Shown piece after piece: positions 1 to 48,636 of a DNA stretch of 48,636 nt (positions within the stretch are counted from its first letter, which is position 1; the number at the start of each line of letters is the position of its first letter). The position numbers and the translations under genes were made by a program. The stretch covers positions 1 to 48,636 of the forward strand of contig DASSMA010000083.1 in the NCBI GenBank assembly GCA_035689115.1. Reading direction: 5' to 3'. This stretch comes from Acidimicrobiales bacterium (GTDB lineage Bacteria; Actinomycetota; Acidimicrobiia; Acidimicrobiales; GCA-2861595). The notes beneath the pieces were generated by a model. The model saw nothing but the letters and a program-made list of their open reading frames with translations, was not told the origin of the DNA and did not search any database.

Positions 1-235
1 GGCGTATCGTCTTCACCCGTCGGATGCCTTTCGGTGCGTGAGAATCGTTGGCTGTGAGAACCCCGATTCTGTTGCAGCGGAAGGCATTCGACGCGGATGG
101 TCACCTTCTCGAGCGCGGCCTACCTGCGGATCCAGGTCTGAGGAGCATCCATGCCACTGCCGCGCTGACCGCTCGGGGCAGGGCGCGTAGTTCCTCGGAT
201 CCATGTCTGTGGAGTGTTCGGGCGCGGGGGATGGG

Positions 236-799
236 CTACGCGAGACTCCGGAGGTAGTCGTCCGGCGAGGCGAGCGGTGCTGGCGGATAGGAGCGCCGGG
301 CGTAGTCGCGGTCGAATGGCAGTTCGTCGAGGGTGTCGGGGTCCCACATCGAGCACCGAGCGGCGAAGGGGTTGCCGGCGAAGACCAGGATGGCGGCGTT
401 GTTGGATCGCAACGGGTTCTGGGTGGCGTGGATCGTCTTCGCTCCCATGAGCGCGACAGCGCCGGCGTCGTAGTCGTGGCCGTTGGCGACGGCGAGCCCG
501 TGTGGCGTGCGCCGGTAGAAGGTGTCGCGTGACCGTCCGGCGTAGAGCGCGACGGCGCTCCAGCATCCGTGGTCGTGTGGCTTGAAGGAGAAGCTCGGGG
601 CGTTCACGGCCTGGAAGATCGTGAGGTCGTCGCTCACGTGGAGCAGCGTCATCTGCTGGCGACCGGCGGGCAGGGCGGCGTCCACCGCAGCCGGGTCGCG
701 GATCGCCCGTTCGAGTACCTCGCGCACGGCTGCTCGTGGGTCGGTCTCGGCGATGGCGCGCTGGCAGTCGACGACGAGCTGGTCGAGGTCGAGCCTCAC
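236..799 (-). CDS. Cupin-fold protein with a 3-His metal site (cysteine-dioxygenase-like). The GTG start overlaps the upstream stop as GTGA.
   Basis: Cupin motifs are present ('KPHDHGCW' and 'AKTIHATQNP'). The ORF-track N-terminus is an extension; GTG at 799..797 overlaps the TGA of the upstream NTF2 gene (798..796). Confidence 0.55.
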   Translation of the reverse strand: MRLDLDQLVVDCQRAIAETDPRAAVREVLERAIRDPAAVDAALPAGRQQMTLLHVSDDLTIFQAVNAPSFSFKPHDHGCWSAVALYAGRSRDTFYRRTPHGLAVANGHDYDAGAVALMGAKTIHATQNPLRSNNAAILVFAGNPFAARCSMWDPDTLDELPFDRDYARRSYPPAPLASPDDYLRSLA

Positions 800-1227
800 T
801 GGTTCGGCCCCTTGAGTTGTGCGATGGCGGCGCCGGCGTCGAGCCACACGTTCTCGCGGGCGATGCGGCCGTCCCGGAACTCGAAGACGTGGAGCACCCG
901 AATCGAGATGCGCCGGCCGTTGCCGGGGATGCCGAGGAAGTCGCCGACCACGGACGCTGTCCAGATCTTGTCGTCGACGACGAAGTCGTCCCCGTAGAGG
1001 CGACGCAGGACGTCGGCTCGTTCGCCTTTGACGTTGGTGAAGAGGTGGCCGTAACGCTCGCCGACTTCGGCTGGGCCGTGCAGCACGCCGGCGGGGTCGC
1101 CGACCACGTCGTGGACGACGTCGTCGGTGAAGGTCGCAAGGGTGCCGTCGACGTCGCCTTCGGCTTCTCGACGAAAGTGGTCCTCGATCAGCTGGTCGAT
1201 GGCGTTGCGGCTCATCGTGGTCGCCAT
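796..1227 (-). CDS. SnoaL/NTF2-like (ester cyclase / ketosteroid-isomerase-like) protein
   Basis: The 'MATTMSRNAIDQLIEDHFRREAEGDVDGTLATF...' N-terminus is typical of the SnoaL-like fold. The ATG at 1227 is preceded 6 nt upstream by AAGGAG; the longer ORF start at 1254 would leave only 31 nt to the divergent gene. Confidence 0.7.
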   Translation of the reverse strand: MATTMSRNAIDQLIEDHFRREAEGDVDGTLATFTDDVVHDVVGDPAGVLHGPAEVGERYGHLFTNVKGERADVLRRLYGDDFVVDDKIWTASVVGDFLGIPGNGRRISIRVLHVFEFRDGRIARENVWLDAGAAIAQLKGPNQ

Positions 1228-1285
1228 GACGTCTCCTTTGACTTTACCGATCATCTAACGACGATGGAGAGGGTAAACTGACGGA

Positions 1286-1942
1286 GTGGCCGACGTCAAC
1301 CCCCGCAAGGCGTACGCATCGCCGCTTCGTGAGCGGCAAGCGGCCTTGACCCGACGAGCCGTGCTCGATGCGGCACGCGAGCTGTTCGTCGACCGGGGCT
1401 ACACGGCGACGACGATCGACGCCATCGCCGACAGGGCGGGGGTGAGCAAGCCGACAGTCTTCAGCGCCGTCGGCAACAAGCAGACGCTCCTGAAGACGCT
1501 GCGAGACGTCGCCTTCACCGGCGACGAAGCCCCCGCCGCGGTACGGGACCGTCCGCACGTCGAGGCCATCCGAGCCGAACCGGACCGGCGACGTGCAGTC
1601 GAGCTCATCGCCAAGCACCTCACTGCGGTGGCAGGACGATACGCCGAGCTCCACGAGGTCCTGCGCGCCGCCGCGCACGGAAGCGACAAGGAGTTGCGCG
1701 ATCTATGGGAGGCCGAGCAGCGGGAGGGGTTGGCGGGCGCAGGCTTCTGGGTCGGGATCCTCGCCGAAAAGGGACCGCTGCCCGCCGGCATGGCGCGGCG
1801 CGCTGCGGTCGATGTCATGTGGCTCCTGATGACGCCCGACCATTACTACCGACTCGTCCACCAGCGTGGCTGGTCTCAGCGCAGGTACGAATCCTGGCTC
1901 GCCGACACCATCACACGGCTGCTCCTCGACGAGGGTTCCTGA
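1286..1942 (+). CDS. TetR/AcrR family transcriptional regulator
   Basis: An N-terminal HTH is present ('RRAVLDAARELFVDRGYTATTIDAIADRAGVSKPTVFSAVGNK'). The gene is divergent from the NTF2/cupin pair with about 58 nt between them. Confidence 0.85.
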   Translation: MADVNPRKAYASPLRERQAALTRRAVLDAARELFVDRGYTATTIDAIADRAGVSKPTVFSAVGNKQTLLKTLRDVAFTGDEAPAAVRDRPHVEAIRAEPDRRRAVELIAKHLTAVAGRYAELHEVLRAAAHGSDKELRDLWEAEQREGLAGAGFWVGILAEKGPLPAGMARRAAVDVMWLLMTPDHYYRLVHQRGWSQRRYESWLADTITRLLLDEGS

Positions 1943-2223
1943 CGACCGCGCGCCGACCGTCCGGGCCGTGAGCGGCGATGCTCAGATGCTGGTGCGGCAG
2001 GTTCGCCGAGCGCCAGTGGTGAGCACGACGATCTCGACGCGGCCGACCTCGTTGCTCGATCATGATGCGAGCGGCCGACTGCCAGCCGGAGCACGGCGCT
2101 GTCGTCGTTGGAGCCCCCTGGCCGGGCCCCGGCGCGACGGAATTGGGGGTTGTACCCTCTTGTGGCATGAGGCCCCCGGGAAGGTCCCGCCCGCCCAAGG
2201 CGCTTTCCCCCGTGGAGGCGTCG

Positions 2224-2814
2224 ATGGTCGCCTCCTACGAGTTGACCCAATGGATTCGGAGCGGGCGAGGTCTTCTCCCCGTGCAGGTCCCCATGATGTT
2301 GGGCGCAGGTGAGGTGGCGTACGCAGTCTCGTCGGCGCAGGTGCTCCAGCGAACGGCGGAGACGGTGAACTACCAGCACTCGTCGATGTTCGCCTTCGGG
2401 AGGCCGGCATTCATGGTGGGCGCCTTCGCCGCCAACGCCATGATGAACCGCAGCGCCCGTCAGCGCGCCGAGCGCGCAGCCGCCGCCCAGTGGCGCTGGC
2501 GCGATTCGGGCCACCTGTTCCTGACCAACCAGCGGCTGGCGCTTCAGGGTTCGTTGTCCTGGGCTGACTTCTGGTTCGGCGCGCTGCGGTCGGTGAACAC
2601 GGACCACCTCTCCCTCATGATGTACCTCGACGGATGCCCACCCACGGCGCTTCGCTGCCCGAGCCCCGGGTGGTGGTACGTCGCGCTGCATTGGCTCATC
2701 TACGGTTCAGTGCCTTCCATATCGGTGCCGGCGGACCTCCTCGAGCGAGCGGCTGCGATCCGGGATGCCGCCAACGGGAACGTTCTCGAACGTCCGCGAC
2801 CGACCGAGGGCTAG
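2224..2814 (+). CDS. Hypothetical protein
   Basis: The composition is protein-like ('MVASYELTQWIRSGRGLLPVQVPMMLGAGEVAYAV...WADFWFGALRSV'). The ATG at 2224 is preceded by GGAGG; the upstream part of ORF 2062 looks like GC-driven noise. Confidence 0.5.
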   Translation: MVASYELTQWIRSGRGLLPVQVPMMLGAGEVAYAVSSAQVLQRTAETVNYQHSSMFAFGRPAFMVGAFAANAMMNRSARQRAERAAAAQWRWRDSGHLFLTNQRLALQGSLSWADFWFGALRSVNTDHLSLMMYLDGCPPTALRCPSPGWWYVALHWLIYGSVPSISVPADLLERAAAIRDAANGNVLERPRPTEG

Positions 2815-3024
2815 AGCGACGGCCTTGCGAGGCCCGGACCGGAGAGATCGCCCGGATGCCGGTGCCACCTTCCCTCGATCGAGCCAGTGCTCAGCCGGAC
2901 AGGCCGGCAACGACGTCCGCCGCGGATTGCGAGCTCGGCGCCAACAGGGACAGACGTACTTGGAAGGCTGGGTATCCCGGAGACACCCCGGGCAGACGTC
3001 GGTGAGGATCTCGCCGAACGTCAC
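2707..3024 (-). CDS. Small Cys-rich (CPGC...CPC) hypothetical protein. The gene model is doubtful.
   Basis: The GTG at 3024..3022 overlaps the TGA of upstream ORF 3021..4307 as GTGA, and the first ~30 codons have high GC3. However the C-terminal half is Arg-rich and low-complexity, and the ORF overlaps the convergent gene 2224..2814 by ~108 nt. Confidence 0.2.
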   Translation of the reverse strand: MTFGEILTDVCPGCLRDTQPSKYVCPCWRRARNPRRTSLPACPAEHWLDRGKVAPASGRSLRSGPRKAVALALGRSRTFENVPVGGIPDRSRSLEEVRRHRYGRH

Positions 3025-3683
3025 GATGGCCGCTTCTCGGGGTCGGCGCCACGGACTCGCTGAGGGCGGCGGCTGCGGCCGGCAAGAGCCTCACGTCGAC
3101 GCGAGGATGGCCCCCTCGTCCGTGTGCGGCCCGCGTCGCCGCCCTGGTACCGGTCGGTGGGCACGGGCGCCTCGCTGGCACCGGCGACGGGCCGGATCTG
3201 GAGCGACGACGACGAACCTGCTGCCGGCGCCGGGAGCGACTCGGCGTTGCCGATTTCGCGAGGTGCCAGGCACCCGGGCCTCTCGGCACATGGCCGGAGA
3301 GGCACCTGCGCCGGGTCCTCGGTGGACGGCGGCTCGACCTTCACCTCGGTGCCGAAGTCGTGGAAGTCGGTGAGGGCGTCCAGCCGGACGGGTATGCCGT
3401 CGCCGTCGATTTGGGAGTACGGGATGGTCTTCGAAGGCGGCGGATCACCCGGTGGTGGTCCACCCACAAGCTCGAGGGCCACGTCGTCGAACGGCAGCAC
3501 GGGCTCCGGCAGCCCGACCTCGTAGTGGTCCGTCGCCACTCCCCGCACGCTCGCGCGACCGGCAGGCCCCAGTTGCGCGCCGTCGGTGCGGAGCGCACGC
3601 AGGACGACGGCCGGGTCGAGAATCTCGCGAGGGAACGCCGGCGAGCCGGAGTGCAACCAGCCTCCCTTGCCCCCGTGGAGCAT
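3021..3683 (-). CDS. Hypothetical protein of uncertain start, downstream of the RDD gene
   Basis: Only the part from about 'VEPVWVGADVWTRMLHGGKGGWLHSGSPAFPREILDPAVVLRALRTDGAQ...' has coding-like GC3. The first ATG is at 3683; GTGs at 3713 and 3776 are alternatives. The C-terminus is low-complexity. Confidence 0.35.
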   Translation of the reverse strand: MLHGGKGGWLHSGSPAFPREILDPAVVLRALRTDGAQLGPAGRASVRGVATDHYEVGLPEPVLPFDDVALELVGGPPPGDPPPSKTIPYSQIDGDGIPVRLDALTDFHDFGTEVKVEPPSTEDPAQVPLRPCAERPGCLAPREIGNAESLPAPAAGSSSSLQIRPVAGASEAPVPTDRYQGGDAGRTRTRGPSSRRREALAGRSRRPQRVRGADPEKRPS

Positions 3684-3904
3684 GCGCGTCCAGACATCCG
3701 CGCCGACCCACACCGGCTCGACGGGCGGCGATCCGCCGGTATTCGCCGCCCAGCCCCTGCGGCGCGCCAGGTCGACGGCCCTCGGTGGTGCCCTGGCCGA
3801 GGAGGCGAGCCTGCGAGCCTGCCATGTCGATGCGGAACCGGACCGGCCATCCGGAACTCTTCGTCGCCTCGGTCGCGTTGGCCACGCCTCGTCGACCGTC
3901 GCGT

Positions 3905-4756
3905 TCAGCGGTGTCCCGCCCGGGCCGGCGTCCGGTCCTCCGCCAACACCACCAGCGTCGCTGCCGCCCTGTCGTGCAGCCCCTGGCGCACCGGGCTGCT
4001 GGTGATGGGCAGGTAGACGGCGATCGTCCAGACCAGTTCCAGGGGCCCCAGAGCCCGGTCGAGGGGAGGGACGAGCAGCACGAGCAGGCCGGGACCGGCG
4101 GGCACCACCCATCGGATCGCCGCCCGCCGCCAGCCAGGGACGGCGTGGTCGGCGGCTCCGACGATCTTCGTCCCTGCCGCCACCTTGCCGGGCGTGCGGC
4201 CGCGGAGGGCGACGGGGACGATGTGGTAGAGCGCCACCCAGGCGGTCAGCACCAGCTGAGGCGCGACCGCCTGCCGGTCTCGGTGGAAGACGCCGACGTA
4301 GGTCCACAACCAGACCAGTCCGAGGATGATGCTGTCGACCACATAGCCGGCGAGCCGCCGGCCGGGTTCGGCCAGCGCCGGCGAGTCCGGTGCATCGACC
4401 GAGGGAGGCGGCGTCGTGTCGGGCTCGTCCTGCAGCGTACCGGTGGCCGGGACGGCCTTTGCCTCGTCGACGACTGCGTCGACCTCAGCTTCGTGCGAGT
4501 GGGGGACGACGAGGCGGCCACTGTCCCAGACCTGTGGGATCTCGGCGCCCCGCAGGACGAGCTCGACCCTGGTCCGACGCTCGGCCGGCCAGTCCGCAAG
4601 GTCGTACTCGACGACCTCGTGGTCGCCGTCCCGGGCGACTGGGCTCGGTCGCTCGGTCACCAGCGCCACCCCGCAGTCGGCGCACGTGTCGAACGCCGGC
4701 CGGTACTCCGCCCCGCACTGGGGGCACCATCGACCTCCCGCGTCGAGCGTGTTCAC
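3905..4756 (-). CDS. RDD-family membrane protein with an N-terminal zinc-ribbon
   Basis: 'RWCPQCGAEYRPAFDTCADCG' is a CxxC...CxxC ribbon. The C-terminal 'YVVDSIILGLVWLW...' is an RDD-type transmembrane module. Start is GTG. Confidence 0.75.
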   Translation of the reverse strand: MNTLDAGGRWCPQCGAEYRPAFDTCADCGVALVTERPSPVARDGDHEVVEYDLADWPAERRTRVELVLRGAEIPQVWDSGRLVVPHSHEAEVDAVVDEAKAVPATGTLQDEPDTTPPPSVDAPDSPALAEPGRRLAGYVVDSIILGLVWLWTYVGVFHRDRQAVAPQLVLTAWVALYHIVPVALRGRTPGKVAAGTKIVGAADHAVPGWRRAAIRWVVPAGPGLLVLLVPPLDRALGPLELVWTIAVYLPITSSPVRQGLHDRAAATLVVLAEDRTPARAGHR

Positions 4757-4805
4757 CGTCCAAGAGGATGCCCGATCTGGCGGGGGCCGCGCTCGCTCCG
4801 CGGGC

Positions 4806-6581
4806 CTAATGACCCGGTTTCCGCCCCCTCCGCGAGCGCGCCACTCGCCCGATGGTCACCGGGGACAGCCGGGGTGGGATCCAGGGCGGCCTCGGTGTGG
4901 CCAGACGGTCGAGGGCGGTGGCGACCATCCAGTGGTGTCCCTGGGCGGCGTCGCAGCCGAGGGCGGTGAGGCAGGCGGCCTCGTCGGCGGTCTCGACGCC
5001 CTCGGCGACGGCCAGCATGTCGAGGGAGTGGGCGAGGTCGATCACCGCCGACAGCACGGCCTGCTTCCGGGGGTCGTGGTCGAGGCCGGTCACGAAGGCC
5101 CGGTCCAGCTTCAGCACGTCGACCGGCAGGTCGAGCAGCTTGGCCAGTGCCGAATAGCCGGTGCCGAAGTCGTCGACGCAGATGCGGATACCCCGCTCAC
5201 GGAGCATCCCGAGGAGGCGCGCCGCCGGCTCGAGGTTCATGAAGGCGCTCTCGGTGACCTCCAGCCAGAGGCTCCCCGGCTGCAGCCCGGTCTGGAGCAG
5301 GAGGCTGTCCACCATGGGCAGCAGGTCGGCGCCGAGGAGCTGCCGGGGCGCCACGTTGACCGACACCACGGCGTCGCCCACACCGAGTGCCGCCTGCAAG
5401 TCGGCGTGGTCGTGGCAGGCCTGCTGCAGGACCCAGCCCCCGAGCCGGGAGATCAGGTCTGCGTCCTCGGCCACGGCGATGAACTCCCCCGGGAACAGCA
5501 GCCCCCGGGAGGGGTGGTGCCAGCGGAGGAGGGCTTCGACCCCGAGCGGGCCACCGGTGGCGAGGTCGACGATCGACTGGTAGGCCAGGCCGAACTCGTC
5601 CCGGTTGAGGGCCCGCTGGAGGTCGTGCTCCATGTCGAGCCTGATCAGGGTCCGGTCCCGCAGGGTCTCGTCGAACACCTCGACCCGGTTGCGGCCCAGT
5701 TCCTTGGCGGCGTAGAGGGCCATGTCGGCGTTGCGGAGAAGCGCCTGCGGCTCTTCGAGCCCCCAGGAGAGCGCCACGCCGACGCTCGTGGCCGCGAAGA
5801 TCTCCCTGCCCGCCAGCCGGATGGGTTCGGCCAGGATGCCCCTGATGCGTTCGGCGAGGGCCCGCGCGTGCTCGACGCCGTCGATGCCCTCGCACAGGAC
5901 CAAGAACTCGTCGCCGCCGAGGCGGCCGGCCGTGTCACCGCCCCGGAGGGTGGAGGTCAGCCTGGCGGACATGGCGACCAGGAGCTGATCGCCGGCCTCG
6001 TGGCCCAGGCTGTCGTTGATCAGCTTGAAGCGGTCGACGTCGAGGAACAGCAGGCCGACCGCGCTGGGCTGGCGGGCCGTCCGCGCCAGCGCGACGCCGA
6101 GCCGGTCGAGGATGAGTGTCCGGTTGGGGAGGCCGGTCAGCGGGTCGTGGAGGGCCTGGTGGGCGAGGAGGAGCTGGCCGCGCTTGCGCTCGACGGCGTA
6201 GCGGACGGCCCGGGCCAGGAGGCTCCCGTCCAGCTGGTTCTTGAGGAGGTAGTCCTGGGCGCCCGCCTGCAGGGCCTGCAGCGCCAGGTCGGTGTCGTCC
6301 CGCCCGGTGATGACCACGACGGCGAGCTCCGGATCGTGCGCCTGGATCCGGGCCAGGCCGTCGAGGCGATCGGCGTCGGGCAGGGACAGATCGAGGATCA
6401 CGCAGTTGTGGACCCGGTTGTCGAGCACCTCGTACACGTCGGCGATGCGCTCGACGTGGGTCAGCAGCAGGTCGCCGCCCACCCAGGCGCGACGCAACAG
6501 CTCGGCGACGAGGCGGGCGTCGACCGGGGAGTCCTCGACGAGCAGGACCCCTTCGCCAACGGCCCCCGTCGCCGTTATCAC
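4806..6581 (-). CDS. Response-regulator receiver fused to GGDEF and EAL domains (diguanylate cyclase / phosphodiesterase)
   Basis: The REC domain reads 'VLLVEDSPVDARL...ILDLSLPD'; the GGDEF motif is intact ('RLGGDEFLVL'); the EAL domain is present ('GVEALLRW', 'EVTES'). The GTG at 6581..6579 overlaps the TGA of the receiver gene as GTGA. The ORF-track N-terminus up to 7232 is an out-of-frame shadow of the upstream gene. Confidence 0.9.
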   Translation of the reverse strand: MITATGAVGEGVLLVEDSPVDARLVAELLRRAWVGGDLLLTHVERIADVYEVLDNRVHNCVILDLSLPDADRLDGLARIQAHDPELAVVVITGRDDTDLALQALQAGAQDYLLKNQLDGSLLARAVRYAVERKRGQLLLAHQALHDPLTGLPNRTLILDRLGVALARTARQPSAVGLLFLDVDRFKLINDSLGHEAGDQLLVAMSARLTSTLRGGDTAGRLGGDEFLVLCEGIDGVEHARALAERIRGILAEPIRLAGREIFAATSVGVALSWGLEEPQALLRNADMALYAAKELGRNRVEVFDETLRDRTLIRLDMEHDLQRALNRDEFGLAYQSIVDLATGGPLGVEALLRWHHPSRGLLFPGEFIAVAEDADLISRLGGWVLQQACHDHADLQAALGVGDAVVSVNVAPRQLLGADLLPMVDSLLLQTGLQPGSLWLEVTESAFMNLEPAARLLGMLRERGIRICVDDFGTGYSALAKLLDLPVDVLKLDRAFVTGLDHDPRKQAVLSAVIDLAHSLDMLAVAEGVETADEAACLTALGCDAAQGHHWMVATALDRLATPRPPWIPPRLSPVTIGRVARSRRGRKPGH

Positions 6582-7036
6582 GTCACCGGCTCGGAGACGT
6601 CCCGGGGAAGCTCGACCACCTGGAGCCAGAACGCCTCGATCTTGCCGACGATCTCGACCAGCGCCCGGAAGTCGACGGGCTTGACGACGTAGCAGTTGGC
6701 GTGGAGGTTGTAGGCCCGCAGGATGTCCTCCTCCGCCTTCGACGTGGTGAGGATCACGACCGGGATGGCGCTGAGCACCGCGTCGAGGCGGATCGCCTCG
6801 AGCACCTCGTGGCCGGAGCGGCCGGGCAGGTTCAGGTCGAGGAGCACGAGGTCGGGCGGTGGCGTCCCGTCGTACTCGCCCCGCCCGTGGAGAGCGTCCA
6901 GCGCCAGGTCGGCGTCGCCGGCCACGACCAGCTGGTTGGCCACCTTGGAGCGCTGGAGCGCTTCCCGGGTGAGGCGGACGTCGCCCGGGCTGTCCTCCAC
7001 CAGGAGTATCCGGACGGCCCGGTGCGTGGCCGTCAC
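6578..7036 (-). CDS. Stand-alone response-regulator receiver (CheY-like)
   Basis: 'VRILLVEDSPGDVRLTREAL...LVLLDLNLPGRSGHEVLEAIR...VVILTTSKAEEDILRAYNLHANCYVVKP' is a receiver domain. The GTG at 7036 overlaps the histidine-kinase stop as GTGA. Confidence 0.85.
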   Translation of the reverse strand: MTATHRAVRILLVEDSPGDVRLTREALQRSKVANQLVVAGDADLALDALHGRGEYDGTPPPDLVLLDLNLPGRSGHEVLEAIRLDAVLSAIPVVILTTSKAEEDILRAYNLHANCYVVKPVDFRALVEIVGKIEAFWLQVVELPRDVSEPVT

Positions 7037-9000
7037 TGCTCCCACTCCACCGGAATCGTGAACCAGAAGGTCGCACCTCCGCCGGGCGTCGCCTCCACCC
7101 CGACGTGTCCGCCCCGCTGCTCGACCACCTTCTTGCAGATGGCCAGGCCCATGCCCGTGCCCGGGTACTCCGTCCGCCGCTGCAGGCGTTGGAACATCCC
7201 GAACACCCGCTCCCGGTAGGCGGGGTCGACACCGATGCCGTGGTCCTCGACCTCGAACCGCCACCCGCCCGGGACCCCGGTGGCGGACAGGCGCACCTCG
7301 GGTTCGACGCCGGGAAGGGTGAACTTCACGGCGTTGGCGACGAGGTTGTGGAGGACCTGGCGGGCCGGAACGGCGGCCCACGTGACCGACGGCAGCGGGT
7401 CGACGCGTACGCAGGTGCCCGGCTCGACGCCGGCCAGACCGGCGAGCACGTCGGCCGCCAGCTCCTCCATGTCGACCACCTCCGTGGCTTCGTGCTGCCC
7501 CGCCCGGGAGTACTCGAGCAGGTCGGCGACGAGCGCCTGCATGCGCTCGACTCCCGAGGTGATGAAGTCGAGATACTCGCGCCCGGGGCCGTCGAGCCGG
7601 GCGGCGTAGTCCTCCGCCAGGAGGCGGGCGAACCCGCTCACCACCCGGAGGGGCTCGCCCAGGTCGTGGGACGCCACGTAGGCCAGCTCGGCGAGGTCGT
7701 GGTTCGACCGCTCCAGTTCGCGGTTGCGCCGCTGGAGCTCGGCCTGGGCGGCTCGGCTCTCGCTCACGTCCCGCAGGATCACGGTGAACGTCGTCTGCCC
7801 GTCAGACGCCAGCTTGGAGATCGAGGCCTCGGCGGGGAACAGGGAGCCGTCGCGCCGGCGTCCCTGGATCCCGCCGCGACGGACACCCATGGGTCGGGCC
7901 ACGTCGGCGGCCGCCGCGAACTCCTCGACGTGGCGGCGGTGGACGTCGCCCAACGCCGCCGGGAGCAGCACGTCCAGGGGTTCACCCGTCACGTCGTCGG
8001 CGTCCCACCCGAAGATCCGTTCCGCGCCCTGGTTGAACTGGACGATGCGCTGCTGCTCGTCGACGCTGATGATGGCGTCCACCGCCAGGTCGACGAGGGC
8101 CGCCAACCGGGCTTCGGTGGTGCGGGCGAGCTGTTCGAGCTGGCGCTGGCGGCTGAGGTCGCGGATGACCGCCGAGGCGCCCACCACCGCTCCGGTCGCG
8201 TCGCGGACCGGCGATGCCGTGAGCGCCACCGCCACGAGCCGGCCGTCCTTGCGGAGGCGGACCGTGTCGAGGTCGTCGACCCGCTGGCCGGACCGGACCC
8301 GGGCGGTGACGCCGGCCAGTTCGCCTTCCCGTTCCGGCGGGACGATCACGCCGATGTTGTGGCCGACCACCTCGGGCTCGGACCATCCGAAGACGTGCTG
8401 GGCGCCGGCGTTCCAGCTGCGGATCGTCCCGTCGAGGTCCGTGCTCATCACCGCCACCGTCGTGGACCGGACGAGGGCCCCGAACTCGGCCAGGCGGTCC
8501 CGGGCCCGAACCAGTTCCGGGTGCGCGGCCCCCCCGCCGTCGTCGTCCCCGGGGAGGGAAGGCGGCGCCCCCGCCAGCCGGGCTGCCGGTGCGGGGCCTC
8601 CCTCGGGCGGCGGCGGAGCCAGGAGCTCCAGCATCCGCTCCGGCGTGGCGGTCTTCTCGATGTAGCCGTCGGCCCCCAGCGAGGCGACCTCGGCCGACAT
8701 CCGCGAGGCGGCGAAGCCCGACAGCACGACGACCCTGGCGGCGTTGGCCACTTCCTTGATGCGGGGGAGCGCCTCCAAGCCGTCCATGACCGGCATCGCC
8801 AGATCGAGAAGGACCAGGTCGGGCTGGAGGCGGTCGGCCAGCACGACGGCCTCCGCACCGTCCTCTGCCTCGCCGATCACGGTGAAGCGGCCGGTGCGTT
8901 CCAGCATCTTCCGCAGCAGCGTCCGGAGCCCGGAGGCGTCGTCGACGACGAGGACGCGGGTCGCGGTCGCCGGGGGGGCCTCGCCGAGGGTCGCGGTCAC
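7033..9000 (-). CDS. Hybrid sensor histidine kinase: N-terminal receiver, two PAS/PAC domains, HisKA, HATPase_c
   Basis: The REC domain reads 'RVLVVDDASG...LVLLDLAMPVMDG'. The H-box is 'ELAYVASHDLGEPLR', and the ATPase G-boxes are present ('HGIGVDPAY', 'GTGMGLAICK'). No transmembrane segment, so it is soluble. The GTG at 9000 overlaps the upstream stop as GTGA. Confidence 0.9.
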   Translation of the reverse strand: MTATLGEAPPATATRVLVVDDASGLRTLLRKMLERTGRFTVIGEAEDGAEAVVLADRLQPDLVLLDLAMPVMDGLEALPRIKEVANAARVVVLSGFAASRMSAEVASLGADGYIEKTATPERMLELLAPPPPEGGPAPAARLAGAPPSLPGDDDGGGAAHPELVRARDRLAEFGALVRSTTVAVMSTDLDGTIRSWNAGAQHVFGWSEPEVVGHNIGVIVPPEREGELAGVTARVRSGQRVDDLDTVRLRKDGRLVAVALTASPVRDATGAVVGASAVIRDLSRQRQLEQLARTTEARLAALVDLAVDAIISVDEQQRIVQFNQGAERIFGWDADDVTGEPLDVLLPAALGDVHRRHVEEFAAAADVARPMGVRRGGIQGRRRDGSLFPAEASISKLASDGQTTFTVILRDVSESRAAQAELQRRNRELERSNHDLAELAYVASHDLGEPLRVVSGFARLLAEDYAARLDGPGREYLDFITSGVERMQALVADLLEYSRAGQHEATEVVDMEELAADVLAGLAGVEPGTCVRVDPLPSVTWAAVPARQVLHNLVANAVKFTLPGVEPEVRLSATGVPGGWRFEVEDHGIGVDPAYRERVFGMFQRLQRRTEYPGTGMGLAICKKVVEQRGGHVGVEATPGGGATFWFTIPVEWEQ

Positions 9001-9595
9001 CTCGCGCCGGCGTCCTCGACCGGCCGGGCCGGGCGGTCGCGCAGCAGGTCACCGGGACGCGGCCGGCCGTCGAGGCGGGCGCTGCCGAGCAGGTCGCTGA
9101 TGAGGTCCCGGGCCGAGACCAGCGTGTGCTCGAGCGCTTCCTGGGAGGTCTGCTTCTCGTCGAGCAGGAGTGCGAGATGGGCCGCCGAGAGGCCCTGGAC
9201 GATCTCGTCGTTGATCTGGAGCGCCTGCCGCTGGCGCTCACGCAGGTCGTCGAACAGCTTGGCGCCCCGCATCAGGGGGCCGTACGTCCGCCGCAGTGAC
9301 CAGTAGTAGACGCCGATCGCCGCGGTGGAGAGGTCCCACACCGCCTCGTGCCAGTCGAGGTTGGTGCGAATCGCACTCCCGGCCACGCGGTCGAGGCCGA
9401 GCGTGGGCAACAGCAGGTGCTCGGCGTGCAGGGCGTGCCCGATGCCGCAGCGAAGAAGATCATCGCCGTCGCCAGGCCCAGCCGGTTGGACCTGACCTGG
9501 CCCGAGCGGGCGAGGGGTACGAGGACGGCGAGTGCGATGGCCATGTAGACGACGAACAGCATCAGATTGGCCACAAGCGTGAGCTTCCACCACAT
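8997..9595 (-). CDS. Membrane-anchored HisKA_3-like sensor remnant with no ATPase domain. The reading frame is broken by a -1 shift near 9439-9441.
   Basis: The 5' part (frame of ORF 9272..9769) encodes 'MWWKLTLVANLMLFVVYMAIALAVLV...MIFFAAASG'. The 3' part (frame of ORF 8997..9692) encodes 'HALHAEHLLL...ERQRQALQINDEIVQGLSAAHLAL'. Restoring one G in a GGG run joins them. 'ERQRQALQINDEIVQGLS' aligns to the DesK/NarX H-box 'ERERIARDLHDTLGQKLS' with His replaced by Asn. A GGAG lies 7-10 nt upstream of the ATG at 9595. Confidence 0.5.
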
Positions 9596-9756
9596 GGCGA
9601 CGCTCCATGAATAGGACTGGCCGGGCGCCAGGCCTGCTCCCGCGCGCGGAGGTGGTCCACCATTGTTGGGCCGGGCTGCCATGCACTGCCATAGCCCGGA
9701 CGGGTCATTTCCGCTGGTGCGCGGCGCCGGCCGCGGCGATAGCGTCGGCACCCGAG

Positions 9757-11229
9757 ATGGCTCCCGCACGAAGGCCCACGATCGGCCGAGCCCAGGTCGA
9801 GGCGGCGGTCTCGAAGCTGCAGGACCGCATCGGAGAGACGATGGCGAGGACGGGCGTGCCCGGGCTGGCGGCCGGCGTGGTCTTCGACGACGAGGTGATC
9901 CTGGCCCGCGGCTTCGGCGTGAGCGCCCTCGGCGGGTCCGACGAGGTCGGACCCGACACGGTGTTCCAGATCGCCTCGCTGTCGAAGTCGCTGGGGTCCT
10001 CGGTCATGTGCGCGCTGGTGCGGGAGGGGGCGCTGGCCTGGGACGACCCCGTGCGAACGGGGATCCCGGAGTTCGCGCTCGCGGACCCGTGGGTCTCCGA
10101 GCACGTCACCTTCGCCGATCTCTTCAGCCACCGCAGCGGGCTGCCCGAGCACGCCGGCGACCTGCTCGAGGATCTCGGCTACGACCGCGACACCGTGCTG
10201 GCGCGCCTTCGTCTCTACCCGCTCGCCCCCTTCCGGGCCTCCTACGGCTACACCAACTTCGGGTTGACCGCGGCGGGCGTGGCCGGCGCCGCCCGGGCCG
10301 GCACGACGTGGGAGGGCGCCTCGGAGGACCTCCTCTACAAGCCGCTCGGCATGGCCAGTACCAGCTCCACCTACGCAGGCTTCAGGTCGCGCCCGAACCG
10401 GGCCACCGGCCATGTCCGCCGGGACGGACGCTGGATGGTCACGCCCCAGCCCCGCCAGCCCGACGGCCAGTCGCCGGCGGGGGGCGTGTCGAGCAGCGTC
10501 GACGACCTGCTCCTGTGGCTGGCCACGATGCTCCGGGACGGCGCCACCGCCGGCGGGTACGTCGTCGACCCGGGAGCGCTGGCGCAGAGCTGGCTGCCGC
10601 ACGCCATCTCGAATCCGCCGGACGGTCCCACCGCCCGGGCCGGCTTCTACGGCCTCGGCTTGAACGTGGCCTACGATGGGGGCGGGCGGCTCCGCCTGGG
10701 CCACTCGGGCGCCTTCGCCCTCGGCGCGGGCACCGCCATGACGTTCTATCCGGCCGAGCGGATGGGCATCGTGGTGCTCACCAACGGCGAGCCCACCGGT
10801 GTGGCCGAGGCCACCACCGAGAGCTTCTGCGACGACGTGTTCCTCGGTGCACAGCGCAACGACTGGCTGGCGGTGATCGGCCCGTACTTCGACCGGCTGA
10901 TCCATCCGGCGCCGAAGAAGGACTTCGCCGCCGGAGGGGAAGCGGCCGGGCCCGAGGAGCGCTACACCGGCACCTACGACAGCGACCTGTACGGCCGGCT
11001 CGTGGTCGATGCCCGGCCGGGCGGCGGGTTGCAGCTCACGCTCGGTCCCGACCGGCACGCGTACCTGCTGCAACCACACGAGGGCGACGAGATGTGGTGG
11101 CAGTTCGCCGGCGAGAACGCGGGGCCGCCGGCGGCGGCGACGTTCACCGTGACCGCCGGCGATCGCGCCACCGCGGTGACGCTGGACCATTTCGACAGCG
11201 AGGGGCTGGGTACCTTCACCCGGCGTTGA
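9757..11229 (+). CDS. Serine hydrolase of the beta-lactamase / class-C PBP-like family
   Basis: The S-x-x-K motif is present ('QIASLSKSLGS'), followed by 'YGYTNFG' and 'GHSG'. The ATG at 9757 is chosen; the upstream part of the ORF looks non-coding. Confidence 0.8.
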   Translation: MAPARRPTIGRAQVEAAVSKLQDRIGETMARTGVPGLAAGVVFDDEVILARGFGVSALGGSDEVGPDTVFQIASLSKSLGSSVMCALVREGALAWDDPVRTGIPEFALADPWVSEHVTFADLFSHRSGLPEHAGDLLEDLGYDRDTVLARLRLYPLAPFRASYGYTNFGLTAAGVAGAARAGTTWEGASEDLLYKPLGMASTSSTYAGFRSRPNRATGHVRRDGRWMVTPQPRQPDGQSPAGGVSSSVDDLLLWLATMLRDGATAGGYVVDPGALAQSWLPHAISNPPDGPTARAGFYGLGLNVAYDGGGRLRLGHSGAFALGAGTAMTFYPAERMGIVVLTNGEPTGVAEATTESFCDDVFLGAQRNDWLAVIGPYFDRLIHPAPKKDFAAGGEAAGPEERYTGTYDSDLYGRLVVDARPGGGLQLTLGPDRHAYLLQPHEGDEMWWQFAGENAGPPAAATFTVTAGDRATAVTLDHFDSEGLGTFTRR

Positions 11230-11378
11230 CGCCCTGCGGCCGAGGGCTCGTCAGCCCCGGAACACCCCGTTGACGGCGGTTCCGCAGGTCGGGCAGGGCC
11301 AGCGGCCGGCCCCTCTTCGCTGGCACAGGAGCACTCGCCGCGCGGCTGAGCCCGGTCGGTGGTGGGTAGGGCCTCGAC

Positions 11379-12434
11379 GTGCCCGACCTGACCGCGACCC
11401 TCGCAGGCGCCGATGCCGCCCCCGCACCCCGGCCCGGCCCCCGTCTCCCGCTGCCCCGTGGGCCGCGGAGCGAGCGACTGGTCGCCGTGCTCCGGCGCCG
11501 ACCACACGATCCGGGGCGGCTGCCCGACGGAGACGACGCCCTCGACGGCGAGGACACCCCGCTGGCGATCCACGTCCTCTACGAGCTCCACTACCGCGGG
11601 TTCGACGGGGTGGACGAGCGCTGGGAATGGGAGCCCGGCCTGCTGCGCGAGCGCCGCCGTCTCGAGGAGGAGTTCGAGGGCCGCCTCGTCGCCACCGTCG
11701 GGCCACCCCCGATCGCGCCGACCGCGAACGAGGTCACCGGCGAGCTCGACGGCCTCCTCCACCGGGAGTGCCCCTCGCTGTCGCGGTGGATCCTCGAGCA
11801 CGGCGGCCTGCGGGAGCTTCGGGAGCTGGCGGTCCATCGCTCGATCTACCAGCTCCGGGAGGCCGATTCCCACACGTTCGCCATCCCGCGCCTGTTCGGC
11901 GGGCCCAAAGCGGCACTGGTCGAGATCCAGCGGGGCGAGTACGGCGACGGCGCTCCGGCCGGCGTGCACGCCGAGGTCTTCGGCGAGACCATGGTGGCGC
12001 TCGGGCTCGACGCCACCTACGGCGCTTATCTCGACCACACCCCGGGCACCACCCTGTCGACGGTCAACCTGGTCGACCTGTTCGGGCTCCACCGGCGCTG
12101 GCGCGGAGCCCTCGCCGGCCATCTCGCCCACTTCGAGATGGCGTCCGCCGTCCCCATGGGCCGGTACGCCGCCGCGCTGCGGGCCGCCGGGCGACCCAGC
12201 GCGGCGCGCTTCTACGACCTCCACGTGGAGGCCGACGCCCACCACGGGCCGGTCGGGCGCGACCTGCTCGCCGCCGGCCTGGCCCGCGTCGAACCGGCCG
12301 TCGCCGGCGACATCGTGTTCGGGGCGCGGGCCCTGGCCGCCGTGGAAGACCGCTTCGCAACGGCGATCATGGAACGCTGGGCGTGCGGCGATTCGTCCCT
12401 GCGCCGGCCCATCCGCTGCGACGGCGGGACATGA
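11379..12434 (+). CDS. Iron-containing redox enzyme family protein (haem-oxygenase-like fold)
   Basis: 'HVLYELHYRGFDGVDERWEWEPGLL...GEYGDG...HAEVF' is typical of this actinobacterial family. The stop overlaps the next ATG as ATGA. Confidence 0.65.
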   Translation: MPDLTATLAGADAAPAPRPGPRLPLPRGPRSERLVAVLRRRPHDPGRLPDGDDALDGEDTPLAIHVLYELHYRGFDGVDERWEWEPGLLRERRRLEEEFEGRLVATVGPPPIAPTANEVTGELDGLLHRECPSLSRWILEHGGLRELRELAVHRSIYQLREADSHTFAIPRLFGGPKAALVEIQRGEYGDGAPAGVHAEVFGETMVALGLDATYGAYLDHTPGTTLSTVNLVDLFGLHRRWRGALAGHLAHFEMASAVPMGRYAAALRAAGRPSAARFYDLHVEADAHHGPVGRDLLAAGLARVEPAVAGDIVFGARALAAVEDRFATAIMERWACGDSSLRRPIRCDGGT

Positions 12435-12900
12435 CAGGCGCCCGCACCGCCGCCATCCGCCGGCTCTTCCGGCCTGTCGTCGTGCGCCGGGAGGTCCCGG
12501 CGCCGCCGGACGAGGTGTACGCCGTCCTCGCCGAACCGTCCAGCTACCCGGACTGGCTCGTCGGCGCCCCGGCGCATCCGCAACGTGGACCGGCGGGTTC
12601 CCGGAGCCGGGAGCCGGCTTCGAGCACACCGTCGGCGCCCCGGGCCCCCTCCGGGTCGACGACGCCACCCGGAGCGCCGGCGCCGATCCCGGCCGCCACC
12701 TCGCCCTCGTCGCCAAGGCGGGGGCCTTCCGGGCCTGGGTCGAGTTCCACCTCGAACCGGACGGGCCGGGAGGCACCCTCGTCAGCTTCCGCGAGCAGCC
12801 GCTCTGGCCCGTCGCTGCCCTCACGCCGCTCCTGCGCCGGACGCTCGTCTTGCGCAACGAGGCGTCCCTCCAACGCCTGGCCGAGCGCTTCGGCGGCTGA
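12431..12900 (+). CDS. SRPBCC (polyketide cyclase/dehydrase-like) protein, with an apparent -1 frameshift near 12575-12590
   Basis: The N-terminus 'MTGARTAAIRRLFRPVVVRREVPAPPDEVYAVLAEPSSYPDWLVGA' is in frame 2. The C-terminus '...TWTGGFPEPGAGFEHTVGAPGPLRVDD...GTLVSFREQPLWPVAAL...' is in frame 1 and ends at 12900. The start is ATGA-coupled to the upstream gene. Confidence 0.5.
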
Positions 12901-12938
12901 CCTCCGGCACCAACGTAGAGTTCCGCCGTGGTGGGCTG

Positions 12939-13439
12939 ATGGGCGGCACTGGGGACGGCGCTGCGCCGGCCGTCACGGTCACGAACTGGCTCGCCCGGGT
13001 CGCCATGGGGCTCATGTTCGGGTTCTGGGCCACCGTGCTGGTCATCCTCCCTGCCGCCCTCGCTCCGCCGAAGCCATGGTCCGCGGCGCTGCTTCCCCTG
13101 GCCTTCGTCGCCGCCTTCGGCCGGGCCCTGCGCATCCGGCTCGTCCTCGGGACCTCGACGGTGAGGATCTACAACTACTTCGAGACCGTCGCCATCGAGG
13201 TGGCCGACGTCGAGGCGCTCGTGCCGGGCGCGGCGCGGGTGCTGTCTCCCGGCGGTGGGGCGTGCGCCGGCTTCCAGGTGGCCGGGCGACCGGCGCCCTA
13301 CCCGGCCATGGCGACGATGTCGTGGAGCTGGACGTTCGGGGGGCCGAGCAGGAAGTCGAGGAAGCTCTTCCGCCTGCTCTCCGACTGGGCGGCGGCACAC
13401 GGGATCCCCATGCGGCTGGAGGCGCGCCATCTCGGCTGA
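12939..13439 (+). CDS. Hypothetical membrane protein
   Basis: Two hydrophobic helices are present ('WLARVAMGLMFGFWATVLVILPAALAPP', 'ALLPLAFVAAFG'). The ATG at 12939 is in frame. Confidence 0.5.
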   Translation: MGGTGDGAAPAVTVTNWLARVAMGLMFGFWATVLVILPAALAPPKPWSAALLPLAFVAAFGRALRIRLVLGTSTVRIYNYFETVAIEVADVEALVPGAARVLSPGGGACAGFQVAGRPAPYPAMATMSWSWTFGGPSRKSRKLFRLLSDWAAAHGIPMRLEARHLG

Positions 13440-13466
13440 CGGTGCCGGGGATGGCATCCTTCCGCC

Positions 13467-13847
13467 GTGCGTCTCTGGAGCCGCCCTCCCGGTGGCTGCC
13501 GCCGGTTCCGCGGGTCCCTGGTGCGGTTCCGGTTCTCGCGCGGCGGGTTCTGGAACAGCCTCACGGCTTGCGAGGAGTCGCTGACGCTGGGTCGCTGGCC
13601 GTTGGGCGATGTCGTCGTCAGGCGGGAGGTGACGAGGGCGGTCGGGATCCAGAAGACGTCGCTGCCGCTGTGGTGGCGCACCGACGTCCGGTTCGACACC
13701 GACGGCCCCGGAGCGCCGTACATCTTTGTGCCGTTCCGGCCCCGGCTCCTCGAGCAGCGCCTGCGGGCCATGGGCTGGCCGGTCGAGCGCCTCGAGGACG
13801 TGCGCCTGTCCCGCCTCTGGCGTCGTGGGCGGTCGTCAGGAAGGTGA
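13467..13847 (+). CDS. Hypothetical protein (start uncertain)
   Basis: The latter two thirds are protein-like ('DVVVRREVTRAVGIQKTSLPLWWRTDVRFDTDGPGAPYIFVPFRPRLLEQRLRAMGWPVERLEDV'). There is no family signature. Confidence 0.3.
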   Translation: MRLWSRPPGGCRRFRGSLVRFRFSRGGFWNSLTACEESLTLGRWPLGDVVVRREVTRAVGIQKTSLPLWWRTDVRFDTDGPGAPYIFVPFRPRLLEQRLRAMGWPVERLEDVRLSRLWRRGRSSGR

Positions 13848-13918
13848 GACCGAAGCCGTGGGCGGTATGGTGCGCTCTTCGCTGGTCTGACCAGACCTGA
13901 ACGAGCGAGGGGGACGAC

Positions 13919-14338
13919 GTGGACAATTCCGTGACGATGCGAAGCACCTACGAACGCATCAGCGCCGGCGACATCGACGGCTTCGGGGCGCTGGTGGCCG
14001 ACGGCTTCGTCGAGAATCAGGGTGGTCCGGGCTTCCCGCCCACCAAGGAGGGGACGCTGGCGTTCTTCCGGACTCTCGTGGGCGCCTTCCCCGACCTGCA
14101 CATGGCCGTCGAGGACCTGCTCGCCGACGGCGACAAGACCGTCGCGCGGGTGCGGGCGACGGGGACGCAGCAGGGCGAGTTCATGGGCGTGCCCGCCACC
14201 GGCAACGCCGTCGACATCCAGCTGATCGACATCATGCGGTTCGACGACGCCGGCCTGGTGTGCGAGCACTGGGGCGTCGCCGACATGCTGTCGCTCATGC
14301 AGCAGCTCGGCGTCGTGCCCGCCGGCCCGCCGGAGTAG
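13919..14338 (+). CDS. SnoaL-like ester cyclase / NTF2-fold protein
   Basis: 'ERISAGDIDGFGALVADGFVENQG...FPDLHMAVEDLLADGDKTVARVRATGTQQGEFMGVPATGNAVDIQLIDIMRF' is classic for the ester-cyclase family. Confidence 0.75.
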   Translation: MDNSVTMRSTYERISAGDIDGFGALVADGFVENQGGPGFPPTKEGTLAFFRTLVGAFPDLHMAVEDLLADGDKTVARVRATGTQQGEFMGVPATGNAVDIQLIDIMRFDDAGLVCEHWGVADMLSLMQQLGVVPAGPPE

Positions 14339-14355
14339 GCAGCGCGAGCGGGCGG

Positions 14356-15711
14356 TCACGACTCCGGGGCCGCCCGTTCCTCCGCCTGGCGCGCCGCGGC
14401 GAGCACGGCGTCGTACCGCCTTCGGACGTCGGCCCGGTCGCCGGGCTCGGGCACCGACTCGTCGCAACCCCGCTGGATCATGGCGGCCTGGTCGAGCAGG
14501 GCGGCCCGCTGGTCGGCGGTGGTTGTGTGGCCCATGATCGCGGCCAGGGCGTCGAGCTGGCGGATCATCACCGCCGGCATCCCCGCCGAGGCCTGGCGGA
14601 TGGTGTCGAAGGCCCGGTCGACGACGCGCTCGTAGCGGAGCCTGGCGGCGATGACCCGCACGTACCCCTGGCGGTCCCGGTGCACGGCCGCCGGCCTCCA
14701 CCGCGCCGTGATCTTGCACAGGCCGTCGCTCAGCCAGTCGATGCAGGTGAGGGCGCTGAAGGTGTCGTTGACCGCAGGGGACAGCGCCCGGATGGCGATC
14801 TCGACGAGCTGGTCGATGGCGAAGGTGAGGTCCTGCGCCAGCGTGCGGTGGGGCCCCGTGAGGTGGGCCCGCTCGAGGCTGCGGGTGACCTGCGGCACGG
14901 CCTCGGCCGGCCAGACATGGGCGAGCGGGCCGCCGGCCACGACGAAGTGGCCGGGGCGGTGGGTGAGCCGGATCACCGCCTGCGCCTCCGCCGCGATCGT
15001 GACCAGCGTGTCGAAGGCGACGAGCTGGAGGTAGCCGCTCGCGGGTGCGGGCACGGCGGCACCGCCGTCGTCGATGCGGCGGCGGAGCTCGGCGACGGGC
15101 AGGCCGGCCTCGGGCCCGCGGTGCTCGCCGGCGCCGATGTCCTCGGCCTCGATGGCCGCCGCCAGGTCGCGGGCGATGCTCGCGATCACCTGGGGCAGCT
15201 GGATCGACGTGGCCACGTGGTGGATGAAGTAGATCAGCACTCCGAGCGAGAGCAGCACCAGGGCCAGTGCCACGGTGATCGACGCGTGCGGCACGTACTC
15301 GCCGTGTGAGCCGGTGGAGATCGAGCCGAGGGCGAGCACGGCGAACACGAACGTGGCGACGAAGGTGCCGAGGGTCACCTGGGTGCCGCGGTCGCGGATG
15401 AAGTTTCCGAGGATCCGCGGCCCGAACTGCGTGGAGGCGAGCGTGAGGGCGACGATGGTGATGGAGAACACCAGGCCGACCACCGTGATCACGGCGGCGG
15501 CGATGGCGGTGAGGATCTGGCGGGCGGCGTCGGCCGAGCCGTTGTCGATCCAGGAGGGCAGCGTGATGTCGCCGCGGTAGGCGGCCTTGTCGACCAGCTG
15601 GATCGCGACGAACAGGAGGACGGCGCCGGCGACCTCGATGGTGGGGATCAGCCAGAGGTTGGTGCGGAGGGCGTGGCTGCGTGCTGCGGGCGCCCGCCAG
15701 CGACGGCTCAT
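14356..15711 (-). CDS. DUF2254-family membrane protein
   Basis: It has a multi-TM N-terminus and a conserved soluble C-terminal domain ('ALSPAVNDTFSALTCIDWLSDGL'). Confidence 0.7.
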   Translation of the reverse strand: MSRRWRAPAARSHALRTNLWLIPTIEVAGAVLLFVAIQLVDKAAYRGDITLPSWIDNGSADAARQILTAIAAAVITVVGLVFSITIVALTLASTQFGPRILGNFIRDRGTQVTLGTFVATFVFAVLALGSISTGSHGEYVPHASITVALALVLLSLGVLIYFIHHVATSIQLPQVIASIARDLAAAIEAEDIGAGEHRGPEAGLPVAELRRRIDDGGAAVPAPASGYLQLVAFDTLVTIAAEAQAVIRLTHRPGHFVVAGGPLAHVWPAEAVPQVTRSLERAHLTGPHRTLAQDLTFAIDQLVEIAIRALSPAVNDTFSALTCIDWLSDGLCKITARWRPAAVHRDRQGYVRVIAARLRYERVVDRAFDTIRQASAGMPAVMIRQLDALAAIMGHTTTADQRAALLDQAAMIQRGCDESVPEPGDRADVRRRYDAVLAAARQAEERAAPES

Positions 15712-15756
15712 GGGCCGATCCTCGCGGACGGGGCGCCGGTGCGCACCCAGGGTGGG

Positions 15757-17961
15757 TCAGGCGAACAGGGCCCGGAGGACGGGGAACCCCTTGACGAGGA
15801 CGAATGCGTTGTCGGCGTGCAGGGAGACGGCGACGTGCCGGCCGGTGGTCGACCGGATCACGAGGGTCCCGTTGGCGGAGCGGGGTTCGCCGAGCGTGTT
15901 CCAGGGGAGCACCTGGTCGGGCTTGCGCCGGTGGGCGACCCCGCCCCGGGAGAGCACGGCGTCGCCGATCGTGACCGTCGCCCCGGTGCGAAGGGTGCCG
16001 GCCAGGGACTCGACGAGCCGGGGTGCCACCTGCGACGCCAGGACGTCCCAGGCGTAGCTGGTCATGGGGAGAAGCGGGTTGGACGACGACCCTCCGCTGC
16101 TCGCCGCCTTGAGCCGGAAGCGCCGCCCGTCCATCGTGCCGATCCTGATCTCGGCGCTGGTGGCCATCTGCTGGCGCTTGACGACGAAGGCGGCCGACGC
16201 GATGGCGGCATAGGGGATCACGTCGTTCCCGAGGGCGATGGCGGTGGGCGAGACAGCCATCTGCGCCCTCCGGCCCAGCCCGGCCGGGACCTCGATCTGC
16301 CACGACCACCCACCCCCCATGGGTGCGAAGGGAGGAACGGGCGGCTGGAGGAGCGGCGGAGCGGGGGCGGGGGCCGCCTGCGGGATCGGCGCCGGCGCCG
16401 GCGGCGCCTGCACCATCGGCGGCTCCACGCTCGCCGGCACCGCCGCCGCCGCGTCGCCCGAGAGCGTGACCTCGCCGCGCAGGGCGAGGTCGACGAGCTG
16501 GTCGAGTGCGAGAGCCGAACCGGCGGCGTCGACGACCGAGAGAGGACCTGCCCACGAGAAGGCCAGCCGCACGCCGGGGGTGGCGAGTGCCCGGTCGACC
16601 ACCACCGCCCGCTCGGCGGCGGCCACCACGCGCTCGCGCTCGTCGGGCGTGCCCGTCCGCCAGCCGGCGGCGATGAGGGCGGCGGCGAAGTCGCGCTGGA
16701 TCCCGTGGTCACGGACGGACCGGAGGCCGGCCACGCCCGCCGGCAGCCGGAGCTGCTCGAGCACTCGGTCGGCCACCCGGGCCCGCCCCCGCTGGGCCGG
16801 CGCGAACACGACGTCGGGCCACTGCTCCCACGGCGCCACCTGCGACACGGAGCCCCCATTGACCAGGCGGAGCCAGTGCTCGTCGGCGGCCATGAGGACG
16901 CGCTGCGGGTCGCGGAGGACGGCGCGCGCAGCCCGCTGGTCGGGCGCCGGCGTCCCCTCCTCGGGAAGGGCGCCGAGCTGGGCGATCCGCTGCTCCGTCG
17001 GTGGGTGGGACGCCCACGGGTGGCCGACAGCGGCGGCCCGGCCGGCCAGCAGCTCCCTGACGCGCGCCGGCTGGACGAGGAGCTCCCGCAGGCCGCGACC
17101 GACGTCGTCGGGCCGGTAGCCGGCGTCCAGCATCGGCACCAGGTAGGTGTTCCGCAGCAGCGCCTCGGCCCGGGCGGCGACCTCGAGCCGCGCCAGGGCG
17201 TCGGCGATCGCCTGGCGGCCGGCGACGCGGACGGCGGCCCGGTCGGCGACCAGCTCCTGGCCGCGGCGCACGGCGGCCGTGATCCGCCGCTGGAGCTCCC
17301 AGTACTTGACGAAGACCAGGGCGACCCGCGAGCCCTTGAGCGTCTCGACGACCCGCGCCAGCGCCTGCTCGGTGCGGAACGTGAGGGGGCCGAGCCGGGT
17401 GTCGCCGCCGCTGAAGTGTCCCATCTCGTGGGCCAGCACGGCCCGGAGCTGGGAGACGGTGAGCACGTCGAACAGCGGCGTGCCGATGGCCAGCGTGCGG
17501 CGGCGGGAGAACAGCCCGAGGAGCGGGCCGAACTCGTACACGTAGGCGTTCACGTCGGAGACCAGCACGACCCGGTCGGGCACGGGAGCGCCGGCCACCC
17601 CGGCCACCTCGCGGACAAGGGCGAACAAGCCCGGCTCGTCCGCTTCCGACAGCTCGAACTCGTCCTTCGGCCGCTCGGGCGACTTCACCATGGCGACGAG
17701 GGCGCGGCCGAGGCCGAGGGCGACCGCCGCGGTGAGGATCACCAGGCCGAACTGCACCCGGCCGAGCCGGTAGATCACCACGTTCACCGCGACCAGCGCG
17801 AGGACGACGGCAGCCCCGAGGACCGGCACGCCGACCAGCAGGGCGACGGACACCATGGCGCGGAGGACCAGCGACTGCGGGGGCTTCGGCGGGGTGGTGG
17901 AAGGGGCCGGCAGCACCACCGGGTCGAGGCTCAGCACCGGTGCGCTGGCGACGTCGGGCAT
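15757..17961 (-). CDS. M48-family zinc metalloprotease (HtpX-like) with a long C-terminal extension including a PH-like terminal domain
   Basis: Two N-terminal transmembrane helices precede the 'HEMGH' zincin motif. The ATG at 17961 is chosen ('MPDVASAPVL...'); the upstream part of ORF 18252 looks like noise. Confidence 0.75.
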   Translation of the reverse strand: MPDVASAPVLSLDPVVLPAPSTTPPKPPQSLVLRAMVSVALLVGVPVLGAAVVLALVAVNVVIYRLGRVQFGLVILTAAVALGLGRALVAMVKSPERPKDEFELSEADEPGLFALVREVAGVAGAPVPDRVVLVSDVNAYVYEFGPLLGLFSRRRTLAIGTPLFDVLTVSQLRAVLAHEMGHFSGGDTRLGPLTFRTEQALARVVETLKGSRVALVFVKYWELQRRITAAVRRGQELVADRAAVRVAGRQAIADALARLEVAARAEALLRNTYLVPMLDAGYRPDDVGRGLRELLVQPARVRELLAGRAAAVGHPWASHPPTEQRIAQLGALPEEGTPAPDQRAARAVLRDPQRVLMAADEHWLRLVNGGSVSQVAPWEQWPDVVFAPAQRGRARVADRVLEQLRLPAGVAGLRSVRDHGIQRDFAAALIAAGWRTGTPDERERVVAAAERAVVVDRALATPGVRLAFSWAGPLSVVDAAGSALALDQLVDLALRGEVTLSGDAAAAVPASVEPPMVQAPPAPAPIPQAAPAPAPPLLQPPVPPFAPMGGGWSWQIEVPAGLGRRAQMAVSPTAIALGNDVIPYAAIASAAFVVKRQQMATSAEIRIGTMDGRRFRLKAASSGGSSSNPLLPMTSYAWDVLASQVAPRLVESLAGTLRTGATVTIGDAVLSRGGVAHRRKPDQVLPWNTLGEPRSANGTLVIRSTTGRHVAVSLHADNAFVLVKGFPVLRALFA

Positions 17962-18185
17962 CCACTCATGATCGAGGCCCGCACGGCTGTGCTCAAACCA
18001 TTTCGGAAGGCGGTGGCCGCCTTCCGGCGGAAATGTCCCATCCCGCCGGGCGCCGGGCGCCGTAGAAGCGCCGTGACCCACCACACCGAGGCGGTGCAGC
18101 ACGGGCCGGCATGCAAGCCGGCACGGGTCACCGGCCCGCCCCTCCGGGCCCGGCCGGCTCCCGCCCCGACCATCTGACGGAGAAC

Positions 18186-18638
18186 ATGACCAAGCTCGTT
18201 CCGACGGGCGCCGGCCGCACCGCCCGGCGCCGTCTCCTTCCGGCCGTGCCACTGCTGGTCCTCGTCCTCGCCGGCACCGCCTGCGGGGGTGGCGACTCCA
18301 AGGCAGCCTCCGCCAAGACCCCGGTCACCGCCGGGGCCCCCGACGTCCAGGTAGCCATCGACACGTTCATGTTCGGCCCGAAGACGGTGCGGGTGCACGT
18401 CGGGGACACCGTGACGTGGACCAACCACGACGCCATCCTCCACACCGTCACGTCCGGCACCCGTCGGTACGACCCGACCAACAGCGGCCTCGTGACGGCG
18501 ACGGACAAGGACGGGATGTTCGACATGCAGCTCGACGGGAAGGGCGCCACGGCGCAATTCACGTTCTCCGAGGCGGGGACCTTCCACTACTTCTGCGACC
18601 GCCACCCCGGCATGGAAGCCGACGTGGAGGTCTCGTGA
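18186..18638 (+). CDS. Cupredoxin (type-1 copper, plastocyanin/amicyanin-like) lipoprotein
   Basis: A lipobox is present ('LVLVLAGTACGGG'). Copper ligands are 'HTVTSG' and 'FHYFCDRHPGME' (C-x2-H-x2-M). A GGAG lies upstream of the ATG at 18186. Confidence 0.8.
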   Translation: MTKLVPTGAGRTARRRLLPAVPLLVLVLAGTACGGGDSKAASAKTPVTAGAPDVQVAIDTFMFGPKTVRVHVGDTVTWTNHDAILHTVTSGTRRYDPTNSGLVTATDKDGMFDMQLDGKGATAQFTFSEAGTFHYFCDRHPGMEADVEVS

Positions 18639-18703
18639 GGTCGTCCGGGACCGCCCCCCGCTCCGAACCAGGCTCGATACCGAATCGCGACAGGAGCACA
18701 ACT

Positions 18704-19930
18704 GTGAATCGCAAGACACCGAAGCTGCTGGCCATCCTCGCCGTCGCCGGCGCGCTGACCGCTGCGTGCGGCAGCTCCAAGGACGAAACGAAGGCGACCG
18801 CCGACACGTCCGCGACGACGGCCATGGCCGACATGGCCAACGGCACCGACACCGGCGCATCGCAGCTGCGGGCCGGGCTCACCGGCCTGCTCCAGGAGCA
18901 CGTGTACCTGGCCGGCATCACGACCGGCGAGGCGCTGGCCGGGCACGACTTCAAGCCGGCCGCCGCCGCCCTCGAGGCCAACACCCAGGCCCTCCAGGAC
19001 GCCATCTCGTCCGTGTACGGCCAGGCCGGCGGCGCCCAGTTCGGCGACCTGTGGCGCAAGCACATCGGGTTCTTCGTCGACTACACCACCGGTCGGGCGA
19101 CCAAGGACCAGGCCAAGATCGCCAAGGCGAAGGCCGACCTCGACGGGTACCGCGCCGACTTCGGCGCCTTCCTCGAGTCGGCCACCAAGGGTGCGCTGCC
19201 CAAGCAGGCCGTTGCCGACGAGCTGAAGCCGCACGTCGACACGCTGTTCGCCGCCATCGACGCCCAGGCCGCCAAGGACCCGAACGCGGTCGACAAGCTG
19301 AAGGCGGCTGCCGACCACATGCCGATGACGGCGTCGATCCTCGCCGGGGCCATCGCCAAGCAGTTCCCCAACAAGTTCTCCGGCTCGACCGACGCGCCCG
19401 CGGCCGCCCTGCGCTCGACGCTGACGGCCGCCCTGCAGGAGCACGTGTACCTGGCCGGCATCACCACCGGCACCGCCCTCAGCGGCGCCGACTTCAAGCC
19501 GGCGGCGGCCGTGCTGGAGAAGAACACGCAGGCCCTCCAGGACGCCGTGACCTCGGTGTACGGCCAGGCCGGCGGCGCCCAGTTCGGCGACCTGTGGCGC
19601 AAGCACATCGGCTTCTTCGTGGACTACACCACCGGCCGGGCGACCAAGGACCAGGCCAAGGTGTCCAAGGCGGTCGCCGACCTCGACGGCTACCGGGCCG
19701 ACTTCGGTGCCTTCCTCGAGTCCGCCACCAAGGGCGGTCTGAGCAAGCAGGCGGTCGCCGACGAGTTGAAGCCCCACGTCGAGTCCCTCGCCGCTGCCGT
19801 CGACGCCCAGGCGGCGAAGGACCCGGCGCAGTTCGACAAGCTCCGGGCCGCCGCCCAGCACATGCCGATGACGGCGTCCATCCTGGCCGGCGCCATCGTC
19901 AAGCAGTTCCCCTCGAAGTTCTCCGGCTAG
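18704..19930 (+). CDS. Lipoprotein made of two tandem ~181-aa His-containing helical modules
   Basis: The GTG at 18704 is preceded 7 nt upstream by AGGAG. The lipobox is 'LAILAVAGALTAACGSS'. Two in-frame 543-nt repeats with long identical DNA stretches are present. Confidence 0.8.
   Translation: MNRKTPKLLAILAVAGALTAACGSSKDETKATADTSATTAMADMANGTDTGASQLRAGLTGLLQEHVYLAGITTGEALAGHDFKPAAAALEANTQALQDAISSVYGQAGGAQFGDLWRKHIGFFVDYTTGRATKDQAKIAKAKADLDGYRADFGAFLESATKGALPKQAVADELKPHVDTLFAAIDAQAAKDPNAVDKLKAAADHMPMTASILAGAIAKQFPNKFSGSTDAPAAALRSTLTAALQEHVYLAGITTGTALSGADFKPAAAVLEKNTQALQDAVTSVYGQAGGAQFGDLWRKHIGFFVDYTTGRATKDQAKVSKAVADLDGYRADFGAFLESATKGGLSKQAVADELKPHVESLAAAVDAQAAKDPAQFDKLRAAAQHMPMTASILAGAIVKQFPSKFSG
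18866..19930 (+). repeat. Direct tandem duplication with a 543-nt period inside the lipoprotein gene
   Basis: 'ctgcgggccgggctcaccggcctgctccaggagcacgtgtacctggccggcatcac' recurs 543 nt later, and 'ggccaggccggcggcgcccagttcggcgacctgtggcgcaagcacatcgg' occurs at ~19021 and ~19564. Confidence 0.85.
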
Positions 19931-19955
19931 CACCCACCCCAGCCGGGAGAAGACA

Positions 19956-19990
19956 CCGGCCGCCGCCCGAAACCCACGGGCGGCGGCCGG
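19956..19990 (+). terminator. GC-rich hairpin after the lipoprotein gene (candidate intrinsic terminator)
   Basis: A 14-bp perfect stem (CCGGCCGCCGCCCG / CGGGCGGCGGCCGG) with a 7-nt loop sits 26 nt after the stop. The 3' T-tract is weak. Confidence 0.45.
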
Positions 19991-20109
19991 TGGTCGTTCC
20001 CGGGCGGCGATCTTTGCCGTCCTCTTACGTTCGGATGGGCGCCCCCTGACCTCCGAATTGCGAGGCTTGCGGAAGTCCATTTCGCACTCAACGTCACAGG
20101 AGGACGCCG

Positions 20110-20541
20110 ATGGTCGAGCGACAGGTTGCCCGCGCCACCGCCATCGTCGGGCTCATGGGGATCGCCCTGATCCACTTGCTCGACCTGCCCGGGAAGCTGA
20201 AAGAGACGCCGTATCTCGGGTTCGCCTACATCGTGCTCATCGCCGGGTGTGCGCTCGTCGCCTTGCGCCTGGTGCACCACGACGACCGCCCCACCTGGTA
20301 CGCCGCCGCCGTGCTGGCCGGCGCCACCATCGCCGGCTACGCCATCAACCGCACCATCGGCATGCCCGAAGCCACCGGCGACATCGGGAACTGGCTGGAG
20401 CCGCTGGGCCTCGCCGCGCTGTTCGTGGAGGCGATGGTCGTCGCCCTCGCCGTGCTGCGCCTGCGCTCGCCGGAGGAGGAGCCCGACCGGCCCTACTACC
20501 GGTCGGCCACCCAGGCCCAGCCCACCCGCGTCGGGCGCTAG
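20110..20541 (+). CDS. Hypothetical membrane protein with four predicted transmembrane helices
   Basis: AGGAGG lies 6 nt upstream of the ATG. Hydrophobic segments include 'IVGLMGIALIHLL', 'LGFAYIVLIAGCALVAL', 'WYAAAVLAGATIAGY' and 'LGLAALFVEAMVVALAVL'. Confidence 0.7.
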   Translation: MVERQVARATAIVGLMGIALIHLLDLPGKLKETPYLGFAYIVLIAGCALVALRLVHHDDRPTWYAAAVLAGATIAGYAINRTIGMPEATGDIGNWLEPLGLAALFVEAMVVALAVLRLRSPEEEPDRPYYRSATQAQPTRVGR

Positions 20542-20606
20542 CCCCAGCCCGGCGGTCGCCCGTCGCCGGCCGGCCCCCGGCCGGCGGCGGGCCTACCATC
20601 GCCCCG

Positions 20607-20906
20607 ATGGCCGAGTGGGTGTACTTCCTGCACGCGCCGAGGGACGACTTCGGCGCCACGATGACCGCCGAGGAGCAGGAGGCGTTCGACCGCCATTTCG
20701 AGTGGCTCCGCCGCCTGCACGGCGACGGCGTGCTCATCCTCGCCGGCCCCACCCTCGGGCGGGTGAACACCGGCATCAACGTGTTCGAGGCCCCCGACGA
20801 GGCGGCGGCCCTGCGGATCTTGCAGGAGGACCCGGTGGTGGCCGGAGGGTTCGCCCGGGGCGAACTGCGACCGTTCCGGGTCAGCCTGCTGCGGGGCCGG
20901 GAGTAA
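20607..20906 (+). CDS. YciI-like protein
   Basis: 'MAEWVYFLHAPRDDFGATMTAEEQEAFDRHFEWLRRLHGDGVLILAGP' matches the family. Confidence 0.7.
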   Translation: MAEWVYFLHAPRDDFGATMTAEEQEAFDRHFEWLRRLHGDGVLILAGPTLGRVNTGINVFEAPDEAAALRILQEDPVVAGGFARGELRPFRVSLLRGRE

Positions 20907-22062
20907 CGCCCGGGCAGGCCTTCGAGCCGAACACGGCGTGGCCGGACCAGGTCCGCCCGCCGTCGCCGGTGCGGTAGAGGCACCCGGCCCGGTCGGCCGT
21001 CGTCGAGTACGCCCACAGCACCGACCGGTCCAGCACGCCCACGTCGGTGAAGGCGGCGGGGAGGGTGGTGCGGCTCCACGCCGTGCCGCCGTCGCCCGAG
21101 TACTCGACCACCACCGGGAGCCCGCCGGCGACCAGGAGATGGCCGGCGTCGAGCACGGTGACGGCGCTCACGCCGTGGGGGAAGCGGTGGGTCGGCGCCC
21201 AGGTCCGGCCGCCGTCGACGGTCGCCCACAGGGTGCCGGCGCGGGCGTCGTCGGTGGCCGTGACCGCCCAGCCGTGGAGGCGGTCGGCGAAGGCGAGGTC
21301 GCGGAGGAACTCGTCCTCGGCGCCGATGAGCCTGGCCACCGTCCAGGTGGCGCCGCCGTCGGCGGTGGCGGCGATCTGGCGGTCGGCGTCGGCCACCCAG
21401 CCGTGGAGGGTGTCCACGAAGCGCACCGTCGAGGCCAGGGGCAGGGCCGTCGGTGACAGGGCGGTCCACGTCCGGCCGCCGTCGGTGGACCGCAGCACGG
21501 CGGGCGCCCCGCCGGTGTCCCCGGCGGCGAAGCCCCGCCGGGCGTCCAGGAAGTACACGTCGTGCACGAAGGTGGCCGGGTCGGGCAGCCGCGCCGCCCT
21601 CCAGGTGGCGCCGCCGTCGGCCGTGAGGAGGACCCGGCCGGCGGTGCTGCCCGTGACCGCCGCCCAGCCGTGGGCGTCGTCGACGAAGAAGAGCGCCTCG
21701 GTCGCCCCGATACCTGCCAGACAATGGGAGGTCCACGTCGCCCCGCCGTCGCCGCTGCCGACCAGGACCGGCGCCCCCGCCCCCGCCCCTTCCAGCTCCA
21801 CCCAGACGCCCGAGGGCCGGGCCCGGATGGCCTCCACGCCCTTCAGCCGCCCGCCATCCGGCACCGGGCAGGGCTGGGTGACGCCGGCCGACCGCGCAGG
21901 CGTCGTCGCCGGGGCGGCCGGGGGCTGGGCCGCTGTCGGCGCGGTGGTGGGCGCAGGCCGCCGGCTGCCGGCGTTCAGGCGCTCGGCCTTCCCCGGGCCG
22001 GAACATGCGGCGCCGAGCAGCGCGGCCGCGGCCAGGACGGCGGCGACGGAGCGGGTGCCCAC
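20881..22062 (-). CDS. Lipoprotein with BNR/Ycf48-like beta-propeller repeats
   Basis: The lipobox is 'LLGAACSG'. Repeated 'DGGATW / DGGRTW / DGGTAW' motifs are present. Confidence 0.75.
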   Translation of the reverse strand: MGTRSVAAVLAAAALLGAACSGPGKAERLNAGSRRPAPTTAPTAAQPPAAPATTPARSAGVTQPCPVPDGGRLKGVEAIRARPSGVWVELEGAGAGAPVLVGSGDGGATWTSHCLAGIGATEALFFVDDAHGWAAVTGSTAGRVLLTADGGATWRAARLPDPATFVHDVYFLDARRGFAAGDTGGAPAVLRSTDGGRTWTALSPTALPLASTVRFVDTLHGWVADADRQIAATADGGATWTVARLIGAEDEFLRDLAFADRLHGWAVTATDDARAGTLWATVDGGRTWAPTHRFPHGVSAVTVLDAGHLLVAGGLPVVVEYSGDGGTAWSRTTLPAAFTDVGVLDRSVLWAYSTTADRAGCLYRTGDGGRTWSGHAVFGSKACPGVTPGPAAG

Positions 22063-22128
22063 CCACTTTCATCGGCAGGCCGGTGTGCCGGCGGAGGCCG
22101 TGAGGACCAAAGTCCTCCGCCGGCCGGA

Positions 22129-23613
22129 TCAGCTGTCGGCGCCGTCGCCCTTGGCCCGGGTCACCACCAGGTCGCCCACCTTGCGGCCCATGGTGAGGCC
22201 GGCCTCGTCCATGGGGAAGTGGATGCCGGCCCAGATCCGGGACTCGGCCTGGGTCTCGGCCCGCTGCTTGAACTCGGCCGCGTGGGACGGGAACAGGTAG
22301 GTCATCACCTGCTGGACGGCGCCGGCGTAGGTGGAGCTGCCTGACACGTAGGCGGGGAAGCGCGGGGTGTCGATCACCGGCTTGAAGTTCTTGTCGATGC
22401 CCAGGTCGTGGATGGCGTTCTCGGGGCGGGGCATCCAGTAGGTGAACTTGGTGTCCCACGACGCCACGCCGGCGTCGGCCAGCGCGACGGTGACCAGCGC
22501 CATGGCCCGCACCGCCCGGGGAAGGGTGAGCCGCTGGCCGTCGACCAGGTCACCGTTGACCGCCTTCAGGATGTCGCCCTGGGAGGTGTCGGCGACGATC
22601 CCGGCGGGCAGCGGCGTGCCGGCCAGGCCGGCGTAGAAGTGCACCGCCTGGAGCTGCTCGGGGGTGAGGTGGTCCTTCCCGTCGGCGACCTGCTTGGCCT
22701 CGGCGATGTACTCCGGGCTGCCGTAGGCCGGCGGCGGCGGGGCCCGGAACTGGCTGCCCGACGTCATGACCCATGTCTTCCACGTGCCGGCCAGCGGTTC
22801 GGTGGGCGGCGAGCTCGGGTCGGCCCCGGGCGGCGGCTCCCAGAAGGCGGGGCCATGGCCGATGCCGGGCGGGCGGGTGCCGTCCCACTTCTTGTCGGAG
22901 CCGTCGGTCTTGGCCCGGGCGATCACCAGGTCGGCGACCTTGTGGCCCAGCTCGAGGCCCGCTTCCACCTCGCTGCGGGTGTTGACCCCGGCGTAGACCC
23001 GGCTGTCGGCCGCCTGGTCGGCCAGCGCGTCCATCTTCGCCTGGGAGGCCAGGTTCGGGTACAGGTAGGCGAGGACGCGGGCGGCGGCCCCGGCGATGGT
23101 GGCGTGGGCGGACGGGTAGGACGGGTCGGGGCCCGGGCCGATCATGGTGTCGCTGTTCACGTCCGGCGGGTCGACCTTGTACTTGTACTTCCAGTACCAC
23201 GCAGCGGTGACGGCGTCGTTCATGGCCACGTGGAGGAGGGCGTAGTTCCGGGACGACAGCGGCGGGTTCTTGGCGCTCTTGGAGACCAGGTCCAGCTCGG
23301 TGTCGGTCCACGGCTTGGTGGGCAGGGGGCCGTTGAACTTCTGCACCATGGCCTTCACCTCGGCCGTCCGCTTGCCGGCCAGGTCCTTCAGCTCCGCCTG
23401 GTCGGCCTTCGCCTTGGCCGACCCCGGCTTGGGCGGGGCCGGTACCGCCAGCTTGGCCGGCGAGCCGATGACCCACGTCTTCCACTGGCCGGCGGTGGGC
23501 TCGCTGCCGTCGGCGGCCGCCCTGGCCCCGCTCGACGACCCGCACGCCGCCAGCAGGGGCAGCACGAGGGCGGCGGCCAGGCCGAGCGTGGCCAGTCTCC
23601 TGCGAGATGTCAT
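22129..23613 (-). CDS. PAP2-superfamily / vanadium-haloperoxidase-like lipoprotein with two PAP2-like halves
   Basis: The lipobox is 'LPLLAACGSS'. The first half has 'YPSAHAT' (motif 2) and a degenerate motif 3. The second half has 'SRIWAGIHFPMDEAG' (motif 3, SRxxxxxHxxxD). The ATG at 23613 overlaps the upstream stop as ATGA. Confidence 0.7.
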   Translation of the reverse strand: MTSRRRLATLGLAAALVLPLLAACGSSSGARAAADGSEPTAGQWKTWVIGSPAKLAVPAPPKPGSAKAKADQAELKDLAGKRTAEVKAMVQKFNGPLPTKPWTDTELDLVSKSAKNPPLSSRNYALLHVAMNDAVTAAWYWKYKYKVDPPDVNSDTMIGPGPDPSYPSAHATIAGAAARVLAYLYPNLASQAKMDALADQAADSRVYAGVNTRSEVEAGLELGHKVADLVIARAKTDGSDKKWDGTRPPGIGHGPAFWEPPPGADPSSPPTEPLAGTWKTWVMTSGSQFRAPPPPAYGSPEYIAEAKQVADGKDHLTPEQLQAVHFYAGLAGTPLPAGIVADTSQGDILKAVNGDLVDGQRLTLPRAVRAMALVTVALADAGVASWDTKFTYWMPRPENAIHDLGIDKNFKPVIDTPRFPAYVSGSSTYAGAVQQVMTYLFPSHAAEFKQRAETQAESRIWAGIHFPMDEAGLTMGRKVGDLVVTRAKGDGADS

Positions 23614-24572
23614 GCGGAGCTCCCTTGGAGGACCGACGACCGGACGGTCCCGTCGCCGTTGTGCCACTGCTGGGGGAACGGGCGGGACGACGCCACGATC
23701 GGCTCGCGCTCCCAGCGCGTCGGCACCGGTGCGGCCACCGCCCGCACCCGGTCGAGGGCCAGGAGGGCGAGGAGGGCGACGGGGAGGGCGTAGTCGCCGG
23801 CCCGCTCGACGAACTGGAACAGGGGCTGGCCGGCCAGCGGGCGGAGCAGCTCCGTGCCGAGCTTCCACGCCAGCACGAACACCAGCAGTTGGCGGACGGG
23901 AGCCAGGAGGACGGCGAGGCCGAGCGCCACCTCGAACCAGCCGACCCAGGCGGCCAGGTGCAGGGTGGCCGACGTGTCCCGGGCGATGCCGGCGACGGCG
24001 AAGAAGTCGCCCCATTCGGCCTTGTGGGCCCAGATGCCGAGGCCGCCGTGGCCCACGAGCAGCAGGGCGATGGTCACCCGGGCGACCCAGGCCACCTGGC
24101 CGGCCCGCACGGCGTCGAGGGACGGCGACGGCCGCACGGTACCGAACCAGGAGGACCAGGACCGCGAGGGGAGGCCGGCCAGGACCAGGAAGGCGAGAGG
24201 GCCGCCGTAGTTGGCGCCTCGCTCGACCAGCTCGAAGGCGGACTCCCCGACCAGGGGGCGGAGGACGGCGGTGAAGAGGCCCCAGAAGGCCATCCACACC
24301 AGCGCCGCCCGCATGGGCCGGAACAGCACCAGCAGCGCCATGGAGATGTCGACGGTGCCGGTGACGTAGAAGAAGACGTGGTTGGCGGCGTGCTCGGACA
24401 CGCCGAGCAGCCCGTAGTAGGGGAGCCACGCCCTGGAGTGGGCCAGGCCGGCCATGCCGTGCCCGATGAACTCCAGCGCCACCCCGACGCGCAGGGCCCA
24501 GTACAGCACCGTCGCAGGCGTGGGCGCCGGGCGCTCGGTCACAGAGAAGGCGGGCAGGGCGACCAACGACAT
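23610..24572 (-). CDS. Integral membrane protein with an internal duplication (DoxX-like 4-TM module x2)
   Basis: The two halves share 'RPLVGESAFELVERGANYGGPLAFLVLAGL' and 'RPLAGQPLFQFVERAGDYALPVALLALLAL'. The start is the ATG for 'MSLVALPAF'. Confidence 0.65.
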   Translation of the reverse strand: MSLVALPAFSVTERPAPTPATVLYWALRVGVALEFIGHGMAGLAHSRAWLPYYGLLGVSEHAANHVFFYVTGTVDISMALLVLFRPMRAALVWMAFWGLFTAVLRPLVGESAFELVERGANYGGPLAFLVLAGLPSRSWSSWFGTVRPSPSLDAVRAGQVAWVARVTIALLLVGHGGLGIWAHKAEWGDFFAVAGIARDTSATLHLAAWVGWFEVALGLAVLLAPVRQLLVFVLAWKLGTELLRPLAGQPLFQFVERAGDYALPVALLALLALDRVRAVAAPVPTRWEREPIVASSRPFPQQWHNGDGTVRSSVLQGSSA

Positions 24573-24618
24573 CGGTGGTGAGGGTACGAATCGCCCGTAA
24601 GCAGGCCGTAAGTGGTGT

Positions 24619-25221
24619 CTACGAGCCTTCGAGCGCCTCCAGCACGTCCTCGGGCGCCGGCTCGGCGCCGCCCAGGAAGGCCCGGTGGGCCTGGACGGCG
24701 AGGACGGACAGGCCGGTGGGCCCCCCGCCCCGGAGCCTCTCGGGCAGGAGGTCGGGGTGCTCGCCGAGCCAGCGGGCGGCTGCTCGAACGGCCGCCGCGG
24801 CGTCCTCGTCGGCCGGCGAGGGCACGGCGAAGCGCCACCGGCGGGTGCGCTCGGCGATGGCCGGCGCCTCCGGCTCCACCGCAGCGGCGGCGAACACCCG
24901 GCAGTCGTAGGAGCGGCAGGCGCGGGGCCGGTGCTCGTAGATCGAGCACCGGCCATCGACGAGCATCGGGCAGTGGCCCCGCTCGTCGAAGCCGAGCACC
25001 ACGTGGCCGGCGGGCCGCAGGGGAGCGGGGAAGAGCAGGGCGGGCGGGATACGGGCCAGCGTGGCCGCCTCGTCGGGGCCGATGTGGACGAACTGCGACG
25101 ACGTGCAGCACGCCGTGCACCCGTCGCACGGCACCACCGCTTCCCCGCCGGCCACCGCCCGTTCCGCCTCGCGCAGCCAGACCGAGAACCGGCCGGCGGC
25201 AAGCGGCGGGTCGTCGCCCAT
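24619..25221 (-). CDS. YkgJ-family Cys-cluster (zinc/iron-chelating) protein
   Basis: The Cys-cluster signature is present ('CDGCTACC...CPMLVDGRCSIYEHRPRACRSYDC'). Confidence 0.75.
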   Translation of the reverse strand: MGDDPPLAAGRFSVWLREAERAVAGGEAVVPCDGCTACCTSSQFVHIGPDEAATLARIPPALLFPAPLRPAGHVVLGFDERGHCPMLVDGRCSIYEHRPRACRSYDCRVFAAAAVEPEAPAIAERTRRWRFAVPSPADEDAAAAVRAAARWLGEHPDLLPERLRGGGPTGLSVLAVQAHRAFLGGAEPAPEDVLEALEGS

Positions 25222-25339
25222 CGGGGTCACGGTAGCGGGGCCGAAAGGGCAGGACCGGGTGCCCAAAAGGGCCTCCTGGGCGGCCGCCCTTGCCGGCGCC
25301 GCGCCGCCGCCGGATACTCGCCCTCCGGAGGGAGGAAGC

Positions 25340-26635
25340 ATGCGGGCTCGTCCGGTCCATCAGCAGAACGCCGGCCGCCAACCGCCAGTGCGCCGCGCCG
25401 GATCGACCGCCGCCCTCCTCGCGCCCACCCCGGCATCCCTGCTCCAACTCCAGCGCCTGGCCGGGAACGCCTCGGTCACCGCCCTGCTCGCCGGGTGGGG
25501 AGCCCCCGGGGCGACGACGGTCCAGCGCCAGCTCGCCCCAGGGATGTACGTCCTCAACGCCAGGGGCCGCCTGCGCAGCGAGGGCAGCCGTCACCCGAAG
25601 ATCGAGAGCCTTCGGCCCGGGCGCCCGGCCACGGTGCTCCCCAACGGCGGGCGGAAGTCCGCCTTCAAGATCGGGACGTCGGGCCTGGTCGAGAACTCCT
25701 GGGCGAGGACGGCCAGCGCCGGACCGGGGTGGATCCGGGACGCCCGGCTGGACCCGACCACCCTGGTCGGAGCGCTCGACGCCACCCTCCGCGGCCCGCG
25801 GAAGCCCACGGCCGACGAGCTGCGGGCGGTGATCGCCTGGGCGACGCCCGACGAGCGCAGGGCGGCGGCCGCCGACGATGCCTTCCTGGCCAGGGCCAAG
25901 AAGGCGCTGGACTCGGACACCTACCTCCAGGTCCTGCCCGCTCTCGGCGTCCACCGCACGCCGGACCGGGTCAAGAGCGGAGGCCCGGGCGCCCTCGGGC
26001 ACCCGACCGGCCACGACGCCGACGTCGCCATCCGCGCCGAACTGGCGCACGAGGTCGCCGACGCGGTGAAGGCGGGCCGGCAGGTCGAGGGCGAGGTCTC
26101 CGTGGTGGGCGACCAGGACTTCCAGGCGGCCTTCGACCGCCAGTGGGTGGTGGCCGCCGGCCAGAAGCAGTACATCGGGAAGAACGCCTGGGACATCTGC
26201 GAGGCGTTCGTCGACGTGAACCTCCCGAAGCGCCACATCTGGATCCACCGCAGCCTCGGCGACCTGGGGACGATCATCCACGAGGGCATGCACAAGTACG
26301 CGGACTCGCTCCTCCGGGACGAGCAGATCCAGCTGTGCAACGTCAACAAGATCACCCACGGGGGCACGTCGCGGCTCGACGAGGGCATCACCGAGTACTT
26401 CACCCGCCCGGTGGTGGTGAACCAGCTGAAGGTCCCTCGGGCGGACTACTACGCCAACGAGCACAAGGTCGCCACCAAGCTGGCCGCCCGCTTCGGCCGG
26501 CCCACACTGGTGAACGCCTACTTCAACGGCGACTTCGAGGGGCTGAAGCAGGCCTTCGGCAAGGGATGGCCCGTGTTCGCCGAGCGCCTCGAGCGGTCGG
26601 ACTGGCGCTGGCTGCTCATCAACGGCTGGATGTGA
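25340..26635 (+). CDS. Hypothetical HExxH (zincin-like) protein with an N-terminal 'LQRxxGN' leader motif; candidate effector/toxin
   Basis: GGAGGGAGG lies 6 nt upstream of the ATG. The N-terminus 'LLQLQRLAGNASVTALLAG' resembles the leader seen on actinobacterial DUF4157 / contractile-injection-system-associated proteins. Downstream are 'TIIHEGMHKYAD' and 'EGITEYF', consistent with HExxH plus a Glu ligand. Confidence 0.7.
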   Translation: MRARPVHQQNAGRQPPVRRAGSTAALLAPTPASLLQLQRLAGNASVTALLAGWGAPGATTVQRQLAPGMYVLNARGRLRSEGSRHPKIESLRPGRPATVLPNGGRKSAFKIGTSGLVENSWARTASAGPGWIRDARLDPTTLVGALDATLRGPRKPTADELRAVIAWATPDERRAAAADDAFLARAKKALDSDTYLQVLPALGVHRTPDRVKSGGPGALGHPTGHDADVAIRAELAHEVADAVKAGRQVEGEVSVVGDQDFQAAFDRQWVVAAGQKQYIGKNAWDICEAFVDVNLPKRHIWIHRSLGDLGTIIHEGMHKYADSLLRDEQIQLCNVNKITHGGTSRLDEGITEYFTRPVVVNQLKVPRADYYANEHKVATKLAARFGRPTLVNAYFNGDFEGLKQAFGKGWPVFAERLERSDWRWLLINGWM

Positions 26636-26636
26636 C

Positions 26637-26996
26637 ATGCCGTCGACCGCCGAGGAGTGGATCGACTTCGCCAGGGGCCGCCTGTCGCCCGAACGCACGC
26701 ACCTCACCCTCACGGACGCCCCTCCCGTCGAGGCGCCGGGCGACCTCGGGGCGGTGGCCGGCTTCGGCGGCGAGGCCGAGGGCGTCGACCTCCATGTCAG
26801 CGTGTACGTCTTCGAGGAGTGGGGCGCCGGCCTGGCGCCGATGCAGGACCTGAAGGCGCACGCCGAGGCTCAGGGACGGGAGCCCCTTGCCGTCGTGGAC
26901 GGGCCCGTCCTCTTCTTCGCCACGGCCGGGCCCGAGCAGGAAGACCGGTTGGCCCTGTTCGCCGTCGCCGACTGCTTCAGCGGCCCACGGCTCTAG
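26637..26996 (+). CDS. Small acidic hypothetical protein (119 aa), translationally coupled to the HExxH protein; candidate immunity/partner
   Basis: The ATG lies 1 nt after the upstream TGA. The protein has no family signature. Confidence 0.5.
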   Translation: MPSTAEEWIDFARGRLSPERTHLTLTDAPPVEAPGDLGAVAGFGGEAEGVDLHVSVYVFEEWGAGLAPMQDLKAHAEAQGREPLAVVDGPVLFFATAGPEQEDRLALFAVADCFSGPRL

Positions 26997-27164
26997 GAGC
27001 CCGGTGTCTTTCGCGCTCGGCGCTGAGCGCCGAGGGCCGACCTACCCTGACCAGCGCCTCTCCAGAGCAGACGAGCGGGTGACGGGGCGGTCGGCCCCGA
27101 ACGAGGGTTTCGACACCAGTCTCCTCAGGAGGGTGAGAGCGTTGAGCCACTGCGGAACGGCAAC

Positions 27165-27908
27165 TCAATCGTCACGCAGCGAGCAGGCGATGCGAACTGC
27201 CAGTCGGGTCGACGAACTCGGGGGATCGTGTTGGACGCCTGGACAGAGCAGGGCCTCCTCACCGCATCCCTGCCACGGGACGAGGGACGCCGCTCCACCC
27301 CGCCGCGACCTGCCGACTCCGGGCACACTCGGCGCACACGCCTCTCCCACCTGCAAGAGCCCGACGCCTCTGGCGTCGAGCATTCCGGGGACGTCCTCGG
27401 CGACGCGAACGCTCGAGGCCAGCACATCGCCGACAAGCGACTCGGGTTCCAACGATTCCACGTGAAGGGCGTCCCAGGTCGGACGGTACAGGTACTCCCA
27501 CTCGACCTCGGTGACGCAACGAACGTTCAGGCGTTCGCACAGCAGGCGAGTCTCATCCTCGTCCAGCATGGCGGGGGCGAGCCAGGAGTCAGGCTCGGCA
27601 ACGCGTGCTCGCAACTGGTCAATGTCGAAGAGGCCGAGCGGGTCGAGAGCCTGGTACGAGACGGGGAAGCACGAGACGATGAAATCCGAGACGACGACGG
27701 ACGCGCTTGGAGGAAGGTTGTGCTCCTCGAGACCGACCAGATCGACGTACGGATCCAGGAATGCTCGTTCCTCGGCGGTCACCCCGACCATGGCCTTGCC
27801 GCCGTGGACGGCGACGAAGATCGCGTCCACATGCGTGGAGCGGAGGTAGTCGTGCTCGCCTGCACGGCCAGCGTCCTGGACGAGGGAACGCAGAAATGAG
27901 GTCGTCAG
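27165..27908 (-). CDS. Hypothetical protein; probably the C-terminal continuation of 27905..28954 after a -1 frameshift near 27918-27920
   Basis: No canonical start follows the upstream stop. Restoring one G in 'ctgggtcc' joins the frames to read '...DPDELGSGPLTTSFLRSLVQDAG...'. The region is lower in GC. Confidence 0.4.
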   Translation of the reverse strand: MTTSFLRSLVQDAGRAGEHDYLRSTHVDAIFVAVHGGKAMVGVTAEERAFLDPYVDLVGLEEHNLPPSASVVVSDFIVSCFPVSYQALDPLGLFDIDQLRARVAEPDSWLAPAMLDEDETRLLCERLNVRCVTEVEWEYLYRPTWDALHVESLEPESLVGDVLASSVRVAEDVPGMLDARGVGLLQVGEACAPSVPGVGRSRRGGAASLVPWQGCGEEALLCPGVQHDPPSSSTRLAVRIACSLRDD

Positions 27909-28954
27909 AGGTCCGGACCCAGCTCGTCGGGGTCTGTGACGCCTTCCAACCAGGCCGTGAAGGCTCGGGCTGAAGGCGGCAGTCCGTAGGACCGTAGTGC
28001 GGACACCTCCTGCGGGGGCGGCCGCCATGACGCCAGTGGCGGGACGAGCGCCTGCAGACTGGCCACCGCGTCCGGACCCAGCGCGGTCGACCGCAGCCGG
28101 CGCGGTTCGCCGAACACGAGGCGCAGGTAGGTCCGCAACGGGCCGGTGCCGAGCAGTTCACCCCGGGACACCGCACCGAGCAGCTTGGCGGCCGTGTACC
28201 GGCGCAGGTGCGCCGGTACCCGGCTGAGCGCCCCCTTGCAGACGGCGCTGGGCTCCTCGCCGATGAGGAAGTCGCAGCGGGTCAGCTCGTCGCCCCCCTC
28301 GACCGACTCGAACGCCCGACACAGCTCGTCGACGCACGCCGGCGAGGCGTCGTCGGGCCTGAAGCGCAGCGCTGCCATTGATTGCCCGAATCGACGCAGC
28401 GGGCCCCCACCGGACGGTCCTCTCGGGGCGCTGAGGTCCGAAGGGAGTGTGCCCAAGATGACGGCGGCCAGCCAGGCGGTGCACTGCTCGACTTCATCCG
28501 TGTTCTCCGTGCCGGCGCCGATCTGCTCCAGGACGGCATGCTCGGCGCATCCCGTCCAGGCAAGCACGACGAGTGCGGCACGCGAAACGTTCCGGTCGCC
28601 ATCTGCCAGCAGCGGTATGAGCCGAGAGTGTTCGGCAACAACGGCGTCCCATGAGGCAACCTCCTCGGGAAGAACCTGGTGTGCACGCTGCACCCGCCAG
28701 TCCAACTGATCGCCCATTGTCCCGATGGCGGCGCACCGGATCAGATGCAAGATGTCGAAACGGTACGGGGCCCGGCTGTCGAGAACAGCGTCGACGAGGA
28801 GGGGAACGGTGGGCGGCGTGGCGGTACAACGATCACCTTGAGGGGTGATGGCCCAGTACAAGCCGTCGAGGCTCGCATCCACGAGCGCGGGATCCCTCAG
28901 GCCGTCGAGCAGCTCCGGGATTTCGCTCCCCCCGATGTCCTCCCAGCGCGTCAC
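27905..28954 (-). CDS. Hypothetical protein; probably the N-terminal part of one ~595-aa gene continued in 27165..27908
   Basis: GTG start. The sequence is protein-like and helical-repeat-like ('IPELLDGLRDPALVDASLDGLYWAITPQG...'). Confidence 0.5.
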   Translation of the reverse strand: MTRWEDIGGSEIPELLDGLRDPALVDASLDGLYWAITPQGDRCTATPPTVPLLVDAVLDSRAPYRFDILHLIRCAAIGTMGDQLDWRVQRAHQVLPEEVASWDAVVAEHSRLIPLLADGDRNVSRAALVVLAWTGCAEHAVLEQIGAGTENTDEVEQCTAWLAAVILGTLPSDLSAPRGPSGGGPLRRFGQSMAALRFRPDDASPACVDELCRAFESVEGGDELTRCDFLIGEEPSAVCKGALSRVPAHLRRYTAAKLLGAVSRGELLGTGPLRTYLRLVFGEPRRLRSTALGPDAVASLQALVPPLASWRPPPQEVSALRSYGLPPSARAFTAWLEGVTDPDELGPDL

Positions 28955-29190
28955 GGCACCATCGTGCCCGTCCCGGAGCGCCGTTTGTCAACGCTGGGCC
29001 GGGCCGGGTGACCGGCTGGCTCGGGAGTGGAACCTCCCGGAGGCTGGTGTCCAAAACCCTCGTTCGGGGCGGAGGGCAGGGGCAGGGTCGGCCCCTCGGC
29101 GCGGAGCGCCGATGTCGAACGGCGCCAGCCTCCTGGGCGATGCGACCTTCGGCCCTGGGCGCCCCGACGGCGCCGCTCGACACTGGGCCC

Positions 29191-29829
29191 ATGACGACCA
29201 CCCATGCTCCCGAGCTCACCGCCCTCTACACCGCCCGCCGGAACGTCGTGACCCTCGTCGAGGTCCCGGAGCTGCTGTTCTGTAGCGTCGACGGCCGGGG
29301 CGCACCGGGCGATCGCGCCTTCGCCGAGGCGATCAAGGGCGTCTACACGGTGGGCTACGGCGTGCGGTTCCTGCGGCGCGACGCCGGCCACGACGACAAG
29401 GTGTCGCCGCTGGAGGCACTCTGGACGTCGCCCGACCCGGCCGGCGACTACGCCGCCGCCGCCGCCGCCGGCGGCTTCACCGCCACCGACATGAGCAGGT
29501 GGTCGTGGCGCGTGCTCCTGCGCCTGCCCGACGAAGCCGAGGGACTGGTCGACCGGGTCAAGGCCGAGGCCGTGCGCCGCCACCCGGAGGTCGAGCCCGT
29601 CGTGGCCGCCGTGGGAGTGCAGCGGTGGCGGGAGGGCCTGGCCGTGCAGACGCTGCACGTCGGCCCCTACGGCGAGGAGCTGCCGACGGTGGCGCTCCTG
29701 CACGACTTCGCCGCCGCCCACGGCTACGTGGCCACCGGGCGTCACCACGAGATCTACCTCGGGGACCCCCGGAGGGCCGCGCCGGAGCGGCTACGCACCA
29801 TCCTGCGCCAGCCGGTCCGCCCCGCCTGA
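29191..29829 (+). CDS. GyrI-like small-molecule-binding domain protein
   Basis: 'MTTTHAPELTALYTARRNVVTLVEVPELLFCSVDGRGAPGDRAFAEAIKGVYTVGY...VQTLHVGPYGEE' is typical GyrI-like. Confidence 0.7.
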   Translation: MTTTHAPELTALYTARRNVVTLVEVPELLFCSVDGRGAPGDRAFAEAIKGVYTVGYGVRFLRRDAGHDDKVSPLEALWTSPDPAGDYAAAAAAGGFTATDMSRWSWRVLLRLPDEAEGLVDRVKAEAVRRHPEVEPVVAAVGVQRWREGLAVQTLHVGPYGEELPTVALLHDFAAAHGYVATGRHHEIYLGDPRRAAPERLRTILRQPVRPA

Positions 29830-30303
29830 TCTGGCCGCCTCGACCCGCGCCAGCGCCTCCTCCGGCGAGGTGACGCCGATCAGCTCCAGGCACTCGGGGT
29901 CCGAGAACGGGCGCTCGCCCAGCTCGGCCCACACCGTCTTGCCCTCGGCCTCGCTCCGCGTGCCCCACGACGTGGCGAGGGCGGCCACGAGGGCCAGCCC
30001 CCTGCCGCTCGTGGCGCCCTCCGGCGGCGGCGCCAGCATCGGGAGCCGGGGGTTCTCGTCGTAGAGCTCGATCCGCACGAACCCGAGGCCGTCGGATCGA
30101 AGGACGAGGCGCATCGTGGTACGGGCGTGCAGCACCGCGTTCGTCACCAGCTCGCTGGTGAGCAGGACGGTGTCGTCGCGGAGAGCCTCCAGCTCCCACT
30201 CGGCGAGGGTGTTGGCCGCGAAGCGGCGCGCTGCGCCGACGAGCGCGGGTGCACTTTCGATGTCGAGGCACGCCTCCAGCACGGCACTCCTCCGGTAGAC
30301 CAT
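29791..30303 (-). CDS. HATPase_c_2-type ATP-binding protein (anti-sigma-factor / RsbW-like Ser kinase fold)
   Basis: 'LLTSELVTNAVLHA...VRIELYDENPRLP...GRGLALVAALATSWG' matches the fold. The ATG at 30303 is chosen; the upstream part of ORF 30753 looks like noise. Confidence 0.65.
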   Translation of the reverse strand: MVYRRSAVLEACLDIESAPALVGAARRFAANTLAEWELEALRDDTVLLTSELVTNAVLHARTTMRLVLRSDGLGFVRIELYDENPRLPMLAPPPEGATSGRGLALVAALATSWGTRSEAEGKTVWAELGERPFSDPECLELIGVTSPEEALARVEAARSGGADRLAQDGA

Positions 30304-30418
30304 CCAGTTCCCTGATGCGCGCCGACTCAACCCTCCCGTTGTGGCAACATGCCGGTCGAACCGGTGCGAACCGGAAGATCCCACCGCCGGAGGCGCCGAT
30401 GCGAGCCGCGCGTCGTTC

Positions 30419-30865
30419 GTGAGTGCTCCCCAGTTGCGTACGGAGACCGTCATCGACGCGCCGCCCCAGGCGGTGTGGGACGTGCTCGCCGACTTCGCGG
30501 CGTGGGACGGGTGGAACCCCACGCTGCAGCGGGCGTCGGGCCCGCCGGTCGTGGGGACCGACGTGCGCATGCGGCTACGCCTCGGCCGGGTGCACGTGCC
30601 CATGCGCCAGCGGATCCTGGTGGCCGACGGGCCCCGCGAGCTGGCGTGGAACAGCCGCCAGCCCGTGCCGGCCGCCCTCGACGTGATCCGCCGCTTCCTG
30701 CTCGAGCCGGCCGACGGCGGGCGGACGCGGCTGGTGCAGCTGGAGGACACCACCGGCTTCCTCGGGTGGCTCGAGGTCCGCCTCCTCGGCCGGCTGATCG
30801 TGCGGGGTTACGACGCCCTGGCCCGGGCCCTGGCCGCCCGCCTCGGCGTCGAGGTCGTCAGCTGA
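30419..30865 (+). CDS. SRPBCC (START / polyketide-cyclase-like) protein
   Basis: 'TETVIDAPPQAVWDVLADFAAWDGWNPTL' matches the family. The GTG at 30419 is chosen; a GTG at 30341 is an alternative. The stop overlaps the next ATG as TGATG. Confidence 0.65.
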   Translation: MSAPQLRTETVIDAPPQAVWDVLADFAAWDGWNPTLQRASGPPVVGTDVRMRLRLGRVHVPMRQRILVADGPRELAWNSRQPVPAALDVIRRFLLEPADGGRTRLVQLEDTTGFLGWLEVRLLGRLIVRGYDALARALAARLGVEVVS

Positions 30866-32262
30866 TGCCGCGGGGCCCGTCGCGCTGGGAGAAGCACATC
30901 AACTCCCACGAGCGCTTCGTGCACGACAGCATCGACAGCCTCGGCTACGACTGGTCGCGCGTGGCCGACCCGGCGGTGGCCGCCCACTACCCCCGGAAGG
31001 TGTACCTGCCCCGCACCGCCGACGACGTGGTGAAGATCGTCAAGGAGGCCCGGGCCCTCGGCGAGCACCTCACCGTGCGGGCCCACGGCCACTCCAGCAA
31101 CGACCTGGTGGTCGTCGACGGCGGCACGGTGCTGCTCACCGAGAAGATGAACCGCGTCCTCGACGTCGACGAGGCGGCGCTCACCGCCACGATCCAGCCC
31201 GGGTGCCAGTCCGCCGACGTCGACGACCTGCTGGCCGAGCGGGGCCTCGGCCTCCTGGTCATCGGCGACCACGCCCACGTCACCGCGGGCGGCTTCGCCT
31301 CGGTGGGCGGCATCAGCGCCTCGTCGTTCCGCCACGGCCTGTTCGTCGACACCATCGAGCGCCTGGAGTACGTCACCTGGGACGGGGAGGTGGTGGCCTG
31401 CAGCCGGTCCGAGCACCCCGAGCGGTTCAACCAGGTGCTCCTCGGCCTCGGCCGCTTCGGCGTGATCACCGCCATCACCCTGCGGATCGAGCGGGTCGAC
31501 AAGTACGGCCGGCTGTGGCGGAACCACCAGGTCCACTACCGCTCGCTCGACGCCTTCCTCGCCGACGCCGTCGCTCTCATCCGCACGCCGCCCCCCGAGG
31601 CGCTGTTCATGCGGGGCATGTTCGTCGACGCCGGCAAGATCGGCGTGGGCCAGTTCTCCGTCTACGCCGACACCGAGCCGGCGCCGATGGCCCGGATGGA
31701 GGACAAGGTCGCCAACGGCTTCCTCCACGGGATCGGCTTCGTCGCCGGCAAGCTGCCGTCGGCGATCGACAAGGCGCTCAAGTACGTGGGCCTGGCCGGC
31801 ATCCTCTACAGCCCGCGTTTCACCTCCCAGAAGAACGCGGAATCGTTCTCCGACAAGATCATCGACTCCACGGTGGGGGAGCCCACCCGCTACCTGGTCG
31901 CCATCGCCCGCCAGCGCAACCTCGACGAGGTGTGCCGGCGCCTGCTGGACCTGCTCCGGCGCTACCGGGCCGAGCACGGGTGCTTCACCGTGCTCACCCT
32001 GTACCTGAAGGGCATCGCCTCGCCCTACCTGGCGGCCGGCCACGACGGCGACGACCGGTGGGCCGAGGTCCTCTTCTACGTTGCCATCAAGCCCGAGCGC
32101 TTCCCGTCCGAGCTGCTGGACCGGCTGGTGGAGGAGTTCGACGACGCCTGCCTCCAGCTGGGCGCCTACCGCTACATGCACTCCCGCACCACCCGCGACC
32201 CCGACCGGCGCCGCCGCCTCGACCCCAACTCCGCGTACGAGAGAAAGGCCTCGCCAGGGTGA
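30865..32262 (+). CDS. FAD-binding PCMH-type oxidoreductase (FAD_binding_4; GLO/ALO-like)
   Basis: 'VRAHGHSSNDLVVVDGGTVLLTEKMNRVLDVDEAALTATIQPG' matches the family. The stop overlaps the downstream GTG as GTGA. Confidence 0.8.
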   Translation: MPRGPSRWEKHINSHERFVHDSIDSLGYDWSRVADPAVAAHYPRKVYLPRTADDVVKIVKEARALGEHLTVRAHGHSSNDLVVVDGGTVLLTEKMNRVLDVDEAALTATIQPGCQSADVDDLLAERGLGLLVIGDHAHVTAGGFASVGGISASSFRHGLFVDTIERLEYVTWDGEVVACSRSEHPERFNQVLLGLGRFGVITAITLRIERVDKYGRLWRNHQVHYRSLDAFLADAVALIRTPPPEALFMRGMFVDAGKIGVGQFSVYADTEPAPMARMEDKVANGFLHGIGFVAGKLPSAIDKALKYVGLAGILYSPRFTSQKNAESFSDKIIDSTVGEPTRYLVAIARQRNLDEVCRRLLDLLRRYRAEHGCFTVLTLYLKGIASPYLAAGHDGDDRWAEVLFYVAIKPERFPSELLDRLVEEFDDACLQLGAYRYMHSRTTRDPDRRRRLDPNSAYERKASPG

Positions 32263-32711
32263 CGGGTGCCACGCGACCGGTGGCGGAGCGGGTCGGGTGG
32301 CCGGCGATGGGCCTGGCCCGCGCCGGCCCCCTCACCGACACCGAGGTGTGGCTGTACGTCATCGGTCTCGTCGTCGGGTTCATCCACCTGTGCGACGTGG
32401 TGAGTGCCAGCGCCGAGTCGGCGATCCAGTTCGTCCCCGCCCTGCTGCTGTGGCTGGCCATGGTGTTCATCCGCATCGTCGACCCCCGGCTGGGCCAGCG
32501 GTGGACGCCGGAGATGCTGATCGCCGTCTCCATCGCCTGGATCCAGGGCGGGGTCATGCGGCACCTCTGGCCGATGCTCACCAAGGGCGTGTCGCCGGCG
32601 GCGATGACGGGCACGTTCTCCACCATCGTCGGCGTGATGTACGTCGTGCTGGCCCTGCTGGCCATACACCGGCGGGGCGGATGGCTCGTCCCCCGCCACT
32701 TCCATTACTGA
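32259..32711 (+). CDS. Small integral membrane protein with four predicted transmembrane helices
   Basis: The GTG at 32259 is coupled to the upstream gene; an ATG at 32307 is the alternative start. Hydrophobic segments include 'VWLYVIGLVVGFIHL', 'FVPALLLWLAMVFIRIV', 'MLIAVSIAWIQGGV' and 'IVGVMYVVLALLAI'. Confidence 0.55.
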   Translation: MTGATRPVAERVGWPAMGLARAGPLTDTEVWLYVIGLVVGFIHLCDVVSASAESAIQFVPALLLWLAMVFIRIVDPRLGQRWTPEMLIAVSIAWIQGGVMRHLWPMLTKGVSPAAMTGTFSTIVGVMYVVLALLAIHRRGGWLVPRHFHY

Positions 32712-33460
32712 CGCAGCGACTCCACGAAGCCGCCCACGCGGGAGAACACCGTGTCGCGCTCCACGTCGAGGGTGATCACGTGCCAGGAGCGCTCCAGCCA
32801 CACCAGCTCTTTCCGGGGTGAGCCGAGCTTCTCGTGCAGCAGGCGGGGGTTGGCGGCCGGCGCCTCGTGGTCGTGGCGGCCGTGCATGATGAGCGCCGGC
32901 GCCCGCACCTCGGCCATCTTCGGGGGGAGGGCGGTGAGCCAGCGGGCCATGCGGTAGGTGACGCCGGTGGGCAGCCGGTCGTAGCCGATCTCGCGGCGCA
33001 GCGACGGCTCGGAGATGTCGTTGCCGACGCCCTTCACCGTGGGGACGAACCAGCGGATGAGGTTGAGCGCCAACCGCTTCATCCACTCGACCTCCACCAC
33101 GCTGGCCAGCAGCACCAGGCCCGCCACGTCGTCGCCCAGGTCGGCGGCCAGGTCGACGGCCAGCGCCGAACCGAACGACACGCCCATCACGAACACCGGG
33201 TGGCACCGCCCGGCCAGCTCGTCGTGGGCGGCCCGCACCGTGGCAACCCACTCCTCGGGCCGGCGGTGGGCGAAGTCGTACACGTCGGTGCCGTGGCCGG
33301 GCAGCAGGGGGGCGGACACGCGGACCCCCTGCGCCGCCAGGTGCTCGCCCAACCCGCGCATGGTCTGCGGGCTGCTGGAGAAGCCGTGGATCAGCAGGGC
33401 ACCGGCCGGCCCGTCGCCGAGCTCGAAACCCTCGGCGCCGGGCAGCAGGCTGGTGGCCAC
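32705..33460 (-). CDS. Alpha/beta hydrolase (esterase / lysophospholipase-like)
   Basis: The nucleophile elbow is 'VFVMGVSFGSALAV', and 'IMHGRHDHEAP' is also present. Start is GTG. Confidence 0.8.
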   Translation of the reverse strand: MATSLLPGAEGFELGDGPAGALLIHGFSSSPQTMRGLGEHLAAQGVRVSAPLLPGHGTDVYDFAHRRPEEWVATVRAAHDELAGRCHPVFVMGVSFGSALAVDLAADLGDDVAGLVLLASVVEVEWMKRLALNLIRWFVPTVKGVGNDISEPSLRREIGYDRLPTGVTYRMARWLTALPPKMAEVRAPALIMHGRHDHEAPAANPRLLHEKLGSPRKELVWLERSWHVITLDVERDTVFSRVGGFVESLRQ

Positions 33461-33570
33461 CGGCCGACGCTACCGCCCGCCGCCATGTCACGTTCCGTCC
33501 AGGTTGTCGCGACCCCCGCCAGGGTACTGCTAGACAAGAGGTTCCTTTTTCGCAGACGAGGAGGGCCGCC

Positions 33571-33927
33571 ATGGCCGAGGGCCACGAGCAGCATGGTCAG
33601 TGGGAGACGCACGAGCACGAGGCGGTGGTGCACACCCATCGGCACTATCACGTCACCCACAACCACAACCGGATCGCCGGCGGCTTCGACCACCTCAGCT
33701 CCGAGCACGAGCACGAGCACGACCACGCGGCCACGTCCCACGCGCACTACCCGCACGAGGACTTCGACCACGAGCACCAGGGCGAGGCGCACGACCACGA
33801 CCACGCCGCTCCCGTCAAGAAGGCGGCGGCCAAGAAGGCGCCGGCCAAGAAGGCGGCAGCCCGGAAGGCCTCCGGTACGTCGGGCAACGGCTCGAGCGAC
33901 GACGCCGAGGTCGCCGACCGGGTCTGA
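33571..33927 (+). CDS. Histidine-rich small protein with a Lys/Ala-rich (PAKKA-like) C-terminal tail
   Basis: GAGGAGGG lies 6 nt upstream of the ATG. About one residue in four is His ('HEHEAVVHTHRHYHVTHNHN...HEHEHDH...HAHYPHEDFDHEHQGEAHDHDH'), followed by 'PVKKAAAKKAPAKKAAARKA'. Confidence 0.75.
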   Translation: MAEGHEQHGQWETHEHEAVVHTHRHYHVTHNHNRIAGGFDHLSSEHEHEHDHAATSHAHYPHEDFDHEHQGEAHDHDHAAPVKKAAAKKAPAKKAAARKASGTSGNGSSDDAEVADRV

Positions 33928-33969
33928 CGCCGCCTGGCGTAGGGAGACGCCGACGACCACCATTGGGCG

Positions 33970-34791
33970 GTGGCCCGGATCATCCGCGTCGACGACCCGG
34001 CCGACCAGCGGGTCGGGGACTACGTCGGCCTGAGCGATCCCGACCTGCGGCGGCGGCGGGAAGGCTCGGCCGGCGCCGACGGGGCCTTCTTCATCGCCGA
34101 GGGCACCGCCGTGATCCGCCGGCTCCTGGGCTCTCCCTACCGCGTCCGCTCGCTGCTCCTCACGCCCCGGCGCCTGGCCCTGCTCGAACCCGACCTGGCC
34201 GGCGTCGAGGCGCCGGTCTACGTGGGCAGCCAGGAGGTCGTGAACGCCGTCTCGGGGTTCCATCTGCACCGCGGGGCGCTGGCGTCGGCCCACCGCGACC
34301 CGCTCCCCGACCCACTGGCGCTGGCCGCCGCCGCCGACCTGGTGGTGGTGGGCGAGGGCCTCAACGACCACGAGAACCTGGGCGCCCTGTTCCGCAACGC
34401 CGCCGCCTTCGGCGCCGGCGCCCTGCTCCTCGACCCCACCTCCGCCGACCCGCTCTACCGCCGCTCCGTGCGCGTGTCGGTGGGCCAGGTGCTGCGCGTG
34501 CCCTTCGCCCGGGCCGCCCCCTGGCCGGGCGTCCTCCACGGGCTGCGCGACCTCGGCTTCGAGCTGCTCGCCCTCACGCCGGCCGAGGACGCCGTCGACC
34601 TGCGGGCCGTGGCCCCGCGCCCCCGCCAGGCGGTGCTGGTGGGGGCGGAGTGGTCGGGACTGTCGCCGGCCGCCCAGGCCGCCGCCCACCGCCGCGTCCG
34701 CATCCCGATGGCCGCCGGCGTGGACTCGCTCAACGTGGCCACCGCCGCCGCCGTCGCCCTCCACCACCTGGCCCGCGTCCCGAGTACATAG
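33970..34791 (+). CDS. TrmH/SpoU-family RNA 2'-O-methyltransferase
   Basis: 'ARIIRVDDPADQRVGDYVGLSDPDLRRR' is the group-3 TrmH N-terminus; the C-terminal SpoU fold is present ('VLVGAEWSGLS...IPMAAGVDSLNVATAAAVALHHL'). GTG is the first start after an in-frame TAG. Confidence 0.8.
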   Translation: MARIIRVDDPADQRVGDYVGLSDPDLRRRREGSAGADGAFFIAEGTAVIRRLLGSPYRVRSLLLTPRRLALLEPDLAGVEAPVYVGSQEVVNAVSGFHLHRGALASAHRDPLPDPLALAAAADLVVVGEGLNDHENLGALFRNAAAFGAGALLLDPTSADPLYRRSVRVSVGQVLRVPFARAAPWPGVLHGLRDLGFELLALTPAEDAVDLRAVAPRPRQAVLVGAEWSGLSPAAQAAAHRRVRIPMAAGVDSLNVATAAAVALHHLARVPST

Positions 34792-34818
34792 GGTGCGGTT
34801 TCCGCACCCTATGTACTC
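34782..34818. terminator. Perfect 17-bp inverted repeat with a 3-nt loop between convergent genes (candidate bidirectional terminator)
   Basis: GAGTACATAGGGTGCGG-TTT-CCGCACCCTATGTACTC overlaps the TAG of the TrmH gene and lies 12 nt from the stop of the convergent gene. Confidence 0.55.
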
Positions 34819-34829
34819 CAGACTGGGGG

Positions 34830-35297
34830 TCAGCCGGCCTTGCCGGGGCGGCCGGGGGCGAGCAGCTCCCGCCGGCGGGCCTCCTTCACCCAGCGCTGGG
34901 CGGTGGTGACGGGCACGTCGTTGGCCTCGGCGAGGGCGACCACCGGGCGGGACGACGTGGCCGCCAGGTGGCGGTAGGTGGTGGCCACCGCCTCGTAGAA
35001 GGCGTCGGGATAGCCCTGCACCGCGTTCGACCGCAGCGAGGCGCGGATGCGGGCCCTCGGCTGGCGGGAGGGCACCCCGGGCGACCGGTGGTGGAGCTGG
35101 GCGTTGGCGGCCGCCTCGATGCGCCCGACGGGGATGCCCCGCAGCACCTCGGCCGACACCGTGCCCTCGACGTGGAGGGCGGTGACGTGGAGCCGGCCGT
35201 CGTCGGTCTCGCCGACCCGGACCCGCACCGACGCCGGCAGCCCGGCGGCGTCGGCCCACGCGTACCAGCCGTCGTCGAGGGGCACCAGTCGTGACAT
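34830..35297 (-). CDS. Hypothetical protein with a C-terminal HTH-like segment
   Basis: 'PVVALAEANDVPVTTAQRWVKEARRRELL' is HTH-like. Real start and stop codons are present and the composition is protein-like. Confidence 0.55.
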   Translation of the reverse strand: MSRLVPLDDGWYAWADAAGLPASVRVRVGETDDGRLHVTALHVEGTVSAEVLRGIPVGRIEAAANAQLHHRSPGVPSRQPRARIRASLRSNAVQGYPDAFYEAVATTYRHLAATSSRPVVALAEANDVPVTTAQRWVKEARRRELLAPGRPGKAG

Positions 35298-35343
35298 GTC
35301 CTGAGCATAGCGTGCCGCGGGCGATTGAAATCTAGTTGCGCCG

Positions 35344-35359
35344 ATCCAGACGTCTGGAT
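35344..35359. promoter_or_regulatory. 16-bp perfect palindrome ATCCAGACGTCTGGAT in a divergent promoter region (candidate operator)
   Basis: It lies in a locally AT-richer intergenic region between 34830..35297 (-) and 35411..37501 (+), 52 nt upstream of the SPFH ATG. Confidence 0.5.
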
Positions 35360-35410
35360 ACGCTTATCCCGATAGATAGCCGGACAGGGGTTCCGGCAGA
35401 AAGAGAAGAG

Positions 35411-37501
35411 ATGCAGACCTCCATCGTGGCCCTCGCCGTCCTGGCGGCGGTGACGATCCTCGTCCTCGTCAAGTCGGTCCACCGCATCGGCCCTGCCGAG
35501 GTCGGACTGGTGACGAAGAAGCTGGGGTTCAAACGCCTCGACGACGACAACCCGATCGCCTTCGCCGGCGAGGCCGGCTACCAGGCGACGCTGCTCATGC
35601 CCGGCCTGCGGTTCCGCCTCTGGCCCGTCCACTCCGTGGCCCGGCATCCCTGGGTGCAGGTGCCGGCGGGCGAGATCGGCGTGGTGATCGCCCAGGTCGG
35701 CGAGCCCCTACCCATCGGCGCCAAGAGCGCCGCCTACCGCTCCGAGTTCGGGAGCTTCTCCGACATCGAGACGTTCCTGCGCAACGGCGGCCAGAAGGGC
35801 GTCCAGCGCCCGGTGCTGCCCCCGGGCACCCTGGTGCCGATCCACCCCGTCGGCTTCCTCGTGCTCACCTCGCGCGAGGTCTTCGGCATCCCGGTGGCCC
35901 CCGAGCTGGCCACCATGAGCGACGACGGGGTGCTCTCGCCCGAGTCCTTCGGCCTCGCCCCCCAGCAGCTCCAGGTGGTCGTGATCGCCCCGCAGGGGGA
36001 GTCCGACGTGATCGGCGTCGTCACCACGCTCGAGGGCACGCCGGTGGAGAAGGGCGACATCGCCAGCCGCCTGGGCGGGTTCGACGACGTGGTGGCCCTC
36101 GAGTCGGGGCCGGCCACCGACGCCGAGCTGATCGACACACTCCTCGGCTCGAAGAACGACCTCCACAACAACTACCAGGACTTCCAGGCGTTCCTCGACG
36201 CCGGCGGCCGCATCGGGCTTCAGCACGACCCGCTCCTGTACGGCGCCTACCTCCTGAACCCGTTCCTCGTGCGGGTGGATCTGGTGCCCATGCTGGTGGT
36301 CAACCAGGGCGAGGTGGCGGTCGTGAAGGGCTTCGTGGGCCTGCCCACGCTCGACACGTCCGGCGCCGACTTCAAGTTCGGCTCCATCGTCCGCCCCGGC
36401 CACCGCGGCATCTGGCAGGAGCCGCTGCGCACCGGCAAGTACCCGCTGAACCCCCGTGTCTACGCGGCCGAGATCGTGCCCACCTTCATCCTGACCCTCA
36501 ACTGGGCCAACGCCCAGAGCCAGGCCCACGACCTCGACACCCGGCTGGAGCCGATCGTGGGCAAGAGCCGTGAGGGCTTCGTGTTCACCATCGACCTCCA
36601 GGTCCAGATCCACGTCTCCGACACCCGGGCGCCCAAGGTGATCTCGATGGTCGCCACCATGCAGAACCTGGTCAACGAGGTGCTCCAGTCGGCGGTGGGC
36701 AACCACTTCCGCAACACGCTCCAGAACCTCGAGGCGGTCCGCTTCATCGAGACCCGCCAGCAGGTGCAGGAGAGCGCCTACGACGCCGTCCGCGCCTACC
36801 TCGCCGCCTACGAGGTCGAGACGCGCGGCGTCTACATCCAGGACGTCGTGTTCCCGCCGGAGCTGGTCGAGGTGCTGACGAAGCGGGAGATCGCCAACCA
36901 GGAGCGCACCACCTACGCCGAGGAGGAGCGGGCGGAGACGGCCCGTGTCGAGATGGAGAAGGCCCGGGGCACGGCCGACATGCAGGCCGAGCTGGCCGCG
37001 TCCCAGGTGTCCGTCGACATCAACGCCAACCGGGCCCGGGCCCGCGAGGCCGAGGCCCGGGGCGAGGCCGCCTTCGTGCGGACCACCGGTCGGGCCGAGG
37101 CCGACCGCACCGAGGCCATCGGCCTGGCCGAGGCCCACGCCACCCAGGCCCTGGGCCTGGCCCGGGCCGCCGGCTACGAGGCGCAGCGGGCGGCCATCGG
37201 CGAGGGCGGGACGGCCCTGGTGGCCGTCACCACCGCCATCGCCGAGGGTGGGGTCGACATCATGCCCGACATCCTCGTCACCGGCGGGGGCGGCGCCCTC
37301 GACGGGCTGGCCGCCACCCTCATGGGCATGTTCCGCACCAACGGGAAGCCGTCCGCGCCCGCCCCGGACGGGGCAGCCGCCGAGCCGGTGGACGAGGTCC
37401 TGGAGGCGCCGGCCGAGGACGCCGAGCCGGCCCTGGAGCTGGTGCCGGCGGGCGACGACCACCAGAGGGGGCGCCGGCGCCGGCCGCCGGCGGAGTCGTA
37501 G
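35411..37501 (+). CDS. SPFH/band-7 (flotillin-like) membrane protein with a long Ala/Glu/Arg-rich coiled-coil C-terminus
   Basis: A purine-rich SD precedes the ATG at 35411. The N-terminal TM is 'IVALAVLAAVTILVLV'. The SPFH-like core is followed by 'EEERAETARVEMEKARGTADMQAELAAS...ARAREAEARGEAA' repeats. Confidence 0.7.
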   Translation: MQTSIVALAVLAAVTILVLVKSVHRIGPAEVGLVTKKLGFKRLDDDNPIAFAGEAGYQATLLMPGLRFRLWPVHSVARHPWVQVPAGEIGVVIAQVGEPLPIGAKSAAYRSEFGSFSDIETFLRNGGQKGVQRPVLPPGTLVPIHPVGFLVLTSREVFGIPVAPELATMSDDGVLSPESFGLAPQQLQVVVIAPQGESDVIGVVTTLEGTPVEKGDIASRLGGFDDVVALESGPATDAELIDTLLGSKNDLHNNYQDFQAFLDAGGRIGLQHDPLLYGAYLLNPFLVRVDLVPMLVVNQGEVAVVKGFVGLPTLDTSGADFKFGSIVRPGHRGIWQEPLRTGKYPLNPRVYAAEIVPTFILTLNWANAQSQAHDLDTRLEPIVGKSREGFVFTIDLQVQIHVSDTRAPKVISMVATMQNLVNEVLQSAVGNHFRNTLQNLEAVRFIETRQQVQESAYDAVRAYLAAYEVETRGVYIQDVVFPPELVEVLTKREIANQERTTYAEEERAETARVEMEKARGTADMQAELAASQVSVDINANRARAREAEARGEAAFVRTTGRAEADRTEAIGLAEAHATQALGLARAAGYEAQRAAIGEGGTALVAVTTAIAEGGVDIMPDILVTGGGGALDGLAATLMGMFRTNGKPSAPAPDGAAAEPVDEVLEAPAEDAEPALELVPAGDDHQRGRRRRPPAES

Positions 37502-37618
37502 CGGCACGTGCAGAGGCGGCGCCCCTTGGGGGGCGCCGCCTCGCCGCGTTGGATTGCGCGCCGCGGCGGGCACCCTGTGCCCGGTTTCCGGAGGGATCCG
37601 CCTCGAGGAGGACGGCGG

Positions 37619-38953
37619 CTAGCCGACTCTCACACCGGCCACGCCGCCGTCGTCGAGGCGCGTGGCCCAGACGCCGCCGGTCACCGCCACCGGCGGGAGC
37701 TCGAGGTCGCGGCTGGCGGCCAGCGCCAGGCGCGGGCCCGCACCCTCCACGACCATGGCGCCGTCGGCCGCCCGGAGCAACCTGAGCCAGTCGTCCGACG
37801 TCGCCACGAGCACAGCTCCCTCACCGGTGGCCACCAGGCGGACGAGCCGGCCCGGGATTGGCGGGGTGGTCCAGCGGACGACGCCGGTGCGGGCGTCGAG
37901 CGCCTGGACCGCACCGCCGTTCGTGGCCACGGCGACGGTCCGGTCGCCGACGGCGACGATGTCACGGGCGTTCGGCTGCTCCCACAGCGTCCGCCCCGAG
38001 GCGGCCTCGATGCCGGTCGGCACGCCGCCGACCGCCACCACGAGGACGTCTCCGGCGGCCACGGCTGTCGCCGGCAGGTCGGGAAGGGGCCGGGTCCAGA
38101 GAACGGCCCCCGTCGTCCGGGCGATGCCGGCCAGGCGCACCGGCTCCGATGCAGCCGCCGGCGGGCCGGCTCCTGACGCGCCACGGTCGGACTGCACCAC
38201 GATCACCTCTGCCGTGACGGCGACCGGGCGGGGCACGGCGATGTCGACCTTGGCATCGGTCACCGTCCGCCCGGTCCGGTCGAAGGCGACGACCGCCCCG
38301 CTGCCACTCGGCGAGCTGCCGCCGGCCACCAGGAGGCCGCCCTGGGCGAGGACGTAGGGGAACCGGCCGGCGTCCCGGCCGGTGTCGAGCCGCCTTCCCT
38401 CCGCCGCCGACCGGACGGCGATCGCCGTTCCTCCGAGCAGCACGCTCCCGTCGCCGGCGGCCAGCGCCCCCCACCGCACGTCCTCGGAGCCCGTCCAACG
38501 TCGCCGCCCGGTGGCGGCGTCGAGGGCGACGACCCGCGGCCACCCCTCGAACCCGCTCAGCACGACGGTGCCGCCGGAGGCGGCGGCCGCCGAGAACGAC
38601 CCGCGGATGCTCCATCGCAGCCGGCCCCCGGTATCCACGGACGCGATGCAGCCGCCGGCGGCGACGACGAACCCCCCGTCCACCGCCAGCGGGTCGAACG
38701 GCACGTACGTGGATCCGGCGGTGGACCGCACCGTCCACGCCACCTGACCGCGCGCCGGCGTCACCTGGAGGCCTGGGCATCCGCCCGCACCGAGCCGGGC
38801 CGTCGGCGGCCGATCGTCCAAGGGGTGCGGCCCGAGGCGGACGAAGCCGAACCCCAGCCGCAGCAGCACCAGCACGACGACACCCAGCACCCCGACGAGG
38901 CGGCCATGGTGTCGGTCAAACGCTGCCTTCCCCGCCGCCCCCACCTCGACCAT
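37619..38953 (-). CDS. Membrane-anchored PQQ-like beta-propeller repeat protein (BamB-like fold)
   Basis: The N-terminal TM is 'LVGVLGVVVLVLLRLGF'. Repeated 'G.V.A.DA.TG...W' blades follow. Confidence 0.7.
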   Translation of the reverse strand: MVEVGAAGKAAFDRHHGRLVGVLGVVVLVLLRLGFGFVRLGPHPLDDRPPTARLGAGGCPGLQVTPARGQVAWTVRSTAGSTYVPFDPLAVDGGFVVAAGGCIASVDTGGRLRWSIRGSFSAAAASGGTVVLSGFEGWPRVVALDAATGRRRWTGSEDVRWGALAAGDGSVLLGGTAIAVRSAAEGRRLDTGRDAGRFPYVLAQGGLLVAGGSSPSGSGAVVAFDRTGRTVTDAKVDIAVPRPVAVTAEVIVVQSDRGASGAGPPAAASEPVRLAGIARTTGAVLWTRPLPDLPATAVAAGDVLVVAVGGVPTGIEAASGRTLWEQPNARDIVAVGDRTVAVATNGGAVQALDARTGVVRWTTPPIPGRLVRLVATGEGAVLVATSDDWLRLLRAADGAMVVEGAGPRLALAASRDLELPPVAVTGGVWATRLDDGGVAGVRVG

Positions 38954-39028
38954 GGTGGCAGGCCACGAGGTCGAAGAAGCCGCAACGCGCCGAGGCGGCG
39001 CCCCTGCGGGCGCCGCCTCGGGTGTCTG

Positions 39029-39919
39029 TCAGATGCAGAGGCCGGGCAGGAGGCAGAGCTTCTTGGAGCCCGCCGGCGGCCCGTTGATGCCCGGGGCGCT
39101 GGGCGACGGGGGCGGAGGGGCCGGGGGCGGGTCGAGGAACCACTCGCTGCCGTCGCCGCCCGACAGGTAGGGGTGCTGGAGGCCCTTGCGCTGGCCCGCC
39201 GTCATGACCGGCGCCTCCCGGGCGGCGAAGGCGAAGGCTTCCTGGATGGACACCTTGCCGTCGTGGTTGGCGTCGCCCCGACCCTTCAGCATCCCCTCGT
39301 TGGCCAGCAGGCCGGTGAACACCGACATCTGCCAGTCCGGGCGCTCGTAGCCCTTCTCCGTCTCCTGCGAGGAGGCGGTGAAGAGCCGGCGGGGCCCACT
39401 GAGCAGGCCCTCCTCGAAGCCGGCCGCCTCGCAGCCGGAGATGTTGGTCCAGAGCCATCCCCGGATGCCGTCGAGGCGCTGGGCCAGCTCCCGGTCGGAG
39501 ATGACGTTGGTGGCGTCGTAGGGGACGATGAACTCGTCCTTGTCCTCGCCGTCGTGGTCCGGATCGCCGGTGCGCTGGTAGACGTGGCCGGAGTAGTGGA
39601 AGACCGTGAACGAGCCCTCGCTCGAGCGGTCGGCCAGCCACTGGATACCGGCCCGGATGTTGGCCGCCGTGGCCGCCGCTCCGGTGAGGACGCGGACCTG
39701 GTCGTCGGACCAACCGGCCCGACGGAACACCTCGCGCATGGCGGTGGCGTCGCCGGCGCCGCCCACGGGGGCGGCCGGCCGGCCCTTGAAATGGGCGCTC
39801 ATGCCGATGATGAGCGCTGACCTGTTGGTGGAAGCAGTCGGGCCCGCTTTCGCGGGCCCGACTGCCAGGACACTGAAGAGCAGTGCAACTGCCACCGCCC
39901 CCATGGACCGCCGCTTCAT
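39029..39919 (-). CDS. Secreted caspase-family (peptidase C14, orthocaspase-like) protein with a Pro-rich, Cys-containing C-terminal tail
   Basis: The signal peptide is 'MKRRSMGAVAVALLFSVLAVGPAKA'. 'ALIIGMSAHF...FTVFHYSGHV' carries the catalytic His box, 'NISGCEAAGF' the candidate Cys box. The start lies 7 nt after the upstream gene stop. Confidence 0.7.
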   Translation of the reverse strand: MKRRSMGAVAVALLFSVLAVGPAKAGPTASTNRSALIIGMSAHFKGRPAAPVGGAGDATAMREVFRRAGWSDDQVRVLTGAAATAANIRAGIQWLADRSSEGSFTVFHYSGHVYQRTGDPDHDGEDKDEFIVPYDATNVISDRELAQRLDGIRGWLWTNISGCEAAGFEEGLLSGPRRLFTASSQETEKGYERPDWQMSVFTGLLANEGMLKGRGDANHDGKVSIQEAFAFAAREAPVMTAGQRKGLQHPYLSGGDGSEWFLDPPPAPPPPSPSAPGINGPPAGSKKLCLLPGLCI

Positions 39920-39926
39920 GGTGCTG

Positions 39927-41729
39927 CTATCTCAAGGCCCGGCGGACCCGGCGGAGGCCGAAGGCGCCGCCCAGCATGGCGAGGCCGGTGAGGGCCATGG
40001 CCGTGCCGTTGGAGCCGGTGCGGGGCAGCTGCTCCACGCCGGTGGAGGGCAGCTGGCCGCTGACCGTGGGCACCGTGACCGTGACCGACCCGGTGATCGG
40101 CACCGTGATCTTGGCGCCGCCCTGGGCCGACCCGGTGGCGCAGCTCCCGGTGGCGGTGGCGTTGTTGGTGAACGTCCCGCCCTTGGAGCTGGTGGGTATC
40201 TGCACGGCTATCGACACCGATTTACTGGCGTGTGGACCGATGGGCCCGATGTCGTTCCAGGTGACCGGGTTGGTGGCCGAGTTGGCCGCCGGGTTGGTGC
40301 CGGTGATCGTGTACTTCACGCCGCTGGAGGTGGTGATGGTGTCGACCACCTTCACGTTGGTGAGGTCGCAGTCGGCGAACGGGTTGGTGACGGTGATGTT
40401 GTAGGTGAAGCTCTCACCGGGGTTGACGGTGGTCTTGTCGGCCGTCTTGGACACCGGGATGCTGCACTTGATGCCGCCGGCCGGGACCTGGGCCCGGGAC
40501 TCCATGTGGCCGACCCGCACGTCGAGGGCGTTGGCCACGGTGGGAGCGAGGGCGGTGTTGAGCAGCGTGACCCGCACCACGTCGACGGCGGCCGAAGCCG
40601 AGGTGCCGTCGCCGCCCTGGGTCGGGCTGCTGTTGGCGTCGCCGCCGATGGCCCGGGGATCTTCGCCCACCGCGATCTCGACGATGCCGGGCAGGCTCAC
40701 GACCAGGCCCTGGCCGCCGAGGAGCTGCTGGAGGGTGATCTCGACGGGCAGGCCGCCGAGGCCGGAGATGCGGACGACCGGGGTGGAGGGGCTGGTGGCG
40801 TCCGGCCCGTAGGTGACGTAGGACTGGCCCGGGACGCCGGTGGCCACGGTGCGCAGCCGCCACTCGCCGAGCAGCTCGATGGTGATCGGCGTGAGCGTGT
40901 TCTGGAGCAGCGTGACCGGGGCCACGGTCATCCGGGTCTCGGTCATGAGCCCGAAGTTGTCGCCGACCTTGTTGCCCTGGGCGTCGGTCTGCGGCACCAG
41001 CCGGGTGATCGACTTGCTCTGGGTGACGGAGCGGGTGGGATCCGGGGCGTCGACGGCGACCGCCGGGCCCGAGAAGGGCTGGTCGGCGCCGGTGGGGGTG
41101 CCGAGGTCGAGCAGCTGGGCGTCGGCGACGTAGCCGAGGCCGGTGCTGGCGTCCTCACCGAGGATGCAGGTGCCGTCGGCGTTGAACCGGGCCTGGGCCT
41201 GGCCCCTCGCCAGCGAGGCGTACGCCGCCGGCGGGATCTTGATCGGGCCGACCTGGTTGGTGATGAGGCCGGTGCTCGGCGGCGCCGAGGCCAGGGCCCG
41301 CTGGGCCAGCAGGATCTGGTTGGCGTTCACGTCGGTGGCGATGGTGGTGCCGACGCCCAGCTCGAAGCCGGAGCCGCGGCCGAAGCTGCGGTCACCCTTC
41401 AGGTTGGCGTCGAGCGTGGTGTTGGGCAGCTGGGGCTGGATGACCTGGCCCACCTCGTTGACGATGGTGCCGGCGGCCGCACCCGGGCCCTGGGTGATGG
41501 TGCCCGTGCCCTTGGAGGCGATCGAGGCGCCCGATTCGCTGACCTCGGTGTCGACGAGGCGGGTGCCGCCCACGTCGAGCGCACCGACGTGCACGGGGGT
41601 GCCCGTGCTGTAGCCGTTGTAGTTGGCGTCAGCCGAGGCGACCTGCGCCTGGGCTGGGCCCCCAACCAGCATTCCGGTCGTGGCGCCTGCCAGGAGCAGG
41701 CTCGCCACCAATGACAACCGTTTCTTCAC
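39927..41729 (-). CDS. Surface protein with DUF11-type repeat domains and a C-terminal LPXTG-like sorting signal
   Basis: GTG start with a GGGAAG SD. The signal peptide is 'LVASLLLAGATTGMLVGGPAQAQ'. A DUF11-like segment reads 'GESFTYNITVTNPFADCDLTNVKVVDT'. 'LPSTG..LPRTG' plus a hydrophobic stretch and an 'RRVRRALR' tail completes the sorting signal. Confidence 0.8.
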   Translation of the reverse strand: MKKRLSLVASLLLAGATTGMLVGGPAQAQVASADANYNGYSTGTPVHVGALDVGGTRLVDTEVSESGASIASKGTGTITQGPGAAAGTIVNEVGQVIQPQLPNTTLDANLKGDRSFGRGSGFELGVGTTIATDVNANQILLAQRALASAPPSTGLITNQVGPIKIPPAAYASLARGQAQARFNADGTCILGEDASTGLGYVADAQLLDLGTPTGADQPFSGPAVAVDAPDPTRSVTQSKSITRLVPQTDAQGNKVGDNFGLMTETRMTVAPVTLLQNTLTPITIELLGEWRLRTVATGVPGQSYVTYGPDATSPSTPVVRISGLGGLPVEITLQQLLGGQGLVVSLPGIVEIAVGEDPRAIGGDANSSPTQGGDGTSASAAVDVVRVTLLNTALAPTVANALDVRVGHMESRAQVPAGGIKCSIPVSKTADKTTVNPGESFTYNITVTNPFADCDLTNVKVVDTITTSSGVKYTITGTNPAANSATNPVTWNDIGPIGPHASKSVSIAVQIPTSSKGGTFTNNATATGSCATGSAQGGAKITVPITGSVTVTVPTVSGQLPSTGVEQLPRTGSNGTAMALTGLAMLGGAFGLRRVRRALR

Positions 41730-42017
41730 AGGTATCTTCCCTTCGCCGAAGACCCGACACGCCCGGCGCTGCCGGTTCTCTCGCTACGTCCGAGAGACGG
41801 CACCCACTGCGCCTTATGACGGTGATTGCCCGTTTTTCTTTCGTTCACGCCGGAATGGGCGTCCCATCCCTTTTTGCTCGACGCTGACGACATCCTGGCA
41901 CATCGGCGCACGACCTACCTAGTCCGTTGTCCCGTGGCGGGAATCGGCGCCTGCCCGCCACTGTTCTTGCTAGCATCACGCATAAGTTTCCTTCGTCCGC
42001 CCTAGTGAGGTAGCCCG

Positions 42018-44504
<2,487 letters not shown>

Positions 44505-44556
44505 GCGGGCCGGCGCGAGCGTTATGCTGCGCGGACCGCCAGCAGTTCGTCGTTAG

Positions 44557-47014
<2,458 letters not shown>

Positions 47015-47018
<4 letters not shown>

Positions 47019-47461
47019 AGGTCGCCATCCTCATGGGCTCGCCCAACGACAAGGCCAAGATGGCGGGCGCCGGCGAGATGCTGGGCCGCTTCGGGGTGGA
47101 GGTCGACGAGCGGGTGCTGTCCGCCCACCGCACGCCGGCCGACGTGGCGGCGTTCGCCTCCTCGGCGCGGGAGGAGGGGTTCGCCGCCGTCATCTGCGGC
47201 GCCGGCATGGCCGCCCACCTGGCGGGGGTCGTCGCCGCCCACACCACGCTGCCGGTGATCGGTGTGCCGCTGTCGGGCGGGGCCCTCAACGGCGTCGACG
47301 CCCTCTACGCCACCGTCCAGATGCCGAAGGGCATCCCCGTCGCCACCGTCGCCGTCGACGGCTCGGCCAACGCCGGCATCCTGGCCGTCGAGATGCTGGC
47401 CGTCACCGACGAGTCGCTGGCCGCCAAGCTGGCCGAGTTCCGGGCCGGCGGCGCTCGCTGA
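47015..47461 (+). CDS. purE: 5-(carboxyamino)imidazole ribonucleotide mutase
   Basis: '[11 protein letters not shown]...[23 protein letters not shown]' matches PurE. The GTG overlaps the purD stop as GTGA. Confidence 0.9.
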
Positions 47462-47465
47462 AGCA

Positions 47466-48636
<1,171 letters not shown>

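Follow-up and report, generated by a model that had tools for sequence, protein, structure and literature searches.

The ethylene receptors ETR1 of Arabidopsis, SynEtr1 of Synechocystis and AzoEtr1 of Azospirillum open with three transmembrane (TM) helices, with the copper-ligand positions Cys-x3-His in TM2 and the residues Tyr32 and Ile35 in TM1, and in them a single polypeptide holds this sensor together with GAF/PAS and kinase domains. Wang et al. in 2006 reportedly counted Asp25, Tyr32, Ile35, Pro36 and Ile62 among the ethylene-binding residues of ETR1. Exchange of Asp25 for Asn lowers the ethylene affinity of ETR1 about 100-fold (PMC11971883). Among bacteria, PMC7700396 names putative receptors from proteobacteria and cyanobacteria, not from Actinomycetota, and the known ones also affect biofilm-type behaviour (PMC11819568, PMC6682694).

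DesK–DesR and NarX–NarL represent the HisKA_3 type of two-component system, in which the kinase also has a phosphatase state. The DxxxQ motif is needed for the phosphatase activity of NarX (PMC3510030), and in DesK:DesR the residue Gln193 positions the catalytic water, Asp189 and Gln193 being also receiver-contact residues (PMC5231405). CheZ (DxxxQ), CheX/CheC (ExxN) and the Spo0E hairpins are helical proteins too, with an acid/amide pair that enters the active site of the receiver (PMC3510030), but they are soluble, have no coupling to a transmembrane sensor and show no sequence relation to HisKA_3. A kinase-derived protein that cannot autophosphorylate may be redeployed to sense or direct a second two-component protein. 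Caulobacter DivL and RocA of group A Streptococcus are examples; both act on other kinases and retain a CA domain, although a degenerate one.

The H-NOX/HnoK/HnoB–D network follows the same operon logic as the locus presented below: an accessory sensor, a kinase and a receiver-gated c-di-GMP enzyme, with branching. Legionella lpg0279-0278-0277 (Lpl0330/Lpl0329) and Xanthomonas RavS/RavR also combine an accessory modulator, a histidine kinase and a receiver-gated c-di-GMP enzyme, with branches to at least two receivers (bioRxiv 10.1101/604611, PMC6707612). Their accessory proteins are unrelated to ours, which derives from a kinase DHp domain and is accompanied by a kinase with an N-terminal input receiver.

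We suggest, giving it an even chance, that this locus is one operon which would pass a membrane signal to c-di-GMP, with a dimer of the gene 1 product acting on the REC domain of gene 2. The locus occupies 4806..9595 on the minus strand of the window, i.e., the whole analysed stretch of 48,636 nt from an Acidimicrobiales bacterium (GCA_035689115.1, DASSMA010000083.1:1-48636) with a genome G+C content of 72%. The locus and its flanks comprise the following features:

3905..4756, minus strand: RDD-family membrane protein bearing a zinc ribbon at its N-terminus (Pfam), 49 nt past the gene 4 stop
4806..6581, minus strand: gene 4, 591-aa REC-GGDEF-EAL protein, GTG start overlapping the gene 3 stop; Pfam domains REC aa 12-123 (nt 6548-6213), GGDEF aa 143-299 (nt 6155-5685), EAL aa 320-551 (nt 5624-4929)
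6578..7036, minus strand: gene 3, 152-aa single REC (aa 10-130; nt 7009-6647) of Rcp1/RcpA type, GTG start overlapping the gene 2 stop
7033..9000, minus strand: gene 2, soluble 655-aa kinase REC-PAS-PAS-HisKA-HATPase_c, GTG start in the gene 1 stop overlap; Pfam domains REC aa 16-127 (nt 8955-8620), PAS aa 173-281 (nt 8484-8158), PAS aa 308-414 (nt 8112-7759), HisKA aa 437-501 (nt 7692-7498), HATPase_c aa 545-651 (nt 7368-7048)
8997..9449, minus strand: C-terminal part of gene 1, codons 50-199 and stop, in the second frame (rest of TM2, outer helix, TM3, hairpin)
9450..9451, minus strand: frameshift site in gene 1, codon 49 (Thr/Ser in relatives) with 2 nt left, located by frame comparison and family HMM
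9452..9595, minus strand: N-terminal part of gene 1, codons 1-48 (TM1, cytoplasmic loop, first half of TM2), from family HMM and alignment
9596..9756, no strand: divergent intergenic region between gene 1 and the beta-lactamase-like gene, presumed promoter region
9757..11229, plus strand: beta-lactamase-like gene, divergent from gene 1

All four genes point the same way and lie close together. Neither a promoter nor a terminator consensus turned up inside the operon, and the sigma-70 consensus had no match in 9596..9756. The three 4-nt GTGA stop/start overlaps claimed in the preliminary description are present (9000..8997, 7036..7033 and 6581..6578, minus strand), and the starts at 9000, 7036 and 6581 were chosen independently by a codon-usage gene finder trained on the window. 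GTG 9000 is the first start codon past an in-frame stop and the only one before strand beta1 of REC; GTG 7036 has GGAG 8 nt upstream, and gene 3 may alternatively start at the in-frame GTG 7045. The chain is real but typical of the genome, since 7 of the 25 same-strand junctions in the window are 4-nt overlaps; a second chain of two such junctions lies at 44566..47461. Judged by these counts, the overlaps are the normal junction type here, permitting termination–reinitiation coupling without proving translational coupling, and the four genes, whose packing is ordinary, would form a genuine bacterial signalling operon.

Pfam annotation agreed with the domains earlier assigned to genes 2–4. Gene 2 scores 46.7 bits for HisKA and 94.8 bits for HATPase_c, its translation contains the kinase motifs ASHDLGEPLR (H-box), HNLVANAVKF, DHGIG and GTGMGLAI, and its N-terminal REC is NarL/CheY-like. 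The H-box resembles that of Cph1–Rcp1 pairs, and gene 3 is closest, among solved structures, to Rcp1/RcpA/RcpB (1i3c Rcp1, E 2e-35), the phytochrome-associated Rcp1/RcpA type. Unlike Cph1, gene 2 has no phytochrome module. In gene 4 the GGDEF domain (141.5 bits) reads RGGD-x5-GGDEF, which includes an RxxD I-site and the active-site motif, and the EAL domain (229.5 bits) carries EALLR, N, EVTE, DDFGTGYS, KLD, EGVE and QG. Both domains are intact, as had been stated, and gene 4 is a predicted bifunctional DGC/PDE with all sequence motifs present. The acidic pair, phospho-Asp, Thr/Ser and Lys are present in all three receivers (gene 2 N-terminus, gene 3 and gene 4).

Previously, these parts were assembled into a phosphorelay, in which a generic membrane sensor addresses the kinase, the kinase's own receiver and a CheY-like intermediate pass the phosphoryl group to the DGC/PDE, and the GTGA chain enforces a 1:1:1:1 stoichiometry. 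The order of the genes, their overlaps and the intactness of the domains are in line with this scheme, and the co-directional packing, the kept phospho-acceptor pockets of all three receivers and the GGDEF-EAL output support it in part. “Phosphorelay” is the wrong word, because no Hpt domain or second phospho-His carrier was found in the four proteins with Pfam and NCBIfam; furthermore, the cytoplasmic part of gene 1 lacks a conserved His, and the receiver of gene 2 precedes the kinase core and varies together with gene 1 instead of with the output. The stoichiometry has to be given up, as the 4-nt overlap is the common junction of the genome, occurring also at 4 of the 22 same-strand window junctions outside the operon, and does not fix protein ratios. 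We consider the scheme as a whole improbable. By its domains, the layout is one kinase, two candidate receiver substrates and the kinase's own N-terminal input receiver.

An operon of kinase, receivers and GGDEF-EAL protein with stop/start overlaps is routine in high-G+C bacteria; gene 1 is the part worth following. It had been described as a membrane sensor-like gene and, as given, is not an open frame: 9595..8997 has a length of 599 nt, not divisible by 3. Its ATG 9595 (GGAG 8 nt upstream) is in the frame of ORF 9272..9769, its stop 8997 in that of ORF 8997..9692, and the family HMM matches the first frame with positions 1-48 and the second with positions 48-192. Since just two bases, GC (9451-9450), separate the Phe48 codon TTC (9454-9452) from the Cys50 codon TGC (9449-9447), one base of codon 49 is missing. 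This 1-nt deletion would be either a true pseudogene lesion inactivating the input module or an assembly error. In the former case, the kinase would run on its PAS domains alone, and the locus would be an ordinary PAS-kinase/two-receiver/c-di-GMP operon; the two PAS domains of gene 2, missing from most partners of gene 1 homologs, and the GenBank annotation, which calls just a 137-aa remnant (9410..8997; P0001), are in line with such a loss, as is the deletion itself. We regard it as unlikely, since both halves are otherwise stop-free and, before as well as after the lesion, share 66-68% identity with the intact homolog nearest to them, which fits a very recent event or a metagenome consensus error, and since the gene 1/gene 2 stop/start overlap is intact. 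In what follows, gene 1 is treated as the putative input of gene 2.

The repaired gene 1 belongs to a family of about 195 aa with 358 relatives in GTDB species genomes, mostly from Actinomycetota, and 1376 cluster representatives among 1.84 billion proteins. None of 314 homologs of this length bears a functional name, and NCBIfam models gave no match to the family. As far as sequence tells, it is a conserved, unnamed and widespread family, joining an ETR1_N-like sensor to a HisKA_3 stalk that lacks the phospho-His and the ATPase.

The sole Pfam family matching the TM part is ETR1_N (PF25487), found in 16/17 and 69/109 members. The family straddles its gathering cut-off of 27 bits: the bulk of the members lie at 17-26 bits, P0002, the full-length homolog closest to gene 1, reaches 28.1, and the repaired window protein 26.5 (Ser49) or 27.6 (Ala49). 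A repair without Cys50 yields 18.8 bits, the restored Cys50 adding about 8 bits. Relatives with fusions score 30.5 (P0230), 28.2 (P0238) and 27.8 (P0236), and in other proteins the ETR1_N-like sensor is fused directly to HisKA kinases and GGDEF-EAL enzymes. Residues 17-115 of AtETR1 occupy profile positions 2-97 and family residues 4-72 occupy positions 4-72, so that N10/Y17/I20/C50/H54 are equivalent to D25/Y32/I35/C65/H69 of ETR1.

The three TM helices at the N-terminus of gene 1 share the register of those in the ethylene receptors. Among 87 copies, the copper-ligand positions Cys65 and His69 are kept as C50 (79) and H54 (85), and the TM1 positions as Y17 (84) and I20 (81). In the AF2 model (pLDDT 87.6), the TM helices span residues 2-30, 38-66 and 82 onward, TM3 continuing unbroken into a helical hairpin; the predicted topology places the N-terminus outside and the C-terminus in the cytoplasm, and the positive loop 29-38 fits the inside-positive rule.

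The family differs from ETR1 in two of the seven ethylene-binding residues, Pro36 being replaced by Ala/Ser/Val (Pro in 0/87) and Ile62 by Phe (85/87); besides, the Asp25 position holds Asn in 78/87 copies and Asp in 4/87. TM2 reads Cys50-x3-His54-x2-His57-x2-His60 and is followed by a short outer helix with Arg77 and then TM3; His57, His60 and Arg77 are invariant in the family and have no counterpart in ETR1. Because of these additional residues and the changed ETR1 positions, the ligand may not be ethylene, and binding of copper or ethylene is only putative. The known receptors also differ in having the kinase on the sensor chain, where gene 1 is a 195-aa protein ending in the degenerate stalk.

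TM3 passes without a break into a HisKA_3-like hairpin of helices that contains ERQRQALQINDEIVQGL (Asn129, Asp130, Gln134). Matches to HisKA_3 (residues 120-172) remain below the 24-bit cut-off at 16-18 bits, with a best E-value of 5e-5 among 109 members. Alignment by hhalign to the DesK DHp domain gave 30% identity over 57 columns, with N129=H188, D130=D189 and Q134=Q193; in this and the second hhalign comparison the templates were single sequences and the probability was low, about 4%, their registers agreeing with the Pfam coordinates. As in DesK and NarX, an ERQRxA...(H/N)DxxxQxL helix directly follows the last TM segment, and a NarL-type receiver partner is encoded adjacently. The DxxxQ pair is kept (Asp130 in 81/87 and Gln134 in 80/87 copies) and is followed by Gly-Leu. 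Unlike DesK and NarX, gene 1 has Asn for the phospho-His (Asn in 78/87, His in 1/87) and no CA/ATPase domain: HATPase_c had no match in the family, the proteins ending at about 195 aa directly past the hairpin.

A role for gene 1 as an Hpt-like phosphotransfer protein, or as a split histidine kinase served in trans by the ATPase of gene 2, might be supposed from the DHp-type hairpin of the AF2 model and from the JGI label “signal transduction histidine kinase” on many homologs. We consider this highly improbable given the Asn at the phospho-His position, the lack of any other conserved His in the cytoplasmic part across the 87 copies, and the many partners without any ATPase domain.

The link of gene 1 to its receiver is found at other loci as well. 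Of 84 loci, 73 have a REC-first gene directly downstream of the gene 1 homolog, and in 51 of these the two genes overlap by 4 nt (ATGA/GTGA); unlike the overlap chain, this junction exceeds chance. The partner REC has NarL as its best receiver-type NCBIfam match, and its pocket (DD, phospho-Asp, S/T, K) is kept in 73-74 of 74 related loci. Behind it the output varies (lone REC, REC-HK, REC-PAS-PAS-HK, REC-PAS-GGDEF-EAL); where DesR and NarL have a DNA-binding domain, this receiver has a kinase or c-di-GMP enzyme. Two natural gene1–REC fusions exist (P0168, P0217); the AF2 model of one such fusion has a pTM of 0.46 and no usable inter-domain geometry. Compared by sequence, the two-gene core, gene 1 plus the receiver opening gene 2, occurs repeatedly in Actinomycetota, Chloroflexota and Dormibacterota; none of the other loci compared, not even the closest one (L028), shows all four genes in exactly this arrangement.

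We infer from the stalk and its partner that gene 1 would dock to the gene 2 REC and probably dephosphorylates it. A non-catalytic pseudokinase, whose His-less hairpin only docks REC, tethers the partner to the sensor and gates it allosterically, is a possibility we hold at clearly less than an even chance. The linkage and the fusions need binding alone; loci with a lone-REC or REC-PAS-GGDEF-EAL partner encode no kinase alongside to supply the phosphate that a phosphatase would depend on; and conservation of Asp130 and Gln134 could reflect docking alone, because their equivalents sit on the receiver-contact face of DesK. DivL, reading DivK~P, and RocA, assisting CovS, are precedents (PMC4211667, PMC7028121); gene 1 differs from them in lacking the CA domain altogether, in bearing a membrane sensor of its own and in its fixed genetic link to a receiver. 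Near-invariance of DxxxQ (81 and 80 of 87) together with a partner phospho-pocket kept in 74/74 exceeds what docking demands, and speaks against docking alone.

The output towards c-di-GMP also recurs. REC-GGDEF-EAL genes accompany a gene 1 homolog and a REC-kinase in at least 10 loci of Mycobacteriales/Frankiales type (L003, L006, L009, L012, L014-L016 and L019, with divergent copies in L001 and L007), which supports a shared gene 1–kinase–c-di-GMP pathway. In Chloroflexota and Dormibacterota the gene 1 homolog is directly followed by REC-PAS-GGDEF-EAL.

The proposed sequence of events would be as follows. Gene 1 would be the membrane input, its dimer docking the NarL-like N-terminal REC of the gene 2 kinase. 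The ligand state of the membrane domain would decide whether the dimer removes the phosphoryl group of REC or leaves it in place, or the dimer would at least hold REC. The state of REC would set the activity of the PAS-PAS-HisKA-HATPase core, which may phosphorylate both gene 3 (Rcp1-like, acting as adaptor or sink) and the gene 4 REC, and this would shift the balance of c-di-GMP synthesis and breakdown.

More tentatively, and we would not expect it to hold as readily as not, the gene 1 family may represent an undescribed accessory class, in which a copper-type sensor for a small hydrophobic ligand is combined with a signal-gated receiver phosphatase devoid of a kinase. If true, such sensor-phosphatases would be widespread among the Actinomycetota and Chloroflexota of soil, and their pathways would mostly lead to control of c-di-GMP. 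Should gene 1 work in the way suggested, the ethylene-receptor membrane fold would be a common sensor in soil Actinomycetota, and gene 1 would be a natural case of a histidine-kinase stalk cut down to a phosphatase/docking role with a sensor of its own. The diagnostic residues are few: C50, H54, N129, D130 and Q134.

The RDD zinc-ribbon gene does lie just downstream of gene 4 on the same strand, as noted before; it is not a conserved neighbour (0 matches across 84 related loci) and is probably outside the system. The family identity of gene 1 and its receiver partner had gone unnoticed in the preliminary description. A cultured carrier of a gene 1 homolog is Nocardioides nanhaiensis JCM 18127 (L065).

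The minus-strand signalling operon, as first reported, is of an ordinary and known type, and Pfam returned the same domain order for genes 2–4 as the preliminary description:

9595..8997, minus strand: gene 1, membrane sensor
9000..7033, minus strand: gene 2, REC-PAS-PAS-HisKA-HATPase_c (655 aa)
7036..6578, minus strand: gene 3, lone REC (152 aa)
6581..4806, minus strand: gene 4, REC-GGDEF-EAL (591 aa)
3905..4756, minus strand: zinc-ribbon/RDD protein

The H-box and the ATP-binding boxes of gene 2 are complete, and gene 3 is an Rcp1/RcpA-type single receiver (match to structure 1i3c, E 2e-35) which has the start LLVEDSPxDxRL in common with the gene 4 receiver. The GGDEF and EAL motifs of gene 4, reported as intact, are indeed so (RGGD-x5-GGDEF; EALLR, DDFGTGYS, KLD, EGVE and QG all kept). 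The RDD gene does lie 49 nt past gene 4 and is a zinc-ribbon/RDD protein by Pfam, but it is not a conserved neighbour, having no match in the 84 related loci. Its N-terminal zinc ribbon weakly matches NCBIfam “zinc ribbon-containing (seleno)protein DG” (32.8 bits vs. a cut-off of 130), which is probably just the ribbon motif.

All three claimed GTGA overlaps are present in the minus-strand sequence: GCG AGG TGA with GTG at 9000-8998 (genes 1/2), GAG CAG TGA with GTG at 7036-7034 (genes 2/3), and GTG ACG TGA with GTG at 6581-6579 (genes 3/4). A codon-usage gene finder, trained on the window itself and used for all junction statistics, independently picked the starts 9000, 7036, and 6581. For gene 2, no start codon lies between the in-frame stop and GTG 9000, which is also the sole one ahead of receiver strand beta1; for gene 3, an alternative in-frame GTG at 7045 is possible. 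The same gene finder placed 4-nt overlaps at 7/25 same-strand junctions in the window, four of the seven outside the operon, two of these being consecutive at 44566..47461:

44566-45858, 45855-47018 and 47015-47461, plus strand: overlap chain outside the operon
799/796 and 23613/23610: further 4-nt stop/start overlaps

G+C is 67-78% along the entire length of the window and GC3 is near 0.9, so that G frequently precedes a TGA stop. The GTGA chain fits an operon and is ordinary, no special feature of the window; it says nothing firm about protein ratios, and the overlaps do not imply the proposed 1:1:1:1 stoichiometry. Promoter and terminator consensus scans gave no match, as expected at such G+C.

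Gene 1, described earlier as the first gene of the chain, is broken in codon 49. Within its 599 nt (9595..8997), one frame begins at ATG 9595, which has a GGAG 8 nt upstream, and reads MWWKLTLVANLMLFVVYMAIALAVLVPLARSGQVRSNRLGLATAMIFF; the stop at 8997 ends another frame, reading CGIGHALHAEHLLLP...INDEIVQGL.... In an HMM of 60 homologs, positions 1-48 match the first frame and positions 48-192 the second, and between the Phe48 and Cys50 codons there are two bases only (9451-9450), where relatives carry Thr or Ser. The frame switch at position 48 and the two-base codon 49 therefore indicate that one base is missing. Neither half shows any other damage, and the repaired protein shares 66-68% identity with its nearest intact homolog, so the lesion is either recent or a consensus error. 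A programmed -1 frameshift would give the right protein length by a slip after TTC TTC, but this explanation looks unlikely: C-TTC-TTC does not fit the slippery pattern X-XXY-YYZ, and each of the 300+ homologs, P0002 (the closest intact one) among them, is a single ORF. The database copy of the remnant (P0001, locus tag VFJ85_19910) has 137 aa.

The only Pfam family matched by the membrane part of gene 1 is ETR1_N, the ethylene-binding domain (16/17 and 69/109 members). Scores fall on either side of the curated 27-bit cut-off: 28.1 for P0002, 27.8-30.5 for fused relatives, and 26.5-27.6 for the repaired window protein. Repair without Cys50 lowers the score to 18.8, so the profile strongly expects this residue. 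For residue comparison, the numbering of the Arabidopsis ETR1 sequence was checked against residues in PMC11971883. The Pfam profile places ETR1 residues 17-115 on positions 2-97 and family residues 4-72 on positions 4-72; hhalign with the single-sequence ETR1 template gave the identical register with weak statistics, as is also the case for the DesK template used below, and the register assignments rest on the Pfam coordinates. N10, Y17, I20, C50, and H54 thereby align to ETR1 Asp25, Tyr32, Ile35, Cys65, and His69, and are present in 78, 84, 81, 79, and 85, respectively, of 87 copies from related loci. In ETR1, Cys65 and His69 hold the ethylene-binding copper. The Asp25Asn form of ETR1 is still functional with ~100-fold lower affinity, and Asn variants at this position occur naturally in cyanobacteria (PMC11971883). 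In contrast to ETR1, the gene 1 family does not keep the Pro36 and Ile62 positions and has extra invariant His57, His60, and Arg77. We take the membrane part to be an ethylene-receptor-type sensor fold that has diverged but keeps its predicted metal site.

The cytoplasmic stalk (residues 117-173, DL(K/R)ERQRQALEINDxIVQGLxxAxLAL...) reaches 16-18 bits against Pfam HisKA_3, whose cut-off is 24. Alignment to the DHp domain of DesK (numbering checked against PMC5231405) by single-sequence hhalign, with weak statistics, gave 30% identity over 57 columns and sets N129, D130, and Q134 against His188, Asp189, and Gln193. Position 129 is Asn in 78 of the 87 copies and His in one, on which grounds gene 1 as an Hpt or part of a split kinase was rejected; Asp130 is found in 81/87 and Gln134 in 80/87. 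The protein stops after the hairpin and so is without an ATPase domain. In HisKA_3 kinases such as NarX, dephosphorylation of the receiver is the work of the DxxxQ pair (PMC3510030); in the DesK:DesR complex, the attacking water is placed by Gln193, with His188 buried (PMC5231405). Since DxxxQ is kept while the phospho-His and the ATPase domain are gone, gene 1 appears to retain those parts of a kinase which serve receiver binding and dephosphorylation, without those for phosphorylation. The nearest intact homolog, modelled with AF2 (pLDDT 87.6), has three TM helices and a short outer helix, and its TM3 continues unbroken as a long helix that turns back on itself to form a hairpin.

A receiver-first gene lies directly downstream on the same strand in 73/84 related loci, the remainder being mostly contig ends or fused forms. 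The gene 1 homolog and this partner overlap by ATGA or GTGA in 51/73, and most others are separated by 1-10 nt. The partner receiver is one well-conserved subtype (VVGEAGDG...PDxVLLDLAMPVMDGLEALP...SGF...GADxYxxKG), with the acidic pair, phospho-Asp, Ser/Thr, and Lys kept in 73-74/74. Among receiver-type NCBIfam models it matches NarL best, the class pairing with HisKA_3 kinases, and the closest solved structures are CheY proteins and NarL. The output behind the receiver is varied: none (lone REC of ~130 aa, mainly in Solirubrobacterales), HisKA-HATPase, PAS-PAS-HisKA-HATPase (the window and one related locus, L028), or PAS-GGDEF-EAL. Natural fusions also occur: in the cluster representatives P0168 and P0217, a complete gene 1 protein is joined to a partner-type receiver. 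In the AF2 model of P0168 both domains are well folded, but the overall pTM was 0.46 and the geometry between them was not usable. Linkage, receiver conservation, fusions, and varied outputs together indicate that the conserved unit is gene 1 with this receiver, not gene 1 with a kinase. At two Acidimicrobiia loci (L004 8632-9848 and L011 7626-8682), the partner was called as two ORFs, REC of ~167 aa and then a HATPase-containing one of ~221 aa, either a genuine split or another frameshift.

We suggest that a gene 1 dimer would use stalk helix 1 to dock the receiver at the N-terminus of gene 2 and, according to the state of the metal site in the membrane, dephosphorylate it or merely hold it. 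This handling would set the activity of the gene 2 kinase core, whose likely substrates are gene 3 and the gene 4 receiver; in REC-GGDEF-EAL enzymes such as Lpl0329 and RavR, phosphorylation shifts the cyclase/phosphodiesterase balance. The anatomy, the conserved residues, the gene 1/receiver linkage, and the fusions are observed; docking, catalysis, and the effect on the kinase core are what we infer. We regard the overall input-module model as an even call, with the phosphodonor for the receiver at loci without a nearby kinase gene as its main gap. Catalysed dephosphorylation specifically is somewhat less likely than not, and docking of the receiver without catalysis is about as likely or slightly less so. 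The earlier idea of a pathway from a membrane sensor to c-di-GMP holds and gains from Mycobacteriales and Frankiales loci, where the route from gene 1 via a REC-kinase to REC-GGDEF-EAL recurs; in Chloroflexota loci, REC-PAS-GGDEF-EAL follows the gene 1 homolog directly. A phosphorelay, also proposed, is not borne out, since Pfam and NCBIfam detected no Hpt in any of the four genes. None of the other related loci had exactly these four genes.

The repaired gene 1 protein has 314 homologs of ~195 aa, whose labels go no further than “hypothetical protein” or JGI's “signal transduction histidine kinase”, and no NCBIfam model matches the family. Among 1.84 billion cluster representatives, a profile search found 1376 relatives; with each species represented by one genome, 358 loci were found, mainly in Actinomycetota (Acidimicrobiia, Mycobacteriales, Frankiales, Nocardioides, Solirubrobacterales) and also in some Chloroflexota and Dormibacterota. 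The sensor domain is a portable input module, as it also stands N-terminally on HisKA-HATPase-REC(-Hpt) kinases and (PAS-)GGDEF-EAL enzymes. Gene 1 combines the sensor fold of ethylene receptors with a HisKA_3 stalk, both known parts, in a pared-down form that was not found described in the curated families and literature searched; a non-exhaustive literature search found no paper on actinobacterial ETR1_N-like proteins or DHp-only phosphatases.

At five loci (L069, L076, L079, L081, and L075, the last from the cultured strain Virgisporangium aliadipatigenens NBRC 105644), the sensor shares one chain with HisKA-HATPase-REC(-REC) or PAS-HK by direct fusion, a hybrid layout like that of plant ETR1, here in Actinomycetota. 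In the cluster representative P0159 (426 aa), a complete gene 1 module is followed by a second one on the same chain; the first reads EVHDGIVQDL and so keeps the His. Two loci, L082 (7001-8144) and L074, lie on contigs binned as archaeal (MAGs labelled Thermoplasmatota archaeon), and could represent an ancestral form, horizontal transfer, or mis-binning. L082 has two tandem gene 1 copies followed by REC-REC-HK, and its second copy carries His at the phospho-acceptor position (HDxxxQGL), the sole case among the 87 copies.

Other genes in the window are as follows:

796..1254, minus strand: SnoaL-like polyketide-cyclase-fold protein
1361..1942: TetR regulator
9757..11229, plus strand: beta-lactamase-fold serine hydrolase with DUF3471 tail, divergent from gene 1
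11379..12434, plus strand: Haem_oxygenas_2 “iron-containing redox enzyme”, after the serine hydrolase
13919..14338, plus strand: second SnoaL-like polyketide-cyclase-fold protein
14356..15711, minus strand: DUF2254 membrane protein (396 bits)
15757..17961, minus strand: 734-aa protein with M48 peptidase domain, 45 nt from the DUF2254 gene on the same strand

The longest ORF of the serine hydrolase starts at 9607, 11 nt from the gene 1 ATG, and the start at 9757 is preferred by codon usage.

Follow-up and report, generated by a model that had tools for sequence, protein, structure and literature searches.

A conserved His-less HisKA_3-type hairpin joined to an ethylene-receptor-like membrane domain, a candidate receiver phosphatase found mostly in Actinomycetota

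In the usual picture of two-component signalling, a sensor kinase acts on a receiver. The window analysed here, a stretch of 48,636 nucleotides from an Acidimicrobiales bacterium (contig DASSMA010000083.1), raises the question of what is done at the head of a signalling operon by a membrane protein that carries a hairpin of the kinase type without the phospho-acceptor His and without an ATPase domain. The original prediction regarded this protein as a degenerate HisKA_3 module that could regulate the downstream soluble kinase by protein contact.

The frameshifted gene and its family

As listed in Table 1, the gene runs along the minus strand from the ATG at 9595 to the TGA at 8999-8997. One frame (9595..9452) supplies residues 1-48, and from Cys50 onwards the protein is read in the frame ending at 8997. 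When one base is inserted in codon 49, a 199-aa protein is obtained, built from three membrane-spanning helices and a helical hairpin bearing ERQRQALQINDEIVQGL. Thus, the expected membrane-anchored product of about 200 amino acids, with two or three transmembrane helices after frame repair, was recovered at the head of the operon, the downstream genes of which are joined by GTGA overlaps. No HATPase_c domain was found by Pfam in the repaired protein, in agreement with the ATPase-less architecture claimed earlier, and the NCBIfam scan of the same protein gave noise only. In the source record, the 3' part alone is annotated, as the 137-aa hypothetical protein P0002.

Table 1. Positions of the features of the sensor gene and its operon in the window
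Feature	Position	Strand	Description or basis
Gene for the 199-aa membrane protein (frame-repaired)	8997..9595	-	ETR1_N-like three-helix sensor and HisKA_3-type hairpin without His or ATPase
ETR1_N (PF25487) match, residues 4-72	9381..9586	-	Transmembrane helices 1 and 2; Pfam
Frameshift site	9447..9451	-	Codon 49 is 'GC' only (9451-9450), then Cys50 codon TGC (9449-9447)
Transmembrane helix 3, residues ~82-104, conserved D88	9285..9353	-	AlphaFold2 model and conservation
HisKA_3-like helical hairpin, residues ~106-170	9087..9281	-	hhalign; sub-threshold PF07730; D130/Q134 conservation
GTGA overlap of the sensor stop codon and the GTG start of the next gene	8997..9000	-	Translational coupling
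Partner gene REC-PAS-PAS-HisKA-HATPase_c, 655 aa	7033..9000	-	Pfam
N-terminal receiver of the partner, residues 16-127	about 8955..8620	-	Conserved partner domain
Single-domain receiver gene	6578..7036	-	GTG start overlaps kinase stop (GTGA)
REC-GGDEF-EAL gene	4806..6581	-	GTG start overlaps preceding stop (GTGA)

The homologues have T/S/A-Cys at the frameshift site, and the frame is intact in 83/83 complete homologous genes from other loci. Programmed frameshifting at the deletion was rejected on inspection, since TTC TTC GC TGC does not form a slippery heptamer and every homologue is in frame. The sole lesion of the window copy is one missing base, and all invariant residues are kept. The gene, frameshifted in its assembly, may be inactive.

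Relatives are encoded in 414 GTDB species genomes, mostly of Actinomycetota and including cultured Nocardioides, and 1373 representatives of 50%-identity clusters match the family at E ≤ 1e-3. The intact relatives are ~195 aa in length; homologues of this size without a kinase domain are present among the best 120 of 316 matches, and both the window protein and the homologues listed at ~195 aa end about 30 residues past the hairpin. The RefSeq annotation of the family members is 'hypothetical protein', and some Nocardioides members bear the automatic UniProt name 'histidine kinase subgroup 3 dimerisation and phosphoacceptor'. An intact copy, WP_091116938.1, is found in N. psychrotolerans. In a searchable library, the literature on stand-alone or His-less DHp proteins and on actinobacterial ethylene-binding domains contained no account of the family.

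Kinship of the hairpin and of the membrane domain

The equivalent of the H-box is E120-L143, where residues 120-143 (9239..9168) read ERQRQALQINDEIVQGLSAAHLAL; N129 (9212-9210) is located at the position of the phospho-acceptor His, and the DxxxQ motif is given by D130 (9209-9207) and Q134 (9197-9195). The hmmscan with Pfam HisKA_3 (PF07730) that had been suggested as a check was negative on the window protein, with no match even at E ≤ 10, and the kinship is seen only by family-level and profile-profile tests. Sub-threshold PF07730 matches were obtained in 21/29 family members (best E = 7e-4), and they share one register where coordinates are listed. The members listed with scores gave 12.7-19 bits (E about 2e-3 to 0.2), and the gathering score of 24 was reached by none of the tested family members.

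When the C-terminal region of 82 family sequences was compared with 114 PF07730-positive domains using hhalign, the probability reached 91.9% (P 7e-7, 52 columns), where Asn129 falls on the phospho-acceptor His and Asp130/Gln134 fall on the DxxxQ phosphatase motif. The corresponding controls gave 2.5% for HisKA domains, 0.6% for the reversed alignment and at most 3.3% for 20 column shuffles. The genuine HisKA_3 domains were gathered by a separate database search because the 85 fetched loci contain few HisKA_3 kinases; for the same reason, an hmmsearch with the C-terminal profile over all ORFs of the 85 loci and the window gave no significant match outside the family. These profile comparisons show that the hairpin is homologous to the HisKA_3 DHp domain of DesK/NarX-type kinases, and the original assignment of a HisKA_3-type module with Asn in place of His is upheld at the profile level.

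The AlphaFold2 model was that of P0001, the closest intact homologue among the best 120 of 316 matches, which has 69% identity to the window protein over the BLASTP local alignment. The model has a mean pLDDT of 83.9 and predicts helices at residues 2-30, 38-66, 70-79, 82-144 and 148-170, where transmembrane helix 3 continues unbroken into hairpin helix 1 (82-144). The block-mean pLDDT of the hairpin is 74-90 over residues 101-170. A Foldseek search of the PDB with this model gave nothing at E ≤ 0.001, the matches being unrelated helical proteins, and the profile of the family alignment, searched against PDB chain sequences, gave a designed helical repeat (E 6.5) as its sole match.

The description of the module as a degenerate remnant does not hold for a conserved family in which N129 is found in 81/82 sequences of the clade, and D130 and Q134 in 82/82. 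One close homologue has ELHDAVLQGM, with His at the N129 position. Among the wider standalone representatives (n = 95, counted over representatives of 50%-identity clusters), Asn is found in 59 and His, with a perfect HDxxxQ box, in 24; D and Q are kept together in 53/59 of the Asn-type and 22/24 of the His-type representatives, and they are also retained in divergent fusion proteins with V, L or A at the His position. An ATPase domain is found in none of the standalone forms, including the His-keeping ones. The original prediction held that orthologues with a canonical His and an attached ATPase domain would make the gene a truncated pseudogene; the orthologues found have intact frames and are of both His and Asn types, and none combines His with an attached ATPase. 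Since about one quarter of the standalone representatives carry His, phosphotransfer is possible in some members. Autophosphorylation and phosphotransfer are impossible for the window protein because it has Asn for His and no HATPase_c, and its cytoplasmic part, like that of its close relatives, contains no other conserved His.

The membrane part gave a marginal pass with Pfam ETR1_N (E 3.6e-6, 27.6 bits against the cut-off of 27), in which N10, Y17, I20, C50, H54, H57 and H60 are the residues of note. ETR1_N matches were obtained in 28/29 family members at E ≤ 10, with 17-28.4 bits in the members listed with scores. The family N-terminal domain is in gapless register with D25/Y32/I35/C65/H69 of AtETR1, the sequence of which agrees with the published residue numbers. 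Of the seven ethylene-binding residues of AtETR1 (D25, Y32, I35, P36, I62, C65 and H69), Y, I, C and H are kept; the D25 equivalent is N in 76/82 family sequences and D in 3, and two of the seven are unconserved, the P36 equivalent being variable and the I62 equivalent being Phe. In helix 2, the Cys-x3-His pair that corresponds to the copper ligands Cys65/His69 of ETR1 is kept (C50 in 81/82 and H54 in 82/82 sequences), and it is followed by more His at 3-residue spacing, H57 (81/82) and H60. Comparison of the family N-terminal domain with the single AtETR1 sequence by hhalign gave a weak 8% (P 0.004) in the expected register, and the assignment takes its weight from the Pfam matches, not from this comparison. 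In other proteins this membrane module is joined to HisKA-HATPase, PAS-kinase and GGDEF-EAL outputs; therefore, it is a genuine input domain. The Pfam matches show a relationship between the transmembrane part and the domain with which ETR1-type receptors bind ethylene.

The ETR1_N nature of the transmembrane part, with its putative Cys/His metal site, had been overlooked in the original prediction.

The receiver partner and the proposed mechanism

The next gene begins with a canonical receiver in 79/83 loci, mostly with a 4-nt overlap, and these receivers match that of the window at E 1e-13 to 1e-40 (77/79 at ≤ 1e-22). The domains behind the receiver differ by locus and are HisKA-HATPase, PAS-GGDEF-EAL or none. 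In the 78 distinct partner receivers, the acceptor Asp, the acidic pair, Ser and Lys are retained without exception, i.e., D20, D21, D66, S94 and K116 are kept in 78/78 (77/77 with one gap for D20/D21). Three proteins, P0171, P0218 and P0225, join the sensor, the hairpin and a partner-type receiver in a single chain, and some operons consist of the sensor and a single-domain receiver alone, without a kinase. On this genomic evidence, the conserved partner of the sensor is the receiver domain, not the kinase. Of the original prediction, the membrane-anchored protein at the head of a signalling operon is supported, but not the kinase as its partner, as GGDEF-EAL or nothing takes the place of the kinase part in other genomes. 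Because a receiver-first gene nearly always follows, the family probably signals by binding or dephosphorylating the adjacent receiver.

GGDEF/EAL domains are encoded nearby in 18/85 related loci, and in the window the REC-GGDEF-EAL gene is likely the output of the cascade, with c-di-GMP turnover. The neighbouring genes for a beta-lactamase-family hydrolase, a Haem_oxygenas_2 enzyme and an RDD protein were rejected as functional partners, as no conserved association was found. An AlphaFold2 model of the fusion P0171, calculated for receiver docking from a 3-sequence alignment, was unusable, with a mean pLDDT of 60 overall and values below 50 in the hairpin.

We give about an even chance to a sensor-gated receiver phosphatase, built from the ETR1_N-like sensor and the His-less HisKA_3 hairpin, that would act on the kinase/c-di-GMP cascade. 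In this mechanism, the hairpin dimer would form a four-helix bundle, on which the receiver would dock as a regulator docks on a HisKA_3 kinase. The hairpin would not be able to phosphorylate the receiver; Asp130 and Gln134 would place the water that hydrolyses the receiver acyl-phosphate. Occupation of the metal/ligand site in the membrane would cause helix 3 to rotate or to move as a piston, which would turn the phosphatase activity on or off. In the window, since the receiver is at the N-terminus of the soluble PAS-PAS histidine kinase, its phosphorylation state is proposed to set the kinase activity toward two downstream receivers, those of the single-domain REC and REC-GGDEF-EAL proteins, and the endpoint would be c-di-GMP control.

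Conservation of the DxxxQ motif speaks for dephosphorylation of the receiver rather than for a generic contact between proteins. PMC3510030, citing Huynh et al. 2010, states that NarX needs DxxxQ for its phosphatase activity and that the motif is a conserved one in HisKA_3. The phosphatase complex of DesK with DesR has His188 buried, more than 18 Å away from the receiver Asp; the regulator is bound by Asp189, and the water is placed by Gln193 (PMC5231405). Asn129 may imitate the His that is buried and paired when DesK is in its phosphatase state, and lock the bundle in that conformation. A more specific reading is that the Actinomycetota of soil and freshwater, and some Chloroflexota/Dormibacterota, possess a membrane receptor, dependent on copper or another metal, whose ligand is ethylene or some other small molecule, unsaturated or gaseous. 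Itself devoid of kinase activity, it would signal through ligand binding that gates the His-less DHp phosphatase acting on the receiver of a soluble kinase or c-di-GMP enzyme; this reading is doubtful.

The frameshift bears on two other explanations. A truncated or decayed HisKA_3 kinase pseudogene, non-functional after loss of His and ATPase, would agree with the frameshift of the window copy and with the 137-aa fragment that alone appears in the source record. At the family level it is contradicted by the ~195-aa ATPase-less architecture kept in 414 species genomes, by the many invariant columns, and by the stop codon, which in most loci has a constant position overlapping the start of the following gene; the His-keeping relatives equally lack the ATPase, and the window copy retains every invariant residue apart from its one missing base, so that decay of this kind is extremely improbable. 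It is somewhat unlikely that the family is functional and the window copy has been truly inactivated or re-wired by a real 1-base deletion, in which case the product would be either the 48 N-terminal residues trailed by an out-of-frame stretch or a 137-aa C-terminal fragment lacking the sensor, and the kinase gene would lose its translational coupling. The deletion is in the deposited contig and outside any long homopolymer, and the complete genes elsewhere are all intact; however, a consensus or assembly error in the metagenome-assembled genome fits the data equally well. Since there is no second lesion and the conserved residues are all kept, any inactivation would be very recent.

For the family as a whole, non-catalytic docking is rather unlikely, although the synteny, the fusions and the receiver conservation fit it equally and certain operons have no kinase at all. 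The hairpin would then bind the receiver, maybe in a phosphorylation-dependent manner, without hydrolysis of the acyl-phosphate, as in DivL-type reverse signalling, and a soluble kinase or other effector would be tethered at the membrane and regulated allosterically; the pseudo-kinase DivL, in which a kinase module reads the state of a response regulator, is the precedent (PMC4211667). The invariance of Asp130 and Gln134 (82/82) is instead the prediction of a catalytic role, following PMC5231405 and PMC3510030, and mere binding is usually more tolerant of variation, yet DesK Asp189 also contacts the regulator. The family may also have a common function other than hydrolysis. Pairing of the hairpin with the HisKA of the downstream kinase in a hetero-oligomer, where autophosphorylation would be blocked or activated, matches the protein-contact idea of the original prediction, and both partners are helical hairpins; it is highly improbable, as the kinase core is absent or replaced in many loci, compared with a receiver in 79/83, and the HisKA_3-like hairpin has no profile similarity to the HisKA of the partners (2.5%). 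A phosphotransfer protein of the Spo0B or split-kinase type, served by an ATPase domain in trans, could hold for the 24/95 standalone representatives with a perfect HDxxxQ. For the family at large it is very unlikely, because the Asn of the window protein and of 81/82 close relatives is not phosphorylatable in this chemistry, no alternative cytoplasmic His is conserved, and the His-type members with a single-domain receiver are in operons without an ATPase.

The sensor-gated receiver phosphatase would matter for the following reasons. A large, conserved and unstudied family keeps the sensor, the receiver-docking helices and two residues with a known catalytic part in receiver dephosphorylation, and has lost the ATPase and mostly the His. 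If the proposal is right, membrane signals would enter the phosphorelay purely by regulated receiver dephosphorylation or docking, the 'orphan' receiver-first kinases (REC-HisKA-HATPase) would need rereading, and ethylene-receptor-like membrane sensor domains would be extended to Actinomycetota. A 'phosphatase-only' two-component sensor would be a signalling logic undescribed so far, and the His and Asn sister clades would form a natural experiment on the change from a kinase scaffold to a dedicated phosphatase. Because cultured Nocardioides have intact copies, the idea is directly testable.

Comparison with known systems

As in DesK of Bacillus subtilis and NarX/NarQ of E. coli, the last transmembrane helix runs into DHp helix 1. 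Further features in common with DesK/NarX are the DxxxQ motif, the H-box E-R-x-R-x-A-x-E-[IL]-x-D-x-x-x-Q-G-L and the profile similarity of the hairpin to HisKA_3, and the adjacent gene codes for a CheY/NarL-like receiver partner. In contrast to these kinases, the family has no HATPase_c, has Asn for His and remains below the threshold of the Pfam model, and its partner receiver is part of a kinase or c-di-GMP enzyme, or a single-domain protein, and does not belong to a NarL-type DNA-binding regulator. DHp-type hairpins without their own ATPase are also found in the split kinase HK1/HK2 (Rv0600c/Rv0601c) of Mycobacterium tuberculosis and in Spo0B; these retain the His and transfer phosphate, which the window protein cannot.

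The N-terminal three-helix ETR1_N domain with a two-component-type output is shared with ETR1 of Arabidopsis, SynEtr1 of Synechocystis and AzoEtr1 of Azospirillum. The likeness to ETR1 is gapless over helices 1-2, where the equivalents of Tyr32, Ile35, Cys65 and His69 are kept. However, the family has Asn in place of Asp25, and Asp25 to Asn is a natural variant of ETR1 in which the ethylene affinity is ~100-fold lower (PMC10266040, PMC11971883). Helix 2 further differs by its extra His, C-x2-H-H-x2-H-x2-H, the Pro36 and Ile62 equivalents are not kept, and the Lys91 partner is not evident, with a conserved Asp88 in family helix 3 instead. The family has neither a GAF domain nor a kinase. For ethylene-receptor domains, the surveys PMC7700396 and PMC11819568 name cyanobacteria and proteobacteria, not Actinomycetota.

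CheZ is likewise a small, kinase-less helical-hairpin protein with Asp-x3-Gln, a likeness that is to be regarded as an analogy only; PMC3510030 describes how CheZ and NarX use Asp-x3-Gln to place the water for hydrolysis. Unlike CheZ, which is soluble and serves chemotaxis specifically, the window protein is membrane-embedded, has its own sensor and derives from HisKA_3. DivL of Caulobacter is similar in that a kinase-derived module without His interacts with a receiver without phosphorylation (PMC4211667). Unlike the window protein, DivL is a large multi-PAS protein of the HisKA type with a full DHp and ATPase fold and Tyr at the His position; the present family is reduced to the DHp hairpin, in which the phosphatase motif is strictly retained.

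Sensor gene and its operon

Genes of the sensor operon and its divergent neighbours in the window
Feature	Coordinates	Strand	Remarks
Sensor gene	9595..8997	-	operon gene 1; ATG at 9595, TGA at 8999-8997; two reading frames, no single-frame read-through
REC-PAS-PAS-HisKA-HATPase_c (partner gene)	9000..7033	-	operon gene 2; domains from Pfam
Single-domain REC	7036..6578	-	operon gene 3
REC-GGDEF-EAL	6581..4806	-	operon gene 4
Beta-lactamase-family serine hydrolase with DUF3471	9757..11229	+	divergent neighbour; adjacency not conserved elsewhere
Haem_oxygenas_2 'iron-containing redox enzyme'	11379..12434	+	divergent neighbour; adjacency not conserved elsewhere

As shown in the table, the sensor gene stands at the head of an operon spanning 4806..9595 (-). 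Residues 1-48, MWWKLTLVANLMLFVVYMAIALAVLVPLARSGQVRSNRLGLATAMIFF, are encoded by 9595..9452 (-), codon 49 is down to the two bases 'GC' (9451-9450), and from Cys50 (TGC, 9449-9447) onward the frame is the one terminating at 8997; insertion of one base gives a product of 199 aa. Because of this frameshift, the genome record holds only a C-terminal fragment, P0002, a 137-aa 3' product with an internal start codon that is named hypothetical protein. The sensor half at the N-terminus with its transmembrane helices 1-2, which belongs to the region 9272..9769 (-), is left without annotation there.

The window, 48,636 nt long, takes up an entire contig of a metagenome-assembled genome of Acidimicrobiales. 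Every one of the 83 complete homologous genes from related loci is free of the frameshift, which is therefore confined to the DASSMA010000083.1 copy; apart from the missing base, this copy retains all invariant residues of the family. The deletion arose either very recently by mutation or through an error of assembly. The same 4-nt GTGA overlap of start and stop codons recurs at 9000-8997, 7036-7033 and 6581-6578 (-), in the first of which the sensor TGA shares bases with the GTG start of the partner gene, and this arrangement suggests that the four-gene operon is under strict translational coupling. The frameshift, if real, would be polar on the other three genes.

The search of 5.8 billion proteins gave 316 matches to the window protein, and among the best 120 of them nearly all are 193-204 aa long with 51-69% identity to it. 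A further search of 1.84 billion cluster representatives gave 1373 relatives at E<=1e-3. With each GTDB species sampled by a single genome, relatives are encoded in 414 genomes spanning Acidimicrobiia, Mycobacteriales/Frankiales, Nocardioidaceae, Solirubrobacterales, and some Chloroflexota and Dormibacterota; cultured carriers include Nocardioides psychrotolerans, which has the intact homologue WP_091116938.1, as well as N. abyssi, N. marmorisolisilvae, N. deserti and Marmoricola sp. RAF53. Members from cultured strains are named 'hypothetical protein' in RefSeq, and some of them bear the automatic UniProt name 'histidine kinase subgroup 3 dimerisation and phosphoacceptor'. Judged by these sequence comparisons, the sensor gene is a member of a conserved family and not a remnant.

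Ethylene-receptor-like N-terminal half

The Pfam model ETR1_N (PF25487) matches residues 4-72 of the window protein with an E-value of 3.6e-6 and 27.6 bits (cut-off 27), and it matches 28 of the 29 family members. This ethylene-receptor-like domain was not recognised in the original prediction. The second helix reads F-F-T-C-A-V-H-H-G-x-H-x-V-H, and among 82 distinct close relatives its Cys50 is retained in 81, His54 in 82, His57 in 81 and His60 in 75. The AtETR1 sequence used here fits the published numbering of D25, Y32, I35, P36, I62, C65, H69 and K91. It aligns with the family without gaps from helix 1 through helix 2, which pairs N10 with D25, Y17 with Y32, I20 with I35, C50 with C65 and H54 with H69; the equivalents of P36 and I62 are not conserved. 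The copper ligands of ETR1 are Cys65 and His69, and the change of Asp25 to Asn is a natural variant with an ethylene affinity lower by about 100-fold (PMC10266040, PMC11971883).

Other proteins join the membrane module (residues 1 to ~125) to outputs of the HisKA-HATPase(-REC-Hpt), PAS-kinase and (PAS-)GGDEF-EAL types, so that the module is a genuine input domain that can be reused. The N-terminal half is described here as a predicted ethylene-receptor-like sensor domain. Direct fusions of the ETR1_N-like domain are found in the homologues P0139, P0208, P0232, P0177, P0173, P0192 and others, with HisKA-HATPase-REC(-Hpt) hybrid kinases and (PAS-)GGDEF-EAL proteins as outputs, and they keep the juxtamembrane sequence YYWSLRRTYGxLMxGAxLFEDL. 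These fusions constitute a sizeable, unstudied family of sensor domains.

C-terminal hairpin of the HisKA_3 type

The motif singled out in the original prediction as an H-box with Asn in place of His, ERQRQALQINDEIVQGLSAAHLAL, corresponds to residues 120-143, with Asn129 at 9212-9210 (-). The absence of an ATPase domain, also predicted, agrees with Pfam, which finds none in the window protein; the hmmscan search with PF07730 that had been proposed as a check gave no match on this protein. Sub-threshold HisKA_3 matches were obtained in 21 of the 29 family members (best E 7e-4), and their register is constant in the members with listed coordinates, where position 1 of the model lies on residue 121, so that the model His falls on the Asn.

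The family alignment was compared by hhalign with the DHp regions excised from 114 proteins having both PF07730 and HATPase_c, which gave a probability of 91.9% (P 7e-7) over 52 columns and paired the family sequence E-R-x-R-Q-A-L-E-I-N-D-x-V-V-Q-G-L with the HisKA_3 sequence E-E-R-x-R-L-A-R-E-l-H-D-x-x-x-Q-x-L. With the same query, the partner kinases' HisKA domains gave a probability of 2.5% and the reversed HisKA_3 alignment one of 0.6%, and none of 20 column shuffles exceeded 3.3%. The predicted likeness to an H-box with Asn on the His position is borne out by this difference between 91.9% and controls of <=3.3%.

For P0001, the intact homologue closest to the window protein, the AlphaFold2 model (mean pLDDT 83.9) has helices at residues 2-30, 38-66, 70-79, 82-144 and 148-170, and transmembrane helix 3 runs unbroken into helix 1 of the hairpin, as it likewise does in DesK-type sensors. 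A PDB sequence search and Foldseek gave no significant match. By these alignments, the C-terminal half is a HisKA_3-type DHp hairpin without the His and without the ATPase.

Of the 82 distinct close relatives, 81 have Asn129, and none lacks Asp130 or Gln134. The lone His belongs to a Jatrophihabitans sp. MAG (L070:5001-5624, ELHDAVLQGM), whose protein is otherwise typical and is followed by a REC-HisKA-HATPase gene; this His may have arisen by reversion or may have been kept from the ancestral state. Of 95 standalone representatives (<=260 aa), 59 have Asn at the H-box position, 24 have His and 12 have some other residue, with the Asp in 85 and the Gln in 82. P0124 is an example of a His-type member. 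Relatives combining the His with an attached ATPase domain, the case that would have spoken for a truncated pseudogene, were not encountered: the three His-type members checked lack the ATPase, and the gene after each of them encodes either a single-domain REC or REC-HisKA-HATPase. Lack of the ATPase is therefore a trait of the family as a whole, and the His is dispensable for whatever function its members share. In P0161 (426 aa), the whole module of membrane domain and hairpin is tandemly duplicated, with the His in the box of copy 1 (EVHDGIVQDL) and a degenerate box in copy 2 (RRMQDTTVQHL).

Receiver partner and possible mechanism

The gene after the sensor opens, in 79 of 83 related loci, with a receiver that closely resembles that of the window (blastp E 1e-13 to 1e-40; 1e-22 or better in 77 of the 79), and in most loci it starts 3 nt ahead of the end of the sensor gene. 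The part following the receiver is a HisKA-HATPase core in most loci and PAS-GGDEF-EAL in some, and in others the partner consists of the receiver alone (144-178 aa). The receiver domain is the conserved partner of the sensor. Of 85 loci, 18 have GGDEF/EAL genes in the vicinity, and a conserved link to the sensor is absent for the neighbouring beta-lactamase-family hydrolase, Haem_oxygenas_2 enzyme, RDD protein and TetR genes. In four loci of Dormibacterota / Chloroflexota (L025, L028, L054 and L056), the partner is REC-PAS-GGDEF(-EAL) and not a kinase, so the sensor appears to be tied directly to a c-di-GMP enzyme via the receiver.

All 78 distinct partner receivers keep the acidic pair along with the Ser, the Lys and the acceptor Asp, which is Asp66 in the partner encoded in the window; by these residues they are competent receivers and not pseudo-receivers. 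Their closest solved relatives are CheY proteins and NarL. Natural fusions of sensor, hairpin and receiver occur in P0171, P0218 and P0225 (333-342 aa), where helix 2 has lost its Cys and His residues and V, L or A stands at the 'His' position, with the hairpin Asp and Gln and the receiver active site retained. From their residues, these proteins look like sensor-blind, constitutively tethered versions. The AlphaFold2 model of one fusion protein, P0171, was too poor to reveal any docking.

According to PMC3510030, the phosphatase activity of NarX needs the DxxxQ motif, which is conserved across HisKA_3 domains, and CheZ uses the same Asp/Gln pair. In the phosphatase complex of DesK with DesR, the two copies of His188 form a buried pair >18 A away from the receiver Asp, and it is Asp189 that contacts the regulator and Gln193 that places the hydrolytic water (PMC5231405). 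In the inferred mechanism, the sensor protein would dimerise, the dimer would dock the downstream receiver, and the docked receiver would be dephosphorylated under the control of the membrane sensor, with Asn129 possibly imitating the His pair that is buried in the phosphatase state. In the window, how active the soluble PAS-kinase is on the REC and REC-GGDEF-EAL proteins would be governed by this dephosphorylation, so that c-di-GMP would be the output. We regard sensor-gated dephosphorylation of the docked receiver as having an even chance of being correct. The main rival is non-catalytic docking by which the phosphorylation state of the receiver is read out; DivL provides a precedent for it (PMC4211667), and we consider it rather unlikely here.

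The literature searched gives no account of a DHp sensor that stands alone with a receiver as its partner, has no ATPase and mostly lacks the His, nor of ethylene-receptor-like domains in Actinomycetota; the reviews consulted name cyanobacteria and proteobacteria (PMC7700396, PMC11819568). Cultured Nocardioides make the sensor family accessible to experiment, and it is of moderate-to-high interest for research on two-component systems. Taken singly, the ETR1_N-like sensor, the HisKA_3 hairpin, the DxxxQ motif and the receiver are all known.

Follow-up and report, generated by a model that had tools for sequence, protein, structure and literature searches.

A candidate toxin-immunity gene pair in an Acidimicrobiales genome, combining an LQRxxGN leader with a gluzincin-like HExxH domain

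The window, i.e., the whole stretch of DNA that was analyzed, is a complete 48,636-bp contig of an Acidimicrobiales MAG. It contains a two-gene cassette (Table 1), the members of which are called VFJ85_19990 and VFJ85_19995 by NCBI. The cassette is real. The frame of the first gene, coding for 431 amino acids, runs from the ATG at 25340 to a TGA at 26633 to 26635, and its start is the same in the NCBI and Logan gene calls and fits the N termini of homologues, which open with MRA. A single base (26636) separates it from the ATG of the second gene, which, as the initial annotation had pointed out, encodes a 119-aa acidic protein (20 Asp and Glu residues versus 7 Lys and Arg residues). Third-position GC content is native in both open reading frames (0.95 and 0.93, respectively). 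Nothing remarkable emerged from a promoter and terminator scan or from folding of the 3' region, where a hairpin at 27016 to 27034 (CTCGGCGC-TGA-GCGCCGAG) has a z score of -0.18. Neither protein gave a match at threshold in Pfam, NCBIfam, PADLOC, PHROGs, or the PDB sequences, searches of the latter with single sequences and profiles returning chance-level matches only; the small protein thus indeed lacks a recognizable family in the curated libraries. The two genes downstream of the pair were likewise without NCBIfam, PADLOC, or PHROGs matches. A conserved gene neighborhood was considered and rejected, the flanks of the cassette being different at every locus.

Table 1. Features of the gene pair, with positions in the window
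Feature	Position	Strand	Basis
Shine-Dalgarno-like sequence GGAGGGAGGA	25327..25336	+	Upstream of ATG 25340; read directly from the sequence
Predicted toxin gene, 431 aa (leader, SH3b-like domain, gluzincin-like HExxH domain)	25340..26635	+	Open reading frame, homologues, AF2 model
Residues 1-30, disordered basic N terminus	25340..25429	+	pLDDT 38-54; poor conservation among homologues
Residues 31-52, two-helix leader hairpin, putative cargo-recognition tag	25430..25495	+	AF2 helices, leader profile
Residues 61-64, V-Q-R-Q, junction between leader and effector part	25520..25531	+	Hydrophobic-(Q/R)-R-x in homologues read
Residues 68-139, SH3b-like beta domain	25541..25756	+	
Residues 142-431, conserved helical and alpha/beta zinc-peptidase-like toxin domain	25763..26632	+	
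H314-E-G-M-H318, predicted zinc-binding/catalytic motif	26279..26293	+	Helix 309-320; invariance in 49 sequences
D347-E-G-I-T-E-Y-F354, "glutamate helix"	26378..26401	+	Helix 345-362; invariant residues
Small acidic protein gene, 119 aa, presumed cognate immunity (inhibitor)	26637..26996	+	Open reading frame, downstream homologues

The 431-aa protein has 49 homologues, and its C-terminal domain defines a family of about 50 clusters from Actinomycetota, Chloroflexota, and one cyanobacterium. This constant domain is found behind varied N termini, consisting of a leader only, of DUF4157 (PF13699, also named eCIS_core) only, or of both, with an SH3 domain present or absent across these architectures; PF13699 precedes it in 6 of the 49 homologues. 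A constant toxin domain behind exchanged N-terminal modules is the modular build of PVC/eCIS polymorphic toxins. The initial annotation had described what follows the leader as one region of some 300 amino acids unrelated to DUF4157; the lack of relationship held, but the region turned out to comprise two parts, an SH3b-like domain and the HExxH domain. According to the AF2 model (pLDDT, 87.6; pTM, 0.78), the former has a fold of the bacterial SH3 type (SH3b, PF08239), matched by the SH3b domains in LytB, an endolysin, and NlpC/P60 enzymes. Pfam detected SH3_3 in five of the 49 homologues, the window protein falling below detection, and the domain is confined to a single subclade.

In the HExxH domain, the stretch TIIHEGMHKYAD, already quoted in the initial annotation as gluzincin-like together with a downstream Glu in EGITEYF (residues 348 to 354), corresponds to residues 311 to 322. 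Both histidines of the motif, H314 and H318, the conservation of which was to be checked, are invariant among the 49 homologues, as are E315, E348, and E352 and, likewise, G349, T351, and F354. As in gluzincins, the HExxH motif and the downstream Glu of the domain, all conserved, lie on separate helices, that of the Glu being the later one, and we presume that E348 is the third zinc ligand, with E352 as a conserved acidic partner. The motif (D/N)-E-G-I-T-E-x-F resembles what we take to be its counterparts, N-E-A-I-S-D-I-F in thermolysin and N-E-G-F in M1 peptidases, and a nearly invariant N-A-F-V-D strand, 26 residues ahead of HExxH, presumably matches the N-A-F-W edge strand of thermolysin.

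Membership of the M61, M1, or M4 family could not be established from sequence, no match exceeding a curated threshold. The 431-aa protein aligned weakly with Peptidase_M61 over residues 309 to 387 (15 bits versus a cutoff of 22), similarly weak M61 matches were found in 10 of the 49 members (best E value, 0.0065), and beyond these a Pfam search of the catalytic domain in all 49 members at an E value of ≤0.1 gave nothing. Foldseek returned nothing for the catalytic domain at an E value of ≤0.001, and the gluzincin fold scores of this domain were modest. The modeled 290-aa domain thus appears only remotely gluzincin-like in fold and belongs to no curated family. It differs from the gluzincin families of clan MA(E) (thermolysin M4, aminopeptidases M1/M61, collagenase M9, lugdulysin M30, and the uncharacterized Chloroflexus hydrolase 3cmn) in lacking sequence-level membership of a peptidase family, in its HExxH-to-Glu spacing of 29 residues with a conserved insert, and in about 140 residues of family-specific helices ahead of the core. 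That a DUF4157 core is absent, as originally proposed, was borne out by the lack of a PF13699 match at an E value of ≤1, and the idea that the C-terminal domain might itself be a divergent DUF4157 was rejected on the basis of an hhalign probability of 0.3% against 34 DUF4157 segments.

The small gene accompanies this domain. A homologue lies directly downstream of the toxin gene in 15 of the 17 assessable loci, across three phyla, and it follows the C-terminal domain regardless of the N terminus; the initial annotation's supposition that homologues of the two genes co-occur therefore proved correct. Spacing between the toxin stop and the small gene, 1 nucleotide here, ranges elsewhere from a 31-nucleotide overlap to a 20-nucleotide gap. 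At two loci (L007/L014 and L016) the small gene is missing, a mobile DUF222/HNH gene occupying its place in L007. With a mean identity of 34%, versus 44% for the toxin domain, the small protein diverges faster, and the distance matrices of the two are correlated (r = 0.80; Mantel P of about 2e-4). It contains neither a signal peptide nor a lipobox and, lacking the former, would therefore act in the cytoplasm; its fold matches, to Mog1/PsbP-like proteins, are weak, and its orthologues have a conserved SAFxGxE tail at the C terminus. Adjacent, co-directional, tightly spaced, and specific to the toxin domain, the partner has the layout of a toxin-immunity pair, and from these sequence comparisons we presume that it is the cognate immunity protein; the 431-aa protein is probably a zinc-protease toxin and the 119-aa protein its antidote.

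Alternatively, the small protein might be a chaperone or adaptor that stabilizes or presents the cargo, comparable to T6SS effector chaperones. An effector-chaperone layout was also allowed for in the initial annotation, and many PVC-type toxins have no immunity genes (PMC3482391). We nonetheless consider this role unlikely. The small protein goes with the C-terminal toxin domain rather than with the trafficking module at the N terminus, as would be expected of an immunity protein, and its divergence is faster than, yet correlated with, that of the toxin. Moreover, the toxin has no transmembrane segment that would need shielding, and one locus (L012) has kept the small gene beside a frameshifted toxin gene, as orphan immunity genes do, although the frameshift may be an assembly error.

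The N terminus connects the protein to a much larger set. In the AF2 model, the leader forms two helices (residues 31 to 41 and 43 to 52) that carry the motif L37-Q-R-L-A-G-N43, followed by xSV; the longer string LLQLQRLAGNASVTALLAG, quoted in the initial annotation, covers residues 34 to 52. Among 23 leaders of the family, the Q, G, and N are invariant, and a hydrophobic-(Q/R)-R-x motif, which may be a processing site in its V-Q-R-Q form here, marks the junction with the effector part in every homologue read. A profile built from these 23 leaders alone matched 4,293 protein clusters at an E value of ≤1e-3. Of the 94 best matches examined, each of at least 200 amino acids, 92 had the motif start inside the first 100 residues, and a Pfam scan found PF13699 in 39 and not in the other 55, DUF4157 having a background frequency of about 0.06% of non-EAT genes (PMC11297309). 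The initial annotation's assignment of the motif to DUF4157-family proteins was thereby substantiated, while the claim of a new domain architecture was overstated, a leader fused to a toxin domain without DUF4157 being common. Other domains in this set were ADP-ribosyltransferase, Peptidase_C70, CdiA RNase, PT-HINT, C80, nuclease, and TGL. Within the 4,980 six-frame open reading frames of the window and 26 loci, the leader HMM matched only N termini of the 431-aa family.

A link between the leader and contractile injection system (CIS) loci, also anticipated, was found in CIS operons themselves. Two such operons have leader-bearing open reading frames at their 3' ends, a 774-aa eCIS_core protein in one of the two has the same leader as the 431-aa protein, and a CIS-operon DUF4157 cargo protein combines this leader with repeated PLVQRQ units. 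The leader is accordingly shared with DUF4157 cargo proteins, the class (PVC/eCIS toxins or EATs) also called PVC-metallopeptidase after PF13699 and exemplified by AlgoCIS Cgo1 and Cgo2, EATs, and Streptomyces Tme. Members of this class likewise have a disordered N terminus, an LQRxxGN-type leader, and a VQR-type junction, a likeness that concerns sequences other than those of Cgo1 and Cgo2. Loading in AlgoCIS needs the disordered region at the N terminus but not DUF4157 (bioRxiv 10.64898/2026.05.27.728243).

These leader sequences also bear on a different export route, in which the protein would be a Sec- or Tat-exported cell wall hydrolase, with an SH3b domain for targeting, a peptidoglycan metallopeptidase, an inhibitor, and a signal peptide at the N terminus. 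The SH3b-like domain does match peptidoglycan hydrolases best, and the Arg-Arg at residues 18 and 19, followed by an uncharged stretch, looks loosely Tat-like in this one protein. The homologues, however, lack a hydrophobic h-region, the residues conserved in their leaders (Q, R, G, and N) are polar, and some leaders begin as early as residue 4 to 9, and a Sec or Tat signal peptide was therefore rejected. With the SH3b domain restricted to a subclade and a partner that, without a signal peptide or lipobox, would be unable to protect the wall, we regard such a hydrolase as very improbable.

Delivery by a CIS is best considered together with the genomic contexts. The initial annotation had noted no CIS structural genes in the window, and none was among the best 25 of the 59 Pfam families matched by its other genes. 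In nine other annotated contexts, two of them those of DUF4157-fused homologues, the 10 kb around the cassette likewise contained no CIS structural gene. The cassette was thus not placed in or near (within about ten genes of) a CIS operon, whereas 88% of the eCIS toxins in a published training set lie within ten genes of one (PMC11297309). As no CIS structural gene was seen among these families or near the cassette in those contexts, we infer that delivery would depend on a CIS encoded elsewhere. A literature search on CIS in Acidimicrobiia found nothing. Such a system somewhere else in the genome is plausible by analogy, eCIS loci having been recorded in Ilumatobacter (class Acidimicrobiia) and Chloroflexi (supplement of PMC8213781).

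The same contexts could be read as those of a strictly intracellular protease with its inhibitor or regulator, acting in a toxin-antitoxin-like manner or in regulated proteolysis and never exported, its leader being a prodomain or regulatory segment. In the annotated contexts, the cassette never stands beside CIS or secretion genes, it has native codon usage and housekeeping genes around it, and in one case it adjoins a PIN/MazE toxin-antitoxin pair. Against this, the leader is common to thousands of DUF4157 or secreted polymorphic-toxin proteins and occurs in CIS operons, the N termini are swapped as in polymorphic toxins, and neither PADLOC nor a toxin-antitoxin family matched, which makes a purely intracellular role, in our estimation, improbable.

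Nor can much weight be given to another, possibly undescribed delivery route in monoderms, such as an Hcp-type tube or a T7SS-like pathway, instead of a classical eCIS. One homologue, on an Acidimicrobiia chromosome, has an Hcp-like gene (PF05638) 1.5 kb downstream, a T6SS_HCP domain is present in 2 of the 94 best leader-bearing proteins, and linkage of the cassette to a CIS operon was never seen in the annotated contexts; a phmmer search with the Hcp-like protein did not recover the two Hcp-containing leader proteins. The first of these observations, however, comes from a single locus, in which the small gene is replaced by the mobile DUF222/HNH gene. The leader, moreover, is present in operons of the gp25/VgrG/CIS_tube type, and the family extends to Chloroflexota and a cyanobacterium, so we hold the chances of this route to be slim.

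We therefore favor, with a probability of roughly 60%, the interpretation that the gene pair constitutes a toxin-immunity cassette among the polymorphic toxins of the DUF4157/eCIS (PVC-type) class. Peptidase activity, toxicity, neutralization by the small protein, CIS loading, and the nature of the target are what we infer from the comparisons above. The 431-aa protein would be made in the cytoplasm, where its peptidase domain, with H314, H318, and E348 as zinc ligands and E315 as the catalytic base, would be held inactive by 1:1 binding of the cotranslated 119-aa protein. The disordered stretch and the LQRxxGN hairpin would serve as a recognition tag by which a CIS encoded elsewhere loads the cargo, without DUF4157 in cis. 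Once injected into a neighbor or, in the case of a cytoplasmic CIS, set free within the producing cell, the peptidase would cleave an essential cytoplasmic target, with the immunity protein shielding kin cells.

A cassette of this kind would stand close to several known systems. DUF4157 cargo proteins share with it a variable C-terminal effector domain, that of Cgo1 also being a predicted metalloprotease (PMC8894135); unlike them, the window protein lacks DUF4157 and lies away from CIS operons and, unlike the many PVC-type toxins that have no immunity gene, it has a dedicated downstream partner. Tox-MPTase1-5, Tox-HopH1, and Tox-ALF likewise have an HExxH zincin as the toxin part at the C terminus, preceded by exchangeable trafficking modules, and several polymorphic-toxin metallopeptidase families have been listed with PVC-type delivery (Zhang et al. 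2012, PMC3482391). The family described here differs from the Tox-MPTase families by its invariant (D/N)EGxTE glutamate helix, as well as by a candidate immunity family of its own, most Tox-MPTase families being listed without one (PMC3482391). T6SS, CDI, T7SS, and eCIS pairs, the last noted by Geller et al. 2021, also have a small gene coupled downstream, tied to the toxin domain, faster evolving, and with a cytoplasmic product; in contrast to these antagonism pairs, the candidate immunity family is uncurated, with weak fold matches. Systems of this kind have been described before, and the novelty lies in the toxin and immunity families.

The most interesting by-product of the analysis is the leader itself, a short, sequence-defined N-terminal motif that is found in thousands of putative CIS cargo proteins and persists without DUF4157, which fits the experiments showing that the N-terminal region, and not DUF4157, is required for loading. 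A search for the motif strings in the searchable literature found nothing, and the motif contrasts with published work in which eCIS were stated to show no conserved signal sequence. We tentatively speculate, at somewhat less than even odds, that the LQRxxGNxAV hairpin and the VQR-type junction constitute a sequence-conserved cargo tag of a large CIS lineage that works without DUF4157. If so, the tag would be enough to direct orphan toxin-immunity cassettes such as this one, which lack linkage to a CIS, to a system encoded at a different place, would contradict the current view that a conserved eCIS loading sequence does not exist, and would provide a simple genome-wide rule for recognizing trans-encoded CIS cargo, covering more than 4,000 protein clusters. 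Confirmation would make it feasible to catalogue CIS cargo encoded far from the machine and would offer a compact tag for engineered protein delivery. With the gene pair, the known DUF4157/eCIS-type polymorphic toxins would gain a zinc-peptidase toxin family and a cognate partner family, both uncurated, in phyla whose injection-system biology has barely been explored.

We read the two adjacent genes as a polymorphic toxin-immunity cassette of the DUF4157/extracellular contractile injection system (eCIS; "PVC-type") class (Zhang et al. 2012, PMC3482391; Geller et al. 2021, PMC8213781), with the large protein as cargo of a contractile injection system (CIS), and assign this reading as a whole a probability of roughly 0.6. 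We are more confident that a toxin bearing a DUF4157-type leader is paired with a cognate partner, and less confident that a CIS actually delivers it. The window is a complete contig (48,636 bp) of an NCBI metagenome-assembled genome (MAG) labelled Acidimicrobiales bacterium, and the strings quoted in the initial annotation were all found at their positions. The start codon of the large gene matches public gene calls and the "MRA..." N termini of homologues, and GC3 (0.95 for the large gene and 0.93 for the small gene) is as in the remainder of the contig. Neither protein had a significant match in Pfam, NCBIfam, PADLOC, PHROGs or PDB sequences, the sole Pfam trace being Peptidase_M61 (E=0.034) around the HExxH of the large protein; the small protein, with 20 Asp+Glu versus 7 Lys+Arg, is indeed acidic and of no recognised family. 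Past its stop lies a perfect 8-bp GC-rich hairpin (CTCGGCGC-TGA-GCGCCGAG), a possible terminator lacking a T-tract; its folding energy shows no gain over shuffled sequence (z = -0.18).

Features of the cassette, its surroundings and other loci (window coordinates unless a locus is named)
Feature	Position	Strand	Remarks
CxxCxxCC (PF03692) gene	24619-25341	-	divergent upstream neighbour
GGAGGGAGGA	just 5' of ATG 25340	+	read in sequence
Large-protein gene	25340 (ATG) to TGA 26633-26635	+	431 codons
Disordered region	residues 1-30		AlphaFold2 model
Two short helices with L37-Q-R-L-A-G-N43	residues 31-52		AlphaFold2 model
Junction motif TTVQRQ	residues 59-64 (VQRQ, 25520-25531)	+	read in large protein
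Beta domain (SH3b-like)	residues 68-139		AlphaFold2 model
Helical plus alpha/beta domain	residues 142-431		AlphaFold2 model
Small-protein gene	ATG 26637 to 26996	+	119 codons; 1 base after large-protein stop
Small-protein C-terminal end	26979-26993	+	…CFSGPRL
Hairpin	27016-27034		20 nt past small-ORF stop
Low-GC stretch	27000-29190		local GC drops to 0.67
ORF, 221 aa	27165-27830	-	directly downstream of cassette
ORF, 349 aa	27905-28954	-	downstream of cassette
Toxin locus, partner missing	L007 11417-13391		Acidimicrobiia chromosome OY970200.1
Toxin locus, no detectable partner	L016 9215-12284		Solirubrobacteraceae MAG
Split or fragmented toxin gene	L012 9704-11109		small gene intact
Split or fragmented toxin gene	L022 4821-5580
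Leader ORF in CIS operon	L027/L028 10001-10219		72 aa
CxxCxxCC gene	L031 6572-7282		directly upstream of 774-aa cargo gene
774-aa eCIS_core protein gene	L031 7332-9668		CIS operon

A confident AlphaFold2 model of the large protein, built on 49 homologues (pLDDT, 87.6; pTM, 0.78), places H314, E315, H318, E348 and E352 on two helices (residues 309 to 320 and 345 to 362), and all five residues were unchanged in 49 of 49 sequences, so that the HExxH plus downstream Glu singled out earlier proved to be conserved. We take the (D/N)EGITExF motif to correspond to thermolysin NEAISDIF and M1 NEGF, and the nearly invariant NAFVD strand ahead of HExxH is presumably the counterpart of the thermolysin NAFW edge strand. 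Foldseek returned no match to the C-terminal domain at E≤0.001. A divergent DUF4157 was ruled out for this domain (hhalign probability, 0.3%), in line with the initial view that the large protein has no DUF4157 core. On the basis of the missing Foldseek match, the invariant residues, the presumed gluzincin parallels and the exclusion of DUF4157, we interpret it as representing a new family, whose active site is predicted to be of the gluzincin type. It would be the constant, putatively toxic zinc-peptidase domain of the cassette, with the SH3b-like domain as an optional element; a rival reading makes the large protein a secreted wall hydrolase.

The initial proposal that the leader resembles DUF4157/CIS-type N termini is borne out by profile matches, positions in CIS operons and the specificity of the leader HMM. 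Within the family, [L]-Q-[R]-x-x-G-N-x-A-V occurs in the first 80 residues of 24 of 49 homologues, and those without it either start with DUF4157 or are N-terminally truncated on short contigs; in two homologues (P0023 and P0044), the leader is followed by an EQEADRVA-like stretch, DUF4157 and the same toxin domain. An exhaustive search of 1.84 billion representative proteins with a 43-position profile, built from the toxin family's leaders only, gave 4,293 matches at E≤1e-3. Of the best 94 of these with a length of 200 aa or more, 92 have the motif starting inside their first 100 residues, 26 have it duplicated, and 39 carry PF13699 (now eCIS_core) (published DUF4157 background, ~0.06% of ordinary genes; PMC11297309). 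Leaders without DUF4157 are thus common (PF13699 is absent from 55 of the 94), and the proposed "new domain architecture" goes too far. Other domains in this set are ADP-ribosyltransferase, AvrRpt2-like C70, CdiA RNase, PT-HINT, C80, nuclease and transglutaminase, and two members carry an Hcp domain (T6SS_HCP). Toxin-family N termini were the sole matches of the leader HMM among 4,980 six-frame ORFs (the window and 26 loci).

Genomic context was available for three short leader-only ORFs. Two lie at the 3' end of CIS operons, one with CIS_tube, VgrG-like, PAAR, gp25 and baseplate genes and the other (L031) with baseplate and fibre genes and then a 774-aa eCIS_core protein, which starts "...ILHLQRTIGNQAVQRL...YEKEADRVA..." and has repeated "PLVQRQ-acidic" units preceding DUF4157; the third begins close to a contig end. 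The leader ORF at L027/L028 stops after …IGQPNDK, where DUF4157 proteins usually go on, and both contigs finish a few hundred bases past it, as would be expected if assemblies break at variable cargo genes. A CxxCxxCC gene neighbours both the cassette and the cargo gene of the unrelated L031 operon, probably by coincidence, since the other loci of the cassette family lack it. In every homologue read, the leader or DUF4157 part is separated from the effector part by a hydrophobic-(Q/R)-R-x junction, a possible site of processing or recognition. In AlgoCIS, loading via an AAA+ ATPase requires the disordered N-terminal region, and DUF4157 is dispensable (bioRxiv 10.64898/2026.05.27.728243), which fits leader-only cargo. 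The N-terminal part would be a swappable trafficking module.

The small gene proved to be a regular companion of the large one: at 15 of 17 assessable, nonredundant loci, the gene directly 3' to the toxin gene matched the small-protein HMM. Paired loci come from Actinomycetota (Acidimicrobiia and unclassified MAGs), Chloroflexota (Anaerolineae, Dehalococcoidia and others) and one cyanobacterial MAG, with spacings in annotated loci from a 31-nt overlap to a 20-nt gap. The partner is kept across N-terminal architectures, including both DUF4157-fused forms examined, and therefore tracks the C-terminal domain. It forms only 17 clusters in a 5.8-billion-protein collection, its pairwise identities correlate with those of the toxin domain (r=0.80; Mantel p about 2e-4), and it diverges faster (mean identity, 34% versus 44%). 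No signal peptide was found in the small protein, which would be a cognate cytoplasmic inhibitor neutralising the toxin; it could alternatively be a chaperone, or the pair an intracellular protease with its inhibitor.

At L007, a DUF222/HNH gene on the opposite strand replaces the partner, and an Hcp-like gene (PF05638, 166-175 aa), unexpected in Acidimicrobiia, follows 1.5 kb downstream; Hcp-like genes hint at another delivery route for the large protein. At L016, the toxin homologue is divergent, yet has intact HEGMH and DEGLTE motifs, and is directly followed by an opposite-strand, photolyase-like gene. The toxin genes split across frames or fragmented at L012 and L022 could represent toxin decay with immunity kept, or indel errors in long-read assemblies. 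Most aligned small-protein homologues (alignments A8 and A10) end in SAF[A/S]GxE, and entry of this conserved Glu tail into the peptidase active site is a speculative idea. The window protein and its closest relative (P0223, …CLSRPS) lack this end, and full-length P0226 has a C-terminal extension in its place.

The genes flanking the cassette change from locus to locus and have ordinary metabolic or regulatory roles; the window's other genes encode, among others, purine biosynthesis enzymes, ClpB and signalling proteins. As initially stated, no CIS structural genes were seen in the window (none among the best 25 of 59 Pfam families of its other genes), and together with the locus-specific flanks this makes the cassette family consistently "orphan." Published eCIS loci include some from Ilumatobacter (class Acidimicrobiia), Dehalococcoidia and Roseiflexus (supplement of PMC8213781), and this genome may plausibly encode a CIS outside the window. 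Peptidase activity, toxicity, neutralisation, the delivery machine and the target are inferred. The two minus-strand ORFs downstream matched nothing in Pfam, NCBIfam, PADLOC or PHROGs and have no counterpart in the other loci; with GC3 of 0.78-0.81 versus 0.93-0.98 elsewhere on the contig, they look recently acquired and could be orphan immunity genes or accessory genes.

Systems of this kind are already known, and an unannotated C-terminal domain is the rule for DUF4157 proteins (983 of 1,130 predicted eCIS-associated toxins; PMC11297309). The novelty lies in the toxin and partner families, in their strict pairing and in their orphan placement in little-studied phyla. The leader motif strings were absent from searchable literature text, although figures or other papers may show the motif. 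This motif is the more interesting by-product: a short profile matches the N termini of thousands of proteins, among which DUF4157 and toxin domains are enriched, whereas two papers (one being bioRxiv 10.64898/2026.05.27.728243) state that a conserved loading sequence for eCIS has not been found.

Follow-up and report, generated by a model that had tools for sequence, protein, structure and literature searches.

A predicted secreted caspase-like peptidase encoded beside an LPXTG surface protein in Acidimicrobiales

Layout of the locus

We analyzed a single window, a 48,636-nt stretch of DNA from an uncultured Acidimicrobiales bacterium (GCA_035689115.1, contig DASSMA010000083.1), and examined three genes on its minus strand (Table 1). 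The three-gene layout described in the first-pass annotation was recovered with all of the motifs quoted there, and the intergenic gaps were exactly 7 nt and 75 nt. The spacing between gene 1 and gene 2 is close enough to permit translational coupling. The two genes remained same-strand neighbours in the closest relatives, where we observed equivalent gaps of 5-14 nt (L001, L005, L006, L007 and L009). That genes 1 and 2 form a bicistronic cell-envelope unit is well supported. The presumed promoter region separates gene 1 from the divergent clpB gene; we identified no promoter and no HspR/HAIR site in these 288 nt.

Table 1. Features of the locus, with positions in the window
Feature	Position	Strand	Basis
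Gene 1, wall-anchored surface protein, 600 aa, GTG start	39927..41729	-	ORF list, Pfam, NCBIfam, AF2
Gene 1 predicted signal peptide, residues 1-28, VKKRLSLVASLLLAGATTGMLVGGPAQA before QV	41646..41729	-	read from sequence
CLIPPER/DUF11 CnaA-like stalk domain, residues 426-528	40146..40454	-	PF01345, TIGR04226
Sorting signal, residues 560-600	39930..40052	-	TIGR01167
Spacer of 7 nt, gene 1 stop to gene 2 ATG	39920..39926	-	ORF coordinates
Gene 2, predicted secreted caspase-like (C14, clan CD) cysteine peptidase, 296 aa	39029..39919	-	PF00656, PDB, AF2, Foldseek
Gene 2 predicted signal peptide, residues 1-25, cleavage after AKA	39845..39919	-	read from sequence
Caspase/hemoglobinase-fold catalytic domain, residues about 33-260	39140..39823	-	AF2, Foldseek
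Catalytic His112 codon (FHYSGH)	39584..39586	-	invariant in 149/149 loci; aligns to metacaspase HYSGHG
DPDHDG loop, residues 119-124, putative Ca2+ site (DxDxDG-type)	39548..39565	-	alignment
Catalytic Cys163 codon (ISGCE), followed by E164	39431..39433	-	aligns to metacaspase-4 catalytic Cys
EF-hand-like loop DANHDGKVSIQE, residues 216-227	39239..39274	-	AF2 secondary structure
Pro-rich linker, residues 263-285	39065..39133	-	sequence; low pLDDT
Cys tail KKLCLLPGLCI	39032..39064	-	alignment
GC-rich hairpin, 14 bp, 8 nt past gene 2 stop	38990..39021	-	folding
PQQ_2/BamB-like propeller gene, membrane-anchored, 444 aa, outside the conserved module	37619..38953	-	PQQ_2, 63.5 bits
Divergent intergenic region gene 1/clpB, 288 nt, presumed promoter region	41730..42017	.	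position

The gap between gene 2 and the propeller gene contains a GC-rich hairpin, which had been missed in the first-pass annotation. The 87-nt stretch around it folds with an energy of -45.4 kcal/mol (z = -3.2). A scan for consensus terminators did not call this hairpin; it is probably a terminator that lacks a clear T-tract.

The propeller protein carries an N-terminal hydrophobic anchor, and the title of the first-pass annotation implies that its gene belongs to the same unit. A three-gene surface-remodelling module would fit the common strand, the 75-nt gap and a membrane-anchored, extracytoplasmic product. It is contradicted by the comparative data, as we did not observe propeller homologues in any of 153 related loci, and even the 83%-identical, syntenic locus L001 has an SPFH gene directly after the peptidase gene instead. 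With the strong hairpin between the genes as well, we consider such a module very improbable. The propeller gene is an unrelated passenger and has no part in the module.

The surface protein and the peptidase

The AF2 model of the gene 1 product was all beta and multi-domain (pLDDT 84.4). Homologues of this protein begin with MKRRLSIVAS, and the NCBI 581-aa model (P0121) begins within the signal peptide. We detected at least 534 full-length homologues. The N-terminal approximately 400 residues gave no family match and no informative fold match. A DUF11/CLIPPER domain follows at residues 426-528 (PF01345, 34.5 bits against a cut-off of 24.6, E = 2.7e-8), and it is also matched by the isopeptide-domain model TIGR04226 (E = 4.4e-8). 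The first-pass annotation had therefore named the domain correctly but not the "repeats", as Pfam and NCBIfam find only one. The sorting signal consists of LPSTG (560-564), VEQ, LPRTG (568-572), a hydrophobic stretch and an RRVRRALR tail (TIGR01167, 17.8 bits against a cut-off of 15.9). Here the LPRTG, hydrophobic stretch and Arg-rich tail stood as described, but the LPXTG motif is tandem and not single. The tandem motif ELP[AS]TG-x3-LPRTG was found again in paired gene 1 homologues, and LPRTG is the common motif in the unpaired ones too. It is well supported that the gene 1 product is a predicted Sec-exported, sortase-type (LPXTG) wall-anchored all-beta protein.

CLIPPER/DUF11 has been described as a stalk domain of fibrillar adhesins (bioRxiv 10.1101/2025.04.25.650565). 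Like other sortase-anchored surface proteins with this domain, the gene 1 product combines a signal peptide, a CnaA-like CLIPPER domain and an LPXTG anchor. Unlike them, it has one CLIPPER domain and no long tandem stalk, its LPXTG motif is in tandem, and a peptidase gene lies in its operon.

In the gene 2 product, PF00656 (Peptidase_C14) scored 44.7 bits against a cut-off of 21.4, and this match spans just the p20-like half (residues 33-151). Sequence matches in PDB were metacaspase-9 and metacaspase-4, and the catalytic His and Cys align with theirs. The AF2 model (pLDDT 84.5) matched MALT1, metacaspases (Yca1, AtMC9), legumain and caspase-7 in Foldseek at E of about 1e-10. A caspase/metacaspase fold is therefore confidently predicted. 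The N-terminus, MKRRSMGAVAVALLFSVLAVGPAKA followed by GP, looks like a Sec signal peptide, and a hydrophobic N-terminal region is conserved in the family alignment, so the peptidase is probably secreted. These results bear out the first-pass reading of a secreted C14 peptidase, together with its motifs FHYSGHV and NISGCEAAGF, its Pro-rich tail and the terminal KKLCLLPGLCI. The subfamily is small (120 clusters at E <= 1e-30) and confined to Acidimicrobiia and some Mycobacteriales/Frankiales MAGs. Membership in NCBIfam NF047832 (caspase, EACC1-associated type) was rejected (20 bits against a cut-off of 140); the similarity to this family is weak and local, at residues 34-112.

We checked conservation of the catalytic dyad, on which the first-pass reading depended. 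H112 was found in 149/149 homologous loci, and C163 and E164 in 152/152. As D57, H112, C163 and E164 are all invariant (147-152 loci), the peptidase is not a pseudo-enzyme. It is well supported that D57, which corresponds to the Asp of "GCxND", is a conserved acidic residue of S1. At the other metacaspase S1 Asp position, two residues ahead of the Cys, this family has Ser or Ala; therefore Arg/Lys specificity of the peptidase is uncertain. The DPDHDG loop is an insertion found in about one third of the family. It is followed by the metacaspase-like DEFIVPYD, in which E129 and D135 are nearly invariant. The EF-hand-like loop lies between helices 200-211 and 225-239 of the AF2 model, and its ligand positions are conserved in >96% of 152 loci. 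The enzyme is probably active and probably Ca2+-dependent.

The peptidase shares its caspase/hemoglobinase fold with orthocaspases, the bacterial metacaspase-like peptidases (MEROPS C14B), such as Microcystis MaOC1 and Geobacter GSU0716 (structure 3BIJ). They also have in common the metacaspase-type "DE-x-IVP-x-D" segment, an Asp that corresponds to the S1 residue of "GCxND", a His-Cys dyad (HYSGH and xxC contexts) and a single chain made of p20- and p10-like halves. It differs in its predicted Sec export, its operonic arrangement with LPXTG proteins, its Cys box ([SA]GCE[AS][AG]GF versus D-x-C-H-S-G), an EF-hand-like helix-loop-helix insert, and a short Cys (or GLLGG) tail on a Pro-rich linker. 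Given the common superfamily, the protein could instead be inactive, as pseudo-orthocaspases are known (PMC6426788), or it could work inside the cell, in toxin-antitoxin control or programmed cell death, the roles put forward for orthocaspases of cyanobacteria. Both are contradicted by the sequence, namely by the signal peptide and envelope context, the lack of NACHT, TIR or TA neighbours, and the invariant dyad. We regard them as extremely improbable.

Conservation of the gene pair

Paired loci fell into two sister clades of the NJ tree. The S type comprises 21 loci (the window, L001-L009, L014, L084, L090, L092-L099) and the T type 11 (L010-12, L015, L017, L019, L022, L026, L100, L102, L105). 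An LPXTG-protein gene lies directly upstream of the peptidase gene, on the same strand, in 32/32 informative S and T loci; the only members without a partner are those cut by contig ends. The second partner family, in the T clade, is new here. It is unrelated to the S-type family and has only the LPXTG anchor in common with it, therefore what stays constant is that the partner is wall-anchored, whatever its passenger domain. Four Cys residues are invariant in S-type partners. T-type partners are full of LLGGLLDGG repeats and carry a single LPXTG motif, which can be LPVTG. We did not observe any strictly conserved basic residue in the partner linkers.

A wider C14-DUF11 pairing across Actinobacteria, which the first-pass annotation proposed to map, was not found; the pairing is limited to one Acidimicrobiia clade. 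About 100 more distant peptidase homologues have no LPXTG gene next door. In about 100 of the 153 family loci, sortase-pathway genes are lacking within 1.5 kb, therefore the basic function of the family needs no linked LPXTG partner. Close gene 1 homologues (50-56% identity) were solitary in four loci (L083, L086, L087, L088), so the surface protein does not need the peptidase.

These data bear on the explanation that the two genes are co-expressed only. A general envelope-tethered extracellular protease (for nutrient scavenging, envelope-protein turnover or defence) would share a promoter with an independent adhesin or binding protein, both being needed at the surface, and would not cut its neighbour. 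Most family members are solitary amid housekeeping genes, most gene 1 homologues stand without a peptidase, and unpaired clades conserve the Cys tail and the catalytic residues just as well. However, the 32/32 pairing with differing partner families is not easily explained by mere co-regulation. We consider co-expression only a possible but rather unlikely explanation.

C-terminal tails, sortases and the proposed role

The Cys tail follows a pattern of a basic residue, Cys, 4-6 hydrophobic residues and a second Cys. It is conserved in the S clade and most unpaired Acidimicrobiia clades, and T-clade peptidases end in GLLGGLLGGLLG-type tails. At its length the Cys tail could not form a transmembrane helix, and any role for it is a guess. 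We observed the same two short tail types, Cys and GLLGG, at the C-termini of a local sortase family, which suggests that both enzymes occupy the same site. These common tails are new here, as is the sortase that some relatives have at the syntenic site: a Cys-tailed sortase lies immediately past clpB, adjoining the pair, in L003, L090 and L091. L089 has the same clpB-sortase arrangement, but its contig starts at clpB and leaves the pair out of view. In the window itself there is no sortase, as previously noted (six-frame TLxTC scan, a relative's sortase as tblastn query, and Pfam searches of ten more ORFs). Sortase enrichment is weak (P of about 0.01-0.05, according to how many sortases a genome is taken to carry).

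A second explanation is that the caspase-fold enzyme works on the sorting signal itself. It could use one of the tandem LPXTG motifs, clear the membrane remnant after the sortase cut, or act as a transpeptidase. Other clan-CD enzymes that process C-terminal sorting signals, namely PorU of the type IX secretion system, GPI8 transamidase and legumain ligases, act as transpeptidases. These have in common with the peptidase a caspase-like fold, a Cys-His dyad and, if the explanation is right, surface action on proteins with C-terminal sorting signals. However, they belong to other families (C25-like, C13) and transpeptidation is theirs; nothing in our sequence indicates this chemistry. The LPXTG anchor as the sole feature common to both partner families, the tandem motif in paired S-type partners, the tails and the syntenic sortases all favour a sortase-pathway accessory. 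So do sortase genes near unpaired homologues of other clades, at 1.2-1.9 kb in L062 and L080 and, in L115, together with an LPRTG protein and divergent from the peptidase gene. Against it, LPXTG signals have their own enzyme here: genuine sortases exist in the lineage and need no replacement. The motif is single in T-type partners, and most homologues have no sortase-pathway neighbour. We find this role doubtful.

The tails could also dock the peptidase, which has no covalent anchor itself, onto the LPXTG protein by a disulfide or by strand/repeat complementation, giving a wall-displayed protease. In its favour, the T-clade tails go with repeat-rich partners, and the two Cys of the S-type tail could meet the four invariant Cys of S-type partners. 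The same Cys tail in partnerless clades and on sortases is not partner-specific, and a display scaffold seems improbable.

Our tentative preference, held at somewhat below even confidence, is an envelope module in which the orthocaspase-like peptidase acts at the sortase site on wall-anchored proteins. We infer its location and substrate from genomic association. After export, the hydrophobic Cys tail on the Pro-rich linker would keep the peptidase at the outside of the membrane or in the inner wall zone. There it would cut the co-expressed wall-anchored protein, probably in a Ca2+-dependent manner. The cut may mature the N-terminal region of the gene 1 product or, in the linker around the tandem LPSTG-VEQ-LPRTG, may release the protein. 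Processing or release is plausible from the context. In Clostridioides difficile, the secreted protease ZmpI/PPEP-1 cleaves the adhesin CD2831 and frees it from the wall (PMC4591827), and there too the protease gene adjoins that of a sortase-anchored surface protein. The analogy is functional only: ZmpI/PPEP-1 is a zinc metalloprotease of unrelated fold, its system is c-di-GMP-regulated and its cleavage was shown experimentally, whereas the module described here is known from sequence. The module is also favoured by the clade-wide pairing, by the shared tails and by the sortase-pathway neighbours in other clades, which besides those of L062, L080 and L115 are a SURF-like gene in L027 and LAATG proteins in L066 and L074.

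Gene order and putative transcription unit of the locus

We analyzed three adjacent minus-strand genes of the window, a complete 48,636-bp MAG contig labelled Acidimicrobiales (G+C ~72%), namely SURF, encoding a wall-anchored surface protein, CASP, encoding a caspase-like peptidase, and PQQ, encoding a propeller protein. All three lay where the first-pass annotation had placed them, with gaps of 7 nt between SURF and CASP and 75 nt between CASP and PQQ. Upstream of the trio, on the opposite strand, there were clpB, purA and purD, and downstream there was a gene for an SPFH/Band-7 protein, as well as one for a SpoU methylase.

Positions of genes and regions in the window and in relatives' loci (L numbers)
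Sequence	Feature	Position	Strand	Length
window	SURF	39927..41729	minus	600 aa ORF
window	CASP	39029..39919	minus	296 aa ORF
window	PQQ	37619..38953	minus	444 aa ORF
window	SPFH/Band-7 protein	35336-37501	plus	721 aa
window	region of lower G+C	26000-29000		
window	ORF in region of lower G+C	27165-28028	minus	
window	ORF in region of lower G+C	27905-28954	minus	
window	ORF	22408-23793	plus	
window	ORF	23607-24581	plus	
window	Ycf48-like propeller protein	20881-22062	minus	
L003	sortase	1718-2620	minus	
L089	sortase	2785-3543		
L090	sortase	7688-8524		
L091	sortase	4480-5316		
L019	T-clade upstream gene (example)	8309-9793		
L027	CASP homologue, CAP and SURF-like genes	6291-9957		
L037	protein with Cys tail	313-1482	plus	389 aa
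L062	CASP homologue and sortase neighbourhood	629-4135		
L066	LAATG-anchored protein	7387-10029	minus	
L074	LAATG-anchored protein	6352-8616	minus	
L115	LPRTG protein and sortase	374-3159		

Across orthologous loci the spacing between SURF and CASP was 5-14 nt. A perfect 14-bp GC stem begins 8 nt past the CASP stop codon, and the 87-nt stretch bearing this hairpin had a folding energy of -45.4 kcal/mol (z = -3.2). The hairpin was not called by the consensus terminator scan, and its stem is without a clear T-tract; the sigma-70 promoter scan gave no minus-strand promoter 5' of SURF. We read SURF-CASP as a putative bicistronic unit terminating at the GC hairpin. A rival reading is that CASP and SURF share expression and nothing more; we consider this somewhat unlikely. 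Heat-shock control from the clpB intergenic region was rejected, as this shared region contained no HspR/HAIR site with up to 3 mismatches allowed.

The title of the first-pass annotation implied that the three genes form one surface-remodelling module. For comparison we collected 80 genome and 73 metagenome loci centred on CASP homologues, and further loci via SURF and sortase homologues. PQQ matched PQQ_2/BamB-like propellers, and tblastn detected a PQQ homologue in none of the 153 loci. L001 shares the flanking genes of the window and has a CASP 83% identical to its own; there the SPFH gene directly follows CASP, without PQQ. We therefore regard the propeller as a passenger. These data and the hairpin between CASP and PQQ contradict a three-gene module, which was rejected. 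The observation behind the first-pass annotation was confirmed and its interpretation was partly supported: the pair is real and the propeller does not belong to it.

The SPFH/Band-7 protein is large, with a long extension at its N-terminus and a C-terminal tail of acidic/basic character, and it adjoins the pair in L001 as well (91% identity). L001 (DASSMJ010000019.1) is labelled Solirubrobacterales, yet it is syntenic with the window, with 77-95% protein identity over eight genes, and of the two taxonomic labels one is probably in error. Elsewhere in the window, a BNR/Asp-box, Ycf48-like beta-propeller protein makes, with PQQ, two propeller proteins, and two ORFs on the plus strand were without family match. 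In one 3-kb region the G+C falls to ~0.68 (vs ~0.73-0.75); two ORFs there had no Pfam match, and the region may be foreign or non-coding DNA.

Family, fold and catalytic residues of the peptidase

Profile, fold and catalytic dyad all placed CASP in C14. The PF00656 score was 44.7 bits (cut-off 21.4), with only the p20 half covered, and CASP was 100% identical to an NCBI entry named 'caspase family protein'. All motifs quoted for it in the first-pass annotation were present. Sequence search of the PDB returned plant and yeast metacaspases (E down to 6e-7). FHYSGH of CASP aligned with HYSGHG, and the ISGCE Cys with the catalytic Cys of metacaspase-4; H112 and C163 fell on the catalytic residues in metacaspase-4 and -9. 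The AlphaFold2 model, built from 25 homologues, had a pLDDT of 84.5 and a pTM of 0.81. Residues ~33-260 of CASP matched MALT1 paracaspase, Yca1, AtMC9, Geobacter GSU0716, legumain and caspase-7 in Foldseek (probability 1.00, E ~1e-10, TM 0.53-0.62). According to the model, CASP is a complete caspase/hemoglobinase alpha/beta fold, more than a p20 fragment.

The Cys/His dyad was conserved in the homologues (H112 in 149/149 loci, C163 in 152/152), and D57, H112, C163 and E164 were without variation across 147-152 homologous loci. Since these residues never vary, the objection that CASP is an inactive caspase-like fold fails, and by its residues CASP appears catalytically intact. In the T. brucei MCA2 structure, the Asp in 'GCxND' and the Asp two residues before the Cys (D-x-C-H-S-G) reportedly contribute to an acidic S1 pocket. 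The invariant D57 aligned to the Asp of this metacaspase 'GCxND' S1 region. The residue two before C163 was Ser in 83, Ala in 69 and Asp in none, and C163 was followed by the invariant E164. With Ser or Ala where metacaspases have this Asp, basic P1 specificity of CASP is only plausible. We looked for a conserved basic cleavage site in the linkers of the partner proteins and did not find it.

Two sequence motifs suggest a putative Ca2+ dependence. The first is a DPDHDG loop (DxDxDG type) preceding the metacaspase-like DEFIVPYD, an insertion present in about one third of the CASP family. The second is an EF-hand-like loop, DANHDGKVSIQE, between two predicted helices, with ligand positions kept in >96% of loci. 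C-terminal to the domain there is a Pro-rich linker, followed by the tail KKLCLLPGLCI. The CASP family is a small, distinct subfamily within C14: the profile search of 1.84 billion representatives gave 120 clusters at E<=1e-30, and the surrounding superfamily 28,653 at E<=1e-3.

What sets CASP apart from canonical orthocaspases and metacaspases is the export signal, the Cys box [SA]GCE, an EF-hand-like insert, the C-terminal tail and the operon context. To our knowledge, bacterial caspase homologues are numerous and are discussed almost entirely in terms of intracellular cell-death or stress roles. For CASP, with its export signal, an intracellular cell-death role is contradicted. Surveys report probable extracellular bacterial metacaspases with no function assigned (PMC3501461), and our full-text literature search returned no paper tying orthocaspases to LPXTG proteins.

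Pairing with wall-anchored proteins across relatives

SURF carries an N-terminal signal peptide and, at its C-terminus, an LPXTG motif, a run of hydrophobic residues and a basic tail. The annotated LPXTG anchor (TIGR01167, 17.8 bits, cut-off 15.9) and DUF11/CLIPPER domain (PF01345, 34.5 bits, cut-off 24.6) were both recovered, and SURF also matched TIGR04226 (isopeptide domain). Instead of the DUF11 repeats described earlier there is a single domain, at residues 426-528, and the anchor motif, noted as one LPRTG, is tandem: LPSTG-VEQ-LPRTG, then the hydrophobic stretch and RRVRRALR. DUF11 has recently been renamed CLIPPER, and has been shown to form isopeptide-stabilised, CnaA-like stalk domains in surface adhesins (bioRxiv 10.1101/2025.04.25.650565). 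At the isopeptide triad positions, K428 and D463 were invariant in alignment A3, and the expected Asn (~520) was N in the window SURF and mostly D in homologues. No fold was assigned to the N-terminal 400 residues, whose Foldseek matches in the PDB were all weak, multi-Ig-like and uninformative (TM 0.13-0.17). The public annotation of SURF (P0121, 581 aa) starts at an internal Met and loses the signal peptide; a GTG start at 41729 (region 41646-41729) restores an N-terminus like the MKRRLSIVAS... of homologues.

A same-strand SURF gene was found directly upstream of CASP in 21 loci, the S clade (window, L001-L009, L014, L084, L090, L092-L099), usually in the order purA-clpB, SURF-CASP, hspR-dnaJ-grpE-dnaK. 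In the neighbour-joining tree their sister is the T clade, in which 11 loci (L010-12, L015, L017, L019, L022, L026, L100, L102, L105) had a different LPXTG protein, ~400 aa long, rich in LLGGLLDGG repeats and with the C-terminus LP[RV]TGGLGVLP... Homology of the two partners was rejected, as BLASTP and profile-profile comparison (hhalign) matched them only at the LPXTG anchor. The only members of the two clades without a partner, L018, L023 and L034, were cut by contig ends, so that the neighbours were kept together in 32/32 informative loci. Since the partner families differ between sister clades and all have an LPXTG anchor, the constant feature of the pairing is a wall-anchored protein, with the passenger family varying. 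The locus offers a testable, clade-wide pairing of an exported orthocaspase-like enzyme with wall-anchored proteins.

The proposed co-occurrence holds throughout the S and T clades and does not extend beyond them: in ~100 loci outside, the 1.5 kb around the peptidase gene held no LPXTG gene, and the neighbours were unrelated housekeeping genes. No conserved partner emerged in these unpaired clades, where the neighbours (FtsH-like, GGDEF, AspRS, KARI, ECF sigma, ExoVII, ABC permease) had no common theme. Solitary SURF homologues (45-56% identity) were present in L081, L082, L083, L086, L087 and L088. The 235-aa gene downstream of that in L082 was considered as a degenerate caspase and rejected, as it showed no similarity. 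Paired SURFs typically have the tandem ELP[AS]TG-x3-LPRTG, and solitary ones a single LPRTG or LAxTG. CASP might act directly on the sorting signal itself, or in the manner of a transpeptidase; we judge this improbable.

Other arrangements were seen in single loci. L115 shows a third arrangement, with a 335-aa LPRTG protein and a sortase encoded on the same strand and a CASP homologue of 45% identity running divergently from them. In L027, of an unpaired clade, the gene next after the CASP homologue encodes a CAP/cysteine-rich secretory family protein (PF00188); a convergent gene for a SURF-like LPKTG protein comes after it, two genes away from the CASP homologue. LAATG-anchored proteins of 754-880 aa, with no Pfam match, are divergent from the CASP homologue in L066 and L074 (Mycobacteriales clade).

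Sortases, shared C-terminal tails and a possible role

As had been reported, the window contains no sortase detectable by TLxTC motif scan, Pfam on ORFs or tblastn with a relative's sortase; the motif scan misses the TIFGCHP type, which Pfam revealed in L003. The L003 sortase (PF04203, E=4e-26; catalytic TIFGCHP), a stray ORF with a Cys tail, sits between purA and clpB, 2.6 kb from SURF-CASP. Close homologues of this sortase lie 45 nt past clpB in L090 and L091, divergent from SURF-CASP, and clpB and the sortase are arranged likewise in L089, whose contig begins at clpB. The catalytic motif of this subfamily is T[IL]F[GA]CHP, and some members have a lipobox-like N-terminus. Sortases were found at 4 per 1.61 Mb of peptidase-centred sequence, vs ~0.9 expected (two per 3.5-Mb genome; P ~0.014), a modest enrichment. 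Among unpaired CASP homologues, L062 and L080 have housekeeping-type sortases 1.2-1.9 kb away. The L062 homologue lies within the conserved actinobacterial pabA-sortase neighbourhood; a gene for a small membrane protein and one of SCP2-like type stand between it and the sortase.

The clpB-adjacent sortase ends with a Thr-rich linker and PCLLCGLLGK. In 120 homologues the tails past the TTTTT linker were of few types, 8-12 residues long. Among the listed C-termini we counted by eye ~30 Cys tails (CLLCGLLGK, CTLCLP, CSKICLRP; an automated pattern flagged 21), ~25 of KKGLGGLLGG type and ~30 of SLIPRIGG type. The Cys and KKGLGGLLGG types are the same two found on the CASP family: the Cys tail is that of the S clade and of most unpaired Acidimicrobiia clades, the T clade has GLLGGLLGGLLG, and the Mycobacteriales/Frankiales clade is tailless. 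The sortase tails are without a Pfam or NCBIfam model, and family assignment of the CASP Cys tail was dropped, there being nothing for it in either database. This sharing is unexpected and, together with synteny, gives CASP a second link to sortases. Acidimicrobiia are an uncultured, environmentally abundant actinobacterial class, in which the shared tails may be a new localisation device.

We tentatively prefer a reading in which the short hydrophobic tail, on its flexible linker, would hold CASP at the membrane/wall interface, the site of sortase. There CASP would cleave the co-expressed anchored protein, for maturation or release. We consider this quite possible, if short of probable; the link of CASP to its partner is one we infer from context. 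The nearest functional precedent for release is C. difficile ZmpI/PPEP-1, a secreted metalloprotease whose neighbour gene encodes the sortase substrate CD2831, which it releases (PMC4591827). Only the gene arrangement is alike, as CASP is a C14 cysteine peptidase and not an M34 zinc metalloprotease, and the folds are unrelated. If CASP does cleave its partner, a substrate class would for the first time be defined for an extracellular bacterial caspase homologue. Release of sortase substrates under protease control would then have a second example, with a different mechanism.

In the T clade (L010-L012, L015, L017, L019, L022, L026) the peptidases have GLLGGLLGGLLG-like tails and the partners LLGGLLDGG repeats. 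This low-complexity motif, common to both proteins of the pair, could stem from an interaction, from a shared localisation or from drift of the local sequence. It suggests that the LPXTG partner might be a display scaffold, serving as the wall anchor of CASP, an explanation to which we give very little weight.

The preferred reading, cleavage near sortase, could be extended. The caspase-fold peptidase of Acidimicrobiia would then serve the sortase pathway as a dedicated second enzyme, with peptidase and sortase both directed to one envelope site by a previously unrecognised class of short C-terminal tails, [K/R]-C-(hydrophobic)4-6-C or [K/R]-GLLGGLLGG, following a Thr/Pro-rich linker. LPXTG proteins would be trimmed or released there by the peptidase, possibly at the tandem LPXTG motif. 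We regard this extension as unlikely; if true, bacterial caspase homologues would have a new extracytoplasmic role, and the tails would be a new localisation signal.

A Cys tail resembling the one on CASP was also present on a protein without Pfam match in L037, which ends in ...NTPPCILTMCRADR; additional envelope proteins may thus be marked by such a tail.
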